NCBI GenBank assembly: GCA_964420555.1
Contig: CAYQTT010000005.1
Coordinates: 232,326-296,325 of the forward strand
Direction of reading: 5' to 3'
Source of the DNA: an uncultured Lentimicrobiaceae bacterium
GTDB lineage: Bacteria; Bacteroidota; Bacteroidia; Bacteroidales; UBA4417
Length of the DNA: 64,000 bases
Part shown: piece by piece, positions 1 to 64,000 of the stretch
How positions within the stretch are numbered: the stretch's first letter is position 1
Layout: each line of letters opens with the position of its first letter
Notes under the pieces: model-generated
What the model saw: only the letters and a program-made list of their open reading frames with translations
Told to the model about the DNA's origin: nothing
The model's database searches: none
Translations under genes and position numbers: made by a program

Positions 1-1
1 A

Positions 2-721
2 ACAAAAACCATCGAGAACTTCTATAACGAAGCAAGCACTTTTTCAGCAACAAACAACACTCTCGAGAAATTTGAGAAAGCTGTTAAAGATAAAGGGATG
101 AACCTTCGCAAAGCTGAAAAGCTTTCTGAAAATGATAATACCATACCAGGTCTTAAACTGGCACGCGAAGTTGTGCGCTGGTCATTCAACGAGGAAACTG
201 AAAAAGGTACTGTTTCCAATGTTTTCGATATCGAAGGCGTATATGTTGTAGCTGCGCTTAAGAATAAAGTCGAAAAAGGCATTGTGCCATTGGAAGTGTT
301 GAAAGAATCAATTAAACCTTTAGTACTCCGCGAAAAGAAAGCCGAATTCATATCTAAGAAAGTAAACAATCAGTTTGCTAAGCTTAAAGATGTAAATGCT
401 CTTATCCAGGAGTTCCCGAATATCAGGATCGATACTGTGGATGTGTCATTTGCAAGTGCCAATATCCCTAACTATGGTCACGAAGCAAAACTTACAGGTA
501 AAATATTTGCAGCTAAAAAAGGTGATATCGTAGGCCCGGTTCAAGGTGAACAGGCTGTATATGTATTCATCCTAGACGCGGTAAAAGATGCACCTGCAAC
601 CGCTGATTTCACTAACCAGAAAAAGCAGATGGAACTATACTTTCAGGGTCGTGCCGGTATGCTATCTAATATCCTTCAGGAAAAAGCCGAAATAGAAGAT
701 AACCGTTTAATGTTCTATTAA
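2..721 (+). CDS. C-terminal part of a PpiD/SurA-like periplasmic chaperone / peptidyl-prolyl isomerase (5' end lies outside the window)
   Basis: The reading frame is open from position 2, upstream of the listed ATG at 98. The C-terminal region ends in IEDNRLMFY, as in Bacteroidota PpiD-type proteins. A strong hairpin terminator follows. Confidence 0.45.
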   Translation, partial: TKTIENFYNEASTFSATNNTLEKFEKAVKDKGMNLRKAEKLSENDNTIPGLKLAREVVRWSFNEETEKGTVSNVFDIEGVYVVAALKNKVEKGIVPLEVLKESIKPLVLREKKAEFISKKVNNQFAKLKDVNALIQEFPNIRIDTVDVSFASANIPNYGHEAKLTGKIFAAKKGDIVGPVQGEQAVYVFILDAVKDAPATADFTNQKKQMELYFQGRAGMLSNILQEKAEIEDNRLMFY

Positions 722-742
722 ACCATTTCATTCCAATACAAA

Positions 743-778
743 AATGCCGCTTCAGATTTTGAGGCGGCATTTTTTATT
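743..778 (+). terminator. Rho-independent terminator
   Basis: A 9-13 bp stem (AAAATGCCGCTTC / GAGGCGGCATTTT) with a 7-nt loop is followed by a T-run, 22 nt after the stop codon. Confidence 0.7.
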
Positions 779-1095
779 TGCAGGAGAATATTCCGCGGTA
801 AATCAGTGTATTCCAGTTACATGAAAAGTACTTAATCGTGTCGTATAAGATGGAGTGTGCAGATGGCTATATTCCTGTGTCATCTGATTGGAAATCCAAA
901 TCAGAGACTTTATAATTAATACCAGATTGAACTATACAGCAGCTCAATTAAAATTGGTATAAATCACTACTTCGGTACTTTTACCCTGCTGAATTAAGCT
1001 GGATTTTATGGTGGTTGTATAGTTTTGTTACCAATACTTTTATTTAACCATTTAACTGATCGAAAATTAAAGTTATAAGAGTAGAGACCAGTTTA

Positions 1096-2355
1096 TTACA
1101 CCAGTTGCAGCCTGTTCGAGTCCTGTTTAATAAATATGAACAGCAGTAAAGTAAACGCCCATAGCGATGATCCCCCATAACTGAAGAAAGGCAATGGGAT
1201 GCCGATGACAGGCATAAGGCCTATAGTCATACCGATATTCACAAAAAAGTGGAAAAACAGTATAGAAGCAACGCCATACCCATATATGCGGCTGAATTCC
1301 GATCGTTGTCGCTCGGCTAGCAGAATAATCCTTATGCATAGTAAAAGATATAGCAAAACAACAACTAAAGCACCAACAAATCCCCATTCTTCGCCAACCG
1401 TACAAAAGATGAAATCGGTACTCTGCTCAGGGACAAAGTTGAATTTAGTCTGTGTGCCGTTAAGGAATCCTTTGCCCCAGAACCCACCCGAACCGATAGC
1501 AATTTTCGATTGGTTTACATTGTACCCAGCTCCTTTAAGGTCAATCTGTTTGCCAAGCAGCACATTGATACGCGTTTTCTGATGATCTTCGAGCACTTTT
1601 TCGAAGGCATAATCCACACTTAAAACAAACAGTGTCGCAACAATAAAAATTGCAGTAACAGTGATGATATTGCGCAAGGTGCGGCGTATAAAAAAAATAA
1701 ACCCAGCCAGAAGCACTCCGATAACCGAAATAACAATAAACTGGTTAAAGAGCAGGGCCATAATTGTAAGAATTACAACAGCAAGGCCAAGCAGGAGAAT
1801 ACTCCCGGGCATTCCCTGCCTGTAAAGAACAAGGATAAGGGAGGCATAAACTATTGCCGATCCTGTGTCATTCTGTAGCAGGATTAAAAGTGAAGGAATA
1901 ATCAGGATAATCACCGGAATGATTTGGGATTTACGCTTTCGCTTATCAAAATCAAGGGCGCTTAAAAAATGTGCTAATGCCAGGTTGGTAGCAAACTTGG
2001 CGAATTCTGCAGGTTGCAGTCGGAACTCCCCGATTTGAAACCACGATTTTGATCCGGCTATTTCCGTCCCGAAAAACAATACTACCACAAGCAGAAGGAT
2101 TGTCCCAATATATATAGGATAAGCGAAAGCATTAAAAAATTTGGCATCGGTTAGTATTACCAGGAAAGCGATTATCAGCGAAGTAACAATCCAAAGCATC
2201 TGCTTTCCATACGACTGCGAAAGGTCGAAAATGCTGCCATGTTCCTCGTTATAAACAGCTGCATAAATACTTACCCATCCCATTAGCACCAGCGTGAGAT
2301 ATAGAAGCACAAGTGTGCGGTCGATGTGTCGGAATAACCCTTTTTGCTCTTTCAA
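1096..2355 (-). CDS. rodA: SEDS-family peptidoglycan polymerase RodA
   Basis: 419 aa polytopic membrane protein with SEDS motifs (GSGGFWGKG, STDFIFC..GEEWGF, PLPFFSYGGSS). It overlaps the upstream PBP2 gene by 4 nt. Confidence 0.85.
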   Translation of the reverse strand: MKEQKGLFRHIDRTLVLLYLTLVLMGWVSIYAAVYNEEHGSIFDLSQSYGKQMLWIVTSLIIAFLVILTDAKFFNAFAYPIYIGTILLLVVVLFFGTEIAGSKSWFQIGEFRLQPAEFAKFATNLALAHFLSALDFDKRKRKSQIIPVIILIIPSLLILLQNDTGSAIVYASLILVLYRQGMPGSILLLGLAVVILTIMALLFNQFIVISVIGVLLAGFIFFIRRTLRNIITVTAIFIVATLFVLSVDYAFEKVLEDHQKTRINVLLGKQIDLKGAGYNVNQSKIAIGSGGFWGKGFLNGTQTKFNFVPEQSTDFIFCTVGEEWGFVGALVVVLLYLLLCIRIILLAERQRSEFSRIYGYGVASILFFHFFVNIGMTIGLMPVIGIPLPFFSYGGSSLWAFTLLLFIFIKQDSNRLQLV

Positions 2356-4169
2356 TTGTTCAGCAGGTTTGTTTCAATCATTCTGGTTTCAAGGTCTTTA
2401 CGACTAATTTTACGGGTAATATATTTTTCAATCAATAAGGTTGCAATAGGAGCCGCGTAAGTAGAACCAAAACCTGCATTTTCTACAATAACACAGATAG
2501 CAATTTTGGGATTTTCAACTGGTGCGAAAGCAATAAAATTTGAATGCGGTTTGCCGTGAGGGTTGTCAGCAGTTCCTGTTTTTCCGGCCATAGTAATACT
2601 GTCTAATTTCCAGGCTCTGGCTGTTCCGTGCGAGCCTTCAAAAACTTCAATCATTCCATCACGCACAACCTGAATGTATTCATCGTCAATAGTAGTAACC
2701 TGCTTTTGCGAAGAGAATCTGGTTTTGTTTTTTTCATTTGAAACAGAACGCACCACGTGGGGTGGATAGAAGAAGCCTCCGTTAGCAACGATTGATGCGT
2801 AATTAACAAGTTGAAGCGGAGTAGTAAGAACTTCGCCCTGTCCGATGGACAATGAGCGGATTGTCATTGCATTCCAACGACCTTTACCGTATATTTTATC
2901 GAAAACTTCGGAGGATGGGAGGTTCCCTTTCAATTCGAAAGCAAGGTCAGTTTCCAGAGTGCGGCCAAACCCCATACTCATCATGTGGCCACGCCAAACT
3001 TCGTAGCGTTCTTTTACCGTTTGATAATTAGGATCATTCATAATTGCCCTGAAAACCTGCCAGTGAAAAGGATTGCACGATTGCTGAATAGCAGTGTAAA
3101 CATCAAGCGGCGACACATGGCTATGCGTACATCTGATAGGCGATGAGCCTGGCCCCTGGCATGTATAGCGTGTTTCTTTGGTTATTACTCCCATTTGCAA
3201 GCCAACCATATCAGTAGCCATTTTAAACGTAGAGCCGGGAGGATATTGCCCCATAATTGCACGGTTATACAAAGGTTTAATGGGATCTGAATTCAGCCGG
3301 GCATAATTTTTACCCCTGACCCTTCCGACCAACAGATTAGGGTCGTATCCCGGTGTTGACAGAAAACAAAGTATTTCGCCAGTTGACGGATCAATTGCAA
3401 CTATACTTCCGCGTTTATTTGCCATCAGTTTTTCGCCGTATTCCTGCAGATCGGCATCAATTCCGGTGTAAAGATCGTTGCCCATTACCGAAGCTGTATC
3501 GTAACGGCCATTTTCAAAACTTCCTACGTCGCGGTTAAAAACATCAACCATCCGGATTTTTAATCCTTTTATTCCGCGAAGCTCTGTTTCATATGCCCTT
3601 TCAATTCCACTTATACCAATATAATCACCTTGTTTGTAATAAGGTTTTTTTTCGACCTGTGATGGGGTTACCTCACCAATATACCCAAGCAGGTGTGCGC
3701 CGATTGACATAGGGTATTTTCGCAATGTACGGGGCTGAACAAAAAATCCCCGGTAGCGGTATAGTTTCTCTTCGATATATCCGAATGTTTCTTTCGAAAT
3801 TTGCTTTTCGAAAGCCGATGCCAGCATAGGTGAATAATCGCGCGCTTTCTTCATCCGCTCAGCAAAGCCCTCGGGGGTTATATCGAGTAAGCGGCATATT
3901 TCGGCAGTATCAATATCTTTAACCTGGCGCGGAATTACCATTAAATCGTAAACAGCCTCATTGTAAACAAGTAATTTTCCGTTGCGGTCGTAAATTAATC
4001 CACGGGCTGGAAACTGGGTAACATAGCGCAAAACATTGTTATTAGCGGAAAGCGTGTAACTCCTGTCTATAACCTGTATGTAAAACAGACGTACCAGATA
4101 AATAAATCCAATAATCAGAAATGTGCTGATAATCACTATTTTACGATCGGCATAAATGCGACTGGCCAT
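2352..4169 (-). CDS. mrdA: Penicillin-binding protein 2 (class B transpeptidase)
   Basis: Single N-terminal TM helix, SxxK motif (GSTFKM) and KTG motif (GKTGTA). Start re-called to MASRIY (ATG at 4169) because a TATTTTTG -7 box lies at 4220-4227, inside the longer ORF-track version (start 4244). Confidence 0.85.
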   Translation of the reverse strand: MASRIYADRKIVIISTFLIIGFIYLVRLFYIQVIDRSYTLSANNNVLRYVTQFPARGLIYDRNGKLLVYNEAVYDLMVIPRQVKDIDTAEICRLLDITPEGFAERMKKARDYSPMLASAFEKQISKETFGYIEEKLYRYRGFFVQPRTLRKYPMSIGAHLLGYIGEVTPSQVEKKPYYKQGDYIGISGIERAYETELRGIKGLKIRMVDVFNRDVGSFENGRYDTASVMGNDLYTGIDADLQEYGEKLMANKRGSIVAIDPSTGEILCFLSTPGYDPNLLVGRVRGKNYARLNSDPIKPLYNRAIMGQYPPGSTFKMATDMVGLQMGVITKETRYTCQGPGSSPIRCTHSHVSPLDVYTAIQQSCNPFHWQVFRAIMNDPNYQTVKERYEVWRGHMMSMGFGRTLETDLAFELKGNLPSSEVFDKIYGKGRWNAMTIRSLSIGQGEVLTTPLQLVNYASIVANGGFFYPPHVVRSVSNEKNKTRFSSQKQVTTIDDEYIQVVRDGMIEVFEGSHGTARAWKLDSITMAGKTGTADNPHGKPHSNFIAFAPVENPKIAICVIVENAGFGSTYAAPIATLLIEKYITRKISRKDLETRMIETNLLNN

Positions 4170-4219
4170 TGAAGAAAATAAATTGAGCGCTAAACAGTTA
4201 AAGATGGTGATTAGGTATG

Positions 4220-4227
4220 CAAAAATA
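4220..4227 (-). promoter_or_regulatory. Bacteroidota -7 box TAnnTTTG (TATTTTTG) for mrdA-rodA
   Basis: Exact motif match 51 nt upstream of the ATG at 4169. Confidence 0.4.
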
Positions 4228-4401
4228 CAGAATACACCATTCAAATATTGTATTATCCGAATATAATTATCGGTGCTTTAAAGAATATTTCCATCATGCT
4301 TTCAAGACATAAAAGCTGAGGTAAATTAACCTGATCACGCTAAATCGGAAAGGAATTTTATCTCAAAATTTTACTTATTAATGTTTTGTAACAAAATAAT
4401 G

Positions 4402-4409
4402 TATATTTG
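4402..4409 (+). promoter_or_regulatory. Bacteroidota -7 box TAnnTTTG (TATATTTG) for the tnaA leader
   Basis: Exact motif match about 148 nt upstream of the tnaA ATG and 35 nt upstream of a 21-codon uORF. Confidence 0.4.
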
Positions 4410-4556
4410 GCACTTCAGAATGGGGTAAACTACATCTTGCATCATGTCGGGAATCAGGAAATTTATATTCAGGAATATTAAAAGACGCGATGAATTCGAG
4501 TCTTTATAACTATTTGAATTATAAAATCTTAATTTCCTATTTAATACAATTAGAAC

Positions 4557-5933
4557 ATGGAATTACCTTTTGCAGAACCTTACAGGATAAAAATGGTGGA
4601 GTCCATCCACCCAAGTACCCGCGAACAACGCGAACAATGGATAAAAAAAACCGGTTACAACTTATTTAATCTTCGCAGCGATCAGGTTTTTATCGACCTG
4701 CTGACCGATTCGGGCACCGGTGCCATGAGCGACAAACAATGGAGTGAAATGATGCTCGGCGACGAAAGCTATGCCGGTGCTTCATCCTATTATAAACTGA
4801 AATCAGCTATTAAGGAATTGCTGGGTTTCGAATATTTTCTGCCTACACATCAGGGCCGCGCTGCCGAAAATGTGCTCTTCAGCGCATTGGTAAAAGAAGG
4901 AAACGTTGTTCCTGGAAATTCACACTTCGATACAACCAAAGGACATATTGAATTCCGCAAGGCAACAGCTATCGATTGTACTATCGATGAGGCATTTGAT
5001 ACAACCATCAACCATCCCTTCAAGGGAAATATCGACCTCGGTAAACTGGAAGATGTTCTGAAAAAATATCCCAGGGCGCAAGTTCCTATGATTATCGTTA
5101 CTATTACCTGCAACTCATCAGGTGGTCAGCCGGTTTCGATGGCTAATATCAAGGACGTGAAGCAACTAGCTCAGAAATACAATGTCCCTGTTATTTTCGA
5201 TTCTGCACGTTTTGCTGAGAACGCTTATTTTATAAAAATACGCGAAGACGGCCAGCAGGACCGCAGCATTCGCGAAATTGTAGCCGAAATGTTTTCCTAC
5301 GCCGATGGCATGACCATGAGCAGCAAGAAAGACGCTATAGTTAATATTGGCGGTTTTATTGCGCTTCGCGATCCTGAACTTCATCGCCAGGCTTCCGTAT
5401 TCAATATTATGTTCGAAGGTTTTCTTACTTACGGCGGACTTGCAGGGCGCGATCTGAATGCCATGGCCCAGGGTTTGTATGAAGCTACTGAATTTGAATA
5501 CCTGAAATCACGCGTAGGGCAGGTAGCTTTGCTTGGGAGCAAACTTACCGGGTTTGGTGTTCCTGTTCAGCAACCCTATGGCGGACATGCCATATTTGTT
5601 GATGCAAGCAAAGTGCTTTCGCATATGCCTAAAGAGCATTTCAGGGCACAAACACTGGCTGTAGAACTGTATCTCGAAGCAGGGGTAAGGGGTGTCGAAA
5701 TAGGCGCTATTATGGCCGACCGCGATCCGGTAACCCGCGAAAACCGTTATCCGGCACTCGAATTGCTCAGGCTTGCCATTCCGCGCCGCACATATACCAA
5801 CGACCATATGAACTATGTGGCAGTTGCGATGGGTAATGTTTACGAACGCCGCCACGAGATTAAAACCGGACTGTCTATCGAGCAGGAAGCACCCATCCTC
5901 AGGCATTTTACGGTTAAGCTGCAGAAAATTTAA
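4557..5933 (+). CDS. tnaA: Tryptophanase (beta-eliminating lyase, PLP-dependent)
   Basis: 458 aa. FDTTKGH and DSARFAENAYFIK match tryptophanase rather than tyrosine phenol-lyase. PLP-lysine context is SSKKDAIVNIGG, and the C-terminus is LRHFTVKL. Confidence 0.85.
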   Translation: MELPFAEPYRIKMVESIHPSTREQREQWIKKTGYNLFNLRSDQVFIDLLTDSGTGAMSDKQWSEMMLGDESYAGASSYYKLKSAIKELLGFEYFLPTHQGRAAENVLFSALVKEGNVVPGNSHFDTTKGHIEFRKATAIDCTIDEAFDTTINHPFKGNIDLGKLEDVLKKYPRAQVPMIIVTITCNSSGGQPVSMANIKDVKQLAQKYNVPVIFDSARFAENAYFIKIREDGQQDRSIREIVAEMFSYADGMTMSSKKDAIVNIGGFIALRDPELHRQASVFNIMFEGFLTYGGLAGRDLNAMAQGLYEATEFEYLKSRVGQVALLGSKLTGFGVPVQQPYGGHAIFVDASKVLSHMPKEHFRAQTLAVELYLEAGVRGVEIGAIMADRDPVTRENRYPALELLRLAIPRRTYTNDHMNYVAVAMGNVYERRHEIKTGLSIEQEAPILRHFTVKLQKI

Positions 5934-6245
5934 GGGGAACAACTTGATTTTAGAAAGTCAATGGGAAAAAGTGCTAAAGAACTTTTGACTGTTGACTTTT
6001 CACTTTAGGTCTTAACTTATTATAATTTGACTTGCTTCATAAAACATAAAAATTCAGCTTTTAAAAATTCAGGTCAATTGTAATAGATAATCCTTCCCGA
6101 TTTACTTAACTTTACATGAAATATTTTTAATTACTTTGGGAGGTTTACGAATAAATAATACTTACAAAATATCAATTATATGTCATATGCCCGAAAAAAC
6201 ATTTTAATTATACTAAATATGAATATTAACCTAAATAATCTTAGT

Positions 6246-7796
6246 ATGAAAACTGTATTGTTAGTTGTAGCCTTTTTTATGGTCTTCACTTATACAAAAG
6301 CGCAATCCCAGTTCTTTGATCCTTCATTTAATAACTCTGGGTATAAAATTATTAACCTTACACCCTATAATGAAAGAACCGCTGAAGTAATAGTTCAGTC
6401 TGATGGTAAGATCCTTGTCTCAGGGGTTTATAGTTTTTTCAATTTCACAACGGGCTATGACTCAGTTGCAAGCTTTATTGCACGATATAATACGGATGGT
6501 AGTACGGATATGAATTTTAATTCCGGAGAAGCCGTATTTACAGATATTTATACTGATGTCTATTATTCAACAGCAAATATGGAATTGCTTGATGATGGTA
6601 AAATCCTTATTGTTGGCACAAAGAGTTTAACTGATTTTGACCAAATGTGTATTCAAAAATTTAATGCTGATGGTACACGGGATATAATGTTTGGCGACAA
6701 TGGCGAAAAAATAATATATAGCCCAAATGCATATTATTCGGTAGGTTATTGTTTAAAGATTCAGTTTGATGGCAAAATTGTCGTAGCTGGTTCCTCTGGG
6801 GGACAGCTTTTATTAGCCAGGTTATTGAGTGATGGTAACCTTGATCCTGATTTTGGATTTAATGGAACATCCTTGGTAAGTAATAATTATCCTATGCCGT
6901 ATAATTTGGGTTTTCTTTCAGATAATAAAATAGTAGTATCCGGTGATTCTGATGCATACCAAATTATGATTATGAAATTTAATGAGAACGGAACAGTGGA
7001 TAGTGGGTTTGGTACAAATGGCAAGAAACTTTTAAGGTATAATTATCATCATGATAATTATTCCTATGGGCTGGCAATTCAGGATGATGATAAAATTATT
7101 GTATCAGGTCATTCGAACGGTACCTGGTTATTATACCGGCTTAATCCAACCGATGGGACTCTTGATAATACATTTGGTGATAATGGTAGCGTTGTAAATA
7201 TTTTTAACCAATACAATGATAATATAGCAACTTCAGTCATTTTTATGCCTGATAAAAGAATCCTTGCAACAGGGAAATATAAGGTAGATCCTTATGAGTT
7301 GCGTTATAATCTTGTCATTATCCGTTATATGCCTGATGGGAGCAAAGACAGCACTTTTGGAATTAATGGAATGATAGAATTTGATTTTGGAAATAGTGTT
7401 GATTTTGGGAAATCCTCCTTTATTCAACCTGATGGTAAAATTGTGTGTTTGGGCTTTACTAAAGAAATGGAATTTGAAGAATTAAATATGGTTATTTTGC
7501 GATGCTCCGAATTCTCAAATGTGAGTCAGCCAGAAGCACAATCACAGGTAGAAATGATAATATATCCCAATCCGGCAAAAAATGTTGTTAATGTCAGCAT
7601 TTGGGTGCCATTTGCTGGAAACTACAACCTTACATTGCAAACAATTGAAGGCAAATCGATTCAATCATGCCAGAAAGGCCTACAATTTGGCTATAATACA
7701 TTTGATTACTCTATTGACAAAATCCCCTTAGGCGCCTATTTGCTTACTGTGACAGGCAAAAACATGAAAGCAGCACGAAAACTGATGATTCGTTAA
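6246..7796 (+). CDS. Secreted delta-60-repeat (beta-propeller-like) protein with a T9SS C-terminal sorting domain
   Basis: Signal peptide MKTVLLVVAFFMVFTYTKAQ. At least 7 copies of D-x-x-F-G-x-N/D-G occur every 55-60 aa. C-terminal domain is IIYPNPAKNVVNVS...LMIR. Start re-called from 6180. The gene is visibly AT-rich. Confidence 0.7.
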   Translation: MKTVLLVVAFFMVFTYTKAQSQFFDPSFNNSGYKIINLTPYNERTAEVIVQSDGKILVSGVYSFFNFTTGYDSVASFIARYNTDGSTDMNFNSGEAVFTDIYTDVYYSTANMELLDDGKILIVGTKSLTDFDQMCIQKFNADGTRDIMFGDNGEKIIYSPNAYYSVGYCLKIQFDGKIVVAGSSGGQLLLARLLSDGNLDPDFGFNGTSLVSNNYPMPYNLGFLSDNKIVVSGDSDAYQIMIMKFNENGTVDSGFGTNGKKLLRYNYHHDNYSYGLAIQDDDKIIVSGHSNGTWLLYRLNPTDGTLDNTFGDNGSVVNIFNQYNDNIATSVIFMPDKRILATGKYKVDPYELRYNLVIIRYMPDGSKDSTFGINGMIEFDFGNSVDFGKSSFIQPDGKIVCLGFTKEMEFEELNMVILRCSEFSNVSQPEAQSQVEMIIYPNPAKNVVNVSIWVPFAGNYNLTLQTIEGKSIQSCQKGLQFGYNTFDYSIDKIPLGAYLLTVTGKNMKAARKLMIR

Positions 7797-8054
7797 TTAT
7801 TCATCGACAACTCTCTTTGGATTTGAAATTAGGGGAAGGGAAATACAATAGTTTCTCTATTAATACTTCTGCATTTCTAGATAGATTTAAAAAATGTTGG
7901 TTTGCGAATCATCCTGAAGTAAAAAAATTAGAAATATAATTTGATGGAGAAAGGTAAATGTAAAAGTGGGAAATGCTCTTTTAACTTATGACCTTAATTT
8001 CTGCTTCAACCCACAATCCGCAATTCGCATTCCCCAATCAACCATATTTCTTTG

Positions 8055-8062
8055 TAACTTTG
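8055..8062 (+). promoter_or_regulatory. -7 box TAACTTTG
   Basis: Exact TAnnTTTG match 18 nt upstream of the ATG at 8081, with a TTTG immediately upstream. Confidence 0.45.
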
Positions 8063-8080
8063 TTGGCTATTTTTTAATGC

Positions 8081-8545
8081 ATGGACGAATCGAAAAAAGA
8101 AGGCCGTTACCAGCGTATCATAAGTCAGCTCGAAGGTTTGCTCACCAAAACTACCGATCCGGTGGCCAGGATGGCGACTATTGCGGCTGTGTTAAGTCAT
8201 AAGTTTGATTACTTCTTCTGGTGCGGTTTTTATTTAGTACATGATGATAAACTGATTGTTGGCCCATATCAGGGACCAGTTGCCTGTCAGGTTTTGCAAG
8301 GTGCAGGCGTTTGTTTTGCAGCAGTAAATCAAAATCAAACTATAGTTGTACCGGATGTACATAAATTTCCGGGACATATTGCCTGCGATTCGCGTTCCAA
8401 CTCCGAAATAGTCGTGCCTGTGCGTAATCCTGAAGGTAAAATCTTGGCCGTGCTTGACGTTGACAGTGCAGCGTTTGGTTCCTTCGATCAGGTGGATAGG
8501 GCTCAACTCGAAGTGATAACAGCAATGGTTTATTCCTCCTATTAA
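8081..8545 (+). CDS. msrC: GAF-domain free methionine-(R)-sulfoxide reductase
   Basis: 154 aa. GPYQGPVACQVLQGAGVCFAAV and VPDVHKFPGHIACDSRSNSEIVVP match the YebR/fRMsr family signature. Confidence 0.75.
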   Translation: MDESKKEGRYQRIISQLEGLLTKTTDPVARMATIAAVLSHKFDYFFWCGFYLVHDDKLIVGPYQGPVACQVLQGAGVCFAAVNQNQTIVVPDVHKFPGHIACDSRSNSEIVVPVRNPEGKILAVLDVDSAAFGSFDQVDRAQLEVITAMVYSSY

Positions 8546-8560
8546 CATTATCCGCTGACA

Positions 8561-9124
8561 ATGAATAACTTCGAAATAGTAATTCTGGCATTGGCTTTAG
8601 TTTTCAACTCGTGGTCCACATACCTCAATGCTGGAATTTCATTGTCGGACGAACTATTGATCCGTAAGATAAGGTATTCCGGAATTATGTTCTTCGTTCA
8701 GTTTATTATGGCTGGAGCAGGGATATGGATTGGTTTCAAAACCGGTAGCCTCGAAGTACGGGTAAATATGGCAATCAGTCTCAGCATAATGCTGATTTTC
8801 GGACTGAAAGTGTTGCTCACAGGTATTAAAACTTCTATGGATGAAAAGTCTTTTGACTATACTGACTTAAAAGTTACATTCCTGGCATCCTTGGCTGAGG
8901 GAATAACACCTTTAGCAATCGGGATTGCTGTCGGGCTTCTTTCAATGTCTCCATACATGCACTGGCTGATTACAGGAACTATTTTGCTTGCGGGCATCGT
9001 TTCTGGGCTTATCGTTTCGGCGCGGATGAGAAATGAATCTTTCAAACTCAGGTTTGGACCAATTGGCGGACTACTGCTTTTGGCTGCTTCTATACATATG
9101 GCGACTAAACTGATAGGCTTTTAG
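8561..9124 (+). CDS. MntP/DUF204-like six-TM membrane protein (divergent)
   Basis: 187 aa. Length, topology and block order resemble the Mn efflux pump MntP. The first family Asp motif is not conserved (NSWSTY) and the second appears as LAEG. Confidence 0.4.
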   Translation: MNNFEIVILALALVFNSWSTYLNAGISLSDELLIRKIRYSGIMFFVQFIMAGAGIWIGFKTGSLEVRVNMAISLSIMLIFGLKVLLTGIKTSMDEKSFDYTDLKVTFLASLAEGITPLAIGIAVGLLSMSPYMHWLITGTILLAGIVSGLIVSARMRNESFKLRFGPIGGLLLLAASIHMATKLIGF

Positions 9125-9185
9125 CATACATTAAATACATAGTAATTCTCATTCTTTAATAAAAATCACTTAATCAACATACTAA

Positions 9186-10253
9186 ATGAATCGCACTTTA
9201 CTTGTCCTCCTGGTAATAACCATTTTTGCAACGTCCAAAGCTCAGCCACCACAAGGGTATTATAATCCGGCAGCTGGAAAAACAGGAACAGCTTTGCAAC
9301 AGGCACTTCACGATATAATTGACAACCACACTTCGGTTTCTTATAATTCGTTGTGGACACATTTTAAAACAACTGATAAAAAACCAAACGGAAAGGTTTG
9401 GGATATGTATTCAGATATCCCGGGTGGCACTCCTCCGTATGAATTTACTTTTGTTAATGATCAGTGCGGGAGTTACAGTGGTGAAAGCGATTGTTACAAC
9501 CGCGAACATTCATGGCCTAAAAGCTGGTTTAACGATAACCTCCCGATGAATACGGATATGTTCCATTTGGTTCCTACGGATGGATATGTGAACGGAAAAC
9601 GTTCGAATTATCCGTTTGGTAAGGTAGGTGCCGCATCGTGGACTTCTTTGAATGGTTCAAAACTAGGCAGTTGCATTACGCCGGGATATACTGGCGTTGT
9701 GTTCGAACCTCGCGATGAATACAAAGGCGACTTTGCCCGTAACTATTTCTACATGGCTACGCGTTACTACAACGAGGACAGCGGCTGGCCCGGAAGCGAT
9801 ATGGTAACAGGCTCGCAGTTTAAACCCTGGGCAAAAGCAATGCTTCTTATCTGGGCGCAGACTGATCCTGTTTCACAAAAGGAAATTGACAGGAACAATG
9901 CCATTTACAACATTCAGAATAACCGCAACCCGTTTATCGACCATCCCGAATATGCCAACAGTATCTGGGGAACCAATACAGGTATTTTTGATGAGCAAGC
10001 GCAGATAGCATTACAGGTTTATCCTAATCCGGCATCTTCCGTATGCACAATTACCCTTCCTCCGGAGTTCAATCAACAAAACTATACTTTTACTGTTTAT
10101 TCATCAACTGGTTTACCGGTACAAACCAATCTTACAGTTACCGGCGATAAGGCCAGTATGAATGTGGAGGATTTACCTTCAGGATTTTACCTTATACGGC
10201 TTGCTTTGAATGATTACAAAACACTTTACCAGGCAAGGATTATCAGGAAGTAA
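9186..10253 (+). CDS. Extracellular endonuclease I family nuclease with a T9SS C-terminal sorting domain
   Basis: Signal peptide. Endonuclease_1 motifs are YNREHSWPKSWF, DMFHLVPTDGYVNGKRSNYPFG and NRNPFIDHPEYA. C-terminal domain is LQVYPNPASS...RIIRK. Confidence 0.8.
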   Translation: MNRTLLVLLVITIFATSKAQPPQGYYNPAAGKTGTALQQALHDIIDNHTSVSYNSLWTHFKTTDKKPNGKVWDMYSDIPGGTPPYEFTFVNDQCGSYSGESDCYNREHSWPKSWFNDNLPMNTDMFHLVPTDGYVNGKRSNYPFGKVGAASWTSLNGSKLGSCITPGYTGVVFEPRDEYKGDFARNYFYMATRYYNEDSGWPGSDMVTGSQFKPWAKAMLLIWAQTDPVSQKEIDRNNAIYNIQNNRNPFIDHPEYANSIWGTNTGIFDEQAQIALQVYPNPASSVCTITLPPEFNQQNYTFTVYSSTGLPVQTNLTVTGDKASMNVEDLPSGFYLIRLALNDYKTLYQARIIRK

Positions 10254-10361
10254 TAGTTTCAGGAATTATGAAGCGATTTCTTTCATTTCAAAAGCATTTG
10301 ATTCAGATCAGAAATAATCAGCTTCTGCAAGAAATAACTACAAATAATTAAAATCTACTTC

Positions 10362-10823
10362 GTGCAAATCATCCGACTTACCAAGGAATTTAAATTTGAA
10401 ATGGCCCATGCACTGAAAGGGTATGATGGACTGTGCCGTAATATCCACGGGCATTCGTATGAGCTTTTGGTTACAGTAACAGGTATCCCTGTTTCGGAAA
10501 CATCATCAACAAAGCTTGGAATGGTTATGGATTTTGGCGATCTGAAGAAAATTGTGCGTAAGTGTATTGTGGATGAATTTGATCATGCCCTGGTGTTGAA
10601 TCGAGAATCGGCATCTGATTTTACACCGGATGCAGAAATGTTTGGGCGGACAATACTGGTCGATTACCAGCCTACCAGCGAAAATATGCTAATCGATTTT
10701 GTTGAAAGACTACGAAGCCAGCTTCCTGCTAATGTAAAATTGCATCATCTGCTGCTCCGCGAAACTGTTACCTCCTACGCAGAATGGTTTGCTGGGGATA
10801 ATGAAACAATTTCGAATGTATGA
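10362..10823 (+). CDS. queD: 6-carboxy-5,6,7,8-tetrahydropterin synthase (6-pyruvoyl-tetrahydropterin synthase family)
   Basis: 153 aa with a GTG start. KEFKFEMAHAL and CRNIHGHSYEL are the zinc-ligand / catalytic Cys-His context. No other que genes are adjacent. Confidence 0.75.
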   Translation: MQIIRLTKEFKFEMAHALKGYDGLCRNIHGHSYELLVTVTGIPVSETSSTKLGMVMDFGDLKKIVRKCIVDEFDHALVLNRESASDFTPDAEMFGRTILVDYQPTSENMLIDFVERLRSQLPANVKLHHLLLRETVTSYAEWFAGDNETISNV

Positions 10824-10937
10824 TTTCGCATGTTGGATATTGATTTTCCACAAATGTATTTAAGATTCTAAATGTTTCAACGATCATGAATACCCGCATT
10901 TTTTAAAGCGTTTGTAGGACACCGAAATTTATCGTTT

Positions 10938-11552
10938 CTAACATGGAATGGTTTGTTTATCGATTTTTTGTCCGATAAGTTTTATGATATTTATTATGCA
11001 TTTTAGTTCTGGTATATGAGTATAAGCCCTTGAAAATGATGCAGGACACTGATAATTTATCCTTTTATAGCTATTTTCAGATATGAATTCAAAAGTATAA
11101 GTTTCGCCATCCATTATTTTAACTGTTGATCGACTACCGTCAATATTTCTGATAAAGAACTGGTGTTTTAATGATTCCATGTCTGGTAATTCTAGTATTT
11201 TATTGTCATTAAAATACGTCCACATTGAATCACAGTCAGTTATGTGTATTTTATGTTTTATTATTTTGTATTCATTCAACGGAATGAACTTCTTCGTAAC
11301 TTTCTCTTCTAATGTGTAGTATTCACAGGACCATTTGCCGTTTTTTTGTGACATAACAAACAAGTCTTGAGAGTAGGGTATAGTATTCCCTTTGTGTATC
11401 CAGAATCGAAGTTGAAAGTTAAAGTTTGTATTAAATTTCTTTATGTTGCCTATCATTTCCGGATAAAGGCAATTTGAATTTGTTTCAACGACATTTTGAC
11501 AAAAGCATAGTGAAAAAGTCAAAACGAGTAATACTGTTATAAGTATCTTCAT
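10938..11552 (-). CDS. Hypothetical secreted protein
   Basis: 204 aa with an N-terminal signal peptide (MKILITVLLVLTFSLCFCQ). AT-rich, with no recognisable motifs. Confidence 0.5.
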   Translation of the reverse strand: MKILITVLLVLTFSLCFCQNVVETNSNCLYPEMIGNIKKFNTNFNFQLRFWIHKGNTIPYSQDLFVMSQKNGKWSCEYYTLEEKVTKKFIPLNEYKIIKHKIHITDCDSMWTYFNDNKILELPDMESLKHQFFIRNIDGSRSTVKIMDGETYTFEFISENSYKRINYQCPASFSRAYTHIPELKCIINIIKLIGQKIDKQTIPC

Positions 11553-11567
11553 GATATGTTGTATGTC

Positions 11568-11650
11568 TCTTCACTATTCGTTTTCATGGCCCATAGCTCC
11601 ACTTTCGCTTCGCTCTAGCTTTTCACTTTTCACTATTCACTTTTCACTCA
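11568..11650. repeat. Short-period tandem-repeat tract (heptad CTTTTCA / CTATTCA)
   Basis: The sequence cttcactattc...agcttttcacttttcactattcacttttcactca overlaps the udk stop codon at 11648-11650. Confidence 0.7.
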
Positions 11651-12265
11651 ATCCCCCGAGTCCAGCTTCATTTTAATCCTCGAAGCCAGGATATCAATAG
11701 CTACTTTATTTTCGCCACCCTGCGGCACAATAATATCTGCATTTCGTTTTGTAGGTTCTATAAACTGAAGGTGCATTGGCTTTACCCAACGGCTGTAATG
11801 CTCCAGTACTTTCATAGGATCACGGCCACGCTCAACGGTATCGCGCCTTATAATCCGCATCAGCCTTTCGTCACTTTCGGCATCCACATATACTTTTATA
11901 TCGAGTCGCTTCACTAATTGCACGTCGCTGTATATCAAAATACCTTCAATAATTATCACTTTCCGCGGTTCAATGGTTACGGTTTCCTTCAGCCTTGCAC
12001 AATCGATATAGGAATACACCGGCATTTCGATACTCTCCCCGTTACGAAGTGCATCTATATGTTTAACCAAAAGGTCCCATTCGATTGAATTTGGATGGTC
12101 GAAATTAATACGGAGTTTTTCTTCCTGTGTAAGATGCCCGTTATCCCAATAATAGGCATCCTGTGGAATTACGGCAACCGAATTTTTGGGTAAACGTTTA
12201 ATGATTTCGCGTACAACCGTAGTTTTACCGCATCCCGAGCCACCGGCAATTCCAATAATAAGCAT
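11648..12265 (-). CDS. udk: Uridine kinase
   Basis: 205 aa with P-loop IGIAGGSGCGKTT and collinear Udk family blocks. Confidence 0.9.
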   Translation of the reverse strand: MLIIGIAGGSGCGKTTVVREIIKRLPKNSVAVIPQDAYYWDNGHLTQEEKLRINFDHPNSIEWDLLVKHIDALRNGESIEMPVYSYIDCARLKETVTIEPRKVIIIEGILIYSDVQLVKRLDIKVYVDAESDERLMRIIRRDTVERGRDPMKVLEHYSRWVKPMHLQFIEPTKRNADIIVPQGGENKVAIDILASRIKMKLDSGD

Positions 12266-12317
12266 GTTATGAGTCGATTAAAAGTGTTTTACTAAGGGAT
12301 AATTGATTTGTAAAAGT

Positions 12318-12342
12318 AAAAAAAGCCCCGGATTTTCGGAGC
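12318..12342 (-). terminator. Candidate rho-independent terminator of the mmd operon
   Basis: On the minus-strand RNA, GCUCCG-aaaauc-CGGGGC (one G-U pair) is followed by U7. It lies about 95 nt after the mmdB stop. Confidence 0.45.
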
Positions 12343-12436
12343 TTTCTTTCTGATTTATTCTGATCAGATAGACCTTGGCATTTACCGGCAAACGGTTTAC
12401 TTCAGGTTACTGAATTGTGTGAGTTTTTCTTGCTTT

Positions 12437-13630
12437 TTAAAACAGGAAGCTAAGCATAATACCGGCTGCTACCGCACTTCCAATTACGCCTGCTACGTTT
12501 GGACCCATAGCATGCATCAGCAGGTGATTGGTTTTGTCATATTCGAGCCCGACAACCTGCGAAACGCGGGCACTATCGGGTACTGCTGACACACCGGCAT
12601 TGCCAATCAGCGGATTTACCTTATTGCCTTCTTTCAGGAAAATGTTCATGATTTTTACAAACATTACACCACCAAAAGTTGCTACTATAAATGAACATGC
12701 ACCCAATGCGAAAATACCTACTGATTTTGCAGTAAGGAATGTTGTTGCCTGGGTTGATGCTCCTACCGTTATTCCGATAAGAATGGTTACAATATCGATC
12801 ATTGGGCCTTTGGCTGTGTCAGCCAAACGTTTTGTAACCGTGCTTTCTTTTAGCAGGTTACCAAAAAACAACATGCCTAACAAGGGCAAGCCCGACGGAA
12901 CAATAAAACACGTAAGCAACAAACCGATAATCGGAAATAGAATCTTTTCGAGTTTCGAAACAGTACGCGGTGGTTTCATGCGGATAACCCGTTCCTTTTT
13001 AGTAGTAAGCAAACGCATAACCGGAGGTTGAATAACAGGTACCAGTGCCATATAAGAGTATGCAGATACAGCAATAGCTCCTACAAGCTCAGGCGCAAGT
13101 TTCGATGACAGGAAAATAGCCGTTGGCCCGTCAGCACCGCCAATAATCCCGATTGCGCCTGCTTCAGCAGGGCTGAATCCCAGAGCAAGAGCAGCAGCAT
13201 AAGCACCAAAAATACCTAACTGCGCAGCTGCGCCAATAAGCATTAGTTTTGGATTGGATATCAGGGCAGAGAAATCTGTCATGGCACCAATTCCAAGGAA
13301 TATTAATGGTGGATAAATACCGTAAATCACACCAAAATACAAGTAGTTCATTACACTGCCACTTTGGTAGATACCTATCTGGAGGTTACTTGGGTCGCTG
13401 TTCAAAATATGTTCAGCTCCCCAAAAAGGAATATTGCCAATGAGTATTCCAAACCCGATCGGAATCAACAGCATTGGCTCATATTCTTTGGCAATCGCGA
13501 GATAAATAAATACTAATCCGATTAAAATCATCACAACATGCCCCATCGTAAAGTTGTAGAATGCCGTGTATCCCATAAACTGGAATAAGTGATCGGATAA
13601 GAAAGTCCAAAAGTTTCCGGATGTTTCCAT
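12437..13630 (-). CDS. mmdB: Na+-translocating decarboxylase beta subunit (OadB/MmdB/GcdB family)
   Basis: 397 aa polytopic membrane protein with the OAD_beta family pattern. It is the last gene of the decarboxylase operon. Confidence 0.8.
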   Translation of the reverse strand: METSGNFWTFLSDHLFQFMGYTAFYNFTMGHVVMILIGLVFIYLAIAKEYEPMLLIPIGFGILIGNIPFWGAEHILNSDPSNLQIGIYQSGSVMNYLYFGVIYGIYPPLIFLGIGAMTDFSALISNPKLMLIGAAAQLGIFGAYAAALALGFSPAEAGAIGIIGGADGPTAIFLSSKLAPELVGAIAVSAYSYMALVPVIQPPVMRLLTTKKERVIRMKPPRTVSKLEKILFPIIGLLLTCFIVPSGLPLLGMLFFGNLLKESTVTKRLADTAKGPMIDIVTILIGITVGASTQATTFLTAKSVGIFALGACSFIVATFGGVMFVKIMNIFLKEGNKVNPLIGNAGVSAVPDSARVSQVVGLEYDKTNHLLMHAMGPNVAGVIGSAVAAGIMLSFLF

Positions 13631-13634
13631 ACTG

Positions 13635-14078
13635 TTATTCTCCGATTACAATTAGAATATCACCTTCCATTACACTATCGCCTTTACCAACTTTAATGGA
13701 AGAAACCCGCCCTTCTTTATCGGCATTGATGTTGTTCTCCATTTTCATTGCTTCAAGCATAAGAAGTTTTTGCCCAATTTTAACGGTATCGCCTTCGCGG
13801 ACAAAAATTTCGAGAATTACGCCAGGCAACGGCGATTTAATACTTCCAGTACCCTTAGGAGCTGATGGACTTGCTGTTTTTGAAACCGAAGGATGCGAAT
13901 CGGTAGAAGGAACAGCCATTGTACGCACCAGTTTTGGTGTTTTTACGGTCTGCATTTTTCTGTCGATCTCAACTGTATAGCTTACTCCGTTCACTGATAC
14001 TTCAGCTGTATTTTCTTCGATCCCGATTATTTCGGCATCGTATTCATTACCATTTATGGTGAATTTAAAGTTCTTCAT
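13635..14078 (-). CDS. mmdC: Biotin carboxyl carrier subunit of the decarboxylase
   Basis: 147 aa. The C-terminal biotinyl domain carries the EAMKMEN biotinylation motif, after a Pro/Ala-rich linker. Confidence 0.8.
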   Translation of the reverse strand: MKNFKFTINGNEYDAEIIGIEENTAEVSVNGVSYTVEIDRKMQTVKTPKLVRTMAVPSTDSHPSVSKTASPSAPKGTGSIKSPLPGVILEIFVREGDTVKIGQKLLMLEAMKMENNINADKEGRVSSIKVGKGDSVMEGDILIVIGE

Positions 14079-14081
14079 TTC

Positions 14082-14489
14082 TTAATGATTAGGGGTTCTT
14101 CGTAATCCGTAAATTTTTGAACTCCAGGGTGAGTAAGTTTTTGATGCATTTTTAAACGTCATTACCGCATCTTCGAGCCCTTGTAATTGCTGATGGTAAA
14201 GATGAAGCGCCAACGATATGGCAACAAGTGTTTCGCCTGAAATTTCTTCAAGTTCCTCCGTGACTTCTGTTTGCTCACGACTTTTTCTGAAGCGTTTCTT
14301 CAGGTCGATATTATACAATTTGGCGATATATTTGAAAGTCAGGTACAGTAATATCAGAGAAATGAAAACCACGCTCATTGCAATCATTGTCATTGCAATT
14401 CCTGTCGGATCCATCCTGCCAAATTCTTCAGCAGCTTTACCGGCAACTCTTTCACCTGCTTTTACTACCAATAGTGTGGATGTCGTCAT
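14082..14489 (-). CDS. mmdD: OadG-like small membrane subunit of the decarboxylase
   Basis: 135 aa with a single TM helix ([20 protein letters not shown]). It overlaps the mmdA stop by 4 nt. Confidence 0.6.
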
Positions 14490-16045
14490 AACGGCAGATT
14501 TGAATGTTTCTTAGGCGGATTGCTGTCTTTCTTGGTTGCTAAGGCCTGGAAAGCGCGTATAACCCTGAAACGGGTATTGCGGGGAACAATTACATCATCA
14601 ATAAAGCCATAACTTGCGGCATCATAAGGATTGGCAAACTTGGTTTTGTACTCCTCTTCGTATTTATGAAATTCGGCTTCACGTTCCGTCTTGTCTTCAA
14701 TTTCGGCAAGCTTTTTATTGTAAAGCACTTCAATAGCACCTTTAGGACCCATAACAGCTATTTCGGCTGATGGCCATGCATAATTGATATCTCCACGCAA
14801 ATGCTTGGAACTCATTACGTCATATGCTCCGCCGTATGCTTTGCGAAGAATAACGGTTACCTTAGGCACGGTTGCTTCGCCATAAGCGAAAAGCAGTTTT
14901 GCTCCGTGAATAATAATTCCGCCATATTCCTGTGCTGTTCCCGGAAGGAATCCCGGAACATCAACCAAAGTGAGAATGGGAACATTAAAGGCATCGCAGA
15001 AACGGACAAAACGTGCAGCTTTGCGCGAAGCATTTATATCGAGAACTCCCGCCAGATAGCTTGGCTGATTGGCAACAATACCAACCGACATTCCGTTAAA
15101 ACGGGCAAAACCGGTTACAATATTGGGCGCAAAATGCCGTGCAACTTCCAGGAATTCATTATTATCGGCAATTAAGTGAATAACATCCTTGATATCATAT
15201 GGCTTGTTCGGATTTTCGGGAACAATATGATTAAGAGTTTCTTCGAGTCTGTCGATAGGATCAATACAAGGAACCAATGGAGGATCTTCAAGGTTGTTTT
15301 GCGGCAGATAGCTGAGAAGTTTACGCATAAGCAAAATGCCTTCCTGTTCGTCCTCGGCCACGAAATGCGAAACGCCGGATTTTGAACCATGCACCATAGC
15401 GCCGCCAAGTTCCTCGTCAGTTACAACTTCGCCGGTAACGGTTTTAACAACTTTTGGGCCTGTAACGAACATATAGCTGTTCGTTTTCGACATGATAATA
15501 AAATCGGTAAGTGCCGGGCTATAGACCGCGCCACCTGCACACGGACCGAAAATAGCAGACAATTGCGGTATAACGCCCGAAGCCATGATGTTACGCTGGA
15601 AAATCTCAGCATAACCGGCCAGGCTCTGAACGCCTTCCTGAATGCGGGCTCCACCCGAATCATTGATTCCGATTACCGGAGCGCCGACTTTCATCGCCTG
15701 GTCCATGACCTTGCAAATTTTCTTGGCATACATTTCGCTAAGCGATCCACCGAAAACGGTAAAATCCTGGGAGAAAACATATACCAGGCGGCCATCAATA
15801 GTTCCGTAACCGGTAACTACTCCATCCGAGAGGTATTTTTCGTTTTCGATGCCAAAATCGGTGCAACGGTGCGAAACAAACATATCGAATTCCTCGAAAC
15901 TGCCTTCATCGAGTAATAAATCGATGCGTTCGCGGGCGGTGAGTTTGCCTTTTTTGTGTTGTGAGTCAATGCGTTTCTGGCCACCACCCAGTTTTGCAAG
16001 CTCTCGTTTATCAAGCAGCTGCTTGATTTTATCTTCGATTGCCAT
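14486..16045 (-). CDS. mmdA: Methylmalonyl-CoA decarboxylase alpha subunit / acyl-CoA carboxyltransferase (12S-type)
   Basis: 519 aa with the two-domain carboxyltransferase signature ([26 protein letters not shown]). Confidence 0.85.
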
Positions 16046-16132
16046 TGTATAGTATTGTGGTTAGTTTATTTTCCTGAGGTTGGATGAAGATGTTATTTCG
16101 TTTTGCTTTTCCCGATTTCCGGTTATCCGGCA

Positions 16133-16543
16133 CTAAATGTTTTTATTTTCGCAAAGCTCAGTTAATACCCCGAAAGTAGATTTCGGATGCAGGAAACCAA
16201 TACTCATGCCTTCGGCACCTTTGCGCGATTGCTTATCGATCAGCTGAATGCCATTGGCTTCGGTTTCGGCTAAAGCACTCTCGATGTCTTTTACTGCAAA
16301 AGCAATATGATGTATGCCTTCACCCTTTTTTTCGATGAATTTCCCGATGGGTCCTTCAGGATCGGTACTTTCGAGTAATTCGATCTTGGTTTGGCCTATC
16401 ATAAAGAATGCGGTCTTTACCTTCTGGTCGTGGACTTCTTCGACGGCATAGCACTTGAGCCCGAATACTTTTTCCCAGTATGGTATGCTGTCATTCAAGC
16501 TTTTAACAGCGATTCCGATGTGTTCGATGTGTGATAAATTCAT
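16133..16543 (-). CDS. mce: Methylmalonyl-CoA epimerase (VOC superfamily)
   Basis: 136 aa with IEHIGIAV and GIHHIAF metal-ligand motifs. It is the first gene of the operon. Confidence 0.8.
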   Translation of the reverse strand: MNLSHIEHIGIAVKSLNDSIPYWEKVFGLKCYAVEEVHDQKVKTAFFMIGQTKIELLESTDPEGPIGKFIEKKGEGIHHIAFAVKDIESALAETEANGIQLIDKQSRKGAEGMSIGFLHPKSTFGVLTELCENKNI

Positions 16544-16559
16544 GGGTTGGAAATTTTTG

Positions 16560-16567
16560 CAAAATTA
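16560..16567 (-). promoter_or_regulatory. -7 box TAATTTTG (extended form TAATTTTGCA) of the mce-mmd operon
   Basis: Exact motif match 16 nt upstream of the mce ATG. Confidence 0.5.
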
Positions 16568-16575
16568 ATTTCTTT

Positions 16576-16593
16576 TTGTTATTGAAATAACAA
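16576..16593. promoter_or_regulatory. Operator-like palindrome TTGTTAT-tgaa-ATAACAA
   Basis: Perfect 7-bp arms, 8 nt upstream of the -7 box. A near-identical palindrome lies at 36256-36273. Confidence 0.45.
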
Positions 16594-16917
16594 TAGAGTA
16601 AGAATTTAGTCGAAAACCGGTAATATGGAACTGTTCTATATAAGTATTGTAAGTTATTGCCTCTCTGTGCGATGCATTAAAAAGGGTATTTTGAAAGAAA
16701 GACCGGTTTCTGTATACTATGAAAGAGCTGGATTTTGCTCAAAATCTGGTTCAGAGTGCTTTGTTAATAAAAAGAGGTTGCAGGCTTTACTCAACCCACA
16801 ATCAGTTAGTATCCCTGACTTAAGTTTCCGGCATAAGCCAGATGGAAATAATACTGAATAGTCCCAAAGATCGAACGAAGATTGGTTTAATGCCTTATTT
16901 TCTATATTGAGTTTCCT

Positions 16918-18246
16918 TTATTCGTAAAAGACCTTTATTTTATCGGAATTCAACCTGGCTTGCAGCCAGTTTTCTATTTTCGATTTATCGTTGTTAGTCA
17001 GATTTGGTTGTTTCCCCTGTGTAGTAAAAACAACAATAGCAACTGTATCAGCAACAGAGGCATTACTGTTAAATACATACGACTCGGAATATGCACAGTT
17101 AATAATCTCGGGGTATAGGTTTTTAATTTCTGCAAGGATCCCCTTTCCACGATATTTAACTATATCGAGGCTATCAATCTGCTTTTCTTTATTTTTCACT
17201 AGAAGCAAGAGCCGATTAATTTCTGCTGTTATATTCTCATTTTCAGTATTTTTCTTGCTTATCTCATCTGTTGATAGCCCCTGCGGAAATTCAATTGATA
17301 CTTCATTTAATGAAAAAAGCTTAGCTCTTTGTCTTATGCTTTCTTTCTGTTCATCACTTAATAAAGTGCCGGCATAAACCAGCACAATTTCTTTTTTCAC
17401 TGGCCTGATTTCATTTTTTAATAGATAATGGCCATCTACAACACTGATATTCTTAATATAGCTATTGGCGTTCTCAATAAATTTTTCCTGTTGTACAAGG
17501 TTATAGCCGAAATATATACTGGGGAGTATAACCAATGTAATAGTTATAGATATCAGTTGATTAACTCTTTTCTTCTGCCGGTTATCAACCAATGTCCTGA
17601 TCGGGAATTTTAAAATCTGCGAAATTACCACCGACGAAATGGCTATGAAAACTGTATTGATGGTGAAGAGATAAAAAGCACCAAAGAAATAGATGAACTG
17701 CCCTGTTGCTAATCCGTAACCAGCCGTGCAAAGTGGAGGCATTAAAGCCGTGGCTATCGCTACTCCCGGAATTACATTTCCCTTATGCTTGCTGCTTATA
17801 GCTACAATACCGGCTAAACCGCCAAAGAGGGCTATTATTACATCATAAATGGTTGGACTGGTGCGGGCGAGTAATTCAGAATGAGCTGTAGAAATAGGGC
17901 TTACCGCAAAGTATGCTGTTGAAGCAATTAAACTTCCGATAACTGCAAAAGAGAGATTTTTAAACGCTTTCCTGAAAAGAGGAAAATTATAGGTGGCAAT
18001 GCTGTACCCCATGCCATTTATAGGTCCCATAAGCGGCGAAATAAGCATGGCCCCGATGATTACTGCCGTCGAATTCATATTAAGACCCACCGAAGCAACA
18101 ATAATTGCAAATACTAAAATCCAGAGATTGGTGCCTTTGAATATGATGTCCTTCTCAATGTTTTCATGGATTTTCTCGAAGTCATCCAAATCACTGTCGA
18201 GATCAATATAATTCAGCAGTTTTTGAACTGATTCAAATTTTTTCAT
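16918..18246 (-). CDS. DUF389 / TIGR00341-type membrane protein
   Basis: 442 aa. The N-terminal hydrophobic region with GPINGMG and ALMPPLCTAGYG blocks is typical of DUF389. The C-terminal part is soluble. Confidence 0.6.
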   Translation of the reverse strand: MKKFESVQKLLNYIDLDSDLDDFEKIHENIEKDIIFKGTNLWILVFAIIVASVGLNMNSTAVIIGAMLISPLMGPINGMGYSIATYNFPLFRKAFKNLSFAVIGSLIASTAYFAVSPISTAHSELLARTSPTIYDVIIALFGGLAGIVAISSKHKGNVIPGVAIATALMPPLCTAGYGLATGQFIYFFGAFYLFTINTVFIAISSVVISQILKFPIRTLVDNRQKKRVNQLISITITLVILPSIYFGYNLVQQEKFIENANSYIKNISVVDGHYLLKNEIRPVKKEIVLVYAGTLLSDEQKESIRQRAKLFSLNEVSIEFPQGLSTDEISKKNTENENITAEINRLLLLVKNKEKQIDSLDIVKYRGKGILAEIKNLYPEIINCAYSESYVFNSNASVADTVAIVVFTTQGKQPNLTNNDKSKIENWLQARLNSDKIKVFYE

Positions 18247-18320
18247 GATGTAGGTTTTTTGAAACTAAATCGCAACAGAAGCCTCACTTAGTTTGCCAGC
18301 GGTGGCCATTTCATTTATAT

Positions 18321-18349
18321 AATTAACATTCTGTGATAGAATGTTAATT
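18321..18349. promoter_or_regulatory. Perfect 12-bp inverted repeat AATTAACATTCT-gtgat-AGAATGTTAATT
   Basis: Read directly from the sequence. It lies 75-100 nt upstream of the DUF389 start codon. Confidence 0.35.
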
Positions 18350-18407
18350 GATTATTTTAACATTCATCATAACAAAACCGGGTATTTAAAGATACATTTA
18401 CAGGATA

Positions 18408-18539
18408 CTAGTCATTATCTGTATAAGAGTCGGGTTCATCTTTCTTTTTTATCGTTAAAACCTTGTAGAAGAAGTATCCGCTAAGGCCTGTTACAATAGT
18501 TATTGTTGTAAGCCACATGAATAAAGCTGAAGTTGTCAT
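18408..18539 (-). CDS. Candidate 43-aa single-TM small protein (below the ORF-track size cutoff)
   Basis: ATG...TAG ORF translating to MTTSALFMWLTTITIVTGLSGYFFYKVLTIKKKDEPDSYTDND. It has one hydrophobic helix and a charged tail, and sits between glmS and the DUF389 gene on the same strand. Confidence 0.3.
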   Translation of the reverse strand: MTTSALFMWLTTITIVTGLSGYFFYKVLTIKKKDEPDSYTDND

Positions 18540-18819
18540 GATTGGAACATTTTGTATTTTTAACTAGAGAACGGAAAATAAGAGAATCCTGAAAAGGGAT
18601 TACTCTACAAACTTAAGTAATTCCTGATTAATTAGTTTAATTTTCCATCACCTGACGCACGATTTGTCGGATTTGGCTTATCAAACCTGTTCCAGGGGGG
18701 ATTGAAATGGGAGCATTTTTATCCAGATGATGGCGCTTTTGAAATTTTTTGTTTTAGTGATTGAGTTTGTTAAAGATTTTCCCTTGGAATGGGAGCTGGA
18801 AAATATTCATCTTTTCACT

Positions 18820-18856
18820 AAAACAAAACAGGGCGCAACTTACAGCCGCGCCCTGA
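18820..18856 (-). terminator. Rho-independent terminator of glmS
   Basis: AGGGCGC / GCGCCCT stem of 7 bp with an 11-nt loop. On the minus strand it is followed by GUUUUGUUUU, 20 nt after the stop. Confidence 0.6.
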
Positions 18857-18876
18857 AAAAAAATATGAATTATGCT

Positions 18877-20715
18877 TTATTCCACCGTAACCGATTTCGC
18901 CAGGTTCCTTGGTTGATCGACATTGCAGCCACGGAGCAGTGCTATATGGTATGAAAGTAACTGTAGGGGGATTGTAGCAAGCAAAGGTACCAGCATTTCG
19001 TCGCATTCAGGAATTTCGATACAGTAATCAGCAAGTTCACGTACCTGTTCGTCGCCTTCGGATACGATAGCAATAATTTTGCCTTTACGGGCTTTTACCT
19101 CCATGATATTGCTAACCACTTTTTCGTATTGCCCCTTTCGGGTTGCAATAACAACAACAGGCATTTCTTCGTCGATTAATGCGATAGGTCCGTGTTTCAT
19201 TTCAGCAGCCGGGTAACCTTCGGCATGTATGTATGAAATTTCTTTCAGCTTAAGAGATCCTTCAAGTGCTACCGGAAAATTAATTCCGCGGCCCAGATAA
19301 AGTGCATTTGGTGCATCTTTAAAAATCTTGGCTATCTCTTTCACCTGATCATTGCATTTGAGGGTTTTCTCGATTTTATCAGGTATTGTATTAAATTCGT
19401 GCAACATACGGAAATAGCGCGATGCCGAAATAGTCCCTTTCTTCTCAGCCAGCATTAAAGCAAGTAAAGTGAGTATGGTAACCTGCGAAGTAAATGCTTT
19501 GGTGGATGCAACTCCGATTTCGGGTCCGGCATGCGTATAAGAACCTGCGTGTGTAGCCCGCGGAATCGAGGATCCGACAACATTACAAATTCCTATAATG
19601 GTTGCACCTTTTGATTTGGCCATTTCGATGGCTGCAAGAGTGTCGGCAGTTTCGCCCGACTGCGAAATAGCAATTACAATATCATCTTCATAAATCAAAG
19701 GATTCCGGTACCGGAACTCTGAAGCATATTCCACTTCAACCGGAATTCTGGCCAGTTCTTCAATCAGATACTCTCCCACAATGCCTGCATGCCACGATGT
19801 ACCGCAACCTACTATGATTATGCGACGGGCAGCCAGAAACTTGCGCAGGTAATCCTGAATTCCACCTAAAACTATTATGCCCTGATCCATATGCAAACGT
19901 CCACGCATACTGTCTTTTACGGTCCGCGACTGCTCATAAATTTCTTTGAGCATAAAATGGTCGAAGCCGCCTTTTTCGAGGGCGCTAAGGTTAATTTCGA
20001 GTGTTTGAACGTAAGGTGTTTTTTCGATATCGGCAATGGTACGGATTTTCAACCCTTCGGCCAGGCTAAGTGTTATAACTTCTTCGTCGCCGGGATATAC
20101 TACCTGCCGTGTAAATTCGACAATAGGAGCGGCATCAGAAGCAATAAAATATTCATCGTCGCCAATTCCTACAACCATCGGGCTGCCTTTGCGGGCGGCA
20201 ATCAACAGGTCCGGTTCATCCTGCGAAACAATTACGATAGCATAGGCACCTGTTACCTGAGTAAGCGCAATACGCACTGCTTCGGCAAGTTTTTGCTTTT
20301 CGTGTGTCATGATGTCCTCTATAAGATACATCAGTACTTCGGTATCGGTATCGCTGCGGAAAACATATCCCCTTTGCTGCAATTCCTGTTTCAGGATGCT
20401 GTAATTTTCGATAATACCGTTGTGTATTATAGCCATGGTTTCGTTCGACGAATAATGCGGGTGCGCATTCAAATCGTTTGGTTCGCCATGTGTAGCCCAT
20501 CGGGTGTGAGCTATCCCTATTGTGGCGGTAACTTCGGCACCTTCGAGTAATTGTTCAAGGTCATTAACTTTTCCTTTGGTTTTAAAAACTTTAAGGGAGC
20601 CATTCAGTAAAGCTACTCCGGCACTGTCGTATCCTCTGTATTCTAACCGGTGAAGTCCGCTGAGTAAAATCGGGCATGCTTGTTTTTTTCCTATGTATCC
20701 TACAATTCCGCACAT
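18877..20715 (-). CDS. glmS: Glutamine--fructose-6-phosphate aminotransferase
   Basis: 612 aa. N-terminal nucleophile MCGIVGY, two SIS domains, and C-terminus KSVTVE. Confidence 0.95.
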   Translation of the reverse strand: MCGIVGYIGKKQACPILLSGLHRLEYRGYDSAGVALLNGSLKVFKTKGKVNDLEQLLEGAEVTATIGIAHTRWATHGEPNDLNAHPHYSSNETMAIIHNGIIENYSILKQELQQRGYVFRSDTDTEVLMYLIEDIMTHEKQKLAEAVRIALTQVTGAYAIVIVSQDEPDLLIAARKGSPMVVGIGDDEYFIASDAAPIVEFTRQVVYPGDEEVITLSLAEGLKIRTIADIEKTPYVQTLEINLSALEKGGFDHFMLKEIYEQSRTVKDSMRGRLHMDQGIIVLGGIQDYLRKFLAARRIIIVGCGTSWHAGIVGEYLIEELARIPVEVEYASEFRYRNPLIYEDDIVIAISQSGETADTLAAIEMAKSKGATIIGICNVVGSSIPRATHAGSYTHAGPEIGVASTKAFTSQVTILTLLALMLAEKKGTISASRYFRMLHEFNTIPDKIEKTLKCNDQVKEIAKIFKDAPNALYLGRGINFPVALEGSLKLKEISYIHAEGYPAAEMKHGPIALIDEEMPVVVIATRKGQYEKVVSNIMEVKARKGKIIAIVSEGDEQVRELADYCIEIPECDEMLVPLLATIPLQLLSYHIALLRGCNVDQPRNLAKSVTVE

Positions 20716-21121
20716 AATTTTTTAATATAGGGGTTGATCAACTTTTAATCAAATAGTAATAACTTATTAAAGCGTTTTGTTAATTGAACACACAAAAATA
20801 CTAAATGTTGCAATACAGTTGAGAAGTGAAAGTTGTTTTAAAACACAATCTTCTTTCAACTGAAGCATAACTTAGTAATGTGTGATGAACTATCCGGTGA
20901 CTGTTAACATGTGATGTGGAATAATCCATCAAATAATCCGCTATTCCCCGTAAGCAATAATCTTGCCGTATCAGGTTTTATTCGTGCCTGACCCTGATAA
21001 TACTGGTATTCAGTATTAACGCATCATAATGCTTCAGAAACGGATGTCCCATTAAGGCACCGTTTTCCTTTTACTGAAAGGGTAATTAAAAAAAGAAAAA
21101 AATGATACTTTCGAAAACTAA

Positions 21122-22441
21122 CTACTTGACCCTTGAATAGCGCAGGTAGAGTTTAAGGTCGGATTGGGGTGATGAAGTGCCGTTTAATACCAGCCGTGTG
21201 CCAACATACGAAGCACTTGGGATAATAAGGTGCAATCCGTTGTTGTTGGCTTTACCGGTCAGTATCTGTTGAATATGCCGTGTAAGCCTGAAACGATATG
21301 AATTACTGCTGGCATTGTATTTCCCGTCAAAATAAGTTTCACCTTCATCTTCGTCGGCAATAGCAAAAGGACTTGTTGTGCCACCTTCGCCAACTCCACG
21401 TACTGTAATTGTTGAGGGTTTGGTAAAAACATCCGAAACAGAGGCATTGCCCAGTATTAATTGAGCATCGTTTATCAGGACTTTTTCTGATTCGAACCAC
21501 TTGCTGAGATAAGGGAATTCGACTTTAATTTTTATGCCTCCCATACCTTGTGCAAATAGGAATTGCTGCCCTAACGAAATATTTCCTTCAAGTTGCTGTT
21601 TCAGCATGGGTATAGCCTCGGCATATCCATGATGGTCATAATTCTGGAACATGGAACAGGCGGAGGAAATAGCAAAACTGTAGTTAAGCGTATCTTCTGT
21701 ATTATGATAATACATTACAATCCGGCTGTAATCGGTAGGCATATTGAACGTGATAATCGCACCTTTACCCTGCGTGTTCTGTGGTTCGGCAACAACACAT
21801 ATCCCTTTGAAGAATTTTACAAATTCTGTGTTATTGTTAAGATAAGTTGTGTCTTCAGCATTCAGGATGTAGTTTCCAAAATTCGCATTGATTGGGATGC
21901 GCAGAAACGGCGCATGTTTGCTGCCATCGTAAAACGAACTGTCACTGGGCTTTGGCTGGAAGGTAATTTCGCCTAAGGGCTTTGAAACATCGTAGCTTAA
22001 TGTATTGTTTGAATAATATTTCAGTGAGTCAACAATATCCTCAGTGAGGGCATAAACCCGAAATGTCATATTGCTGAGCGTATCTCCGTAAGAGCTTTTA
22101 TAAGGGAGGTAAAAATAGGCCGAATCAAATACAGGATTAGTCCCAAACCTCACTCTTGTGGTAGTAATAAATACCTGGCTATAGAAATTGGCGGTGGTAC
22201 GTCCGAAAATAGGGTCGTACATACTTCCGATCTGTGCATACGTAAGGTTGCTTGTAAGCACTGAGTCCTCAGGAATTGAATACGCATTTATCTGCACAGT
22301 GTCAGTATATCCCATGCTCAGCAAATCGAGGGGATCGAGCAGGTCAAGACCAATGGGCGAAAGTTCTTTGGTACAAGAGGACAGCAATAGGGAAAGCAAC
22401 ACTGAAAATGTCAACCGACGGAGAAAGACTAGCCTTTTCAA
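21122..22441 (-). CDS. DUF4270-type lipoprotein
   Basis: 439 aa with a lipoprotein signal (LLLSSC). Its position directly downstream of the short glycogen-synthase-like gene and next to glmS is the usual Bacteroidota arrangement. Confidence 0.55.
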   Translation of the reverse strand: MKRLVFLRRLTFSVLLSLLLSSCTKELSPIGLDLLDPLDLLSMGYTDTVQINAYSIPEDSVLTSNLTYAQIGSMYDPIFGRTTANFYSQVFITTTRVRFGTNPVFDSAYFYLPYKSSYGDTLSNMTFRVYALTEDIVDSLKYYSNNTLSYDVSKPLGEITFQPKPSDSSFYDGSKHAPFLRIPINANFGNYILNAEDTTYLNNNTEFVKFFKGICVVAEPQNTQGKGAIITFNMPTDYSRIVMYYHNTEDTLNYSFAISSACSMFQNYDHHGYAEAIPMLKQQLEGNISLGQQFLFAQGMGGIKIKVEFPYLSKWFESEKVLINDAQLILGNASVSDVFTKPSTITVRGVGEGGTTSPFAIADEDEGETYFDGKYNASSNSYRFRLTRHIQQILTGKANNNGLHLIIPSASYVGTRLVLNGTSSPQSDLKLYLRYSRVK

Positions 22442-22489
22442 GGATTATATTTTTTTAAATTATTGTAAATTACAGGACAGGAAATGTAC

Positions 22490-23302
22490 TTATTTGCTTT
22501 GTAAAACCTTTTCGTAGAAATCGTTATACACAGAGATGTAATTGTCTTCGCTTTGCAACGGCAGAACAAGTTTGCCCGACTGCTCGATATATTCAGCCAG
22601 TTCGGCGTTAATCTGCTGGCTTGCAATTATAACCCCATCAGCAAGATCAACTGATGCTTTCATCAGGCTTACGTAATCGGGTTTTTTAAAGTGTTTGAGG
22701 TCTTTTAAAGCAATGTTTTCGTGTTTAAGTTTAGCCTGAAGGTTAGCGTGCAAAGGCTCGGTAAAATCATCGTCATAAATTGATAAAACTACCTTAGCTC
22801 CTGAAAACAAAGGGTTTTCGTGATAAACTTTTTTTACATAGAGAGGTGTGAGTGCCGACATCCAGCCATGGCAGTGTACAATATCAGGACTCCAGCCAAG
22901 TTTTTTTACTGTTTCGAGAACTCCCCGTGCAAAGAAAATAGCCCGCTCGTCGTTATCCTCAAAAAATGCATTGTTCTTGTCGCGGTATACGTATTTACGG
23001 TGGAAATAGTCTTCGTTGTCAATGAAATAAATCTGCATCCGGGCTTGCTGAATGGATGCAACTTTGATAATAAGTGAATGGTCGGTATCGTCGATAATCA
23101 GGTTCATACCCGAAAGACGTATTACTTCATGAAGTTGGTTTCTGCGTTCGTTTATGTTGCCAAAACGTGGCATGAAAGTACGGATTTCACGTCCTCTTTC
23201 CTGGATTCCTTGCGGTAAATGCCTCGAAATAAGCCCCATAGGACTGTCTTTCATAAAAGGGGTAATATCCTGTGTTACAAATAGAATTTTTGTTTTCTCC
23301 AT
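22490..23302 (-). CDS. Short glycogen/starch-synthase-like protein (GT5 N-terminal domain only)
   Basis: KILFVTQDITPF, HCHGWMSAL and similar blocks are present. Start re-called to MEKTKILF because a TAACTTTG box lies at 23330-23337. Confidence 0.7.
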   Translation of the reverse strand: MEKTKILFVTQDITPFMKDSPMGLISRHLPQGIQERGREIRTFMPRFGNINERRNQLHEVIRLSGMNLIIDDTDHSLIIKVASIQQARMQIYFIDNEDYFHRKYVYRDKNNAFFEDNDERAIFFARGVLETVKKLGWSPDIVHCHGWMSALTPLYVKKVYHENPLFSGAKVVLSIYDDDFTEPLHANLQAKLKHENIALKDLKHFKKPDYVSLMKASVDLADGVIIASQQINAELAEYIEQSGKLVLPLQSEDNYISVYNDFYEKVLQSK

Positions 23303-23329
23303 GGTAAGCAACTCACTTGATTGGGAATG

Positions 23330-23337
23330 CAAAGTTA
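23330..23337 (-). promoter_or_regulatory. -7 box TAACTTTG
   Basis: Exact motif match 27 nt upstream of the ATG at 23302. Confidence 0.45.
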
Positions 23338-23806
23338 GTAAATTAATTGGTACTGAACCAATAACAGCTCTAGTGCATAACCATTAATTTGAATTGATCA
23401 CCAATACTTCACACCTTTGAGAAACCGTAAACTGACTGTTAAAAATGGGCTTAAAGGCCTGTTAACGGAGCTTTTGAGTGATTTTTTCAGTCATTTCTTT
23501 TCCACTGTTAATATTTCATAAATCGGTATTCATTGTATTTTTTAATTGTTCATCAAATATTAACCGGGTCAGTCATCAGCATGAATTGAAGTAATTGAAT
23601 TAATAATCTAAAGTGGTTTTAGTTGCAAAGCGTGTTTTGATGAACATAATGATCTTTTTGAGAAATCAACTAATCAATTGAAGTTGAGAAAAATTAATCC
23701 CGGAATACCTGTCGATTTGCTGCTAAAGCCATCAACCTGCACTCCGGGATTAGAAATCTCAGGAAAAATATTTGTTATCATTCAGCCCTCTGACGAGAGC
23801 AGATCA

Positions 23807-25108
23807 TCAGAATACCATTATTTTCTTGTTAAGTTTCGATATTCCGGCATCAACCACAATGATATAAACACCTGGTTTAACCTGCTGATTAATCTGATAA
23901 GTGCCTTGCCCGGGAATGGATGTATTCACTAAAAGCCGTCCTGAAAGGTCAAGAAGCCGCACATTAGCCTGGCTGGCAGTTGTATTCATGATCACTGAAA
24001 TGTAACCGTTAGTTCCGGAAGTAACCACCCTGATACCTGAAGCATCTTCATCGATACCGGTAGTATTGAGCACCTGTGTTGTTTTAACAGGCGATGATAT
24101 GCTTTCGCCGCAGGAATTGGTGCCTTTTACTGAAATTACGGCATTCCCTATAAACCCGGTGTTCCAGGTTACCTGCGCATTTGCGGTTGTACCCGAAATG
24201 GTACCGGCTGCAGGAGGATCGAGCTGCCACACATACGAATCGGCTCCGGTGGATGTTGAATAGTCGCTTGTAAGAGTATTCTGAACATTAACCTGATCCG
24301 GCCCGTCGGGCATTGATGGCATGGAAGGAACTGTTTTTACGGTAACCTGCAGACTGCTTGGTGCTCCGTTGCCGCCTGCATTGGTACCATAAACGCTCAT
24401 GTTACCCGAATTTGACGAAATTCCGAACGAAACGTTTACCGTTGTAGTGCCTTGGCCGCTGGTAATAGTAGCTCCGGCCGGTGCTGACCATACATAACTG
24501 GTTGCACCTGCAATGGCTCCTACCGAGTAAGTTTCGGAATTATTTTTGCACACTGATGAAGGTCCGGAAATAGGTCCGGCAGCTCCAGGTGCCGAAACAG
24601 CTTCCTGAACAGTTAAGGTACTAAGCGTAACCGGTCCTGGTTTATCGCGTGCAAAAGCACCATAAAAAGTTACAGCACCACTTCCAGCTGCTGGTGCAAT
24701 CCATCCAAAAGTCCAGGTATTGGTGGTAGTATTGGCATTGGTATGGGTAATGTATTTTGTGCCTCCACCTACAAGTTGACTTCCTGATCCTGCAACAAGG
24801 GTTCCTTTTTGAGCTCCGGCGGCATTTTGAGGTGAAACTTCAAAACCCATTTTACCGGTATTGGTAAGCGGATTAGTAGCAGTAATCTGGTAGGTTGTGC
24901 CAGGTACATAGCCTGTGGGTGGTATATTGGAGGTTATCTGTCCGGCAGTTGTGGTTGCTGTACCTCCGTGGCATTCGGTACAGTTGGCTCCATCGCCAGG
25001 GGAACCGGTTTTGCCGGCCGGAGCTCCTGTCGGGTACATTACTGTATATCCGCTTGATAATACTACAGCTGCAAGTGCTATGATCCAGGGTAAATGTTTA
25101 ACTCTCAT
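23807..25108 (-). CDS. T9SS-secreted protein: N-terminal CXXCH-containing domain, two PKD-like domains and a C-terminal sorting domain
   Basis: Signal peptide, then GSPGDGANCTECHGG (CXXCH at nt 24968-24982). Two repeats of the C-x-N..Y..V.....Y.W..P.GA.I.SG.GT..V.V.F type follow. The C-terminal domain ends KLNKKIMVF. Confidence 0.65.
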   Translation of the reverse strand: MRVKHLPWIIALAAVVLSSGYTVMYPTGAPAGKTGSPGDGANCTECHGGTATTTAGQITSNIPPTGYVPGTTYQITATNPLTNTGKMGFEVSPQNAAGAQKGTLVAGSGSQLVGGGTKYITHTNANTTTNTWTFGWIAPAAGSGAVTFYGAFARDKPGPVTLSTLTVQEAVSAPGAAGPISGPSSVCKNNSETYSVGAIAGATSYVWSAPAGATITSGQGTTTVNVSFGISSNSGNMSVYGTNAGGNGAPSSLQVTVKTVPSMPSMPDGPDQVNVQNTLTSDYSTSTGADSYVWQLDPPAAGTISGTTANAQVTWNTGFIGNAVISVKGTNSCGESISSPVKTTQVLNTTGIDEDASGIRVVTSGTNGYISVIMNTTASQANVRLLDLSGRLLVNTSIPGQGTYQINQQVKPGVYIIVVDAGISKLNKKIMVF

Positions 25109-25508
25109 AATTTTAATTGTTTAATTAATAATTGATTAGAAGTTCTGTTGAATCAGGAATCATTTCTGACCCCAAATGTATGTGTAACTAATTCTCTGGG
25201 AAAAAGACCGGAGACAAACAGGAAAAAAAAGTGTTTGAATGAGTTATTATCGTGGATGAACCAGAAATGGCAGTTGAAACGGAATAGAGATTCTAGAACC
25301 GGATTGATTTATAACAGACTTTCGGTTACTTTGTTTAAAACAAGTAGTGCATTTACTTTGGCGATTAGTCACAGAAGGCTTAAACACAACATTTCAAAAT
25401 CCGGCTTTAGCTCGTGACCGGTTATTATTCCAATGATGATTATTTCAGGATATCTAAAAAAATTAGCCCAAAACTTAATTGATTGCGTCCCACAAAACAG
25501 CAACCGGC

Positions 25509-25545
25509 AAAAAAAAGGTGGCAGCGGAATAAACCGTGCCACCTT
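25509..25545 (-). terminator. Rho-independent terminator of the efflux operon
   Basis: AAGGTGGCA / TGCCACCTT stem of 9 bp followed by U8 on the minus strand, 20 nt after the RND stop. Confidence 0.7.
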
Positions 25546-25564
25546 AAAGCATCCATATTTAAAT

Positions 25565-28500
25565 TTAGTCGTTTTCCACAATCATTTTATTGGATTTTCT
25601 CCTTTTCAGCCTGATTTTCATTTCATAAGCAATAATGTACATTGCAGGAACAAACAACAAGGTGAGGAAAGTAGCGAAACTGAGTCCGAAAATAATTGTC
25701 CAGCTAAGTGGTCCCCAGAACATTACATTGTCGCCCCCGATGTGTACCTGAGGATTAAGCTGGGTAAACATAGTAACAAAGTTCAGGTTGAACCCGACGG
25801 CCAGAGGCACAAGTCCTAAAATGGTTGCCGTTGCTGTAAGGATTACAGGTGTTATACGTGTTAATCCGGCCTGAACAATGGCTTCGCGGGTTTTCATTCC
25901 ACGCTCTTTCAGTGTGTCGATAAACTCTACAATCAATATTCCGTTTCGCACCACAATACCTCCGAGTGCCACAATTCCCAGACCGGTCATAATGATTGAA
26001 ATTGACATGTTGAAGATCACAATCCCTAAAAGTACTCCGATTACACTGAAAATAACCTCACTAAGGATAATAAGCGTTTTACTCATCGAGTTAAACTGCG
26101 TGATTAAGATAAAGAATATCAGGCCGATAGCAATAAGCATCGCTTTGCCAAGGAAGGCTGAAGTTTCTGCCTGGTCTTCCTGTTCACCGGTGAGTTTTAT
26201 CTGAACTCCATCATGAAGCGGGTAGTCGGCAGCCAGTTTTTTTATCTGGGCAACAATCTCATTGGCAGTATAACCTGTCATAACACCGCTCGATAAAGTA
26301 ATAATCCTTTTCAGGTTCTGACGTTTGATACCGCCATATGAATCTACGTAATCGATGGTAGCAACTGACGAGAGCGGTATCTGCCTTAAAAGACCGGAAT
26401 TCATATCGCGGTAAGTAATTTTCAGGTTGATAAGCTTGTTGATATTTTCGCGGGTATCAACTGAATACCTGAGCTGAATCGGGAATTCGTCCTCATCCAT
26501 TTTATATTTGGATATTTCTTTACCTAAAACGGCTGTACGTATTTCCATGGCGATTTGTCCTGTGCTGATACCTTCGTGGTTAGCACGTTCGCGATCGATG
26601 TTGATGGCAATCTCAGGTTTGTTTTCCTGGAAATCGCTCTTCAGGTCTTCGACACCCGGAATCTGAAGCGAATCGAGGTAATTTTTAAAAGCGCCTGCAT
26701 CAGCAATCAAATCCGGCAGGTTCTCACCGGTAATTTCAATGTTAACCGGTTTGCCGGTAGGTGGTCCAGCCCGGTTTTTATCCGTGGATATTTCGGCACC
26801 TGGAATTCCTTTTGTTTCCTTGCGGATCATATCGAGGTATTCGGTAGTGTTTCGACCGATTCGGTTTTTATATTCCACAAAGTTAACGGTAACCTTACCT
26901 TTTTCTGCAGCAACATTACGGCTGAAGTCCATATCATCACCGGCTCCCAGCGCAACATTGGTAATTACCGATTCGACATCAGGATTGTTTTTGCCAAGGA
27001 CTTTTAGTACCCGTTGTTCCACAATTTTGGTAATCGAATCAGTAACTATCTGATCAGTTCCAATAGGCATCTGCACCATTACATTTATAGCATTGGGCAT
27101 GTTGTCAGGGAAAAACAATACTTTAGGACTGCGGATACCCGTTGCTACAAAAGTGAGAATAAGCAAAGCAACTACACCAGTGAGCAGATACCATGGATTT
27201 CTTCCATTTAAAATGAATCGCAGCTGCTTTTCGTAAACATGCATAAACCATGGCCATGCTGTTTCCTGCCACCATTTGATATAGGGTTTCAATAAAGTGT
27301 GGAAAATAACCACAAGAATTGCAGCAAAAACCATAAAATTAGCTATACCAAAAGCTGTTTCGCTATGATTCGCAGCATAAAAAGCATAACTGATAAGGGC
27401 TAAAACAAGTGCAGTTCCGGCTTCGATAAACATGCGCTTCCGGAATTTCTTTTTATCGGGTACATCAAATTCGTGTTTCATAAACGAAACCGCAAATACA
27501 GGGTTGATAATGTAGGCTACAAAAAGGGATGCAAACAGCGTAATAATAAGCGTTACAGGAATGTAAAACATAAATTCACCTACAATTCCCGGCCAGAAAG
27601 CAAGTGGAAAGAATGGCGCCAGCGTTGTGAGCGTACCCGACAGAATAGGTAAAAATACCTCCCCGGCCGCTTGCTTTGCCGCAATTTTAATATCAGGTTG
27701 AAACTGATGCGTTCGGTGAATATTTTCAATTACCACAATGGCATCGTCAACCACAATTCCAAGGGCAAAAATCAACCCGAACATAACGATCATGTTCATG
27801 GTAAATCCGAGTGCCGGCATCACCATAAATGCAATTGCCATTGAAAGCGGAACGGCAAGTCCGACAAAAAATGCATTGGTTATCCCCATGAAGAACATCA
27901 GTACGAGTGTAACCAGTATCATACCAATAATAATGGTATTGTTAAGTTCTTCGAGTGTGTTACGTGTGTATCGCGACTGCTCGCCCGACAAAGTTACTTT
28001 GAGATCTTTAGGGAATTCTTTGTTGACGAGGTCTTCATCAAGGATTTTCTTGATGTTATCCGAAGCTTCGAGCAGGTTTTTACCACTTTTCTTAACAACG
28101 TTCAGTGTAATTACATTTTCTCCGTTCAGGCGCGAAAAGCTTTCCTGTTCTTTAAAAGTATCCTTTATTTCAGCTACATCTTTGAGGTAAACCGTAGCAC
28201 CACTGGCCGATTTAATAAGTATGTTACCCATCACATCGAGGTTCGTAAATTGTCCCTGAACACGAATGGATCGCTTCATCCCGAATGAACTAATATTTCC
28301 GGCCGAAACAGTAATATTTTCAGAAGCAACCGCACGTTCAATATCTGTTAAGGTTACACTCGAAGCCTGGGCTTTATAAATATCCACGTTGATCTGGATT
28401 TCGCGTTCGAGTGCCCCGACAATATCAACACGTGTGATTTCGTTAAGTGATTCAATGCGGTCCTGCGCTATTTCGGCATATCTTTTCAGCTGATCCAGGT

Positions 28501-28966
28501 CATAATTACCTGAAACCTGGATAAACATAATAGGGATTTCAGAGAAATCGATATCATTTACCAGTGGATCAGCAGGCAGGTTGTTGGGAAGATCGGACAT
28601 ACTTTTATCAACCGCATCCTTCACCCTTTGCTTGGCTTCGGGAACGGCAACATCAGTATTAAATTCGATGGCAATTGACGATATATCCTGCAGAGAGTTG
28701 CTGGTGATTTTCTTAACGCCGTTAATGCCCTTCAGCTGTTTTTCGATAGGACGGGTAACAAGGTTTTCCATGTCCTCGGGTGAAGTACCCGGGTATGGAG
28801 TGTTTACTAAAATTGTAGGAATTACAATCTCAGGAAACTGCTCCTTAGGGATGCTGTTGTAGCTGCTGATACCCAGCAATGAGATAAAAACAGCCAGAAC
28901 ATAAATACTGGTTTTGTTATCAATAGCCCAACTGGTAGCAAAAAACTCTTTGAAATTATTTTTCAT
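25565..28966 (-). CDS. RND efflux transporter permease (AcrB/HAE1 type)
   Basis: 1133 aa with 12-TM, two-large-loop architecture and typical AcrB blocks (VDDAIVVIENI, GIVVRNGILIVEF). Confidence 0.9.
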   Translation of the reverse strand: MKNNFKEFFATSWAIDNKTSIYVLAVFISLLGISSYNSIPKEQFPEIVIPTILVNTPYPGTSPEDMENLVTRPIEKQLKGINGVKKITSNSLQDISSIAIEFNTDVAVPEAKQRVKDAVDKSMSDLPNNLPADPLVNDIDFSEIPIMFIQVSGNYDLDQLKRYAEIAQDRIESLNEITRVDIVGALEREIQINVDIYKAQASSVTLTDIERAVASENITVSAGNISSFGMKRSIRVQGQFTNLDVMGNILIKSASGATVYLKDVAEIKDTFKEQESFSRLNGENVITLNVVKKSGKNLLEASDNIKKILDEDLVNKEFPKDLKVTLSGEQSRYTRNTLEELNNTIIIGMILVTLVLMFFMGITNAFFVGLAVPLSMAIAFMVMPALGFTMNMIVMFGLIFALGIVVDDAIVVIENIHRTHQFQPDIKIAAKQAAGEVFLPILSGTLTTLAPFFPLAFWPGIVGEFMFYIPVTLIITLFASLFVAYIINPVFAVSFMKHEFDVPDKKKFRKRMFIEAGTALVLALISYAFYAANHSETAFGIANFMVFAAILVVIFHTLLKPYIKWWQETAWPWFMHVYEKQLRFILNGRNPWYLLTGVVALLILTFVATGIRSPKVLFFPDNMPNAINVMVQMPIGTDQIVTDSITKIVEQRVLKVLGKNNPDVESVITNVALGAGDDMDFSRNVAAEKGKVTVNFVEYKNRIGRNTTEYLDMIRKETKGIPGAEISTDKNRAGPPTGKPVNIEITGENLPDLIADAGAFKNYLDSLQIPGVEDLKSDFQENKPEIAINIDRERANHEGISTGQIAMEIRTAVLGKEISKYKMDEDEFPIQLRYSVDTRENINKLINLKITYRDMNSGLLRQIPLSSVATIDYVDSYGGIKRQNLKRIITLSSGVMTGYTANEIVAQIKKLAADYPLHDGVQIKLTGEQEDQAETSAFLGKAMLIAIGLIFFILITQFNSMSKTLIILSEVIFSVIGVLLGIVIFNMSISIIMTGLGIVALGGIVVRNGILIVEFIDTLKERGMKTREAIVQAGLTRITPVILTATATILGLVPLAVGFNLNFVTMFTQLNPQVHIGGDNVMFWGPLSWTIIFGLSFATFLTLLFVPAMYIIAYEMKIRLKRRKSNKMIVEND

Positions 28967-29013
28967 AGTATGATTTCTATATTATTTGAACAGGGCAAAG
29001 TACCCGTTTCGCA

Positions 29014-30135
29014 TTAATTTACCTGGATAAGTTCGCCATCGAGTAGGCTGTTGAAACCGGTTGTGATAATTTTATCGCCTGCAGCGATTCCGCTTGTAAT
29101 TTCAGCCAGTCCGTTGTAGGTGCTTCCAACAGTTACCGGCAGCCTGCGGGCAACCAGTGTTCCATTTTCTTCTTTTGCCACATAAATAAACTTTCCTGAT
29201 TGTGAATCGCGGATAAGGGTAATTGGCACTGCGAAAGCGGACGGATTCCGGTAGTCATTAATTTTAACCACAGCCATCATATTTGCGCGATACTCAACTT
29301 TGCTTGGGCCAAGGCGGACTTCGCTCTGGAATGTGCGGTTTACCGGATTGATATATTTACTGGTAAAACGGATTTGTGAAGGGATTTCGATATTGAAATC
29401 GGGGAAATAAACTATTACTTTATCGCCTACACTTACTTTAGGAGCATAAGCTTCGGCTATTTCGGCTAATACTTTTACATTCGAAAAGTTTACCACACGA
29501 ACAGCAGGTTGACCTGGAGAAGCCATTTGACCTACTTTCAGGTTTACTTCTTCAACGCTTCCGTTTATAGGCGATTTTATGCGAGTTTGTTCGAGCTGAT
29601 CATTCTGTGTAGCAAGGCTTTTTTCGAGGGTTTCCTTGTCATTTTTAGCTTTGAGATATTGTGCCTCACTCCCGATTTGCTGATCCCATAAAGCTTTTTG
29701 TTTATTATACATGTTTGTAACAAAATCAAGCTGTTGTTTTGTGCTTGAAATTTGCTGTTGCAGAACAGTATTATCAATTGTAGCTAACACCTGGCCTTTG
29801 CGGACCGGATCACCTTCTTTAACATATACAGCAGTTATTGAGCCAGGTACCTGTGCTGAAACTGCAATATTATCTTCGCCATCCACTTTTCCCTGTACTT
29901 CGAGGTAATGGTTGAATTCTGCCGGTTTTGCTTCGGTTATTGCAACCGCTGTTACTTTGCTAACTTTAATAGTATCGCTTAGCTGTAATTCGGTTTCTAG
30001 CGCTTTAATTTTAACTGCTAACTCATCGTGCTGCTTTTTGAGTTTTTCAAGTTCTGCTTTTTTATCAGCGGGTTTGCAGGCTACTGCCATTGCTAACAGT
30101 AAGATGAAAATAATAGATTTATTCATGGCTTTCAT
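29014..30135 (-). CDS. RND efflux periplasmic adaptor (MFP)
   Basis: 373 aa with a lipoprotein signal (LLAMAVAC), a coiled-coil hairpin, and lipoyl and beta-barrel segments. Confidence 0.85.
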   Translation of the reverse strand: MKAMNKSIIFILLLAMAVACKPADKKAELEKLKKQHDELAVKIKALETELQLSDTIKVSKVTAVAITEAKPAEFNHYLEVQGKVDGEDNIAVSAQVPGSITAVYVKEGDPVRKGQVLATIDNTVLQQQISSTKQQLDFVTNMYNKQKALWDQQIGSEAQYLKAKNDKETLEKSLATQNDQLEQTRIKSPINGSVEEVNLKVGQMASPGQPAVRVVNFSNVKVLAEIAEAYAPKVSVGDKVIVYFPDFNIEIPSQIRFTSKYINPVNRTFQSEVRLGPSKVEYRANMMAVVKINDYRNPSAFAVPITLIRDSQSGKFIYVAKEENGTLVARRLPVTVGSTYNGLAEITSGIAAGDKIITTGFNSLLDGELIQVN

Positions 30136-30157
30136 TGTATATAGTTTTATATTCTGG

Positions 30158-31555
30158 TTACAGGTTGTTGTTTAATTTGTCGAGAGTGTTTTTTGCTGTA
30201 AACAATCCGAAGATTGAAACATATAAATTACGTTGAGCGTTAAGGTACTGGTTGAGATCATCAGTGATTTGCCTGCTGGTTGCAATTCCTTCATCGAATT
30301 TCACCAGAGTTTTGTCGTAAATCCGTTTCGTAAGTTCAATATTTTTTTGATCATTCAGATAATTCTCATAGGCTTGCGTAAGTTTATTCTGTGCATTCAC
30401 ATAACTTAATTGTAAGGCGTTTGACAAATTATCCTTGGAGTTAACCATTTTCTGAAGTTCCATTTTACTTTGCTGAACTCGTGCATTACGCATTCCACTC
30501 GAGAAAATCGGGATATTCATCGAAATCTGAAACACATCCTTTGGAGCGAAATCAAATTCAGGAGTATTCACTTTTGCTGAATGGCGATAAACAGCCATCA
30601 GATCAGGCAAATACTTGCTTTTCTCCCGTTTAAGATTCAGATTGCTAATCGATTCTGCATTTAATGCAATCTGATAATCAAGGTTATTGTTTATATTGAA
30701 TTGCGTAGCAAGCAGTGATTCGAGTTGGATGCTCTCGGCAATACTTTCCAATTTATCAGTTAGAATTAAATTATCAGTAAAGGGCATGCCAAGTGTGAAT
30801 TTGAGAAGAATCAGGGTATATTCGAGTTCGCGGTTCAGATTACCAACACCATTCTTCAATGTAAGGGTTACAAACTCTAACTGATCAACATCAGTATTCT
30901 CAACCAGACCTTGCTCAAGCATTTGTTTCATATCCGAAAGAGTTTTTTCTGAGTTCTCAAGCGATTTTTGCATTACATCCCTGTTATTCTCTACAAGTAA
31001 AGCATTTGCATAAATGTTGGCAACACTTTCTCTCACGTCAATTTCCACTTTCTGCCGGTTTTGATCGGTCATGGTGTAGAAAATCTTGGTAGCCTGCAAA
31101 GCAACAATGTATTCGCCGCTGAATACCAACTGCGAAACGGTGATATCAAGAGTAGTGTTGTTTTTAACTCCTAATGCAATAGGCGCTCCCGGAGTGAAAC
31201 CCATATATACATTCTGATTGTTGATATCATCAGAAGTAATGGGTGTGCCGTCAGGCAGGTTTGTGGCGAGGTAAGTGCTGCCTCCGAGACTTAATTCCGG
31301 AACTTTGAACAAATGCTGATAATTAGCCTGTGCATTGACCTGGGGCAAGCCCATTGCAGTAGTTTCCCAGATTTTCTTTTTGGCTATTTCCATGTCAAGA
31401 GCTGAATTCCGGGAATTGGCATTGTTTTTAACAGCATATTCCTGTGCCTGTTTGAGGCTCAGGGAGATGGTTTCGGCTTGTTTTTCCTGTGCCGTGGTTT
31501 GAATGGCAAAAAACAGGCAAGCGGTAAATAGTGTAGTTACGATTGGTAATTTCAT
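30158..31555 (-). CDS. TolC-family outer-membrane efflux protein
   Basis: 465 aa with a signal peptide and an internally duplicated OEP-repeat structure. Confidence 0.85.
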   Translation of the reverse strand: MKLPIVTTLFTACLFFAIQTTAQEKQAETISLSLKQAQEYAVKNNANSRNSALDMEIAKKKIWETTAMGLPQVNAQANYQHLFKVPELSLGGSTYLATNLPDGTPITSDDINNQNVYMGFTPGAPIALGVKNNTTLDITVSQLVFSGEYIVALQATKIFYTMTDQNRQKVEIDVRESVANIYANALLVENNRDVMQKSLENSEKTLSDMKQMLEQGLVENTDVDQLEFVTLTLKNGVGNLNRELEYTLILLKFTLGMPFTDNLILTDKLESIAESIQLESLLATQFNINNNLDYQIALNAESISNLNLKREKSKYLPDLMAVYRHSAKVNTPEFDFAPKDVFQISMNIPIFSSGMRNARVQQSKMELQKMVNSKDNLSNALQLSYVNAQNKLTQAYENYLNDQKNIELTKRIYDKTLVKFDEGIATSRQITDDLNQYLNAQRNLYVSIFGLFTAKNTLDKLNNNL

Positions 31556-31558
31556 AAA

Positions 31559-32182
31559 TCAGTTATTGATATTAGTCTGTTTAATTTGTTGTTCATAGTA
31601 GGCGAGACCTTCTGCATTTGCAATTCCGCGTATGTGACTATCGAACATAACCTGGAATATTTTTTCGAACCCAAAGGATACTGATGCTAAAAACTCAGGA
31701 TCATGCACATCTACTAATTTCTGGATATACAGCCTGGCAACCAGTTCAATATCCAGATCGTTACGGTAGATACCTTCGGCAATTCCCTGGGCAAAATTTT
31801 GTTTTACCTGTTCGAAAACATGATCGCGTTTCATGATCACAAACTCCCGGTAAATGGTGGGGTAATATTTCTGAAGTTCAAAAATATTAACCGGATTCAT
31901 GTCCTTCATTTGCTTGCTTACATTCCGGCTTACGGCCAACAGAATATCGATAGCATTCATATCCTTTATATCCGTGTCGAAACAAAGTGTGCTTTCTTTG
32001 GAATGCATATGCCGCAAAGTCATTTCTACCAGTTCGGTTTTATTGGCAACAAACTGGTAAATCGTTTTTTTCGAGATTCCAATTTCCCGCGCAATATCAT
32101 CCATAGATATGCTGCGTATGCCGTAAATCTTGAACAAACGAAAGGTTTCGGTTAGTAAGCGGTTTAGTTTTTCATCCATCAT
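31559..32182 (-). CDS. TetR/AcrR-family transcriptional regulator
   Basis: N-terminal HTH is ISMDDIAREIGISKKTIYQFVANK. Start re-called to MMDEKL because a TACTTTTG box lies at 32199-32206, inside the longer ORF-track version. Confidence 0.8.
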   Translation of the reverse strand: MMDEKLNRLLTETFRLFKIYGIRSISMDDIAREIGISKKTIYQFVANKTELVEMTLRHMHSKESTLCFDTDIKDMNAIDILLAVSRNVSKQMKDMNPVNIFELQKYYPTIYREFVIMKRDHVFEQVKQNFAQGIAEGIYRNDLDIELVARLYIQKLVDVHDPEFLASVSFGFEKIFQVMFDSHIRGIANAEGLAYYEQQIKQTNINN

Positions 32183-32198
32183 TTTGTTTTTGAGGCTG

Positions 32199-32206
32199 CA
32201 AAAGTA
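32199..32206 (-). promoter_or_regulatory. -7 box TACTTTTG of the tetR-efflux operon
   Basis: Exact motif match 16 nt upstream of the ATG at 32182. Confidence 0.5.
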
Positions 32207-32260
32207 CATTTTTTTGAAACACGGAAACGAAACGAATGAAAAATGTTTCCGCATCGCAAA

Positions 32261-32272
32261 CGTTTATAAACG
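32261..32272. promoter_or_regulatory. Perfect 12-bp palindrome CGTTTATAAACG (candidate TetR operator)
   Basis: Read directly from the sequence, 55-65 nt upstream of the -7 box. A second inverted repeat, CGGAAAC-N16-GTTTCCG, lies at 32222-32251. Confidence 0.35.
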
Positions 32273-32362
32273 AACATGCTCCTGAATTGTTCAGCAAAAG
32301 TCACAACAAAATGTATTTTCAGCAATCAAAAAGCGGTGAATGCCGGTTTTTGGACGGTGAAA

Positions 32363-32527
32363 GGGTGGGTTGGGGGGATTGGGTGGGAGGGGAGGATGGG
32401 GTTGGACAAGGGGACAAGGGGACAAGGGGAAGGTGATTGATGAGATTGATGGGATTGATGGGATTGACAAGGAGACAAGGCGAGAGGCGACAAGGGGAAT
32501 GGCGTCAAGGAGAATGACGGCAAGGAT
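32363..32527. repeat. G-rich short-period tandem-repeat tract (GGACAAGG, GATTGATGG, GACAAGGCGAG words) with a G-quadruplex-type run
   Basis: Seven runs of at least three G separated by 1-5 nt lie between 32363 and 32401. GGACAAGG x3, GATTGATG(G) x3 and GACAAGG variants follow. Confidence 0.8.
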
Positions 32528-32545
32528 GTTGCTATGAGTTAAACG

Positions 32546-32668
32546 AAATCCTCAAATCCCCCCATTGTCAAATTGTCAAATTGTCACATTTTCAAATTCC
32601 AAAATCCCCCATTGTCAAATTGTCAAATTGTCAAATTGTCACATTGCCAAATCCTCAAATCCCCAATT
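32546..32668. repeat. Period-8 tandem array ATTGTCAA with a higher-order duplication of about 50 nt
   Basis: CCCCCATTGTCAAATTGTCAAATTGTCACATT... occurs twice, decaying to ATTGCCAA / ATCCTCAA / ATCCCCAA. The array overlaps the last codons and the stop of lnt. Confidence 0.85.
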
Positions 32669-34268
32669 TCTTCTTCCTCAAAGCTGTTGAAATAGTTAAT
32701 AATAGAAATAGTCCGGCTACAAGAATAAAAATGCGACCAATGTAATCGCCGTATTTTACATAAAAGGTTACTTTGTCGTTGGCATTTATTTTTTGGCGGA
32801 TAACGGCCGGAACCCAATAAGCTGTGCGTTGAGAGATATCGCCGCGCTGATTGATAAAACACGAAATACCGGTATTAGCCGATCGCGCAATACTTCGGCG
32901 GGTTTCAATTGCCCTGATAACTGAAAAAAGCATATGTTGCCGGTGGCCGGCTGTATTGCCCCACCATCCGTCGTTGGTAATCACAAAAATTACATTGGCC
33001 CCATTTTGAATAAAGCGGTTTAAAAATTCGCCATACACCGATTCATAACAAATTACAGGGGCAATTTTTAAATTATTATTCGTAACAAACGGCGTTTGAT
33101 CCGGATTTTTCCCAAGACTGCCAACCGTTCCGCCCAGGTCGATGGCAAAATTTTCGATAAACGGGAGATAATGTATAAATGGCATCATTTCAACACCAGG
33201 CGTTAGTTTCGATTTGTGATAAACATGAAGAATGCTGTCGTGTGCAACAAAAAGTGCCGTGTTGTACGAATCGTAATACTTTTCAGCATCCTTGAATTTT
33301 CTTGCGGTTGCACTCAGTTCCTCGCCAGGCTGAAATACTTTTCGTGTCGAAATGCCGGTAATCACATTCATCCGGTCAAAACTTTTATTGAACTGCCTTA
33401 TCCGTGCAATGCTCAGTGAGCGCTCAAGCTGATCTTCGTAGGTGCGTTCCTGAATAGCGCTTTCCGGAAATACCGCGAAATCAGTAAGGCTATCCGATTT
33501 TTCAGCAGCCAGCTCTAGCATACGTTCAGTGACTACCATAGGTTCAAGGTCGAATTGCTCGCTGTACGGATCAAGGTTTGGCTGCACCACCACCACATCC
33601 ACAGGATTTACTTTTTCGGTATAACGGTTATACATTATCACTGAAATACCTATTGGCACAACAATAGTTATCAGTGTGATACCCATGAGCATTGCTGTTT
33701 TCCTGCTTTTGATTTTAAGAATGATACGTTCGCGGACAATGAAAAACAGCATGATATTAACCAGCATCACCCATAACGATCCGCCGAAAATACCGGTGAA
33801 TTCGTACCATTGTATCCATTTGGGGTAAGCTGCAAAACCGTTTCCAAGATTAAGCCAGGGAAAATTCAGGTCCCAGCGCAGATGTATATATTCGGCGGTA
33901 AGCATATAACCGATAAGAGCAGTATACGCAGCTGTTGCTCCCGAAAGTCGGCGGTGAGTAACATGAAACAGGTATAAAGCCCCGCCTACCAATGTTGTAT
34001 TAACCAATATTGTGGCTACAATTCCAATAGGAGTGGAGTTGTACACCCACCAGGTTGTAAGCAGCACCCATACCGAAACCGTTAATGCTGCATAAGGCAA
34101 AAATCCTGATGAGTGATTGTTGGCGCGGTTTTTCCATTGTTCGTATTCGACCACAAACAGCGGAACGAAAGCAAAAAACAACAAAACCGGGAAACCTCGT
34201 TCGGGCCATGCGGCACTTAGTAAAAGCCCTGATAATATCGAAAGGAGTATTTTATAGATGCGGTTCAT
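32655..34268 (-). CDS. lnt: Apolipoprotein N-acyltransferase
   Basis: N-terminal polytopic domain plus a CN-hydrolase domain with the E/K/C triad contexts VFPESA, KSKLTPG and VICYES. Start re-called to MNRIYK because a TATCTTTG box lies at 34287-34294. Confidence 0.85.
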   Translation of the reverse strand: MNRIYKILLSILSGLLLSAAWPERGFPVLLFFAFVPLFVVEYEQWKNRANNHSSGFLPYAALTVSVWVLLTTWWVYNSTPIGIVATILVNTTLVGGALYLFHVTHRRLSGATAAYTALIGYMLTAEYIHLRWDLNFPWLNLGNGFAAYPKWIQWYEFTGIFGGSLWVMLVNIMLFFIVRERIILKIKSRKTAMLMGITLITIVVPIGISVIMYNRYTEKVNPVDVVVVQPNLDPYSEQFDLEPMVVTERMLELAAEKSDSLTDFAVFPESAIQERTYEDQLERSLSIARIRQFNKSFDRMNVITGISTRKVFQPGEELSATARKFKDAEKYYDSYNTALFVAHDSILHVYHKSKLTPGVEMMPFIHYLPFIENFAIDLGGTVGSLGKNPDQTPFVTNNNLKIAPVICYESVYGEFLNRFIQNGANVIFVITNDGWWGNTAGHRQHMLFSVIRAIETRRSIARSANTGISCFINQRGDISQRTAYWVPAVIRQKINANDKVTFYVKYGDYIGRIFILVAGLFLLLTISTALRKKKLGI

Positions 34269-34286
34269 GATGGCGGGATAGAAGGG

Positions 34287-34294
34287 CAAAGATA
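34287..34294 (-). promoter_or_regulatory. -7 box TATCTTTG
   Basis: Exact motif match 18 nt upstream of the ATG at 34268. Confidence 0.5.
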
Positions 34295-34431
34295 ATAAAT
34301 AGGATGTTTGGTTTACAGACAGGTTATCTGCAGGAACCACTGATAAAGTATTCTTCCTATTGAGCAGGAAATAAAAAGTGGCTACCGTTCGGGTAACCAC
34401 TTTTAAAAAAATGTTAGGAGTGAGTGCTATG

Positions 34432-36159
34432 CTACGACAACCCTATCGTCTCCCCATCAGCGCTCGACCATTCGTAATTGTATAAGCCATCGAGCAAGCG
34501 TTTCTGTTTTTCTTCGGGCGAAAGGACGTTATATTTTTGTTTTTCCTCTTGCAGCTTTCTTTGCTTTTCCTCCTCTACGCGGTGAATTTCTTCGAGGTAG
34601 GTATCTTCCATACGTTTTTTGAGGTACTCGGTAGCAACGGTGGGGAAAAGTTCGAGCAGGAGTTCTTCCTTTTCGTTCAGTGCAAGCTTAACTTCGCCGT
34701 ATTCCTCAAAAACGGGGTTTTCCTGTTTCTTATAAAAGCGGGTATCATAAGGAGTTTCTGTTTTAACCCCTGCCAGTTTGTACCTGAAATCGGGATCGAC
34801 AGGTACTGGTGTTTTACCGTAAACTCCTTTCACGAGGTTAACAAATTGTATTGATTTGGTGGTGTAAAGCGGCACTCCATTCGATTCATCCAGCGCACAA
34901 TTCACAGCCTGAACGCCTACAATCTGGCTGGTAGGGGTTACCAGTGGTGGGCAGCCGGAAGCAAGCCTTACTAGAGGAATCAATTCGAGCGCACGTGGGA
35001 GGAGTTTTTCGAGTTTGAGTGCTTTAAGCTGTGCCAGCATATTGGAGTACATTCCGCCTGGGATTTCGGCTTCGCATATTTTGCTGTCGGCCTCCGGAAA
35101 TCCAAACCAGCTTTCGATACGGTGGCACACTTCGAGTAAATCGTCTTCTTTATCGGCTTTGGCAAATGCAATGGCCATTTCCATCATTTGGTCGATGTCG
35201 CGCGGGAGGGTATCGGTAAGGATATTGAATTCGCGCGGGAACTGGTAACTGTCAAATTCTTTCAGTTCGAGCCTGATAGCCCGCAGATGCTGATCGAGTT
35301 CAATTACAGCTTCTAAATCTACACCGGTGTCAATGCCAAGCCGGTTGCAGAACAATTGTATAATTTCGAATGCAGGTGCAGCTGTTCCGCCGGCGAAACT
35401 CATGAGCGATGTATCAACAATATCAGCACCATTTACAATAGCCATAAGAGTGGAAGCCAGACCATAACCAGGTGTGCAGTGCGTATGAAAATCGAGCGGA
35501 ACCGTTACATTTTGCTTTATCATGCGCACCAGCCTGCCTGCCCGAAGTGGGGTAATGAGCCCGGCCATGTCTTTAATAGTAATTATATCGGCACCCATTT
35601 CCTGAAGTTCGAGTGCTTTGGTAAGGAAATACTCTTTTGTAAATATTTTTGTAGGAAGCACTTTTGCATGAAGCAAGGCTTTCACTTTCTCGCGCGTCGA
35701 ATATTTCGGATCAACTGTGTAAACCAACGTACAATCTGCTATCCCGCCGTTTTCCTTAACAAACTTTACAGTTGACCTGATGTTATCGAGGTCGTTCAAA
35801 GCATCAAATATGCGCATAATGGCAATACCCGAATTGATGGCATTGCGGTTAAATCCGCTTATAACCTCATCAGGGTAAGGATTGTACCCGAACAAATTCC
35901 GACCACGCGATAAAGCAGTCAGGAGGGTTTTGTCGCCAATGGCAGCATGAATACTTTCGAGCCTTTCCCACGGATTTTCGTTCAGATAGCGCATTATTGA
36001 ATCAGGTACGGCTCCGCCCCAAACTTCCATGGCATAAAATCCCGCATTTTTAAATCCCGGCAAGGTCCGATCGATTTGTTTCTGAGTCATACGGGTAGCA
36101 AAAAGTGATTGTTGTCCGTCACGGAGGGTAACATCACGAATAAGAAGCTGCTTTTTCAT
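34432..36159 (-). CDS. 5S-type carboxyltransferase (OadA / PycB / transcarboxylase 5S-like) lacking a biotinyl domain
   Basis: 575 aa. HMGL-like TIM-barrel start is IRDVTLRDGQQS, followed by a conserved OADA-type domain. The C-terminus is a charged tail with no AMKM motif. Confidence 0.75.
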   Translation of the reverse strand: MKKQLLIRDVTLRDGQQSLFATRMTQKQIDRTLPGFKNAGFYAMEVWGGAVPDSIMRYLNENPWERLESIHAAIGDKTLLTALSRGRNLFGYNPYPDEVISGFNRNAINSGIAIMRIFDALNDLDNIRSTVKFVKENGGIADCTLVYTVDPKYSTREKVKALLHAKVLPTKIFTKEYFLTKALELQEMGADIITIKDMAGLITPLRAGRLVRMIKQNVTVPLDFHTHCTPGYGLASTLMAIVNGADIVDTSLMSFAGGTAAPAFEIIQLFCNRLGIDTGVDLEAVIELDQHLRAIRLELKEFDSYQFPREFNILTDTLPRDIDQMMEMAIAFAKADKEDDLLEVCHRIESWFGFPEADSKICEAEIPGGMYSNMLAQLKALKLEKLLPRALELIPLVRLASGCPPLVTPTSQIVGVQAVNCALDESNGVPLYTTKSIQFVNLVKGVYGKTPVPVDPDFRYKLAGVKTETPYDTRFYKKQENPVFEEYGEVKLALNEKEELLLELFPTVATEYLKKRMEDTYLEEIHRVEEEKQRKLQEEKQKYNVLSPEEKQKRLLDGLYNYEWSSADGETIGLS

Positions 36160-36255
36160 CGGTTGAGGTGGTTGAATGTATTGAATTTGTGGTTGATTGA
36201 GGATCTATTATACTGATAAACAACTATGTCGGCTTTCTTATTTTTTTAATCTTTA

Positions 36256-36283
36256 TTGTTAATCGAATAACAATGCAAAATTA
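36256..36283 (-). promoter_or_regulatory. Palindrome TTGTTA-atcgaa-TAACAA abutting a TAATTTTGCA -7 box
   Basis: The -7 box (reverse complement of 36276-36283) is identical to the mce box in its extended form. The palindrome at 36256-36273 starts 3 nt downstream of it. Confidence 0.4.
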
Positions 36284-36390
36284 TAAATTAACACATCGGA
36301 AAGAGCAAAATGTAAAAATAAATTATTGTAGGAGATGGTTTTCCTTCTTTATCCTTTTTGGTAGAATGTATTTTTAAAATTTTGTGACTT

Positions 36391-36440
36391 CGCCCCTCGC
36401 CTTGTCGCTCCTCGCCTTGTCGCCCCTGCCCCCAAATCCA
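36391..36440. repeat. C-rich short-period repeat tract (reverse complement of the GACAAGGCGAGGGGCG words)
   Basis: The tract cgcccctcgccttgtcgctcctcgccttgtcgcccctgccccc contains a 17-nt perfect reverse-complement match to the tract at about 38208-38224. Confidence 0.8.
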
Positions 36441-36490
36441 TTTATTTACTACTTTCGCTGTCAGATTTTAACCTTTTAAAACAAAATCCC

Positions 36491-38152
36491 ATGTTTAAAC
36501 GTATCTTTCCTTTAATCCTTTCGCTGGCATTGATTTCGGCTGTAACCAGCAGCTGCAAACAGAAATCAGGAAGCGACAATTCCGCTAACGATACAACCGC
36601 TATGAGCGAAATGCAAAAAAATGTGAACGATTATGCCAGTGTCAAGCTAACTACCGACCTGAGCAAGCTTACCGAAAAAGAAAAACAAATGATTCCAATT
36701 CTGATCGAAATTGCTCAGATTATGGATGAAATCTTCTGGGAACAAACCTGGGGCGATAAAAACGCGCTGCTCGATACTATCAGCGATCCGTTTGCCAAAA
36801 AGTTTGCGGAAATAAATTACGGTCCCTGGGACAGGCTTGGCGAAAACAAAGCATTTATTGCCGGTATTGGTGAAAAACCAAAAGGAGCCAATTTCTACCC
36901 GGTGGATATGACTAAGGAGGAATTTGAAAAATGGAATGATAAAAATAAATCGAGCCAATATACAATTGTAAGGAGAAACGAGGATAAATCGTTGAAAAGC
37001 ATATGGTACCACGAAGCGTATGCCGAAAAAACCAAAAAAGCATCGGACTTATTGCTAAAAGCTGCTGAACTTGCCGAAGATGCAGGTTTGAAAAAATACT
37101 TCACCTTACGCTCGAAAGCATTGCTTACCGACGATTATTTCGAAAGTGATATGGCATGGATGGATATGAAAACCAACACTATCGATTTTGTGGTTGGCCC
37201 GATTGAAAATTACGAAGATGAACTTTTCGGATACAGAGCTGCTCACGAAGGTGCAATATTGGTAAAAGATAAGGAATGGAGCAGCCGTTTGGAGAAATAT
37301 GCTGCTATGCTTCCTGAACTACAGAAAGAACTTCCATGTGATCCTATTTATAAAAAGGAAGTCCCGGGAACCAGTTCCGATCTTAATGCATACGATATTC
37401 TGTATTATGCCGGTCATACCAACAGCGGAGGTAAAACTATCGCTATTAACCTGCCGAATGACGAAAAAGTGCAGCTTGCTAAAGGAAGCCGCCGTTTGCA
37501 GTTAAAAAATGCCATGCAGGCAAAATTTGATAAAATCCTTGTGCCTATTTCAAAAGTTTTGATTGATCCGGCCCAGCAGGGGAATGTGAAATTTGATGCT
37601 TTCTTTGGCAATGTAATGTTCCACGAAGTGGCTCATGGACTGGGGATTAAAAACACCATTACCGGTAAAGGAAATTTGCGCCAGGCTTTAAAAGAACAAT
37701 ATTCCGGTTGGGAAGAAGCCAAAGCCGATGTAGTGGGATTGTGGATGGTTACCTGGCTGATTGAAAAAGGCGAGCTTACTGGGATAACCGTTGAAGATGC
37801 TTACGTAACATACATGGCCGGACTTATCCGCTCGGTACGTTTTGGCGCTGCCGAAGCACATGGTAAAGCTAATATGATGTGTTTCAACTTCTTTGAAGAA
37901 AAAAATGCTTTTTCGCGCAATGCCGACGGAACGTTTAAGGTTGATTTTGCAAAAACCCGCGAGGCTGTTAACGAATGGAGTGCTTTTATTCTTAGCGTTG
38001 AAGGCGAAGGCGATTACGATAAAGCCGTTACCTATATGAAGGAAAACGGAAAAATCCGTCCTGAACTTCAAGCAGGGCTCGATAAACTAAAAGAAGCCAA
38101 TATCCCGAAAGATGTGGTTTTTGAACAGGGAGTGGAGGCTTTAGGGTTATAG
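36491..38152 (+). CDS. M49 (dipeptidyl-peptidase III)-like zinc metallopeptidase lipoprotein
   Basis: Lipoprotein signal (AVTSSC). Zinc motifs are FHEVAHGLG and WEEAKADVVG. Confidence 0.6.
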   Translation: MFKRIFPLILSLALISAVTSSCKQKSGSDNSANDTTAMSEMQKNVNDYASVKLTTDLSKLTEKEKQMIPILIEIAQIMDEIFWEQTWGDKNALLDTISDPFAKKFAEINYGPWDRLGENKAFIAGIGEKPKGANFYPVDMTKEEFEKWNDKNKSSQYTIVRRNEDKSLKSIWYHEAYAEKTKKASDLLLKAAELAEDAGLKKYFTLRSKALLTDDYFESDMAWMDMKTNTIDFVVGPIENYEDELFGYRAAHEGAILVKDKEWSSRLEKYAAMLPELQKELPCDPIYKKEVPGTSSDLNAYDILYYAGHTNSGGKTIAINLPNDEKVQLAKGSRRLQLKNAMQAKFDKILVPISKVLIDPAQQGNVKFDAFFGNVMFHEVAHGLGIKNTITGKGNLRQALKEQYSGWEEAKADVVGLWMVTWLIEKGELTGITVEDAYVTYMAGLIRSVRFGAAEAHGKANMMCFNFFEEKNAFSRNADGTFKVDFAKTREAVNEWSAFILSVEGEGDYDKAVTYMKENGKIRPELQAGLDKLKEANIPKDVVFEQGVEALGL

Positions 38153-38250
38153 TGGGATGTGAGGACAAGGAGAGGGGAGAAAGGGCGACATGGCGAGGGG
38201 CGAAGGGAGACAAGGCGAGGGGCGACATTGGGAGATGAAAAGAGAATGAG
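38153..38250. repeat. G-rich short-period repeat tract (GACAAGG, GGCGAGGGGCGA words)
   Basis: Starts on the first base after the M49 stop codon and precedes the hairpin terminator. Confidence 0.8.
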
Positions 38251-38270
38251 ATAGCAAAATGATTTTTAAA

Positions 38271-38310
38271 AACCCGTCAGGATTATTGTTCTGACGGGTT
38301 TTTGCTTTTG
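38271..38310 (+). terminator. Rho-independent terminator
   Basis: AACCCGTCAG / CTGACGGGTT stem of 10 bp with a 10-nt loop, then TTTTTGCTTTTG. Confidence 0.75.
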
Positions 38311-38396
38311 TTGATTACAATTTTATGAACTCCTATAATCTGGGAATTCCGAATTTTATTAAAAAAAATTATTGGAATAATAAATGTTTTAGATTC

Positions 38397-38556
38397 CGGT
38401 GCGCTGCAACTTAAATTTTACTCTCTTTCACCTTACTACAAATATTTCGCCACTCTGTGGATTCATTTTGCCTCAATACTGTAAAAAATAAAGGTGCAGA
38501 GCACCGGAATATTTGTAGTAGTATAGAAGAATATGATTCAAGGTGCAGCGCACCGA
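38397..38556. repeat. Nested imperfect palindromic element with three copies of AAGGTGCAG(C/A)GCACCGGAAT
   Basis: Copy A (38397-38411) is inverted. Copies B (38494-38508) and C (38543-38556) are direct. The outer A/C stem is 12 bp perfect. The inner stem pairs 38435-38447 with 38509-38521 (13 bp perfect) and extends imperfectly. Confidence 0.7.
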
Positions 38557-38702
38557 AATCTTTAAAGCACAGATTTTGAAACAGATTAGGCAATACCGGT
38601 TTTTTACAGAATTGTTTTGCCAACTTACAGACGATTTACGTCAACTTGCATAGGATTAGCATTATGAGAATCGGAGAATGTAAATTTTTCGAACTATAAA
38701 TT

Positions 38703-38710
38703 TATCTTTG
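38703..38710 (+). promoter_or_regulatory. -7 box TATCTTTG
   Basis: Exact motif match 30 nt upstream of the ATG at 38741. Confidence 0.5.
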
Positions 38711-38740
38711 CGTTTTATTCCTTAAATTAATCAGATAAAA

Positions 38741-40897
38741 ATGAAAAAAATCGTACTTGCTTTTTGTTTGCTTACAGCGGTTTTCGCTAAAGCAGCCAAT
38801 ACCCCCGACGAAGGCATGTGGCTTCCCATGTTCGTTGAAAGATTAAACTATGTTGACATGCAGAAAATGGGCCTTCGCCTTACTGCTGAAGAGCTTTACA
38901 GCATCAACAATTCTAGTTTGAAAGATGCCGTTGTAAGTCTTGGTGGATTTTGCACTGCCGAGGTTGTTTCAGCCGAAGGACTGCTTTTTACCAACCACCA
39001 CTGCGGATACGATGTTATCCAGAACCATAGCTCAATAAACCACGATTACCTTACCGATGGTTTTTGGGCAATGAATAAATCCGAAGAACTTCCAAATGAA
39101 GGTCTGTTTGTTTCGTTCCTCGTGCGTATGGAGGATATGACCAAAACAGTTTTAGGTGAAGTTACCGATGATATGGACGAAACTGCCCGTACCACAGCCA
39201 TCAACGAAAAAATTAAAGAGCTGAAAAAAGTCGCAGAAGAAGATGGGAAATATGATGTTGAGCTGAAAAGTTTCTTTAACGGCAACGAGTATTATCTGTT
39301 TGTGTATCAAAAATATAACGATGTACGCCTGGTTGGAGCTCCTCCTTCGTCAATTGGTAAATTTGGCGGAGATACTGATAACTGGATGTGGCCACGTCAT
39401 ACCGGTGACTTCAGTATTTTCCGTATTTACACCGCTCCTGATGGTTCACCAGCTGAATATTCGAAAGATAATGTGCCGATGGCTGCCAAAAAATTCCTTC
39501 CTGTTTCGATAAAAGGATATAAGAAAAATGACTTTGCCATGATATGGGGTTTCCCCGGCACAACCGATCGTTACCGCAATTCGTGGGCAGTTGATGCTAC
39601 CCTTTATGATATGGATCCTGTTATTGTTAAAGTTTTGGGATCGGTTCTGGAAAACATGAAAGAAGGAATGGATGCCGATAATGCAGTTCGTATTCAGTAT
39701 GCAAGCACATACGCCGGACTCGCCAATTTCTGGAAAAACAAAATGGGTGAAGAGCGCGATCTGAAGCGCCTTGATGTTATAGAGAAAAAACAGCAACTCG
39801 AAGCCAGGCTTAAAACCTGGATAGAAGCTGATGCCGGCCGCAAAGCCAAATACGGTGAAGTACTCGCTACCTATGCCGATATTTACAAACAATACAAAGA
39901 TCAGAACCTCTACCAGCAGATTTGGTATACGCAAGCCCTTTTATTCGGATCAAAAGCTTTTCCTTTTCCCGGTCAGGCAACGGCTATCGAAACTGTGCTG
40001 AAAACCGGCGCTAAAGGCGATGATCTGAAAAAACAGATGGAGAAATACAAGGAAACTTCGAAAGAACATTTTAAAGAGTATAACAATACGATTGAGCAAA
40101 ACATACTCACCGACTTGTTGATTTTATTCCGCGATAATGTTCCTGTTGCTCAGCAACCGGCTATTTTTCAGACCATTAATAAAGAATATAAAGGTGATAT
40201 TAAAAAATATGTTGCCGATATGTTCGAAAATTCGTTTTTCTACACCGAAGCTAAATTTAATGCGTTCCTCGAAAAACCAAATCTGAAAAAAATGCAAAAA
40301 GATCCGGCTTTAGTGGTTTACAACTCATTTATGGATTCCTTTAAAAATTTGCAGAAAACCAGCCAGGAACTCAGTGCAAAAAACAAAAAAGCTTCACGCC
40401 TTTTTGTTGCTGCTCTACGCGAAATGGATGCTACCAAAAGTTTTTATCCTGATGCCAACAGCACACTACGCATGACTTATGGTAAAGTACTCGACTACTA
40501 TCCTGCCGATGCCGTTCATTACAATTATTACACTACACTTGATGGTGTAATGATGAAAGAAGATCCGAAGAACGAAGAGTTTATCGTACCGGCCAAACTC
40601 AAAGAACTATATAATAAAAAAGATTATGGCCGCTATGCCGAAGCTGGCAAACTGTACACTTGTTTCCTTACCGATAACGACATTACAGGCGGTAACTCTG
40701 GAAGTCCGGTTATGAATGCCGATGGACACCTCATCGGGATTGCTTTCGACGGAAACTGGGAAGCTATGAGCGGAAATATCCTTTTCGAACCTGAACTTCA
40801 GCGTACCATCAACGTAGATATCCGTTACGTACTTTTTGTAATTGAGAAATATGCAGGTGCAAGTAACCTGATAAAAGAGTTGCAAATCGTTGAGTAA
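38741..40897 (+). CDS. S46-family dipeptidyl-peptidase (DPP7/DPP11 type)
   Basis: 718 aa with a signal peptide followed by DEGMWLP. Catalytic contexts are TNHHCG (His) and TGGNSGSPV (Ser). Confidence 0.85.
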   Translation: MKKIVLAFCLLTAVFAKAANTPDEGMWLPMFVERLNYVDMQKMGLRLTAEELYSINNSSLKDAVVSLGGFCTAEVVSAEGLLFTNHHCGYDVIQNHSSINHDYLTDGFWAMNKSEELPNEGLFVSFLVRMEDMTKTVLGEVTDDMDETARTTAINEKIKELKKVAEEDGKYDVELKSFFNGNEYYLFVYQKYNDVRLVGAPPSSIGKFGGDTDNWMWPRHTGDFSIFRIYTAPDGSPAEYSKDNVPMAAKKFLPVSIKGYKKNDFAMIWGFPGTTDRYRNSWAVDATLYDMDPVIVKVLGSVLENMKEGMDADNAVRIQYASTYAGLANFWKNKMGEERDLKRLDVIEKKQQLEARLKTWIEADAGRKAKYGEVLATYADIYKQYKDQNLYQQIWYTQALLFGSKAFPFPGQATAIETVLKTGAKGDDLKKQMEKYKETSKEHFKEYNNTIEQNILTDLLILFRDNVPVAQQPAIFQTINKEYKGDIKKYVADMFENSFFYTEAKFNAFLEKPNLKKMQKDPALVVYNSFMDSFKNLQKTSQELSAKNKKASRLFVAALREMDATKSFYPDANSTLRMTYGKVLDYYPADAVHYNYYTTLDGVMMKEDPKNEEFIVPAKLKELYNKKDYGRYAEAGKLYTCFLTDNDITGGNSGSPVMNADGHLIGIAFDGNWEAMSGNILFEPELQRTINVDIRYVLFVIEKYAGASNLIKELQIVE

Positions 40898-40920
40898 GAA
40901 GATTATTAATTGAAAGTTGA

Positions 40921-40953
40921 AAAGGGGGTCCTGATGAGGGATCCCTTTTTTTT
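40921..40953 (+). terminator. Rho-independent terminator
   Basis: GGGGTCC / GGATCCC stem followed by T8, 25 nt after the stop. Confidence 0.7.
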
Positions 40954-41135
40954 GCTCAAAAGGTAGCATAAACTGAACGCATTAAATGCAAATCGGTAGC
41001 AAATATTTGTTTGTCAAAGATTTATGTTTGGGATATATTATTTATAAAAACTCTGTGACGACTAGTGAAATTTTAGTTTTCGGGACTTTAGCTCCTGTAA
41101 TCCGAAAGAATAACCGCACTAAATCAATCAACAGC

Positions 41136-41143
41136 TATCTTTG
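41136..41143 (+). promoter_or_regulatory. -7 box TATCTTTG
   Basis: Exact motif match 35 nt upstream of the ATG at 41179. Confidence 0.5.
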
Positions 41144-41178
41144 CAAATAAGTTAAGAAAACGATAATCACGAATATAT

Positions 41179-41415
41179 ATGGCAGAACAAAAGAATAACC
41201 CATTGCACGGGATTAGCCTTGAGACAATCCTGACCCGACTGGTGGATCATTTTGGATGGGAAATCCTGGGCAAACTTATAAAGATAAACTGCTTTATAGA
41301 AAATCCGAGTATTCAGTCGAGCCTTAAGTTTTTACGCAAAACTCCATGGGCACGGAAGAAAGTGGAAGATCTTTATATGGAAATACATACACCTGAAGAT
41401 AAGAATATTGGGTAA
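41179..41415 (+). CDS. DUF2132 (VF530-like) small protein
   Basis: 78 aa. [24 protein letters not shown]...[16 protein letters not shown] matches the family pattern. Confidence 0.65.
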
Positions 41416-41442
41416 AGTGCAGAAAAATTTAAAATGTAATTA

Positions 41443-41590
41443 GCCGGATTACAAATCCGGAACTCCCTGCAGCGGGATTATCAGCCTATGGCTGATGAGA
41501 TCGCTTCGCTAAGTTACAAATCCAGCTGAGCAAATCCCGCCGGGCAAATCCCACTTAGCTGATCCTGCCGAGCAAATCCTGCTAGGTCAG
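41443..41590. repeat. Short hairpins followed by a degenerate tandem tract built on CAAATCC words
   Basis: Three small hairpins (CCGGAT/ATCCGG, TCCC/GGGA, ATCAGCC/GGCTGAT) come first. Then TACAAATCC, GCAAATCCC x2 and GCAAATCCT follow. Confidence 0.6.
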
Positions 41591-41613
41591 TTTAATCAAT
41601 ATAAATCTTCAGT

Positions 41614-41650
41614 CAAAAAAAAATCCCTTACTATTTCAGTAAGGGATTTT
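41614..41650 (-). terminator. Rho-independent terminator (usable in both directions)
   Basis: AATCCCTTAC / GTAAGGGATT stem of 10 bp, with U9 on the minus strand and a T-rich run on the plus strand. Confidence 0.65.
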
Positions 41651-41675
41651 TAATTTCATTGTAAACTGGAGTAAA

Positions 41676-42386
41676 CTACATCTGTGTCAACAATTTAGCT
41701 TTTTCAATTATCACTTCGTAGTAGTAACCGGCTCCGAAATCCTTTTTCAAAGTCACAACTCCTTCGAAAGTAACAACATCACCTACTTTGGTAACATCGT
41801 CGGTGGTAATTGTGAGATCGAATGAACCTTCGCTGTTTGTTCCGTCCTGAATGTGAACCCAATTGGTTTTCATTATATCAGGACTGTATTTTACAACTTC
41901 GCCCCTTATTTTAACGGTTTTTCCGGCGTACGAATCTTTATTGGCATAAAGCTCAGCAATGGTGATTCCACCTTTAGCCGGATCGACTTTTATTCCTTCT
42001 TTTGGTACAGCAGCCTGTTTGCCTTTCATAGAATCGGCCATGGTAATTTTGGCAACAATAGGCTGATCGCTGAATTTATCAACAAAACTGATAGACGGGA
42101 AAGTCCTTTTTAATTCTTTACTGGCAAAATTGGTCATTTCTATACCCGGCTCGTAATAATAAAATTTGCCTTTTTCCACTTCCGCTTTGCTAATGGCAAT
42201 CCATTTCTCCTGATCTTTTTCCGATACAAGCAGGTATGTGTAATTGCTCGATTGAATAACTTCTTCAATTTTTACTTTATGTACGTTAGGCGCAAGGTTT
42301 TCGTCAACAGTGCTGTTGGAATTGCAGGAAGCCGCTATCAGGGCTATGCCGGCAAAAAAGCTTAACATTTTCAATTGAAATTTCAT
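41676..42386 (-). CDS. Hypothetical lipoprotein
   Basis: Lipoprotein signal (ALIAASC). Start re-called to MKFQLKML because a TACATTTG box lies at 42435-42442. No motifs that diagnose function. Confidence 0.5.
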   Translation of the reverse strand: MKFQLKMLSFFAGIALIAASCNSNSTVDENLAPNVHKVKIEEVIQSSNYTYLLVSEKDQEKWIAISKAEVEKGKFYYYEPGIEMTNFASKELKRTFPSISFVDKFSDQPIVAKITMADSMKGKQAAVPKEGIKVDPAKGGITIAELYANKDSYAGKTVKIRGEVVKYSPDIMKTNWVHIQDGTNSEGSFDLTITTDDVTKVGDVVTFEGVVTLKKDFGAGYYYEVIIEKAKLLTQM

Positions 42387-42434
42387 AGTATGGGTTAAGT
42401 TAGATGTTTGTTGCTGTGTTATTGTTTCAGACTG

Positions 42435-42442
42435 CAAATGTA
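42435..42442 (-). promoter_or_regulatory. -7 box TACATTTG
   Basis: Exact motif match 48 nt upstream of the ATG at 42386. Confidence 0.4.
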
Positions 42443-42544
42443 TTCATAAAAGTGTATATAAATATATATTTTGCGGATATGAGGCTGAAAAACCGGAATA
42501 TTTTTTTAATAGTCATTTTGTCCGATAACATCTCCAATTGAGCT

Positions 42545-42552
42545 AAGTTTGC
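42545..42552 (+). promoter_or_regulatory. -7 box TAAGTTTG
   Basis: Exact motif match 21 nt upstream of the ATG at 42574. Confidence 0.45.
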
Positions 42553-42573
42553 ATAACTTTTACAGTGAAAATT

Positions 42574-44244
42574 ATGGATTGGATTTACGATTTGTTTACC
42601 AAAGAATCAGTAGCACAAACAATTATCATTTACAGTTTTGTTATTGCAATTGGTGTGGTATTGGGCAAGATTAAAGTGTTAAATATCTCACTGGGAATTA
42701 CTTTCGTTCTGTTTACAGGTATTGCTGTTGGGCATTTTGGTTTTGCCATCAATCACCAGGTTCTTGATTTTGCCAAAGACTTCGGATTGATATTATTTGT
42801 TTTCGCAGTAGGGTTACAGGTTGGACCCGGTTTTTTCTCATCATTCCGCAAAGGTGGAATTACACTTAACCTGCTTGCAGCTGCAATTGTCATATTAGGA
42901 GCTGCAACAGCGGTTATTCTGCATTTTGTTACAGGAACTTCCATGCCTGTAATGGTCGGTATTTTATCGGGTGCTGTTACCAATACTCCCGGGCTCGGTG
43001 CTGCACAGCAGGCACTCGACGAAGTAACATCAGGCACTGCAGCTTCCGGAATTCCTGATATCAGTTTAGGGTATGCTGTTGCATATCCTTTTGGCGTTCT
43101 GGGTATTATCATAACTATGCTTGCTATACGTAAGCTTACACGAACCAATATTAGTCAGGAACTAATAAATTATAATGAACTTCAGAATCCGGAGGAAACA
43201 TTGCCCGAAAAAATCAGTATCCTTGTTACAAATCCGGAAATTGACGGAAAGAAAGTTGAAGATTTAAAGGAATTGCTTAATCGCGACACAGTGATTTCGC
43301 GTATTTATCATTCAAGCGAAGTTCATGGGGCTCAATCGGCATCGGTGCTGCATACCGGCGATATTGTACTTTTCGTCGCGCAGAAAGGGGAAATTGACAA
43401 TCTGATCAAGCAATTTGGCCGAAAAAGTGAAATTGACCTGGCCACCCAACCGGGTAAACTTATGTCGAAGCAGGTATTGGTTACACATATTTCGGCATCC
43501 GGCAAATCGCTCGAAATGCTGAATTTACGTGTACGTTTCGGAATTAATATCACCAGGATTTACAGGGCTGGTATTGAGCTGGTTGCTTCACCAAAGCTAA
43601 AACTTCAGATTGGTGATAAAATTACCATTGTAGGCGAGGAAAGCGCAATTGATAACGTTGGACTGATATTAGGTAACTCCATCAAACGCCTGAATGAACC
43701 AAATCTGTTCCCTATTTTTATTGGAATTTTACTTGGTGTTTTGTTTGGCAGCATCCCGATTGTTATACCCGGAATACCAACACCGATAAAACTCGGAATG
43801 GCTGGCGGACCGCTGATTGTAGCGATTTTATTGAGTAAATTCGGTTACAAAATATCATTGGCATCTTACACAACGCCAAGCGCTAACCTAATGCTGCGCG
43901 AAGTTGGCATTGTGCTTTTCCTTGCCAGTGTTGGCATTAAAGCGGGCGAACGGTTTATCCCAACCCTGGTTTCGGGCGATGGGTTTATTTGGATGGCCTA
44001 TGGAGCTGCCATTACTCTTATACCGCTTATAATAGTTGGACTCTTTTCAAAACTGGTTTTAAAAAACAGTTTCTTCGAAGTTAGCGGTTTACTGTCAGGC
44101 AGTATGACCGATCCGCCGGCACTGGCGTTTGCCAATTCAATATCACAATGTGAGGCTCCTGCTGTTGCTTATGCTACCATTTATCCGCTGGTGATGTTTC
44201 TGAGGATTGTATCGGCACAGTTGCTTGTGATGCTTTTTGCCTGA
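42574..44244 (+). CDS. YidE/YbjL/AspT-family transporter with two central TrkA-C (RCK_C) domains
   Basis: About 556 aa. Two hydrophobic halves flank two soluble repeats of about 80 aa. The ATG at 42574 is preferred over the GTG at 42565. Confidence 0.7.
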   Translation: MDWIYDLFTKESVAQTIIIYSFVIAIGVVLGKIKVLNISLGITFVLFTGIAVGHFGFAINHQVLDFAKDFGLILFVFAVGLQVGPGFFSSFRKGGITLNLLAAAIVILGAATAVILHFVTGTSMPVMVGILSGAVTNTPGLGAAQQALDEVTSGTAASGIPDISLGYAVAYPFGVLGIIITMLAIRKLTRTNISQELINYNELQNPEETLPEKISILVTNPEIDGKKVEDLKELLNRDTVISRIYHSSEVHGAQSASVLHTGDIVLFVAQKGEIDNLIKQFGRKSEIDLATQPGKLMSKQVLVTHISASGKSLEMLNLRVRFGINITRIYRAGIELVASPKLKLQIGDKITIVGEESAIDNVGLILGNSIKRLNEPNLFPIFIGILLGVLFGSIPIVIPGIPTPIKLGMAGGPLIVAILLSKFGYKISLASYTTPSANLMLREVGIVLFLASVGIKAGERFIPTLVSGDGFIWMAYGAAITLIPLIIVGLFSKLVLKNSFFEVSGLLSGSMTDPPALAFANSISQCEAPAVAYATIYPLVMFLRIVSAQLLVMLFA

Positions 44245-44318
44245 TTAGGATTAAAAATCATATAGAAAATATTGCATAAGAAATTTTAAGATTTTACTGC
44301 AAAAGGCACTTTATTTTG

Positions 44319-44326
44319 TAACTTTG
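44319..44326 (+). promoter_or_regulatory. -7 box TAACTTTG
   Basis: Exact motif match 61 nt upstream of the ATG at 44388. Confidence 0.35.
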
Positions 44327-44387
44327 AAATAGGGCATCTTTCGGAGAGCCAGAATTTTATTATTTTGAATTTAGTACATCCTGTCAG

Positions 44388-45017
44388 ATGAAACGGAAAT
44401 TCGGAATTATAGTTTTTCTAATACTTATCAGCCATTTATCGGTTATTAAAACATTTGCCCAAGCCTGGAATTTTGTAAAAGAGGAGGAGGGAATCAAAAT
44501 ATATACGCGCAATGAGGGCAGCAATTCAATGAAATCATATAAAGGTTTAATGCTAATCAGTGCCCCGATTGAAAAAGTATGTAGTATGGTTGGAAATGCA
44601 AGGAATTTTGACTGGTGGGGCGAAGATTTTAGTAATATCAGGGTTTTGGGTTATGAGGATAATAAATATGTCAGGTATTATTACATTTACGATATGCCCT
44701 GGCCACTAACTGACAGGGATCTTGCCGTTGAGGCAACAGTAAAAACCAATTCCGTTACTGGTGAATATAAGGTTATTTCCAAACCTTTATTGAAAGTAGT
44801 TCCAGAAAATCCTGATCTTGTGAGGATCAAAAATTATTGGCAAACCTGGACTATACAGCCGCTGGATAAAGGATATGTTAGCATTACTCTCGAAGGCTTT
44901 GTTGATCCTGGTGGCAATGTGCCTGGCTGGTTGTATAATATGCTCAGCACCGAAATGCCGTTGCGAACCATGCGCCTTTTCCGCCAGCGCGTTTTGTCAG
45001 ATAAACCGGCGAATTAA
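44388..45017 (+). CDS. START/SRPBCC lipid-binding-domain protein with a signal peptide
   Basis: 209 aa. YIYDMPWPLTDRDL and GNVPGWLYN blocks are typical of START domains. Confidence 0.6.
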   Translation: MKRKFGIIVFLILISHLSVIKTFAQAWNFVKEEEGIKIYTRNEGSNSMKSYKGLMLISAPIEKVCSMVGNARNFDWWGEDFSNIRVLGYEDNKYVRYYYIYDMPWPLTDRDLAVEATVKTNSVTGEYKVISKPLLKVVPENPDLVRIKNYWQTWTIQPLDKGYVSITLEGFVDPGGNVPGWLYNMLSTEMPLRTMRLFRQRVLSDKPAN

Positions 45018-45154
45018 TTTTGGCAATCATCAGAATTGATAATTGATTGTGCAAAGATATTTTGGCTCAGTTTTTAAAAAGGATCGACCAATTGCAAAAA
45101 GCTTCATAACTTTATACCGCTTATAAACCGTAATTAAGTTTTTTATAAAGTCCG

Positions 45155-45466
45155 ATGATGAGAAAAAATCCAAAATTAAACGGCATTTTTATTGCCATTC
45201 TATTAGCATCAGTTACTTTTCTGCTGACAGGCTGTGCCAATATGGAAGTTGTAACTCCTTGCCTAACCGGCCACACCTATGGGTTCCTTGGCGGATTGCT
45301 GCATGGGTTTATTGCTCCTTTCGACCTTATAGCCATGCTGTTTCGTGATGATATTACAGTATATGCACCGAATAACAATGGAGCCTGGTATGCTTTTGGT
45401 TTCCTTTTGGGAAGCGGCGGATGGGGATTCTTTGGAGGCAACAGAAGTTCGCGGAAGAGAAACTAG
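45155..45466 (+). CDS. Small hypothetical lipoprotein / membrane protein
   Basis: 103 aa with a lipobox (LLTGC), a Gly-rich hydrophobic C-terminal half and a basic tail. Confidence 0.45.
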   Translation: MMRKNPKLNGIFIAILLASVTFLLTGCANMEVVTPCLTGHTYGFLGGLLHGFIAPFDLIAMLFRDDITVYAPNNNGAWYAFGFLLGSGGWGFFGGNRSSRKRN

Positions 45467-45518
45467 GATTGATATTTCGGATATGTGCTGCTTATGTAGG
45501 GGTGAACAACAACAATTA

Positions 45519-45870
45519 GTTGTGAGTTGTGAATTTTGATTTCTGATTTTTATTAACCACTAAGGCACTAAGAGCACTAAGTTTCACTAAGGACTTGGAA
45601 TTTGTGATTTGTGAGTTGTGAATTTTGAATTGTGATTTTTATAAACCACTAAGGTACTAAGACCACTAAGTTTCACTAAGGTGTTTGGAATTTGGTTTTT
45701 GGAATTTTGTGAATTTTGATTTGTGAATTTTAATTTGTGATTCTTGATTTTTAAACCACTAAGACACTAAGACCACTAAGTTTCACTAAGGTGTTTGGAA
45801 TTTTGGATTTGGTTTTTGGGATTTGGTTTTTGGAATTTGCGAATTATCGCCCCTAACCCCTAACCCCTTC
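45519..45870. repeat. Higher-order tandem repeat (3 units of about 90-110 nt) built from CACTAAG heptads and TTGTGAATTTT words, ending in CCCCTAA x2
   Basis: The unit core AACCACTAAGRYACTAAGASCACTAAGTTTCACTAAGG..TTGGAATTT starts at 45555, 45644 and 45754. The repeat fills the whole spacer between convergent stop codons (45466 and 45875). Confidence 0.85.
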
Positions 45871-45874
45871 CATC

Positions 45875-47323
45875 TCACCGTTCAATCCACATTACCGAAT
45901 TGCCGGTTCCAAACTCATTTTCTTCCCATAGTTCATTGGTGGGATCTATCATCCAGCGACCATCAACTATTAATTTATAGGTGTATTTACCTGGTTTCAG
46001 GTTTACTGGAAATACCCAGATCCCATTTTCTTTGTACATACGGTAACTGTCCTCGCTCCAGCCATTGAAGCTTCCTGTTACAATCACCGTTTTGGCATCT
46101 CCAAACTTTGCGAGCGAAAAGGTATAGTTTGGTTTAAAAGTAATGCACGAATTCATGAAATCGCCCGAGCCTGTTGTATGCGGATTAGCAGGATCGGTAA
46201 TCCATTTGCCGTCAACAATAAATTTGTATTCATAATTTCCGGCATCGAGCACATAGGGCAGTTCCCAACCGTAGTCGGTTTTATTCATCACAAGTTCATT
46301 GTGGCTCCAAGCGTTAAAACTTCCTGATAGGATTACTTTCTCTGCTGATTGAAATCCTTGAAGCTTAAAAATTAAAGTGTCACCAATTCCCATAAATGAG
46401 TTCATATTGCCGTAAGCATCCAGCCTGATGTTGCTGTTTTCAGGATCAGCCATCCATTCGCCGTCAACAATAAACTTATAGGCATAAGTCCCTTTGCTGA
46501 GGTAAACAGGCAGGATCCAGCCACCTGCAACAGGTTTCATGCGGAGTTCTTTCTTTTGCCAGCCGTTAAAACTTCCGGATACATAAACCTTTCGGGCATC
46601 AGTAAATCCTTTTAACCGGAATTCGTGGTTATAACAATACAAAATTGAGTTATACCCGTTTTCACCATCTGATTCTTTCAACATGTTTTCAGGATCATGG
46701 ATCCACCTGCCATCGGTTATGTATTTATACAAATAGCGGCCCGGCTCAAGTTTCAGGCTTATCTCCCATCCGGAACCGGTTTTTTGCATCGGATGTTGCA
46801 TGGTACTCCAGTTGTTGAACGTACCCGAAAGATATACCTGTCTTTTGTTCTGAAATCCCGGAAGGAAAAAGTGTGTAATGCTGTCAGCAAATTGTATGGT
46901 TGGTTCCTTTGCAAATTGGTTGACTCCAAATTTCTTTGGCGGAAACAACATTGGTTTCAATACAAACGGCTTAACAAACCAGTTGTCATCAATAAGCAAA
47001 ACATCATTAGGGCTGTAATCATCCTGGCCAGGCAAAGGCTTGGATATTTCGACTATGTTTTCGTTAATGCGGCTGATATCCCAGGTTACGCTGTCGGCTG
47101 TAAAAGATGATATTCCGGTAAAAGCCTGAGCAACTAAAGAACTATCGAGACTGAAAAGTGAAATGGTTTCTTTCTTTGTTTTATCCGACCATCGTTTATC
47201 GAGTTGAAAATAAATGCGGTTGTTGTTGATGTAACATACGTTCTCTGTCTTATGCTGAGCTACACTGTATGTGGCAGCAGTTGTAATGAAAATCAGAAGA
47301 AAAATGATCATGCGGAGTTTCAT
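45875..47323 (-). CDS. Secreted protein with four tandem CBM48 / AMPK-beta-type glycogen-binding (E-set) domains
   Basis: 482 aa with a signal peptide. Four repeats of about 83 aa follow the pattern SG(S/T)FNxW....M.....GW.....L..G.Y.YK(F/L)IVDG.W..DP.N. Confidence 0.7.
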   Translation of the reverse strand: MKLRMIIFLLIFITTAATYSVAQHKTENVCYINNNRIYFQLDKRWSDKTKKETISLFSLDSSLVAQAFTGISSFTADSVTWDISRINENIVEISKPLPGQDDYSPNDVLLIDDNWFVKPFVLKPMLFPPKKFGVNQFAKEPTIQFADSITHFFLPGFQNKRQVYLSGTFNNWSTMQHPMQKTGSGWEISLKLEPGRYLYKYITDGRWIHDPENMLKESDGENGYNSILYCYNHEFRLKGFTDARKVYVSGSFNGWQKKELRMKPVAGGWILPVYLSKGTYAYKFIVDGEWMADPENSNIRLDAYGNMNSFMGIGDTLIFKLQGFQSAEKVILSGSFNAWSHNELVMNKTDYGWELPYVLDAGNYEYKFIVDGKWITDPANPHTTGSGDFMNSCITFKPNYTFSLAKFGDAKTVIVTGSFNGWSEDSYRMYKENGIWVFPVNLKPGKYTYKLIVDGRWMIDPTNELWEENEFGTGNSVMWIER

Positions 47324-48330
47324 TTCTTTTCTCCTTTCTTTATGCTGAAACTAAATTCGTTTTTACCAAAATTAAAACAAAAGACACCTTTTTGCCAGAA
47401 ATCGTAACCAAGCATTCCATCAATCGAGCAGCCGTATGCTTCGCTCATGGCATCGAGATTTGTAATAATTGTTTCCATGTTTCCAAACTGGTGGCTTCCC
47501 GATTCGAATTCTTTCATGGTACCGGATAAAACTTCAACAGACTGCGAACTGGCTCCGCCCATATTTGAGCGTCGGTTGATCTGGATTGTATTCAGTACCT
47601 TTTTTGAAACACTGCTACTGATCACATTGGTTTCGGCACCTGTATCGAGGCAAAAATTCAGGGTTTTATCCCCGATATTTCCTTTTACCAGCAATATGTT
47701 ATTTCGTTGTTCCAGTTTTTGAAAATATTCGAATTTCATTTCGGTGTTTTTCTGGCTCAGCAGGTTACCTTGTTTATCAATCCGGGTCAGTTGCAACTCA
47801 TTGCTATTGGCATCGAATATAACTTCGAAGTTATCGATCATGTTAATGCCGAAAAGTCCGAGAATTTTAACTCCTCGCCGGTTTTCGATATGGCCAAGGT
47901 CGGCTAAATCAGCGGCAACATCTTCATAATAGAGGTCCGAAATATCGATTCGTTTAACTATAATCCGGAGCACTTTATCGAATGAACCTGTTATTCCGCT
48001 TCCGCCGGATTTGGTGGTAGTAGCATATTTTCTGAAATAGGTTCTGTTCAGTACCAGCCCGGATGCGCCGGTGTCGAAAATCAGGTTCCCAGCCTGGCCA
48101 TCGATCCTGGCTTCGATAAGGAACAAGCGCCCGGCACGCTTCAGAGGAATAGTTAAGGACTGGAAATCTCCTAAGGGTTCATCGCTCATCTGAGGGAAAT
48201 GCAATATTGACTCATTTGCCGTAACCTGAAAAGAATCATTTATCGGAGGAATATCGGCACATACCCTATTGCTCAGGAGAAAAAGTGCGGGCGAAAGCAC
48301 CAAGATTACATTGAAAAAAATCCTATTCAT
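47320..48330 (-). CDS. Secreted two-lobed retropepsin-like aspartic protease
   Basis: 336 aa with a signal peptide. Two D-T-G-A motifs sit in one chain (LIFDTGASGLVLN and FCLDTGAETNVIS). It overlaps the downstream gene by 4 nt (ATGA). Confidence 0.65.
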   Translation of the reverse strand: MNRIFFNVILVLSPALFLLSNRVCADIPPINDSFQVTANESILHFPQMSDEPLGDFQSLTIPLKRAGRLFLIEARIDGQAGNLIFDTGASGLVLNRTYFRKYATTTKSGGSGITGSFDKVLRIIVKRIDISDLYYEDVAADLADLGHIENRRGVKILGLFGINMIDNFEVIFDANSNELQLTRIDKQGNLLSQKNTEMKFEYFQKLEQRNNILLVKGNIGDKTLNFCLDTGAETNVISSSVSKKVLNTIQINRRSNMGGASSQSVEVLSGTMKEFESGSHQFGNMETIITNLDAMSEAYGCSIDGMLGYDFWQKGVFCFNFGKNEFSFSIKKGEKK

Positions 48331-48686
48331 GTAGATATCAATTTACTAAGCATGGAAATCTATACGAAATTAATCAAATGTTTTTCAGTTCGAAGTTTTA
48401 CATAAAAAAGTTTAATCCTTTCAGACTACATATAATAAAGTTGTCAGTCCAAGAATATGGATCGAATTTTCTTTAAATAAGACTTTAGTGCGAATCCGGA
48501 AAGGTTAAAATGAGGTTAATACTAACTTTCAATACAACAATAATCCCATCAAGCTAAATTGAAACCTCATGTCCAGCTCGATAAGCAAACGATTAATTGA
48601 AAATTCTCAATTAACAGGTTTCTCAATTATCATTAATATGGAACCGCCGAAGTTTAACCTTCACTAAAAAAAAATATTTTGATGCT

Positions 48687-49334
48687 TTAATCATTTTTCG
48701 TGTAGGATATTCTTCTGGAAGCTTTTCGCATTAAAGTATTAATCAAATCCTCTGTACTACTGCCAAGTGATCCTGAAACTGACTTATTATAGTTAATAAG
48801 AAGTTCTCCATCACTGCCATTATGGATAAACAAATTAAGTACAGCTTTATTTGTGCTTCCGTAAAAGCCTACTAATAGCGCCAGTGCAACACTTGCTCCT
48901 TCTGACATTGGTTTTGTAGTTTCAAATTTACCTGAAATAACAGCATCCACTCCCAAAAGTCTGGCATAATCTGCCGGAGTATAAGTAGCCATATTTTCAT
49001 ATGTAATTCCGTTCTGTTTAAGAAGAGCGTTTGTAGTAGTAGGATCCTGAATTTTTACTGTCAGTTTTCCACTTTCCTGTCTCCGTAAAAACCAGGCATA
49101 CATTGCAAACTGAATGTTTTCACCTTCAGCAACTTCTAGTCTTTGTATTTGTTCGACACTCATATTTTTCATTTCCTTCGGACGCAGCTTTACAGTTGCT
49201 TTAAACGGAACTATTGCAATTAGCTTATGGTCTTTGGTAATCTTATCAAAATTGGGATGTTCATACAGATTTGTTTGAGAAAATACAACAATTGTAAGTA
49301 GAAAGATAATGGATGTAAGTAGTAGTTTTTTCAT
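48687..49334 (-). CDS. Hypothetical secreted protein
   Basis: 215 aa with a signal peptide. AT-rich, with no diagnostic motifs. Confidence 0.5.
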   Translation of the reverse strand: MKKLLLTSIIFLLTIVVFSQTNLYEHPNFDKITKDHKLIAIVPFKATVKLRPKEMKNMSVEQIQRLEVAEGENIQFAMYAWFLRRQESGKLTVKIQDPTTTNALLKQNGITYENMATYTPADYARLLGVDAVISGKFETTKPMSEGASVALALLVGFYGSTNKAVLNLFIHNGSDGELLINYNKSVSGSLGSSTEDLINTLMRKASRRISYTKND

Positions 49335-49627
49335 AAAAAAGGTTTTGAATTTTGGTTTATATTTATTGATGCATTTGAACTTAACAACTATTAATTAAAT
49401 CAAGAATCCTTAACTATTAAAACAATTCTGCGATTAATGACTTTTTGCCTTCAAAGATATAGAGAAGAGTTGAAATTTAAAATATTCATATAATAAAAAA
49501 ATCCGCCTGGATGAAACTGAGATTTTTTAATCAATTTTTAATAATGATCCGGATAAATTCCTATCAATCAATTTTACGTTAGGTAAGTTTGTTGCTGCTC
49601 AAAAATAGTTCTCAGCTGAAAATATTA

Positions 49628-50095
49628 TTACTTATCTTCCTCAACATTGTTTGAATTAATCCATCGGATAAATAATTTATATCCAAGTGACATAACAATA
49701 GCGCCGGTAAACAGACCAATAAACCCTGAAAAGATGAACCCGCCAATTACACCGATAAATATTACCAACATAGGCACCGGTGCACCCTGTCCAAGCAGAA
49801 TGGGTTTAAGTACATTGTCGGACAAGCCAGCCAACAAAAGCAATACAGTCCACAAGATTGCCGGCAATACTTCCTTCACAGCAAACAAATAAACTATGAT
49901 AGGCAGAGTTACAATGAACAATGGAATCTGTAGTATGCCCTAAATAAATACAATCAAAGTCCATATCCCTGCATACGGAACACCTGCCAGCAGTAATACA
50001 ATTCCGTTCAATACAATTCTTAAGGCTACATCTATTGAAACTTCCCTGATGCTTTACTCCCAAGATAATTCAATCCATTTTCAAAGTTATATTCA
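49628..50095 (-). pseudogene. AI-2E (PerM/TqsA) family transporter remnant: C-terminal third only, with an in-frame TAG and a probable frameshift
   Basis: The 97-aa ORF (…NVLKPILLGQGAPVPMLVIFIGVIGG…) continues upstream in frame as …LLLAGVPYAGIWTLIVFI*GILQIPLF. The TAG is at 49940-49942. Further upstream the similarity moves to another frame and then stops. About 200 N-terminal codons are absent. Confidence 0.6.
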
Positions 50096-50110
50096 GTAAC
50101 ATGCGCTCAC

Positions 50111-50140
50111 AAAAAAAAAGACTGTCAGTATCGACAGCCT
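50111..50140 (-). terminator. Rho-independent terminator
   Basis: GGCTGTC / GACAGTC stem of 7 bp followed by U9 on the minus strand, 40 nt after the stop at 50180. Confidence 0.65.
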
Positions 50141-50179
50141 TTTTGTAAAAGTGGCATCAGCCTGATTAATTGCGGAAGT

Positions 50180-50842
50180 TTATGTAATTTCTACTGATCC
50201 GGCATATACCGTGTTTGAAACCGCTTCGCGGGCATTGGATGAAGTTTTCCCGTCAAGTGAAACAAGGAATAGCAGCACTTCGGCAGTACGACTGCTCCAC
50301 TCTGCAGGAAGGTTCAGTATTACTGTTGCCTGGTTTCGTGATGCGCAGCCCGGGAAGGAAAGTACTTCCCCGGAAGCTTGGTCAGTAAGACTAACAATCA
50401 ACTGGTCGCTTTCGCTGGCATATGCTGCCTGAGTGTTATCAGCCCAGTTTAAGGTTACCGAAGCAGGCGCATCAGAAAGAACAGCAACTCCGGTGAGTGT
50501 TGCTAAGTTTCCCATGCTGATCCTTACTTTGCTGAAATCAATGCTCAGATCGGGGAATTCGCCGGCAATTGCATTTGCCAGGTTATACGACATGGCGGCA
50601 TTGCTGCTCGTCATATCTTTTGCATATGCTTTGAAGCCTATGCGGATTAAATTACGGTGCGCCTGGTTAAAGCGCCCGACCAATCCGAAACGTGCCCGCT
50701 GTTTTTGCTGATTTTCGGAATTGGGGTTCGATACTACGGCAGGGCGGATTCTCATCACTTCCTTGCCTTTCCAGTTTGAGCCGACCACGTTTCCGATCCG
50801 GCCCTGGAATCCTCCAAGGATTCCTTTTTTAAAGGTTGCCAT
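50180..50842 (-). CDS. Hypothetical protein resembling the Bacteroidota DUF6266 family
   Basis: 220 aa from the ATG at 50842 (MATFKKGILGGFQGRIGNVVGSNWKGKEVMRIRP...). No signal peptide or TM helix. The family assignment is from memory of the N-terminal pattern only. Confidence 0.4.
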   Translation of the reverse strand: MATFKKGILGGFQGRIGNVVGSNWKGKEVMRIRPAVVSNPNSENQQKQRARFGLVGRFNQAHRNLIRIGFKAYAKDMTSSNAAMSYNLANAIAGEFPDLSIDFSKVRISMGNLATLTGVAVLSDAPASVTLNWADNTQAAYASESDQLIVSLTDQASGEVLSFPGCASRNQATVILNLPAEWSSRTAEVLLFLVSLDGKTSSNAREAVSNTVYAGSVEIT

Positions 50843-50965
50843 TAGGCATGTCAATTTTTACCTTGCAGCAACATTGCCGCAATTGCATCATGTATTACAA
50901 TAATCCTGCAACCAGCTTTTTTTCGAAATTATAGATGTATATTGCTTTCAACTGCATAATGCTGT

Positions 50966-50994
50966 CACTGACACAGATTTTGTGACACTGACAC
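50966..50994. promoter_or_regulatory. Direct 9-mer repeat CACTGACAC x2 at exactly 20-nt spacing
   Basis: Copies at 50966-50974 and 50986-50994, in the divergent spacer between the DUF6266-like gene and the first HTH gene. An embedded TGTCAC/GTGACA inverted pair is present. Confidence 0.35.
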
Positions 50995-51390
50995 CTTAGT
51001 GTAATATACGGCAAACGGTTACTACTCCAGTCATAATGTCAGTCAGTGGCTGAAGACAGACCAATCAATAACTCAGATAGGTTTTTAATAGGAATCATGA
51101 TATAGGTATGATATTTCATTTTCGGGCAAATAACATTAAGTATCGGATAAAAATAATGAAAATATAGGTTGGATAGCTATGTCGAAAATGCATCATTCGA
51201 TTTCTGAAACAGGTAAAATATTTTCATCATTTACCACGATTATTTGAGTAAAAATTAGAAAAAGTAAACCTACAGAATAAGTGACCGAAAACAGCATTTC
51301 TGAATGGCAAAAAAAATAATTTCCCAAAAAATCAAATATCAATTTTGAAGAATCCAGCATTTACAGGGCTTGCAGCGATTTTGGGAGAAA

Positions 51391-51431
51391 TGTCCTTTAC
51401 TAACGGATTTTTTTTATATTAATTAGCGGGT
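51391..51431 (+). promoter_or_regulatory. Conserved upstream block TGTCCTTT-N17-ATATTAATTAGCGGGT (copy 1)
   Basis: The same two blocks occur with identical 25-nt register at 52244-52284, at a similar distance to the ATG (74 vs 72 nt). TTGCAGCG lies further upstream in both copies. Confidence 0.5.
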
Positions 51432-51489
51432 GTTTAATCTGGCCTAAAATCGATTTTTCAAATCGGGCGGGCTGCAAAAAAGTACACCC

Positions 51490-51885
51490 ATGAACAATAA
51501 CAAATCAGTACAGGAAACGCTGAATTCAGTTCTTTCATCTGACGCAATTTATGAACTCTGCCAACTTGATCAACTTATCCGGACAAATCCGGAGCATCAA
51601 ATTTATTCAAGGCTCAGAGAAATGATTTCGGATAGCGAAGTTTTGACTTTGGTGTTCAAGTTTGCACAAAATCATCCTTCAGGGAAACGGAAATTTATTT
51701 TTGCCGGTTATCTCAGCAGTAAGGAAGTTATGAATGCCCTGGGCGTTTCAAAACGAAAGTTAGCCGAATGGAGAAATGCAGGTTTACTTCCGGCTAAAGT
51801 ATTTGGGAATACATTTTATTATTCTGTCAACGACCTTGTAATAATGTTGGAGCGGTATTACACAGGTAAAGCTGCAGGAATTTAA
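51490..51885 (+). CDS. Excisionase/MerR-type helix-turn-helix (HTH_17-like) protein with a unique N-terminal half
   Basis: 131 aa. The C-terminal part is YLSSKEVMNALGVSKRKLAEWRNAGLLPAKVFGNTFYYSVNDLVIMLER. Confidence 0.6.
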   Translation: MNNNKSVQETLNSVLSSDAIYELCQLDQLIRTNPEHQIYSRLREMISDSEVLTLVFKFAQNHPSGKRKFIFAGYLSSKEVMNALGVSKRKLAEWRNAGLLPAKVFGNTFYYSVNDLVIMLERYYTGKAAGI

Positions 51886-52243
51886 ATCCATTTTGTTGAA
51901 CGGAAATAAACCGGACAAATAGGCAGTTTTAAATGTAAGTATTCGGAAATCTCATTGAATTCTGTTGTTAACAGTTCTAAATGGGATTTTCTGATACCGG
52001 ATTCAAATTTGTAATAGTATGTGATTTATGCTGATTCCCAGAATACTGTTTTTATTAAGAAAAACAGACTACAAGGTAAGAATATAATTATTAATATCAA
52101 CCCATATCCGGAGTTAGTTTTTAAAATCAGAAACGTCAAAGTTTACTAGCATTTTCATTTACACAATGGCATTGTGCGCATATGTAAATGGTCGTAAATT
52201 GTTATTTGATTGATTTGCAGCGCAATATACTACTCAAAATATT

Positions 52244-52284
52244 TGTCCTTTTTATTTGAAAATTTTGCATATTAATTAGCAGGT
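52244..52284 (+). promoter_or_regulatory. Conserved upstream block TGTCCTTT-N17-ATATTAATTAGCAGGT (copy 2)
   Basis: See copy 1 at 51391-51431. Confidence 0.5.
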
Positions 52285-52340
52285 CTTTTTTGACAAAAGA
52301 TGATGGGTTTTTCCATCGGACATTTTAAAAAAACCTGAAC

Positions 52341-52736
52341 ATGACAAACCAAGATTTTAAGCCAGAATTTCACTCAACACCTGACACTGCATCAGTAAAT
52401 GATAACTTGTCAGCTTTCCTGCTCGAATACCGGGATACTGTAGTACCTGATGCCCAAAACGGTAATGATAAACCGGCTAAAGTGGCCGGGGAGATTAGCA
52501 GGCTAAATGAAATTCTGCTTGAGCTTAGGACTCAACAGGAGCAGTCGGTAATGCCCGGCTGGCTCACAAGCGAACAAGTACAAAGTTTTCTTAACTTAAA
52601 AGAGCGTTCACTCCGGACGTTGCGAAAATCAGGCAAACTTCCCAGCTCGCAAGTCGGTCAAAAGTTCTTTTACCGAAAAGAGGATGTAGATTTGCTTCTT
52701 AACGAAGCTGCACTTCATAAGCAATCGGGAGATTAG
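52341..52736 (+). CDS. Excisionase/MerR-type helix-turn-helix (HTH_17-like) protein, paralogous in its C-terminal half to 51490-51885
   Basis: 131 aa. The C-terminal part is WLTSEQVQSFLNLKERSLRTLRKSGKLPSSQVGQKFFYRKEDVDLLLNE. Confidence 0.6.
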   Translation: MTNQDFKPEFHSTPDTASVNDNLSAFLLEYRDTVVPDAQNGNDKPAKVAGEISRLNEILLELRTQQEQSVMPGWLTSEQVQSFLNLKERSLRTLRKSGKLPSSQVGQKFFYRKEDVDLLLNEAALHKQSGD

Positions 52737-52847
52737 AGTAAATTACGTTAATTCATTCTTCAGGCAAGATTGAGGTGGCCGTCATCGTGGTATACTTTAT
52801 ACGGATACTCCGGTTATTTGTGCGCCCCTGTTTAATTAAAAATCGGA

Positions 52848-52897
52848 CAGCTTCAGCTCCGTATCAGCTCCGTATCAAGTCCGTATCAAGTCCGAAG
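52848..52897. repeat. 11-nt tandem repeat x4 (CAGCTCCGTAT x2, CAAGTCCGTAT, CAAGTCCGAAG)
   Basis: Read directly from the sequence, about 110 nt after the second HTH gene. Confidence 0.75.
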
Positions 52898-53056
52898 AAA
52901 AGGATCCGGGTTTTATCCGGAATATAGTGTTGGTTAAGGGGCAACCCAGACTTAGTTTCTTATACTGACAGTAGTCTCAAATCACCCGCCATTACCAGGG
53001 TGCTCAGTCCATTTGCTTAATTCAATTATTTACTATCTTGCATCAAAATTATTCCC

Positions 53057-55834
53057 ATGGCTTTAGGCTGGAACGAAGTTAAAGAACGTGCGGTACATTT
53101 CTCGAAAGAATGGGAAAATGCCTTTAATGAAGAAGCAGATTCGAAGCAGTTTCTTATTGAATTTTTTAATGTATTCGGCATCAGTAACCGCAGGGTAGCC
53201 ACATTCGAGCATAGAGTAAAAAAACTCGGCGATGCCGATGGGTATATCGACCTGCTTTGGAAAGGCACCATGCTGGTTGAAATGAAAAGTCGCGGTAAAA
53301 ATCTTGATAAAGCGTATCAACAATCCATAGATTATACACACTGGTTGAAAGAAGTTGAGTTGCCTAAATATATATTAGTTTCCGACTTCGCCAATTTCCG
53401 GCTTTACGACCTCGACGAAAACCAACGGTACGATTTCGCCCTTGCCGACCTGGTAAGCCATGTGCAATTGTTTGGTTTTATTGCCGGATATCAAAAACGC
53501 ACCTACAAAGAGGAAGATCCTGTAAATATTGAAGCGGCTTACCATATGGGTATTCTGCACGATGCACTGAAAGAGGCCGGATACACGGGCCGCAACCTCG
53601 AAGTATATTTAGTGCGCCTGTTGTTCTGCCTTTTTGCCGATGATACCGGGATATTTGAACGCAGTATTTTTATTGATTACCTGCAACAGAAAACCAACAC
53701 CGATGGCTCGGACCTGGGTATGCATCTCGCTCAATTGTTCCAGGTGTTGAATACTCCGAATGGAATGCGCCAGAAAACGCTGGATGAAAGCCTGGCAGCT
53801 TTTCCTTACATCAACGGGCATTTATTTGAGCAACAATTGCCTTTTGCTTCGTTTAACAGCAGGATGCGTTCAACTTTGATGCAATGCTCCACGCTCGACT
53901 GGAATAAAATTTCGCCTGCCATATTCGGCAGTATGTTCCAAAGTGTGATGAATGAAACTGAACGCCGTAACCTTGGCGCACATTATACTTCGGAGAAAAA
54001 TATACTGAAACTGATAAAGCCGCTTTTCCTCGATACGCTTTGGCAGGAATTTGCAGTGGCCAAAACCAGTTCCGGTAAACTAAAAGCGTTTCATAAAAAG
54101 ATAGCTTCCTTACGTTTTCTTGACCCGGCTTGCGGTTGCGGCAACTTTTTAGTAATTACCTACCGCGAGCTGCGGCTTCTCGAACTATCCATTTTAAAAG
54201 AGTTGCAGCGCGGACAAAGGGTTTCGGATATTTCGGCACTGGTGCTTTGCGATGTGGATCGCTTTTACGGTATTGAATACGAAGAATTTCCGGCACAGAT
54301 AGCACAAGTTGCGTTATGGCTTACCGACCACCAGTTGAATATGCAGGTTTCGGCTGAGTTTGGCGAATATTTTGTGCGCCTGCCGCTGGTAAAATCGGCT
54401 AAGATTACGCATGGCAATGCGTTGCGAACCGACTGGGGTAGCCTGGTGGAGCCTTTGCCATGGGAAAACTCAACAAGGTTCGATTATATTTTGGGAAATC
54501 CTCCATTTGTGGGACATCATTTTCAAGATGCTTCACAAAAAAGTGATATGAATTTAGTGTTTACTAAGGTAAATGGAGCTGGAGTACTTGATTACGTTTC
54601 CGCATGGTACATAAAAGCTGCCATCTACCTTCAAGAAAACAATATCGAAGAAAACAGTCTGGACCTTAAAACATGTGTAGCCTTTGTTTCGACTAATTCA
54701 ATCGCACAAGGTGAACAGGTAGGTTTATTATGGACTGAATTATTTAATAGGTATAAATTAAAAATACATTTTGCGCACCACACCTTCAAATGGGGTAACG
54801 AAGCTCGCGCAAATGCTGCCGTACATGTTGTAATTATAGGTTTTTCGAATTTCAATATTGCTGAAAAGCGAATTTTTGAATACGAGAATATTAGTGGCGA
54901 ACCACATGAATTGAAAGTAAAAAATATTAATCCTTATCTGTTTGAAGGGCGAGACTTATATGTTATTAATCGTAAAGAGCCTTTATGTAATGTCCCAAAG
55001 ATGATTTGGGGTAATAAGCCAACTGATGGAGGTAATTTTATTTTTAATACTCAGCAAGATTATTTAGACTTCATTGCGAAAGAACCGCTCGCAGAAAAGT
55101 GGATTCATCCATACTTTGGAGGAGAAGATTTTTTGCACAATAAAATCCGAAAATGTTTATGGTTAAGAGATATCAAACCTGATGAATTGAATTTATTGCC
55201 TCATGTTTTAAAAAGAATTGAACAAGTCAAAATAATGCGTCTGAATAGCAAAGCAGAAGCAACACGTAAAAAATCAGAAACGCCATATTTATTTGCTCAG
55301 GTTTCTCAACCCAATTCACAGTTTTTAGCTATTCCAGAAGTTTCTTCAGAGCGCAGGAAGTAAATACCTATAGCTTTTTTCAGTAAAGAATTTATTGCTA
55401 GTAATACTGTTCAGTTAATTCCAAATGCAAACATTTTTCATTTTGGAATTGTCACATCATTGATGCACATGACATGGGTTAAATATGTTTGTGGTAGGCT
55501 TGAGAGCCGTTATCGATATTCAAATTCTATCGTCTACAACAACTTCCCCTGGCCCGAAAACCCAACGGATAAGCAAAAGGAAGCAATTGAAACGGCGGCG
55601 CAAAAGGTATTGGATGCGCGGGCGGAGTTTCCCGGAAGCAGCCTGGCCGATTTGTACAGCCCGCTAACCATGCCGCCCGCATTGGTAAAAGCGCATAACG
55701 AACTGGATAAAGCGGTTGATATGGCGTACCGTCCGCAGGCATTTGCAAATGAAACAAAACGGATTGAGTTTTTATTTGAGTTGTATGATAAATATACGGC
55801 GGGGTTGTTTGTGGCGCAGAAGAAGAAGCGATGA
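53057..55834 (+). pseudogene. MmeI-family type IIL restriction-modification enzyme (fused R-M-S) interrupted by one in-frame TAA
   Basis: N-terminal D...EXK nuclease region (DLLWKGTMLVEMKSRG). Methyltransferase motif I is FLDPACGCGNFL and motif IV is ILGNPPFVG. The sequence is collinear with MmeI as I recall it. TAA at 55361-55363 sits where the family has an aromatic residue (EVSSERRK*IPIAFF). The 124-aa ORF at 55460-55834 is in the same frame and carries the conserved RLESRYRYS..VYNNFPWP block. Confidence 0.8.
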
Positions 55835-55898
55835 ACTCGTGATTTGTGACTCAAAGGCACCTATTCACTGATAAAACCTCACCCGATATCCCAAAAAA

Positions 55899-56936
55899 AT
55901 GAAAATATTAAAAATACTATTGTTGCTAACTTTTTTGCTGGGATGCCAAAAGGAAGAAATTCCTGAATGCAATGATAGTATTGGACTTTTTACCTTTTCG
56001 GACTATCCAATCGGGACAGCAATTGATGTGAATGAATTGGATTCTGACCCATTATATAAATCTATAGCTATAAAGCAGTTCAATAGTATTACACCAGAAA
56101 ATATTTTCAAGGCTGAATATATTCATCCTGAGCAACTCTTTTTTAATTGGTCACAGGCTGATAGTCTGGTATCTTTTTGCGAGCAGAATAACAAAAGATT
56201 ATACGGACACACTTTGATATGGCACAAACAACTACCGCAATGGATCATTGGATTTCAGGGAAATTCCAGCGATTGGGAACAATTGATGAAAGTGCATATT
56301 CAGACTATCGTTACACATTTTAATAACAAGGTAGCAGCATGGGAGGTTGTGAATGAAGCTTTTAATGAGGATGGAACACTAAGAAACAATATCTGGAAAC
56401 AAAATATCGGGTCCGGATATATTGAAAAAGCCTTTATGTTTGCTCATGAAGCAGATCCTGACGCTTTATTGTTTTACAATGATTACAATTTAGAAATGAA
56501 TCCAACCAAGCGACACAGCGTAATATCATTATTGAACAATATACGAAACAGGGGTGTGAGAGTGGACGGCATAGGAGTACAAATGCATATCAGTACTTCA
56601 TATCCTGAACCATCGCAAATTGCTGGCGCTTTTCAGGAAATTGCAGCAAATGATTTCAAAGTACATATTACGGAATTGGATATTTCTATTAATCCATACA
56701 ATCAAAATATTGAACCGAGTGAAAAGTTATTGACTGAACAGGCAAATTTACTGGGGAGTATCGTATTTAACTATAATAAGATTCCAGATCAATACCAATA
56801 CGGAATAACTTTTTGGGGCATTAGTGATAAAAACAGCTGGATTCGTAATTTTTACAATCGCGAAGATTATCCTTTGTTGTACGATGATAATTATTTGCCT
56901 AAACCATGTTACTGCAAGTTAATTGAAACCTTATGA
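55899..56936 (+). CDS. GH10 endo-1,4-beta-xylanase lipoprotein
   Basis: Lipobox LLGC. The acid/base Glu context is WEVVNEAF and the nucleophile Glu context is ITELDI. Confidence 0.8.
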   Translation: MKILKILLLLTFLLGCQKEEIPECNDSIGLFTFSDYPIGTAIDVNELDSDPLYKSIAIKQFNSITPENIFKAEYIHPEQLFFNWSQADSLVSFCEQNNKRLYGHTLIWHKQLPQWIIGFQGNSSDWEQLMKVHIQTIVTHFNNKVAAWEVVNEAFNEDGTLRNNIWKQNIGSGYIEKAFMFAHEADPDALLFYNDYNLEMNPTKRHSVISLLNNIRNRGVRVDGIGVQMHISTSYPEPSQIAGAFQEIAANDFKVHITELDISINPYNQNIEPSEKLLTEQANLLGSIVFNYNKIPDQYQYGITFWGISDKNSWIRNFYNREDYPLLYDDNYLPKPCYCKLIETL

Positions 56937-57400
56937 AGAAATTTATAGCAACACTCGTTTGTGTAACAATTCAGGCAATGCTTTTTTCACAAGTAGCAAT
57001 CAGCTATTTGCCTTTTCAATCGATATTGTCAATTTCAACAAATACTGAAAAGTTATTATTTGTTGATTATAAAATTGAAACAAACAATTATATTTCAAAT
57101 CTTAACATGGAATTTTCGCCAAAATTCAATTTCAAACGAACGGAATGGATAAATTACTACGTCGGGGCAGGAGTAAGTTTTAACCCTGCAAATTTATATG
57201 CTGACCTGCCAATCACTAACGGGTACTTTATTGATTTTGGCATAAGAGCAAAACCTTTAATTAAAATCAGATCTCTTCAAATAGTATTTGAAATTTCCCC
57301 CTACGTTAATAAAGAGATTGCGAGCGGAAATATCAGAACCAGAATAGGGCTTGCCTGGAATTTTACAAGTAAACCTGGTGTAAACTCAACTGATGAATAA
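56933..57400 (+). CDS. Hypothetical small beta-rich (outer-membrane-like) protein
   Basis: 155 aa with a signal peptide and alternating hydrophobic pattern. It overlaps the GH10 gene by 4 nt. Confidence 0.45.
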   Translation: MKKFIATLVCVTIQAMLFSQVAISYLPFQSILSISTNTEKLLFVDYKIETNNYISNLNMEFSPKFNFKRTEWINYYVGAGVSFNPANLYADLPITNGYFIDFGIRAKPLIKIRSLQIVFEISPYVNKEIASGNIRTRIGLAWNFTSKPGVNSTDE

Positions 57401-57608
57401 CAAAGCCAGCGATAGGTTTCAATACTAAAACAAATTAGTCGGGGCAGCGATTTGAGGGTCATAGCTGATATAGAGGTTATGAAGTCCTTGTTTATCATAG
57501 CAACCTTTCCGCTTCAAACAGGGCGGTAACTTATCATCCCGTCAAACGTCAGCAACTGATATTTTTCACAATGTCGCAGTTTTACAATTCTGACCTACTT
57601 TTCGGGCA

Positions 57609-57616
57609 TACTTTTG
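57609..57616 (+). promoter_or_regulatory. -7 box TACTTTTG
   Basis: Exact motif match 31 nt upstream of the ATG at 57648. Confidence 0.45.
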
Positions 57617-57647
57617 CATCATTCTTAAAAGTTCAATTTTAAAAATT

Positions 57648-58013
57648 ATGACAATAAAAAAGTTAGTATCATGGGTTGAAATTCCGGCAGTAGATTTCGA
57701 AAGAGCCGTTAGGTTTTACAACACTATTTTAGGAATTGAGTTGCAGGTGATTGATTGCGAAACAAAGAAAATGGCGTGTTTCCCCTCGGGCGAAGGAGCA
57801 ATATCTTTTGTGCCGGGTTTTAATCCCTAGAAAGACAGGGTGTTGTTGAGTTTAAATACCGAAAATGATTTAGACAACACCATGATTAGAATTGAAAATA
57901 ACGGAGGTAAAATAGTTCAGCCTAAAACTAAAATTGAGGCTGAAAACCGCGGCTATTTTGCTCTGTTTATTGATTGTGAAGGCAATAAACTCGGACTGTA
58001 CGGCGATGAATAG
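57648..58013 (+). pseudogene. VOC (glyoxalase/bleomycin-resistance) family protein with an in-frame TAG
   Basis: The 60-aa ORF ends at the TAG (57828-57830). The same frame continues as KDRVLLSLNTENDLDNTMIRIENNGGKIVQPKTKIEAENRGYFALFIDCEGNKLGLYGDE*, giving a normal VOC protein of about 121 aa. Confidence 0.65.
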
Positions 58014-58025
58014 TAAGTAAGTGTT

Positions 58026-58066
58026 GGGATTGTGATTTTAACATAGATAATCACAATCCCATTTTA
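58026..58066 (+). terminator. Hairpin terminator after the VOC gene
   Basis: GGGATTGTGATT / AATCACAATCCC perfect 12-bp stem with an 11-nt loop, then ATTTTAAATT. Confidence 0.5.
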
Positions 58067-58097
58067 AATTCAGTAATTTTACAGTAAATTTATTATA

Positions 58098-58319
58098 GTG
58101 AGCTATCACATTTCGAAACCTTCATTCTTTCTGTCGCAATATGTACAACAATATTGGGCAATAGAAAATTGTTTACCCAATGGTAGCGAGCATATACAAC
58201 GACTGGTGCCGAATGGATTAATGGAATTGATGTTTTATTTTGGTGACACACCAAAAGCGCTGGACGAGAGTAAACATTTCTCGGACAAATCGATAGTTTC
58301 AACCGTTGGGCGTCAATGA
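58098..58319 (+). pseudogene. N-terminal stub of an AraC-family regulator
   Basis: 73 aa with a GTG start. L.QYVQQYW....LVPNGLMELMFYFGD matches the N-terminal domain pattern of AraC regulators. The HTH half is absent, and the TerC gene starts 38 nt later. Confidence 0.45.
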
Positions 58320-58356
58320 TAGAACAACATCAAGAACAAATTAAATCATAACTACT

Positions 58357-59118
58357 ATGGACTATCAAATCGTTTTTTCACTTTTAAGTTTAATTGCATT
58401 AGAAGTTATACTGGGAATAGATAATGTTATTTTTATCTCAATATTTGCCAGCAAGCTACCTGTACTGCAACAAAAAAAAGCAAGACAATTGGGGCTCATT
58501 TTAGCTGGTGTTATGAGATTGAGTTTGTTACTCATCGTTTCGTTTATATTGCAACTTGACGACGAATTATTCCGGATAAGGGATTTGAGCTTATCGGGGA
58601 AAGACCTGTTACTAATTGCCGGCGGTTTATTCCTTCTGTATAAAAGCAGTAAAGAAATCTATCATAAAATGGAAGGAGAAACTGGTGACCAATCAAAGAG
58701 CATACAAGCAACTACTTTTACCCAGGTCATTATTCAAATTTTAATCATTGACGCTGTTTTTTCCATTGACTCTATTATTACCGCAATAGGTATGGTGAAA
58801 GAAGTTTGGGTAATGTATGTTGCCGTAATTATTACAGTTGTAATAATGCTCTTTGCTGCCGAACCTATTAGCAACTTTGTAAATAAACATCCGGCATTTA
58901 AAATGCTGGCACTTTCATTTTTACTACTAATAGGATTTTCGTTGCTAAGCGAAGGATTTGGCGTTGAGATTCCTAAAGGTTATATTTATTTTTCAATGGC
59001 ATTCTCATTTTTGGTTGATATCCTTCAAATGCGAATGAATAAAAAGGCTGGAAATCCGGTTTCCATAAATGAACACTATAAGAAAGGCGAAGAAAAGATT
59101 ACCAAAAAAGTACTATGA
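58357..59118 (+). CDS. TerC-family integral membrane protein
   Basis: 253 aa, about 7 TM helices, with LEVILGIDNVIFISI and AVFSIDSIITAIG blocks. Confidence 0.75.
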   Translation: MDYQIVFSLLSLIALEVILGIDNVIFISIFASKLPVLQQKKARQLGLILAGVMRLSLLLIVSFILQLDDELFRIRDLSLSGKDLLLIAGGLFLLYKSSKEIYHKMEGETGDQSKSIQATTFTQVIIQILIIDAVFSIDSIITAIGMVKEVWVMYVAVIITVVIMLFAAEPISNFVNKHPAFKMLALSFLLLIGFSLLSEGFGVEIPKGYIYFSMAFSFLVDILQMRMNKKAGNPVSINEHYKKGEEKITKKVL

Positions 59119-59282
59119 CAACAAAATAAGCCCCTGTTGGCGCTCGACCCTAACTCAAATCACCATTGCACTCGTTATTCTCGCGCCTGCCTGTAAAACA
59201 CAAGACAAAAAAGCAGCCATTTTTTTTATTCCCGGCAGCTGAATTTGATTTTCTGAATTTGCAAATGTTAACATTGAAAATT

Positions 59283-61139
59283 ATGGAAACAGAAAACACT
59301 TTCAAAAAAAAGAACCGCACCAGTTTAAAAATCATGTGGCGGGTACTGGGCATTCTATTTGTAATAGTGACTATTGCTACTATTTACATTACAAAGAATT
59401 TTAACCAGATACTTGCCGATGCCCTGATGAAGAGTTTTAACTCTAACGTGGTTTCGGATATTTATGAGTTAAAATTCGAAAAACTCAGGGTGAATCTTTT
59501 TAATGGAGATATCAGGGTAGTTAACGTTACATTCAAGCCACGTGAAAAACCCCAGCGAAACTATTCCTATATTAACAGTTCAATTCATCTCACTACTAAA
59601 AAAATAAAGCTTGAACGAGTCCGGATCATGGAATTAGTGAAAACCGGGAAACTCGAACTTAAGCGGATTGAAATTGACAAACCTGAAATTGAAGTGAGCT
59701 TAAACGGGGCTGTTCATAAATTCCTTCCTTATAAAGATACAATAGAAACAGCAGATACAAAGAGCAGCAAAAATTTTTTAACTGCTTTTAGTCTCGACGA
59801 ATTCCGACTTATAAATGCGTCGTTCCATATCGTGAATTCTTTTAACGAGCGTGAACTCTCCGTCCAGAAACTAAGCATTTCCCTGAGTGACATAAAAATC
59901 GATCAGCAAACAAGGATGGATTTTTTCTCGGTAAATAAAGTGGGACTTACAATTGCGGAAATTTCGGGAAGAATGAAAAGTGGTGGATTCAGAACTCTGA
60001 TTCTTAATGATTTATCGCTGAATGTAATGGATCTCGACGCCCGTAGTACATTGGATACCCTCATTTATACCTATGCCGACTTTAATATCGGGTTCAAGGA
60101 CCTTAGTATGGATACCCAGGACAGTATTTATAATGTTTCACTGCAGTCCTTTGGTATTTCTCGCGAAAATTCCTCGATCAGCATCGATAAATTTGCGTTT
60201 AAGCCAAATATCAGCCAGGACGAACTACTTAAAAGGGAGAAATATCAGAAAGCGCAGTTCTCGGTTTCCGCTGTATCACTAAAACTGATGAATGTTAACT
60301 TTGATACTCTCATTTACCACCAAAGGGTGTATGTTGATGAAATTAAAATTGATACAGTAAACGTCTCCATCTTTAAAGATAAAACCAAACCTCTCGACAG
60401 GAACCGATTCCCGGAATACGTTGGCCAGATAGTTGCTGGTATTCCCATTCCCCTGGCGTTGAAAACGCTAACAGCATCGGCAGTCAACCTGGTTAATGTC
60501 GAACGGAAAGAGGATGGTAAATCGGCCCGCATTACAGTTGATCGCGGCACCCTGACGGCAAGCAATATTACCAACCTCGACAAGGAAGGGCTTCTGACTG
60601 CAAATGCTTCTGCTTATATCGAAAACAAAGTTTTTATAAAGATGGCAGTTGCCTACAGTTATAAAAAGCCACAATTCAGCCTTGATGTAAGATCAGGTAA
60701 GTTTAATTTACTCGATCTTAATCAATTGCTTTTAGCATATACTCCGGCGAAAATAAGTAAAGGTGTAGTTGATGAAATAACACTTTCAGGAACAGTATAC
60801 CGGTCCACGGCAACCGGTACAATGAAATTTTTATACCACGACCTTGAGGTTGATATGAAACTCAGTGAAAAGAAATGGCAGAATGATGTTGTTGCTTTTG
60901 CAGCAAACACCTATCTTTCGACTCACAATCCACCTTCGGCAGGTATGCCACCCAAAGTGGTACAATACCAGGTTGAAAGAGATATGAATAAGGGAGGATT
61001 TAATGTGATTCTCAAGTCATTTCTTTCCGGTATGAAAGAAACAATGATGATGTCGAAAGAAAATAAAAAAGAATATAAGCAGGAGAAAAGGAAATGGAGA
61101 GATAAGGCAAAAAAGCAAGCAGAGCTTGAACCCAAATAA
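59283..61139 (+). CDS. Membrane-anchored hypothetical protein (AsmA/DUF748-like)
   Basis: Start re-called to METENTF. One N-terminal TM helix (ILFVIVTIATIYI), a long beta-rich body and a Lys/Glu-rich tail. The family call is tentative. Confidence 0.4.
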   Translation: METENTFKKKNRTSLKIMWRVLGILFVIVTIATIYITKNFNQILADALMKSFNSNVVSDIYELKFEKLRVNLFNGDIRVVNVTFKPREKPQRNYSYINSSIHLTTKKIKLERVRIMELVKTGKLELKRIEIDKPEIEVSLNGAVHKFLPYKDTIETADTKSSKNFLTAFSLDEFRLINASFHIVNSFNERELSVQKLSISLSDIKIDQQTRMDFFSVNKVGLTIAEISGRMKSGGFRTLILNDLSLNVMDLDARSTLDTLIYTYADFNIGFKDLSMDTQDSIYNVSLQSFGISRENSSISIDKFAFKPNISQDELLKREKYQKAQFSVSAVSLKLMNVNFDTLIYHQRVYVDEIKIDTVNVSIFKDKTKPLDRNRFPEYVGQIVAGIPIPLALKTLTASAVNLVNVERKEDGKSARITVDRGTLTASNITNLDKEGLLTANASAYIENKVFIKMAVAYSYKKPQFSLDVRSGKFNLLDLNQLLLAYTPAKISKGVVDEITLSGTVYRSTATGTMKFLYHDLEVDMKLSEKKWQNDVVAFAANTYLSTHNPPSAGMPPKVVQYQVERDMNKGGFNVILKSFLSGMKETMMMSKENKKEYKQEKRKWRDKAKKQAELEPK

Positions 61140-61228
61140 TGCTAAAGGAGACAGTTTATTTCAATTGATATAAAAGATTTGACCTACAGCAACCTGATTG
61201 TTCACGCTTTCTTTATTATCTGTTTGGG

Positions 61229-61786
61229 TTAAAATGAAACTGCAACTCCTAACTGCAGGTACTCCGACTTTACACCCTGGTTTATTTCGGTCATACCCCA
61301 GTGATACCGGGCTTCGAGGGTAAACATCAGTATTTTAAAGCCAGCACCCAAAAACACAGGGAAATCTACTGTATTAAATTTCTCCTCTCCAAAAGGGGAA
61401 TCTGCAATTAATCCGCTATACTTTTCATTTAATTTGAAATTGGCTGCAGCTCCGCCAAGCGCAAAAAACGGACCGAGTTTCCCCTGGAGGTATAATGGAA
61501 CACTCAGGTAGTTCAATACTACGTTTTCTGCGTTGTTGTTCCATTCCACTCCAGTGGTCATGTATTCGAGACCATAACCGATATGCACTACCGGTACAAT
61601 TTTATGAGTTTTAAATAATCCTATATAAAAACTATTGTACGAATCTGTTCCGCTTATCATTGAACCATCTTTTTTGATAGTAGAATTCTGATATCCGGTG
61701 CGTACACCAATTCTATTCTGTGCCTGAACTGAAATTACATTTAGGGTAAAAAATGCAATCAGCAATAATAAACCATGTTGTTTCAT
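61229..61786 (-). CDS. Small outer-membrane beta-barrel (OmpW/porin-like) protein
   Basis: Start re-called to MKQHGLLLLIAFFTLNVISVQAQ (signal peptide) because a TATATTTG box lies at 61824-61831. The protein ends in an aromatic residue (VAVSF). Confidence 0.6.
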   Translation of the reverse strand: MKQHGLLLLIAFFTLNVISVQAQNRIGVRTGYQNSTIKKDGSMISGTDSYNSFYIGLFKTHKIVPVVHIGYGLEYMTTGVEWNNNAENVVLNYLSVPLYLQGKLGPFFALGGAAANFKLNEKYSGLIADSPFGEEKFNTVDFPVFLGAGFKILMFTLEARYHWGMTEINQGVKSEYLQLGVAVSF

Positions 61787-61823
61787 AAGATTTATTTTTT
61801 TTAGGAGATAAAGTATCCTCATA

Positions 61824-61831
61824 CAAATATA
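61824..61831 (-). promoter_or_regulatory. -7 box TATATTTG
   Basis: Exact motif match 37 nt upstream of the ATG at 61786. Confidence 0.45.
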
Positions 61832-61977
61832 ACTAACTATACTTCGAAGTGTTTTTATTTGGCAAAAATATTTATATGCTGTTTTCAGTAAGTGCATTTC
61901 TACATTAATTGAAGTTAATATCACATTGGTACCGATCAGAAAATATACCTGACAACAAGAAAAACAGAGAGAAAGAA

Positions 61978-62007
61978 CCAAAGGGGAAGCGCACCGAACC
62001 CCTCTGG
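61978..62007 (-). terminator. Candidate terminator hairpin downstream of sulP
   Basis: CCAAAGGGG / CCCCTCTGG pairs 8 of 9 bp with a 12-nt loop. A U-rich stretch follows on the minus strand, about 125 nt after the stop. Confidence 0.35.
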
Positions 62008-62130
62008 CTAGAAGAAGTCAAAACAATGCAAAGAATTTAGTTTCTGCTATAGAAGAATCATTCATTATTGAAAATTTCAACTAGCTATAAAATCTGGATT
62101 TAACGGATTTCTGGTTATTACTTAGAGGTT

Positions 62131-63804
62131 TCATATAACAAGCTGATCATCGCTGTTAACCAAATCATCAACTGATATTTTACGGCTGATGTGTCCAAGC
62201 AGATACTCAATTTCTTCGGCACGGAGCATATCGCGCACGCTGGCATGGGCTTCGGCTATTTTCAATGCAATCCCTTTTGATTGCAAATCAAGGTATAGCC
62301 GTTTTATAAGTCTTGCCCCGGCAATATCAACATACGGCGTTGTGCTGAAATCCCAGATAACGGTTTTAAACGATTCGTCGGATTTAAGAATCTTCTCCCA
62401 AATCCGGCTATGGATATTTTCGATATTAAAATAAAGAACCGATGCTTCAATCCGGAAAAGCAACATACCTTCAATAATTTCATTATCAGGGTGTCTGCTG
62501 ATATCCGTATATCGTTTTGTGCCCGGAATACGGCCTAAGAAAGCAATATGAGGATCCGATACGGCCTTTATAAGCATAAGCAGTGAGGCTATGGCTGCAA
62601 TCATCACGCCTTCCAGCACACCAAAAATGATAACGCCTGCCAGCGCAATTATTGCTACGCTGAATTCCATGCGGCTTACGTTCCATAAGCGTTTTAACTC
62701 TTTAATATCAACCAGGCTCCTGATAGCAACGAGCACTATAGCAGCAAGCATTACATCAGGCAGATATCTGATAGGACCAGTCAGGAATAAAAGACAAACT
62801 GCAATAACCGCCGAAGCAAAAACAAGTGATAATGGAGTGCGTGCATCTGCCTGACCGTTAACAGCTGACTGCGATAATCCGCCACTGACCGGGTAGCCAT
62901 GTCCGAACGCAGTTGCCAGGTTGGCGACAGCCAGTGCCAGTAATTCCTGCCGTGGTTTTATTTCGTAACCCCCTTCGCGGGCCTGTGTTTTTGCTGCCGA
63001 AACAGTCTCGATATACATAAGTAAAAAGCAGGCAAACGCAAGCGGAATTGCACTGTTAATATCTTTTGGATGCAGCGATGGCAAATGAAATCCGGGTAAG
63101 CCTGATGGCATAGGACCTGTAAGAGCAAAGCCTGAATTGATAAGAGAAGTAGAGGAAATTACTACGATTGAAGCAATAACCAAAACGATAGCAACCGGAC
63201 GGCCCGGAAATAATTTTTCGCCGGCAATAAGCAGTATCAGGGTTATTAATCCAAAAATCAGAACCACTGGATTTGTGCCTGCCACCTGGCTGAAAAGAAT
63301 GCTTATCCGTTCTGAAAAACCGGTTCCGCCGCCTTTTACACCGAAGATTGCAGGTATTTGCGTTAACGCGATGGTGATAGCCGCGCCGGCTTTGAACCCA
63401 AGCAATACCGATTCGCTGATGAAGTTTATGAAACTGTTCAGCTTTAACAAATAAGCCAGTATACTCATTGCCGAGAGGATCAGGGCGGTGAGCGAAGCAA
63501 TGTCAGCCCATCGCTGAATATCTCCGTCAGTAAGGGTTGCTATGGTAGTTCCGATAAGCAGCGAAATGGCTGAAGTGGGGCCAATGGCAAGTTGCATTCC
63601 TGTTCCGAAAACAGCATAGAACAATCCTCCGATCAGGTAACCATAAATACCATATTGAGGAGGCAACCCGGCAAGGGTAGCGTAAGCCATTGAAACAGGG
63701 ATAGCATACGCAGCAAGGGTTAATCCCGAAACAGCATCGTAACGGAAGGTTTTCAGCGAATAACTTTTAATCCATTGCAACGAAGGAAATATATTTTTCC
63801 ACAT
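62131..63804 (-). CDS. SulP-family anion transporter with a C-terminal STAS domain
   Basis: Start re-called to MWKNIFPSLQWIK. Polytopic core plus STAS tail (…VIWDFSTTPYVDIAGARLI…). Confidence 0.8.
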   Translation of the reverse strand: MWKNIFPSLQWIKSYSLKTFRYDAVSGLTLAAYAIPVSMAYATLAGLPPQYGIYGYLIGGLFYAVFGTGMQLAIGPTSAISLLIGTTIATLTDGDIQRWADIASLTALILSAMSILAYLLKLNSFINFISESVLLGFKAGAAITIALTQIPAIFGVKGGGTGFSERISILFSQVAGTNPVVLIFGLITLILLIAGEKLFPGRPVAIVLVIASIVVISSTSLINSGFALTGPMPSGLPGFHLPSLHPKDINSAIPLAFACFLLMYIETVSAAKTQAREGGYEIKPRQELLALAVANLATAFGHGYPVSGGLSQSAVNGQADARTPLSLVFASAVIAVCLLFLTGPIRYLPDVMLAAIVLVAIRSLVDIKELKRLWNVSRMEFSVAIIALAGVIIFGVLEGVMIAAIASLLMLIKAVSDPHIAFLGRIPGTKRYTDISRHPDNEIIEGMLLFRIEASVLYFNIENIHSRIWEKILKSDESFKTVIWDFSTTPYVDIAGARLIKRLYLDLQSKGIALKIAEAHASVRDMLRAEEIEYLLGHISRKISVDDLVNSDDQLVI

Positions 63805-63870
63805 GGATTGCTGGTAGTTGTGGGTAACGGATGTGTGATGTAGGATGTTGCGCTTGGCACTTGGTATTCT

Positions 63871-64000
63871 AAAGATCCAAATCCCAAATTCCAAGATCCA
63901 AATTCCAAGGCACTAAATCGTAAATCGTACTTCTGAGATCGTAAATCGCAAATACTAATTCTCAATAAGCATTCCGAAAAAAAACCTTGAACCTTGAACT
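63871..64000. repeat. Short-period tandem-repeat tract (ATCCAAAT, CGTAAAT and ACCTTGA words)
   Basis: The sequence is aaagatccaaatcccaaattccaagatccaaattccaaggcactaaatcgtaaatcg...gatcgtaaatcgcaaat, and aaccttgaaccttgaact at the window edge. Confidence 0.7.

What the first reader, a model, noticed from the sequence alone, without database searches (positions are those of the whole stretch)
50111..52736. Uncharacterised three-gene module beside the RM gene: a DUF6266-like protein plus two paralogous HTH proteins with a duplicated regulatory architecture
A 220-aa cytoplasmic protein of unknown function (MATFKKGILGGFQGRIGNVVGSNWKGKEVMRIRP...) is transcribed divergently from two 131-aa proteins. 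These two share only their C-terminal excisionase/MerR-type HTH (Y/WL(S/T)S.(E)V...L......L..(W/L)R..G.LP...(V)G....Y...D(L/V)..(M/L)L(E/N)). Their N-terminal halves are unrelated to each other. Each HTH gene sits behind its own non-coding leader of roughly 450-590 nt. Both leaders contain the same ordered blocks: TTGCAGCG, then TGTCCTTT-N17-ATATTAATTAGCRGGT with identical 25-nt register, 72-74 nt before the ATG. The divergent spacer also carries CACTGACAC twice, exactly 20 nt apart (two helical turns), and several TTGCAG words near the DUF6266-like start. The duplication of promoter-plus-HTH cassettes with swapped N-terminal domains, the absence of any recombinase, and the adjacency to a restriction enzyme make this a candidate regulatory or defence-associated module. 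It does not look like a simple excision function.
Basis: partly seen in the sequence, partly recalled or inferred. Interest (0 to 1): 0.55.

Follow-up and report, generated by a model that had tools for sequence, protein, structure and literature searches.

The report
DUF6266 plus two-HTH defence-island module
The three genes are a real, recurring Bacteroidota module (an unstudied DUF6266 protein facing two small Xis/BldC-type DNA-binding proteins) that usually sits at the edge of changeable anti-phage gene clusters; this makes it a likely regulatory marker of defence islands, though its biochemical role is unproven.

Summary

The module recurs. DUF6266 faces one or two genes of one HTH_17 subfamily in 16 of 19 distinct loci of its clade. 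A tandem a/b pair occurs in 9 of them. In 15 of 18 assessable loci defence genes lie within 10 kb, nearly always just beyond the HTH genes. These include MmeI/Eco57I-type enzymes, type I RM, type I CRISPR-Cas and Argonaute.

One relative (L098) has the three genes and no cargo, so the trio can stand alone. A metagenome contig (L078) shares window 50110-53883 at 92% identity inside unrelated flanks, so the block moves. No recombinase, relaxase or tRNA lies nearby.

The HTH domains match BldC and Xis folds. DUF6266 has a disordered, conserved N-terminal arm, three helices and an FN3-like sandwich, and no characterised relative.

In this window the MmeI cargo carries a TAA nonsense codon, and the island has truncated an AI-2E transporter gene.

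Best reading: a regulatory anchor of a variable defence slot. Function is untested. No paper in the searched library mentions DUF6266.

The parts
49628..50075 (-). Left flank, not part of the module: the C-terminal remnant of an AI-2E family transporter gene. It is truncated at the island edge and carries an internal stop.
   Evidence: Pfam PF01594 matches only profile positions 240-323 of 327. The frame translation shows the remnant with an in-frame stop and no N-terminal part.
50110..50144 (-). Left end of the shared island, coinciding with the DUF6266 intrinsic terminator hairpin (50115-50144).
   Evidence: The 92% identity to L078 begins exactly at 50110 and the flanks are unrelated. The terminator-like hairpin has 13 pairs followed by a T-run.
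50180..50842 (-). DUF6266 gene (220 aa). It encodes a disordered but highly conserved Gly/Lys-rich N-terminal arm (residues 1-35), three helices (43-90) and an FN3-like beta-sandwich (117-218).
   Evidence: Pfam PF19781, E=4.8e-48. 116 homologue clusters. AF2 model pLDDT 83. Foldseek finds only FN3 domains. dN/dS 0.13 against L078.
50843..51048 (-). DUF6266 control region. It contains a 5'UTR hairpin (50863-50882), a TTGCAG word on the gene strand (50906-50911, resembling the end of a Bacteroidetes -7 box), CACTGACAC at 50966 and 50986, and an inverted TGTCAG copy at 51037-51048.
   Evidence: exact pair. (ACTGACA found 4 times, 0.12 expected). (TGTCAG enriched 6.7-fold upstream of DUF6266 genes; the same TTTGCAC / TGTCAG palindrome / GTGCAAA / TTTGCAG layout in clade loci). 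Positions 50843-50915 are 98.6% identical to L078.
51143..51296 (.). Non-coding block of about 155 nt that is 100% identical to L078 inside an otherwise 90% identical spacer. Its function is unknown.
   Evidence: RNA folds of either strand are no better than shuffles.
51370..51431 (+). Promoter-proximal block of HTH17a: TTGCAGCG (51370-51377), TGTCCTTT (51391-51398), 17 nt, then ATATTAATTAGCGGGT (51416-51431).
   Evidence: Positions 51341-51489 are 98% identical to L078.
51490..51885 (+). HTH17a (131 aa): dissimilar helical N-terminal half plus a C-terminal Xis/MerR/BldC-type winged helix.
   Evidence: PF12728, 35 bits. Own family HMM E=3e-22. Orthologues in the same proximal position in L078, L098 and L099. 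dN/dS 0.15.
52215..52284 (+). Promoter-proximal block of HTH17b: TTGCAGCG (52215-52222), TGTCCTTT (52244-52251), 17 nt, then ATATTAATTAGCAGGT (52269-52284). The GCAGGTCTTTTTTG continuation is also present upstream of an HTH17 gene in L023.
   Evidence: Alignment with L023, L027 and L013 leaders.
52341..52736 (+). HTH17b (131 aa): two low-confidence N-terminal helices plus a beta-alpha-alpha-beta-beta-alpha winged helix at residues 74-128.
   Evidence: PF12728, 39.7 bits. AF2 model. The domain superposes on BldC at 1.2-1.4 A over 49 residues and on phage Xis at 2.1 A. The family profile hits BldC 6AMK at E=5.4e-6.
52853..52894 (+). Tandem array of four 11-nt units (TCAGCTCCGTA / TCAAGTCCGTA). 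It belongs to a generic Bacteroidota intergenic repeat family and is not a module-specific site.
   Evidence: The exact 26-mer occurs in 16 metagenome contigs in unrelated contexts.
53057..55834 (+). Cargo: an MmeI-family type IIG restriction-modification gene. It is one reading frame of about 925 codons interrupted by TAA at 55361-55363, so it is probably inactive.
   Evidence: Pfam MmeI_N, hel, Mtase, TRD and C domains. PADLOC REase_MTase_IIG E=9e-291. In-frame stop. The same split appears in two independent assemblies.

Best explanation
Window 50110 to about 55870 is a small genomic island. Its conserved core is a three-gene unit:
- DUF6266, with its own terminator and an elaborate upstream control region.
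- Two paralogous BldC/Xis-type HTH_17 proteins (a, then b), transcribed divergently from DUF6266, each behind a similar promoter block.

This unit is found across Bacteroidota at the edge of a variable slot. The slot usually holds anti-phage genes: type IIG, type I and other RM systems, type I CRISPR-Cas, Argonaute, and BREX next to Argonaute.

Inferred mechanism:
- The two HTH proteins are DNA-binding regulators. Like BldC or Xis, they would bind short repeated words as head-to-tail multimers.
- Candidate sites are their own TGTCCTTT-N17-ATATTAATTAGC blocks and the TGTCAG/TTGCA words of the DUF6266 control region.
- Through these sites they would set expression of DUF6266, of themselves and of the downstream cargo.
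- DUF6266 would be the module's non-DNA-binding partner. It is an FN3-fold protein whose conserved flexible N-terminal arm suggests it acts by binding another macromolecule.

Shown: gene content, recurrence, linkage to defence genes, movement between contexts, folds, purifying selection and conserved cis-words.
Inferred: DNA binding to these words, regulation, and any role in immunity.

In this genome the RM cargo is already inactivated.
For: Recurrence:
- An HTH17 subfamily gene lies divergent from DUF6266 in 16 of 19 distinct clade loci. A tandem pair occurs in 9 of them.
- The linkage is reciprocal. Every top-scoring long HTH17 hit that I looked up lies beside DUF6266 or at a contig end.

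Defence genes near DUF6266 (within 10 kb in 15 of 18 assessable loci; beyond the HTH genes unless noted):
- MmeI in the window and L078.
- N6_N4 methyltransferase plus SLFN/AlbA in L009.
- Argonaute in L012, L024, L030 and L080.
- Type I CRISPR-Cas in L013, L028 and L081.
- Type IIG enzymes: in L023 beyond the HTH genes; in L027 on the far side of DUF6266.
- Type I RM in L032.
- EcoRI methylase and GmrSD in L029 and L031.
- UvrD-nuclease, methyltransferase and RhuM in L022, which has no HTH17 gene.

In more distant loci Argonaute lies within 10 kb of DUF6266 in three different gene orders, and next to BREX in L050.

The trio is a unit distinct from the cargo:
- L098 has the trio without cargo and shares its downstream flank with L006, which lacks the HTH genes.
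- Window and L078 share 50110-53883 at 92% identity inside unrelated flanks.
- dS is about 0.1 for DUF6266 and HTH17a but 0.86 for MmeI. dN/dS is 0.13-0.15 for the module genes.

DNA-binding class:
- The HTH profile matches BldC, RdfS and phage Xis, and the fold agrees.

Cis-elements:
- The promoter block is duplicated beyond chance. It is 94-98% conserved against L078, while distal spacer DNA is 86-90%.
- Part of it recurs in L023 although the HTH proteins there are only about 36% identical.
- The DUF6266 control region is conserved across the clade.
Against: - No experiment exists, and no binding site has been mapped.
- Three clade loci (L006, L021, L022) have DUF6266 without an HTH17 gene.
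- Most distant DUF6266 loci, such as the Saccharicrinis group, have other partners. The DUF6266-HTH17 tie is therefore clade-level, not family-wide.
- Defence genes cluster with each other in general, so linkage to them does not prove the module regulates them.
- The gaps of 100-380 nt between HTH17b and the cargo, together with the mosaic dS, suggest cargo may come with its own promoters.
- PADLOC and NCBIfam recognise none of the three genes as parts of known systems. The only hits are sub-threshold mad1 matches.
- The defence count rests on my own ORF calls and a limited number of Pfam/PADLOC scans, without a genome-wide null.
Confidence: 0.45

Rival explanations
1. The two HTH_17 proteins are recombination directionality factors, analogous (from memory) to the tandem Xis2c/Xis2d pair of CTnDOT. 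They would serve an integrase-less island that is excised and integrated in trans by a tyrosine integrase encoded elsewhere. DUF6266 and the defence genes would then be passenger cargo.
For: - The HTH domain belongs to the Xis/RDF class: RdfS and Pukovnik Xis appear among the PDB matches, and PHROG 66 'excisionase' matches.
- The same block sits in unrelated flanks with a sharp left end at 50110.
- It truncated a host gene.
- Tandem pairs of small HTH_17 genes are typical of Bacteroidetes integrative elements (own knowledge).
Against: - There is no integrase, relaxase, primase or transfer gene within +/-10 kb in the window or in any of about ten Pfam-annotated loci. The only related finding is an IS200-type gene in L013.
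- No tRNA target is present.
- No terminal direct or inverted repeats were found around 50110 and 55870.
- The module persists, under purifying selection, in loci without any cargo.
- The right end of the island could not be mapped.
Confidence: 0.2
2. The trio is itself an immune or counter-immune system. DUF6266 would be the sensor or effector and the two HTH proteins its regulators. DUF6266 might be a domesticated protein of a small rolling-circle phage-like element.
For: - The trio stands alone in L098.
- It lies consistently in defence islands and is tightly adjacent to Argonaute in three gene orders.
- An 8-kb GenBank phage record (OP209177.1) carries two to three DUF6266-like ORFs beside a G2P-type Rep.
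- DUF6266 has a conserved control region and 5'UTR hairpin, which suggests tight regulation.
Against: - There is no PADLOC, NCBIfam or PHROG match.
- The model shows no enzymatic or pore-forming domain, only an FN3-like sandwich.
- No relatives turned up in IMG/VR pattern scans or in plasmids.
- The phage record is a single unverified metagenomic contig.
Confidence: 0.15
3. There is no functional unit. DUF6266 and generic mobile-element HTH genes simply accumulate in the same recombination-prone, poorly constrained regions as defence genes.
For: - Defence islands are known sinks for accessory genes (general knowledge).
- The 11-nt repeat arrays that looked specific proved to be generic intergenic repeats.
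- Pseudogenes are present on both sides: AI-2E and MmeI.
Against: - Orientation and order (DUF6266, then a, then b) are conserved across loci whose DUF6266 proteins are only 43-72% identical to the window's.
- Linkage is reciprocal.
- dN/dS is 0.13-0.15.
- Promoter blocks and the control region are conserved.
Confidence: 0.1

Closest known systems
BldC (Streptomyces) and phage/ICE excisionases (lambda-type Xis, Pukovnik Xis, RdfS)
   Same: The C-terminal 55 residues of both HTH proteins have the MerR-N/Xis winged-helix fold. The profile E-value to BldC is 5e-6, and the domain superposes on BldC at 1.2-1.4 A over 49 residues. From the titles of those PDB entries and my own knowledge, these proteins bind short direct repeats cooperatively. 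That would fit the repeated words in the three spacers.
   Different: The window proteins carry an extra helical N-terminal half of about 70 residues that varies between paralogues. They are not next to an integrase. They occur as a fixed a/b pair facing DUF6266. DNA binding is untested.
Xis2c/Xis2d tandem pair of Bacteroides CTnDOT (from memory; sequences not compared)
   Same: Both are pairs of small tandem HTH_17-type proteins in Bacteroidota. The CTnDOT pair acts both in excision and as transcription activators.
   Different: No IntDOT-like integrase, exc, mob or tra genes occur in any locus. Homology to Xis2c/Xis2d was not tested.
Defence-island hotspots and marker genes (for example recombinases used as bait, PMC13552941; core-gene-flanked hotspots in other phyla)
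   Same: A conserved non-defence gene set sits beside a slot whose content changes between related genomes. The slot holds RM, CRISPR-Cas, Argonaute and BREX.
   Different: The marker here is neither a recombinase nor a housekeeping gene. It is an uncharacterised FN3-fold protein plus two dedicated HTH proteins, and the marker travels with the island.
MADS (mad1 HTH + mad2 MmeI-like methyltransferase ...)
   Same: A small HTH_17-type gene lies directly upstream of an MmeI-like methyltransferase. There are weak mad1 hits (PADLOC E=3.5e-5; NCBIfam 16.5 bits) and a mad2 hit on the MmeI protein.
   Different: The mad1 scores are far below the NCBIfam cut-off of 80 bits. The large gene is a full MmeI-family type IIG enzyme (E=9e-291). 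No further MADS components (kinase, ATPase or nuclease genes, as I recall the system) are present.
Controller (C) proteins of RM systems
   Same: A small HTH gene with its own operator-like block precedes a restriction gene.
   Different: C proteins belong to the Xre/HTH_3 class and sit immediately upstream of, or overlapping, the R gene (own knowledge). Here the fold is Xis/MerR-like, the gap is 320 nt, there are two genes, and the same pair precedes CRISPR-Cas or nothing in other loci.

Membership tests
Pfam DUF6266 (PF19781) | Match to the family HMM above the gathering score over the full length | tested here: met
   163.8 bits against 23.4; residues 12-204 match profile positions 2-194 of 198.
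HTH_17 / excisionase-MerR winged helix (PF12728) | HMM match above the gathering score, and a beta-alpha-alpha-beta-beta-alpha fold | tested here: met
   35.0 and 39.7 bits against 27. AF2 secondary structure E74-76, H77-84, H88-97, E102-105, E108-112, H113-128. Superposes on BldC and Xis.
Recombination directionality factor (excisionase) of an integrative element | Encoded with, or next to, a cognate integrase inside an element bounded by att repeats | tested here: not met
   No integrase family appears in L001 or other annotated loci. No tRNA. No terminal repeats. A trans-acting integrase cannot be excluded.
Recombination directionality factor (excisionase) of an integrative element | Stimulates excision in vivo or in vitro | not testable with these tools
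   Needs experiments.
BldC-like transcription regulators | Cooperative head-to-tail binding to direct repeats in target promoters | not testable with these tools
   Only the fold and profile similarity and the presence of repeated words are shown.
Conjugative or mobilisable transposon of Bacteroidota (CTnDOT / NBU type) | Integrase plus relaxase/mobilisation or transfer genes in the element | tested here: not met
   None occurs within +/-10 kb in any Pfam-annotated locus. The large ORFs of the window outside the island read (by eye, not annotated) as ordinary chromosomal genes.
MADS defence system | mad1 equivalog score reached, and the further mad genes present | tested here: not met
   NCBIfam MADS1 gives 16.5 bits against a cut-off of 80. 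The neighbour is a complete MmeI-type IIG gene, and no other mad genes are present.
MmeI-family type IIG restriction-modification enzyme (the cargo) | N-terminal nuclease, helical spacer, methyltransferase, TRD and C-terminal domains in one polypeptide | tested here: inconclusive
   All five Pfam domains are present and collinear, but they are split by a TAA at 55361-55363. This makes it a family member by descent that is probably not functional.
Integron-like cassette array | Integron integrase next to attI, with cassettes ending in attC sites | tested here: not met
   There is no integrase. DUF6266 has no recombinase fold. No attC-like imperfect palindromes flank the HTH genes.
Known anti-phage systems in PADLOC-DB v2 | Any of the three proteins matches a system component | tested here: not met
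   DUF6266 has no hit. The HTH proteins have only weak mad1 and Cas11a hits.

The most novel reading that the evidence does not exclude
DUF6266-HTH17a-HTH17b is an autonomous 'landing-pad and controller' for Bacteroidota immunity. On this reading, the module travels without a recombinase of its own, recruits interchangeable defence cassettes (Argonaute, CRISPR-Cas, RM, BREX) next to HTH17b, and switches them on through BldC-like filaments on repeated words. DUF6266 would be a domesticated protein of small rolling-circle phage-like elements that acts as the infection sensor or as an Argonaute partner.
Probability: 0.12. Interest if true: 0.8.

Novelty: new variant of a known kind. Interest (0 to 1): 0.52.

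Why it matters
- Bacteroidota are under-served by current defence-system catalogues. A compact, easily recognised marker (DUF6266 facing one or two members of a specific HTH_17 subfamily) that flags variable defence slots would be a practical bait for finding new systems in gut, rumen and sediment Bacteroidota.
- It would also give a concrete entry point to how defence islands are regulated in this phylum.
- The repeated adjacency of DUF6266, in three different gene orders, to long Argonaute genes is a testable lead for an unrecognised Argonaute accessory factor.
- If the module is only a passive passenger, the result still gives DUF6266 and DUF6617 a first genomic context. No paper in the searched library mentions either family.

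Tried and rejected
1. 11-nt tandem arrays as module-specific iterons.
- They first looked 14-fold enriched upstream of DUF6266.
- The exact 26-mer then turned up in 16 metagenome contigs, 15 of them without DUF6266.
- Against an intergenic-only background the enrichment falls to 3.8-fold.
- Rejected as a specific component. They are a generic intergenic repeat family.

2. Structured RNA in the long leaders.
- No Rfam family reaches gathering score.
- The only sub-threshold hit is a chance Leu_leader match (25 bits against 50).
- The 100%-conserved block 51140-51300 folds no better than shuffles on either strand.

3. Consensus 5'UTR structure for DUF6266 across 14 loci. RNAalifold found none. 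Hairpins are seen only within subgroups.

4. Leaders as decayed DUF6617-like genes. tblastn found nothing.

5. DUF6266 as a phage or plasmid gene.
- No plasmid hit.
- No IMG/VR relatives in three pattern scans.
- No PHROG match.
- One 8-kb phage record only.

6. DUF6266 function from structure. Only FN3 domains match in PDB and BFVD. The profile finds nothing in PDB sequences.

7. ATTTGTCC as an enriched word. It is not enriched window-wide.

8. Sigma-70 promoter scan. It is no better than shuffles, as expected for Bacteroidota promoters.

9. Right end of the island. It could not be mapped. L078 ends inside MmeI, and no repeats mark the end.

10. First genome scan with the diverse alignment A1. 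It failed for lack of a conserved stretch and was redone with A2.


Full report
**1. What is in the window**

The three ORFs exist as described.
- The 220-aa protein (50180-50842, minus strand) is a full-length member of Pfam DUF6266 (E=4.8e-48).
- The two 131-aa proteins (51490-51885 and 52341-52736, plus strand) each carry one HTH_17 domain at residues 74-122.
- The two HTH proteins align only over their C-terminal 60 residues (29.5% identity).
- A 13-pair terminator hairpin follows DUF6266 at 50115-50144.

Downstream of the second HTH gene lies an MmeI-family type IIG gene with all five family domains.
- It is one frame of about 925 codons broken by a TAA at 55361-55363.
- The same split appears in two independent metagenome assemblies of this organism.

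On the other side, only the last ~140 codons of an AI-2E transporter gene remain, with an internal stop.

No tRNA, Rfam family or recombinase is present. Outside the island, the large ORFs of the window read (by eye, not annotated) as ordinary chromosomal genes.

**2. The sequence motifs**

The motifs are real and exceed chance.
- ATATTAATTAGCRGGT occurs twice exactly, 74 and 72 nt before the two ATGs (expected 0.1).
- Each copy is preceded at exactly 17 nt by TGTCCTTT, and further upstream by TTGCAGCG.
- The 26-nt core is 85% identical between the two leaders, although the proteins share under 30% identity.
- CACTGACAC occurs twice, 20 nt apart, and nowhere else in 64 kb. A third, inverted TGTCAG copy lies 50 nt away, and a fourth lies 90 nt upstream of MmeI.

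**3. The module recurs**

DUF6266 has 116 homologue clusters in the protein collection. I collected 58 genome loci plus metagenome loci from neighbourhood look-ups. I built an HMM of the HTH domain from these loci.

Among loci whose DUF6266 is at least ~42% identical to the window's:
- 16 of 19 distinct loci carry one or two genes of this HTH_17 subfamily transcribed divergently from DUF6266.
- 9 of them carry a tandem pair.
- In the closest relatives (L078, L098, L099) the proximal and distal genes are recognisable orthologues of HTH1 and HTH2, including their N-terminal halves.

The linkage is reciprocal. Every long, top-scoring hit of the HTH profile that I looked up lies next to DUF6266 or at a contig end.

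**4. What lies beyond the HTH genes differs from locus to locus and is mostly defence**

Cargo by locus (beyond the HTH genes unless noted):
- MmeI in the window and L078.
- A 1024-aa N6_N4 methyltransferase plus an SLFN/AlbA ATPase in L009.
- Argonaute in L012, L024, L030 and L080, preceded by a DUF6617-like gene.
- Type I CRISPR-Cas in L013, L028 and L081.
- Eco57I/MmeI-like enzymes: beyond the HTH genes in L023, but on the far side of DUF6266 in L027.
- A type I RM system in L032.
- EcoRI methylase and GmrSD in L029 and L031.
- A UvrD-nuclease, RadC, methyltransferase and RhuM set in L022, which has no HTH17 gene.

In more distant DUF6266 loci, Argonaute is again adjacent, in two further gene orders:
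- DUF6266 followed by a DUF6617-like/HTH fusion protein and then pAgo (L016).
- pAgo followed directly by DUF6266 in Bacteroides (L048, L050, L058). In L050, BREX PglZ and BrxL lie just upstream.

By my tally, 15 of 18 assessable clade loci have recognisable defence genes within 10 kb. I did not run a genome-wide null model.

**5. The trio is a unit distinct from its cargo, and it moves**

- L098 has DUF6266 and both HTH genes but no defence gene. Phosphate-transport genes follow instead.
- L098 shares its downstream flank with L006, which has DUF6266 alone.
- L078 is 92% identical to window 50110-53883. The identity starts exactly at the DUF6266 terminator, while the flanks are unrelated.

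Within the block shared with L078:

| Segment | dS | dN/dS |
|---|---|---|
| DUF6266 | 0.13 | 0.13 |
| HTH1 | 0.09 | 0.15 |
| MmeI (N-terminal part) | 0.86 | 0.03 |

So the cargo allele is much older than the shared module.

Non-coding conservation against L078 is uneven.
- The DUF6266-proximal 73 nt and the HTH promoter-proximal 150 nt are 94-99% identical.
- One 155-nt stretch (51143-51296) is 100% identical.
- Distal spacer DNA is 86-90% identical.

**6. What the proteins look like**

HTH proteins:
- The family profile finds BldC (6AMK, 6AMA), RdfS, a mycobacteriophage Xis and MerR-family N-domains in the PDB.
- The AF2 model of HTH2 has a confident winged helix at residues 74-128. It superposes on BldC at 1.2-1.4 A.
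- The same model has two low-confidence N-terminal helices.

DUF6266 (AF2 pLDDT 83):
- It has a disordered but most-conserved Gly/Lys-rich arm (residues 1-35), three helices and an FN3-like sandwich.
- Fold and profile searches return only generic FN3 domains.
- It has no PADLOC, NCBIfam or PHROG match.

One 8-kb GenBank phage record has two clear and one probable DUF6266-like ORFs next to a G2P-type rolling-circle Rep. I found no other viral or plasmid relatives.

**7. The control region of DUF6266 is conserved in the clade**

The layout runs in this order:
1. TTTGCAC words.
2. One or more TGTCAG / TGTCA-TGACA palindromes.
3. GTGCAAA words.
4. A TTTGCAG about 75 nt before the ATG. It resembles the end of the Bacteroidetes TAnnTTTG -7 box (own knowledge).
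5. A 5'UTR hairpin, whose loop is conserved within subgroups while the stems differ.

**8. Interpretation**

The best-supported reading is that the trio is a conserved regulatory anchor at the edge of a variable defence slot.
- The two Xis/BldC-type proteins would act as DNA-binding regulators of DUF6266, of themselves and possibly of the cargo.
- I give this reading 0.45.

Rivals:
- 0.2: the HTH pair are RDFs of an island mobilised in trans. This would explain the movement and the sharp end, but there is no integrase or att site.
- 0.15: the trio is itself an immune or counter-immune system.
- 0.1: coincidental accumulation.

None of the binding, regulation or phenotype steps has been tested.

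**9. Dead ends**

The 11-nt tandem array at 52853-52894 is a generic intergenic repeat.
- It is 100% identical over 28 nt to arrays in L012 and L080.
- Such arrays at first looked strongly enriched upstream of DUF6266.
- The exact 26-mer occurs in 16 unrelated metagenome contexts.
- The enrichment shrinks to 3.8-fold against intergenic background.

Also negative:
- There is no structured RNA in the leaders.
- There are no DUF6617 remnants in the leaders.
- The right end of the island could not be mapped.

**10. Novelty**

- No paper in the searched library mentions DUF6266 or DUF6617.
- The concept of marker genes for defence islands is established (for example PMC13552941), and the HTH fold is ordinary.
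- I therefore rate this a new variant of a known kind, of moderate interest.

Noticed in passing
window 53057-55834 (stop at 55361-55363): The MmeI-family type IIG gene is one frame of about 925 codons with a single TAA nonsense codon (ERRK*IPIAFF). The same split is seen in two independent assemblies, so the RM cargo is probably dead in this population.
   Followed up: partly
window 49628-50075: This is an AI-2E family transporter pseudogene. Only the C-terminal ~140 codons remain, with an internal stop, and it is cut off at the island's left end (50110).
   Followed up: partly
window 52853-52894; L082-L097; L006 9621-9770; L012 9653-9692: A family of 11-nt-period tandem repeats (units such as CAAGTCCGTAT), often paired with an inverted array to form long hairpins. 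They are scattered through intergenic regions of many Bacteroidota metagenome contigs beside unrelated genes. An exact 26-mer is shared by 16 contigs. The nature of the family (REP-like element, terminator or protein-binding site) is unknown.
   Followed up: partly
L077 (GenBank OP209177.1) 412-5290: An 8-kb 'phage' record encodes two clear and one probable DUF6266-like proteins (ORF1-3), then a Rep of the ORF2/G2P rolling-circle type and a PAPS reductase. DUF6266 may therefore derive from, or be shared with, a small ssDNA-type element.
   Followed up: partly
L012 5607-9523; L024 5625-9492; L030 5360-9562; L080 168-4084; L016 11004-14131: A recurrent operon runs DUF6617-like protein, then HTH_17, then long Argonaute. 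In L016 the first two are fused into one 356-aa protein. DUF6617 has no PADLOC or PHROG match, and no paper in the searched library mentions it.
   Followed up: partly
L048 6171-9079; L050 2841-10693; L058 9396-10669: In Bacteroides-type MAGs, Argonaute is followed directly by DUF6266 at the border of a conserved flank. In L050, BREX PglZ and BrxL lie immediately upstream. In L058 the Argonaute gene is truncated.
   Followed up: partly
L045, L047, L049, L052, L053, L059, L061, L062, L066 around 9600-12900: In Saccharicrinis and other Marinilabiliaceae genomes, DUF6266 sits in a different cassette: an 80-130-aa protein, then DUF6266, then a 395-433-aa protein with no Pfam, PADLOC or PHROG hit. 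Not every locus has all three genes. Up to three DUF6266 loci occur per genome, in unrelated contexts, often near polysaccharide or SusC/D loci.
   Followed up: no
window 51143-51296: This ~155-nt non-coding stretch is 100% identical to L078, while the neighbouring spacer is about 90% identical. It contains an inverted repeat (51151-51165 / 51218-51232) but has no significant RNA fold.
   Followed up: partly
window 53057-53881 vs L078 6464-7288: Divergence is mosaic. Synonymous divergence of the MmeI N-terminal part (dS 0.86) is about 7-10 times that of DUF6266 and HTH1 (0.09-0.13). This implies a recombination breakpoint between HTH2 and the cargo.
   Followed up: partly
L023 7338-10663: L023 has two DUF6266 paralogues, and the order of its a/b HTH genes looks swapped relative to the window. 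The leader of the L023 proximal HTH gene shares GCAGGTCTTTTTTG with the window's distal HTH2 leader.
   Followed up: no

Follow-up and report, generated by a model that had tools for sequence, protein, structure and literature searches.

A stand-alone MmeI-family type IIL restriction-modification gene, probably inactivated by a single recent nonsense mutation

Introduction

The described enzyme with which the gene reported here is best compared is MmeI of Methylophilus methylotrophus, whose structure is known (PDB 5HR4). Its recognition domain (TRD) is divided into TRD-N, residues 621-745, which reads positions 1-2 of the recognition site, and TRD-C, residues 746-825, which reads positions 3-6 (Callahan et al., 2016, PMC4833311), and is followed by a helical bundle at residues 826-919 (PMC4833311). 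The contacts have been assigned residue by residue, with N773 at position 3, A774 and R810 at position 4, L805 at position 5, and E806/R808 at position 6 (PMC4833311). Roles are also described for D70/E80/K82, E25 and E51 of the nuclease domain (PMC4833311; PMC2731913), and YeeA-type family members, which have no nuclease catalytic residues, do not cleave DNA (PMC4833311; PMC2731913).

Family members are not always found intact. Three of 20 were disrupted in the sequenced strain, namely NmeAIII, DraRI and ApyPI (Morgan et al., 2009, PMC2731913), the lesions being a TAG at codon 32 in NmeAIII, a TAA at codon 841 in DraRI, and a frameshift after R886 in ApyPI (PMC2731913). All three enzymes were inactive as found and active once repaired, and repair took one base in the two nonsense cases and two bases for the ApyPI frameshift (PMC2731913). 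Repaired DraRI cut Deinococcus DNA, indicating that the host DNA was unmethylated and that methylation was off in vivo, and such alleles have been discussed either as a product of drift or as a reserve that is easily reactivated (PMC2731913). Here we describe a further disrupted member of this family, found in a 64,000-nucleotide stretch of DNA (the whole stretch that was analysed, called the window below).

Results

The locus is a single reading frame interrupted by one stop codon

The region translated from 53057-55834 on the forward strand contains 925 sense codons, one internal TAA and a terminal TGA. It was compared with Pfam profiles and with the MmeI structure, and the features located in this way were as follows.

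53057..55834, forward strand: complete MmeI-family (type IIL/IIG) restriction-modification (RM) gene in a single frame, with five MmeI Pfam domains and a phmmer score of 1078 bits against MmeI 5HR4
53087..53575, forward strand: N-terminal PD-(D/E)XK nuclease domain MmeI_N, aa 11-173 (Pfam E 6e-43)
53594..53827, forward strand: helical spacer MmeI_hel, aa 180-257 (Pfam E 8e-25)
54059..54877, forward strand: gamma-class N6-adenine methyltransferase MmeI_Mtase, aa 335-607 (Pfam E 2e-89)
54947..55360, forward strand: part of the TRD kept before the stop, aa 631-768, profile positions 2-140 (Pfam, 5HR4 alignment)
55361..55363, forward strand: premature TAA at codon 769, equivalent to MmeI Phe759 and 13 residues into TRD-C
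55364..55558, forward strand: part of the TRD lost after the stop, aa 770-834, profile positions 142-206 (Pfam, 5HR4 alignment)
55568..55810, forward strand: C-terminal helical bundle MmeI_C, aa 838-918, lost after the stop (Pfam E 1e-34)

In the open reading frame listing this region appears as a 768-aa ORF (53057-55363) and a 124-aa ORF with a TTG start (55460-55834), which lie in the same frame and are separated solely by the TAA at 55361-55363. The Pfam MmeI_TRD profile matches at positions 2-140 upstream of the TAA (E 1e-37) and at positions 142-206 downstream of it (E 8e-26), so the pieces on either side are contiguous and their arrangement is not due to chance; the TAA itself falls exactly on profile position 141, with no indel. 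The PADLOC model REase_MTase_IIG (965 bits) breaks at the same place, matching over profile positions 3-763 and then 765-909. An earlier note on this DNA had treated the two ORFs as one gene, and the common frame, together with a TRD profile that runs on across the TAA, bears this out. The note also counted 32 codons between the ORFs, which agrees with the 32 sense codons that separate the TAA from the TTG at 55460, but the string that it quoted for them has 33 letters because the TTG was included as Leu.

The residue expected at codon 769 was examined in an alignment with the best 119 intact homologues, in which the stop column holds Tyr in 112, Phe in 5 and Ile in 2, as anticipated from the aromatic residue that the note had placed there. 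At the nucleotide level, the codon aligned to the TAA in 83 related loci was TAT in 71, TAC in 10 and TTT in 2. A single transversion, T to A (or C to A), would thus be sufficient to produce the TAA, in keeping with the one-base change from TAY proposed earlier, and the ancestral codon at 769 was most likely a Tyr codon that changed from TAT to TAA.

Family membership and catalytic motifs

When searched against the PDB with phmmer, the translation gave a single match, to MmeI 5HR4 (1078 bits), in which residues 1-917 of the query align end to end with residues 1-906 of MmeI. MmeI_N, MmeI_hel, MmeI_Mtase, MmeI_TRD and MmeI_C occur in this order, each far above the Pfam gathering score, and the gene accordingly shares with MmeI both the five-domain architecture and the approximate length (925 versus 919 aa). 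The catalytic residues of the nuclease, D65 (53249-53251) and E75-M-K77 (53279-53287), are intact and align with MmeI D70, E80 and K82, and the conserved E25 and E51 of the nuclease domain are also present and aligned to MmeI residues. Motif I of the methyltransferase, FLDPACGCGNFL, was found at aa 354-365 (54116-54151) and motif IV, NPPF, at aa 481-484 (54497-54508), so that all of the catalytic signatures listed in the note are in place; the FPWP at the end of the TRD is likewise common to both proteins. The window gene differs from MmeI in having a TAA where MmeI has Phe759, and in its minor-groove loop, which is H487-H488-F489 in the window gene and K-S-K in MmeI. An intact member of the MmeI family is a stand-alone gene, lacking any separate methyltransferase or specificity subunit, with an uninterrupted frame of about 920 aa; the neighbours of this gene include no RM partner, and its frame is broken by the TAA at codon 769. 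We conclude from these alignments that the locus belongs to the MmeI family but is disrupted, with a truncated predicted product.

Two other defence systems were considered, since a gamma-class methyltransferase core is common to BREX PglX, MADS mad2 and the window gene. The NCBIfam BREX_1 and BREX_6 MTaseX models, whose cut-offs are 500 and 900, reached only 19-25 bits, and a search for brx/pgl genes beside the gene found none nearby; PglX was rejected on both counts. The PADLOC mad2 model matched over aa 24-488 with 188 bits, one fifth of the 965 bits obtained with REase_MTase_IIG, and mad1 gave a weak match of 22 bits to a neighbouring HTH gene. No further mad genes were found in the eight neighbouring proteins, and MADS was rejected as well.

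The gene is flanked upstream by two paralogous HTH_17 genes and a DUF6266 gene, and downstream by a GH10 xylanase gene. Its closest homologues are likewise solitary, each amid different housekeeping neighbours, and homology to the locus of one of them, the P0003 gene, starts 23 nt before the ATG and stops at the stop codon. From the solitary homologues and the confinement of homology to the gene, it appears to move on its own. Island boundaries and att-like repeats were sought around 48300-57500, and nothing convincing was found. The window is chromosomal and carries genes for a Dpp7 dipeptidyl-peptidase, a T9SS-type protein, TnaA, GlmS and PBP2; the hosts of the homologues and the genes in the window suggest a Bacteroidota origin.

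The stop removes most of TRD-C and the C-terminal bundle

To define what is missing from the 768-aa product, TRD residues were mapped onto MmeI, and the mapping was checked with the 13 contact residues named in PMC4833311 (Y642-R810), all of which fall on the named amino acids. The retained part of the TRD includes W651/K654, equivalent to MmeI Y642/K645, as well as A733 (A723), A747/Q748 (F737/Y738) and E761/V762 (E751/T752). The lost part includes N783, T784, L815, E816, R818 and R820, which correspond to MmeI N773, A774, L805, E806, R808 and R810, so that six of the base-contact equivalents for site positions 3-6 are missing, together with the whole C-terminal bundle. The description of the missing 156 residues as a C-terminal region involved in recognition was therefore correct, but can be made more precise, since what is lost is the rest of the TRD, with six base-contacting residues, plus MmeI_C. 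Restriction and methylation use one TRD, and both are therefore expected to fail together. Given the loss of six base-contact equivalents and of the C-terminal bundle, the structure of MmeI and the precedents in the family indicate that the 768-aa product is likely to be without restriction and without methylation.

Broken copies in the family and the status of the TAA allele

The frequency of such lesions was evaluated in GTDB species representatives, where a scan returned 550 relatives, the best match having 74% identity, and the best 80 of the 550 loci were kept. Full-length, uninterrupted genes were present at 71 of these 80 loci. Four others had a full-length alignment with one in-frame TAA, at query aa 554 (L003), 261 (L039), 440 (L046) and 329 (L065), and a fifth, L067, was scrambled near its 3' end, which brings the loci with comparable damage to 5 of the best 80. 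Alignments were incomplete at the last four (L012, L069, L073 and L076), mostly because of a contig end. Alleles with a single nonsense codon are thus common in the MmeI family. The closest relatives, a set of metagenomic Bacteroidota MmeI-family proteins of 924-930 aa (P0002-P0011), are all intact, unlike the window gene.

The exact 768-aa product is recorded on three contigs. Logan assemblies of SRR13723393 (10,350 nt) and SRR13723394 (3,350 nt) were 100% identical to the window, TAA included, and the same holds for a 2,178-nt contig of SRR13723397. The codon is therefore present in 4 of 4 assemblies (three Logan runs and the NCBI contig), which agree at every base over 2.2-10.3 kb. With their neighbouring accession numbers, the three runs probably come from a single community; their agreement excludes an assembly error, but is no evidence of a widespread allele and does not bear on minority alleles.

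One alternative is that the TAA is the majority form of a population-variable or standby allele, with intact TAT or TAC revertants coexisting with it in a community that contains both OFF and ON forms. Such a state is made conceivable by a gene that is otherwise pristine and one base away from function, by the recurrence of single-nonsense alleles in the family, and by the ON/OFF scenario that Morgan et al. (2009, PMC2731913) proposed for it. However, the TAA is found in all four assemblies, with no intact allele among them, and there is no repeat or homopolymer at the site that would raise the rate of reversion. A scan of JGI metagenome contigs for the flanks of the site with TAN between them gave 0 matches, and hence no further copy, with the TAA or without it. 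We consider coexisting OFF and ON forms unlikely, although this is the alternative that fits the data best.

A divergent recognition cassette and the site it may specify

Comparison with P0002-P0011 revealed that conservation is unevenly distributed along the gene. The part made up of nuclease, spacer and methyltransferase is 88-92% identical in amino acids to these proteins, and the C-terminal bundle 86-93%, whereas the TRD is only 40-51% identical upstream of the stop and 47-73% downstream. The same mosaic is seen at the nucleotide level with the P0003 gene, and defines one further feature.

54932..55555, forward strand: divergent recognition cassette between near-identical arms, from identity to the P0003 gene

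Nucleotide identity to the P0003 gene is 44-69% over 54932-55555 versus 87-100% on either side, and is 91-96% over aa 51-450 and 851-925. The 3' edge of the divergent segment is sharp, near 55555, and at the 5' edge the transition is gradual, starting at about 54392; dS, about 0.35 in the arms, climbs to 1.5 in the middle. A difference in GC content between the arms (44-53%) and the TRD (31-39%) is common to all four genes compared; the whole window has 40%. A search of 5.8 billion proteins with the TRD alone, for an orthologue of the same specificity, found nothing above 60-64% identity. This pattern fits a recognition module that is swapped like a cassette between conserved arms, and such an exchange would complement the point-mutation route to new specificity stressed by Morgan and Luyten.

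The recognition site of the intact enzyme was predicted from the residue-to-base correlations in PMC4833311 and PMC2731914, a use of homologues that the earlier note had suggested. At position 1, A733 together with Q748 is a combination reported for enzymes reading A:T. At position 2, K654 mostly pairs with C:G, and the call is weak, its partner W651 being without precedent. E761/N783 at position 3 is the same as in MmeI and gives C; at position 4, R820 points to a purine, and T784 in place of A774 leaves R and G as alternatives; position 5 is the methylated A; and at position 6, E816/R818 is a pair that exclusively specifies C. On this basis we tentatively infer a site of roughly A(C)C(R/G)AC. 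The residues at site positions 3, 5 and 6 and Arg810 (position 4) are identical in the window gene and MmeI, while A747/Q748 replace F737/Y738 (position 1), W651 replaces Y642 and T784 replaces A774. These residue differences imply that the site would differ from the TCCRAC of MmeI, at least at position 1.

The mosaic raises the further idea that the cassette was recently recombined and that the TAA was a rescue or standby mutation, silencing a new specificity for which the host genome had not yet been methylated. This sequence of events is, in our judgement, improbable. If it were true, however, the population would hold a one-base-reversible OFF type IIL allele whose site is perhaps undescribed.

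Could the interrupted gene still function?

Gene callers predict a downstream ORF of 121 aa, and both pieces of the gene are undecayed, which might be expected if the 768-aa product and a fragment of 121-124 aa, re-initiated at 55460 or 55469, reassembled into an enzyme, if the TAA were read through, or if the truncated protein had taken on a new role. The position of the break argues against reassembly, since it lies inside TRD-C (MmeI 746-825), an alpha/beta subdomain, and away from any domain boundary. A conserved split-gene architecture was rejected, because the stops in related loci are scattered (aa 261, 329, 440 and 554), none of them coinciding with 769. DraRI, which is truncated still further downstream, was inactive both in vivo and in vitro (PMC2731913). 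As for readthrough, more of the long ORFs in the window end in TAA than in any other stop codon (20 of 37), and a search for tRNA genes in the window found none; recoding was rejected on these grounds. The lack of decay, moreover, is equally well explained by a recent mutation, and continued function in any of these forms appears very improbable.

The lesion appears recent, and the gene shows no other decay

Alignments to Pfam profiles, to homologues and to 5HR4 were examined for frameshifts and deletions across the gene, and none were found. Among the columns with a conservation of 95% or more, the gene deviates from the 119 intact homologues at only two, G96W and M427L; in a leave-one-out control, the median for the intact homologues themselves was 3 deviations, and 91 of the 119 deviate at least as often as the window gene. 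Selection was measured by the Nei-Gojobori method against the P0003 gene (locus L084), the nearest relative in DNA sequence, though a distant one. In the 5' arm (aa 1-450), dN/dS was 0.035 with dS 0.38, and in the 3' arm (aa 836-925), which follows the stop, it was 0.107 with dS 0.32; the value for two intact homologues over the same 3' arm was 0.062. Over practically the whole history that can be measured for it, the region past the stop has thus been subject to purifying selection. It follows that the nonsense mutation would be recent, in the sense that it is young relative to the divergence from P0003 (arm dS about 0.3) only. Hidden decay was rejected by both the test for private substitutions at conserved columns and the dN/dS of each region. 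The view that the TAA is the only lesion and a recent one, with no frameshift, deletion or excess of missense change elsewhere, therefore held up in each of these comparisons.

These measurements, together with the assemblies described above, leave little room for the last two alternatives. An error is a natural concern where the assembly is of the metagenome type and a single base decides between error and lesion, but the lesion consists of a base substitution where the sequence is not repetitive, and it is identical in three separately assembled runs and the NCBI contig over 2.2-10.3 kb. A random sequencing or assembly error is accordingly very unlikely, which tells against one of the three explanations that the note had offered for the TAA, and that the gene is really intact is barely credible. 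Equally hard to sustain is an old pseudogene undergoing erosion, since the two substitutions at highly conserved columns that could be taken as its traces are fewer than the median of 3 in intact homologues, there are no frameshifts or deletions, and dN/dS is 0.03-0.11 in both arms, past the stop included.

Discussion

The reading that we prefer, with a probability of roughly 85%, is that the locus is a stand-alone MmeI-family type IIL RM gene that was inactivated by a single recent point mutation, probably TAT to TAA. By analogy with MmeI, the intact enzyme would be one polypeptide in which the TRD and an adjoining loop of the methyltransferase bind an asymmetric site of 6-7 bp. It would methylate one adenine in this site, on one strand only, and its N-terminal PD-ExK domain would cut unmodified DNA about 20/18 nt downstream. 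The TAA would end translation 13 residues into TRD-C, leaving the nuclease, spacer, methyltransferase and TRD-N in the product. Losing restriction and methylation together would be a safe route by which a cell could lose an RM system.

DraRI, NmeAIII and ApyPI provide the closest parallels, being, like the window gene, otherwise undecayed genes with a single lesion. They differ in the position of the lesion, which in the window gene is at codon 769, inside TRD-C, and in the kind of knowledge available, as they were repaired and their activity was assayed, whereas the window gene is known from the sequence of an uncultured Bacteroidota population. Both the enzyme family and the mode of inactivation are already described, and the divergent TRD is the only new feature.

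The finding consequently carries little biological weight in itself, as a further case of an RM system lost by point mutation, which is documented for the MmeI family. For annotation, both ORFs should be joined as one pseudogene, rather than listed as a 'DNA methyltransferase' and a 'hypothetical protein'. Beyond this, the TRD is of interest for being distinct, and the OFF allele for a possible polymorphism in the population. Given this TRD, a type IIL enzyme of possibly new specificity could be obtained by repairing the TAA to TAT, and the residue code of Morgan and Callahan makes the predicted specificity testable.

Mosaic Structure of the RM Gene

To judge from its sequence, the MmeI-family restriction-modification (RM) gene is a mosaic. 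When the gene was compared pairwise with its closest relative, the intact metagenomic Bacteroidota allele at locus L084, the arms on either side of the target recognition domain (TRD) were 91–96% identical in nucleotide sequence (dS ∼0.35), whereas identity in the recognition module was 44–69% (dS ∼1.5), and the divergent segment ended at an abrupt 3′ breakpoint near position 55555 of the window. GC content was 44–53% in the arms and 31–39% in the TRD, a pattern common to all four homologues compared. Together, the contrast between arms and recognition module and the common GC pattern suggest that the TRD is swapped in a cassette-like manner.

Segments of the RM gene
54392-55555, sharpest at 54932-55555: mosaic segment, relative to L084 8001-10793
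54857-55546: TRD region searched (aa 601-830)

Among 5.8 billion proteins, no relatives of the TRD (aa 601-830) exceeding 60–64% identity were found. The recognition site predicted from this domain is, tentatively, A(C)C(R/G)AC.

Broken Alleles in Related Genomes

Four loci from GTDB species-representative genomes were each interrupted by a single in-frame TAA, and no two of these stops fell at the same place; the alignments were otherwise full-length. A fifth locus was scrambled over a short stretch, which brings the share of broken alleles to ∼6% of the family members sampled (the best 80 of 550 relatives).

Lesions in related loci
L003 nt 9648: in-frame TAA
L039 nt 8781: in-frame TAA
L046 nt 9318: in-frame TAA
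L065 nt 8985: in-frame TAA
L067 nt 4456-4470: scrambled stretch close to the 3′ end of the gene

Many ORFs of 280–400 aa consisting of the TRD and C-terminal region, without the rest of the gene (e.g., P0134, P0157, P0171, P0182, and P0225), were found on long contigs, including the 6.3-Mb Rudanella lutea genome; these may be further split or 5′-truncated MmeI-family genes.

Neighboring Genes

Genes and repeats upstream of the RM gene, and homologues elsewhere
47320-48330 (-): 336-aa protein, Asp_protease_2 (retropepsin-like) domain
50180-50854 (-): DUF6266 gene, GC ∼50%
51410-51435 and 52263-52288: 26-nt repeat
51490-51885 and 52341-52736: paralogous HTH_17 genes, 131 aa each
L022 3324-3959 and L025 199-840: DUF6266 homologues adjoining MmeI-family genes

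Directly upstream of the RM gene, both HTH_17 genes are preceded by the 26-nt sequence, in copies 85% identical, which may be a promoter or operator common to the two. One of these genes weakly matched the PADLOC defence-system model mad1; the Asp_protease_2 protein also matched a PADLOC candidate family, PDC-M08B (E 2.5e-9). In two further genomes, a Flavisolibacter MAG and a Ginsengibacter MAG, a DUF6266 homologue adjoins an MmeI-family gene, and this arrangement hints that the two genes may now and then be transferred together.
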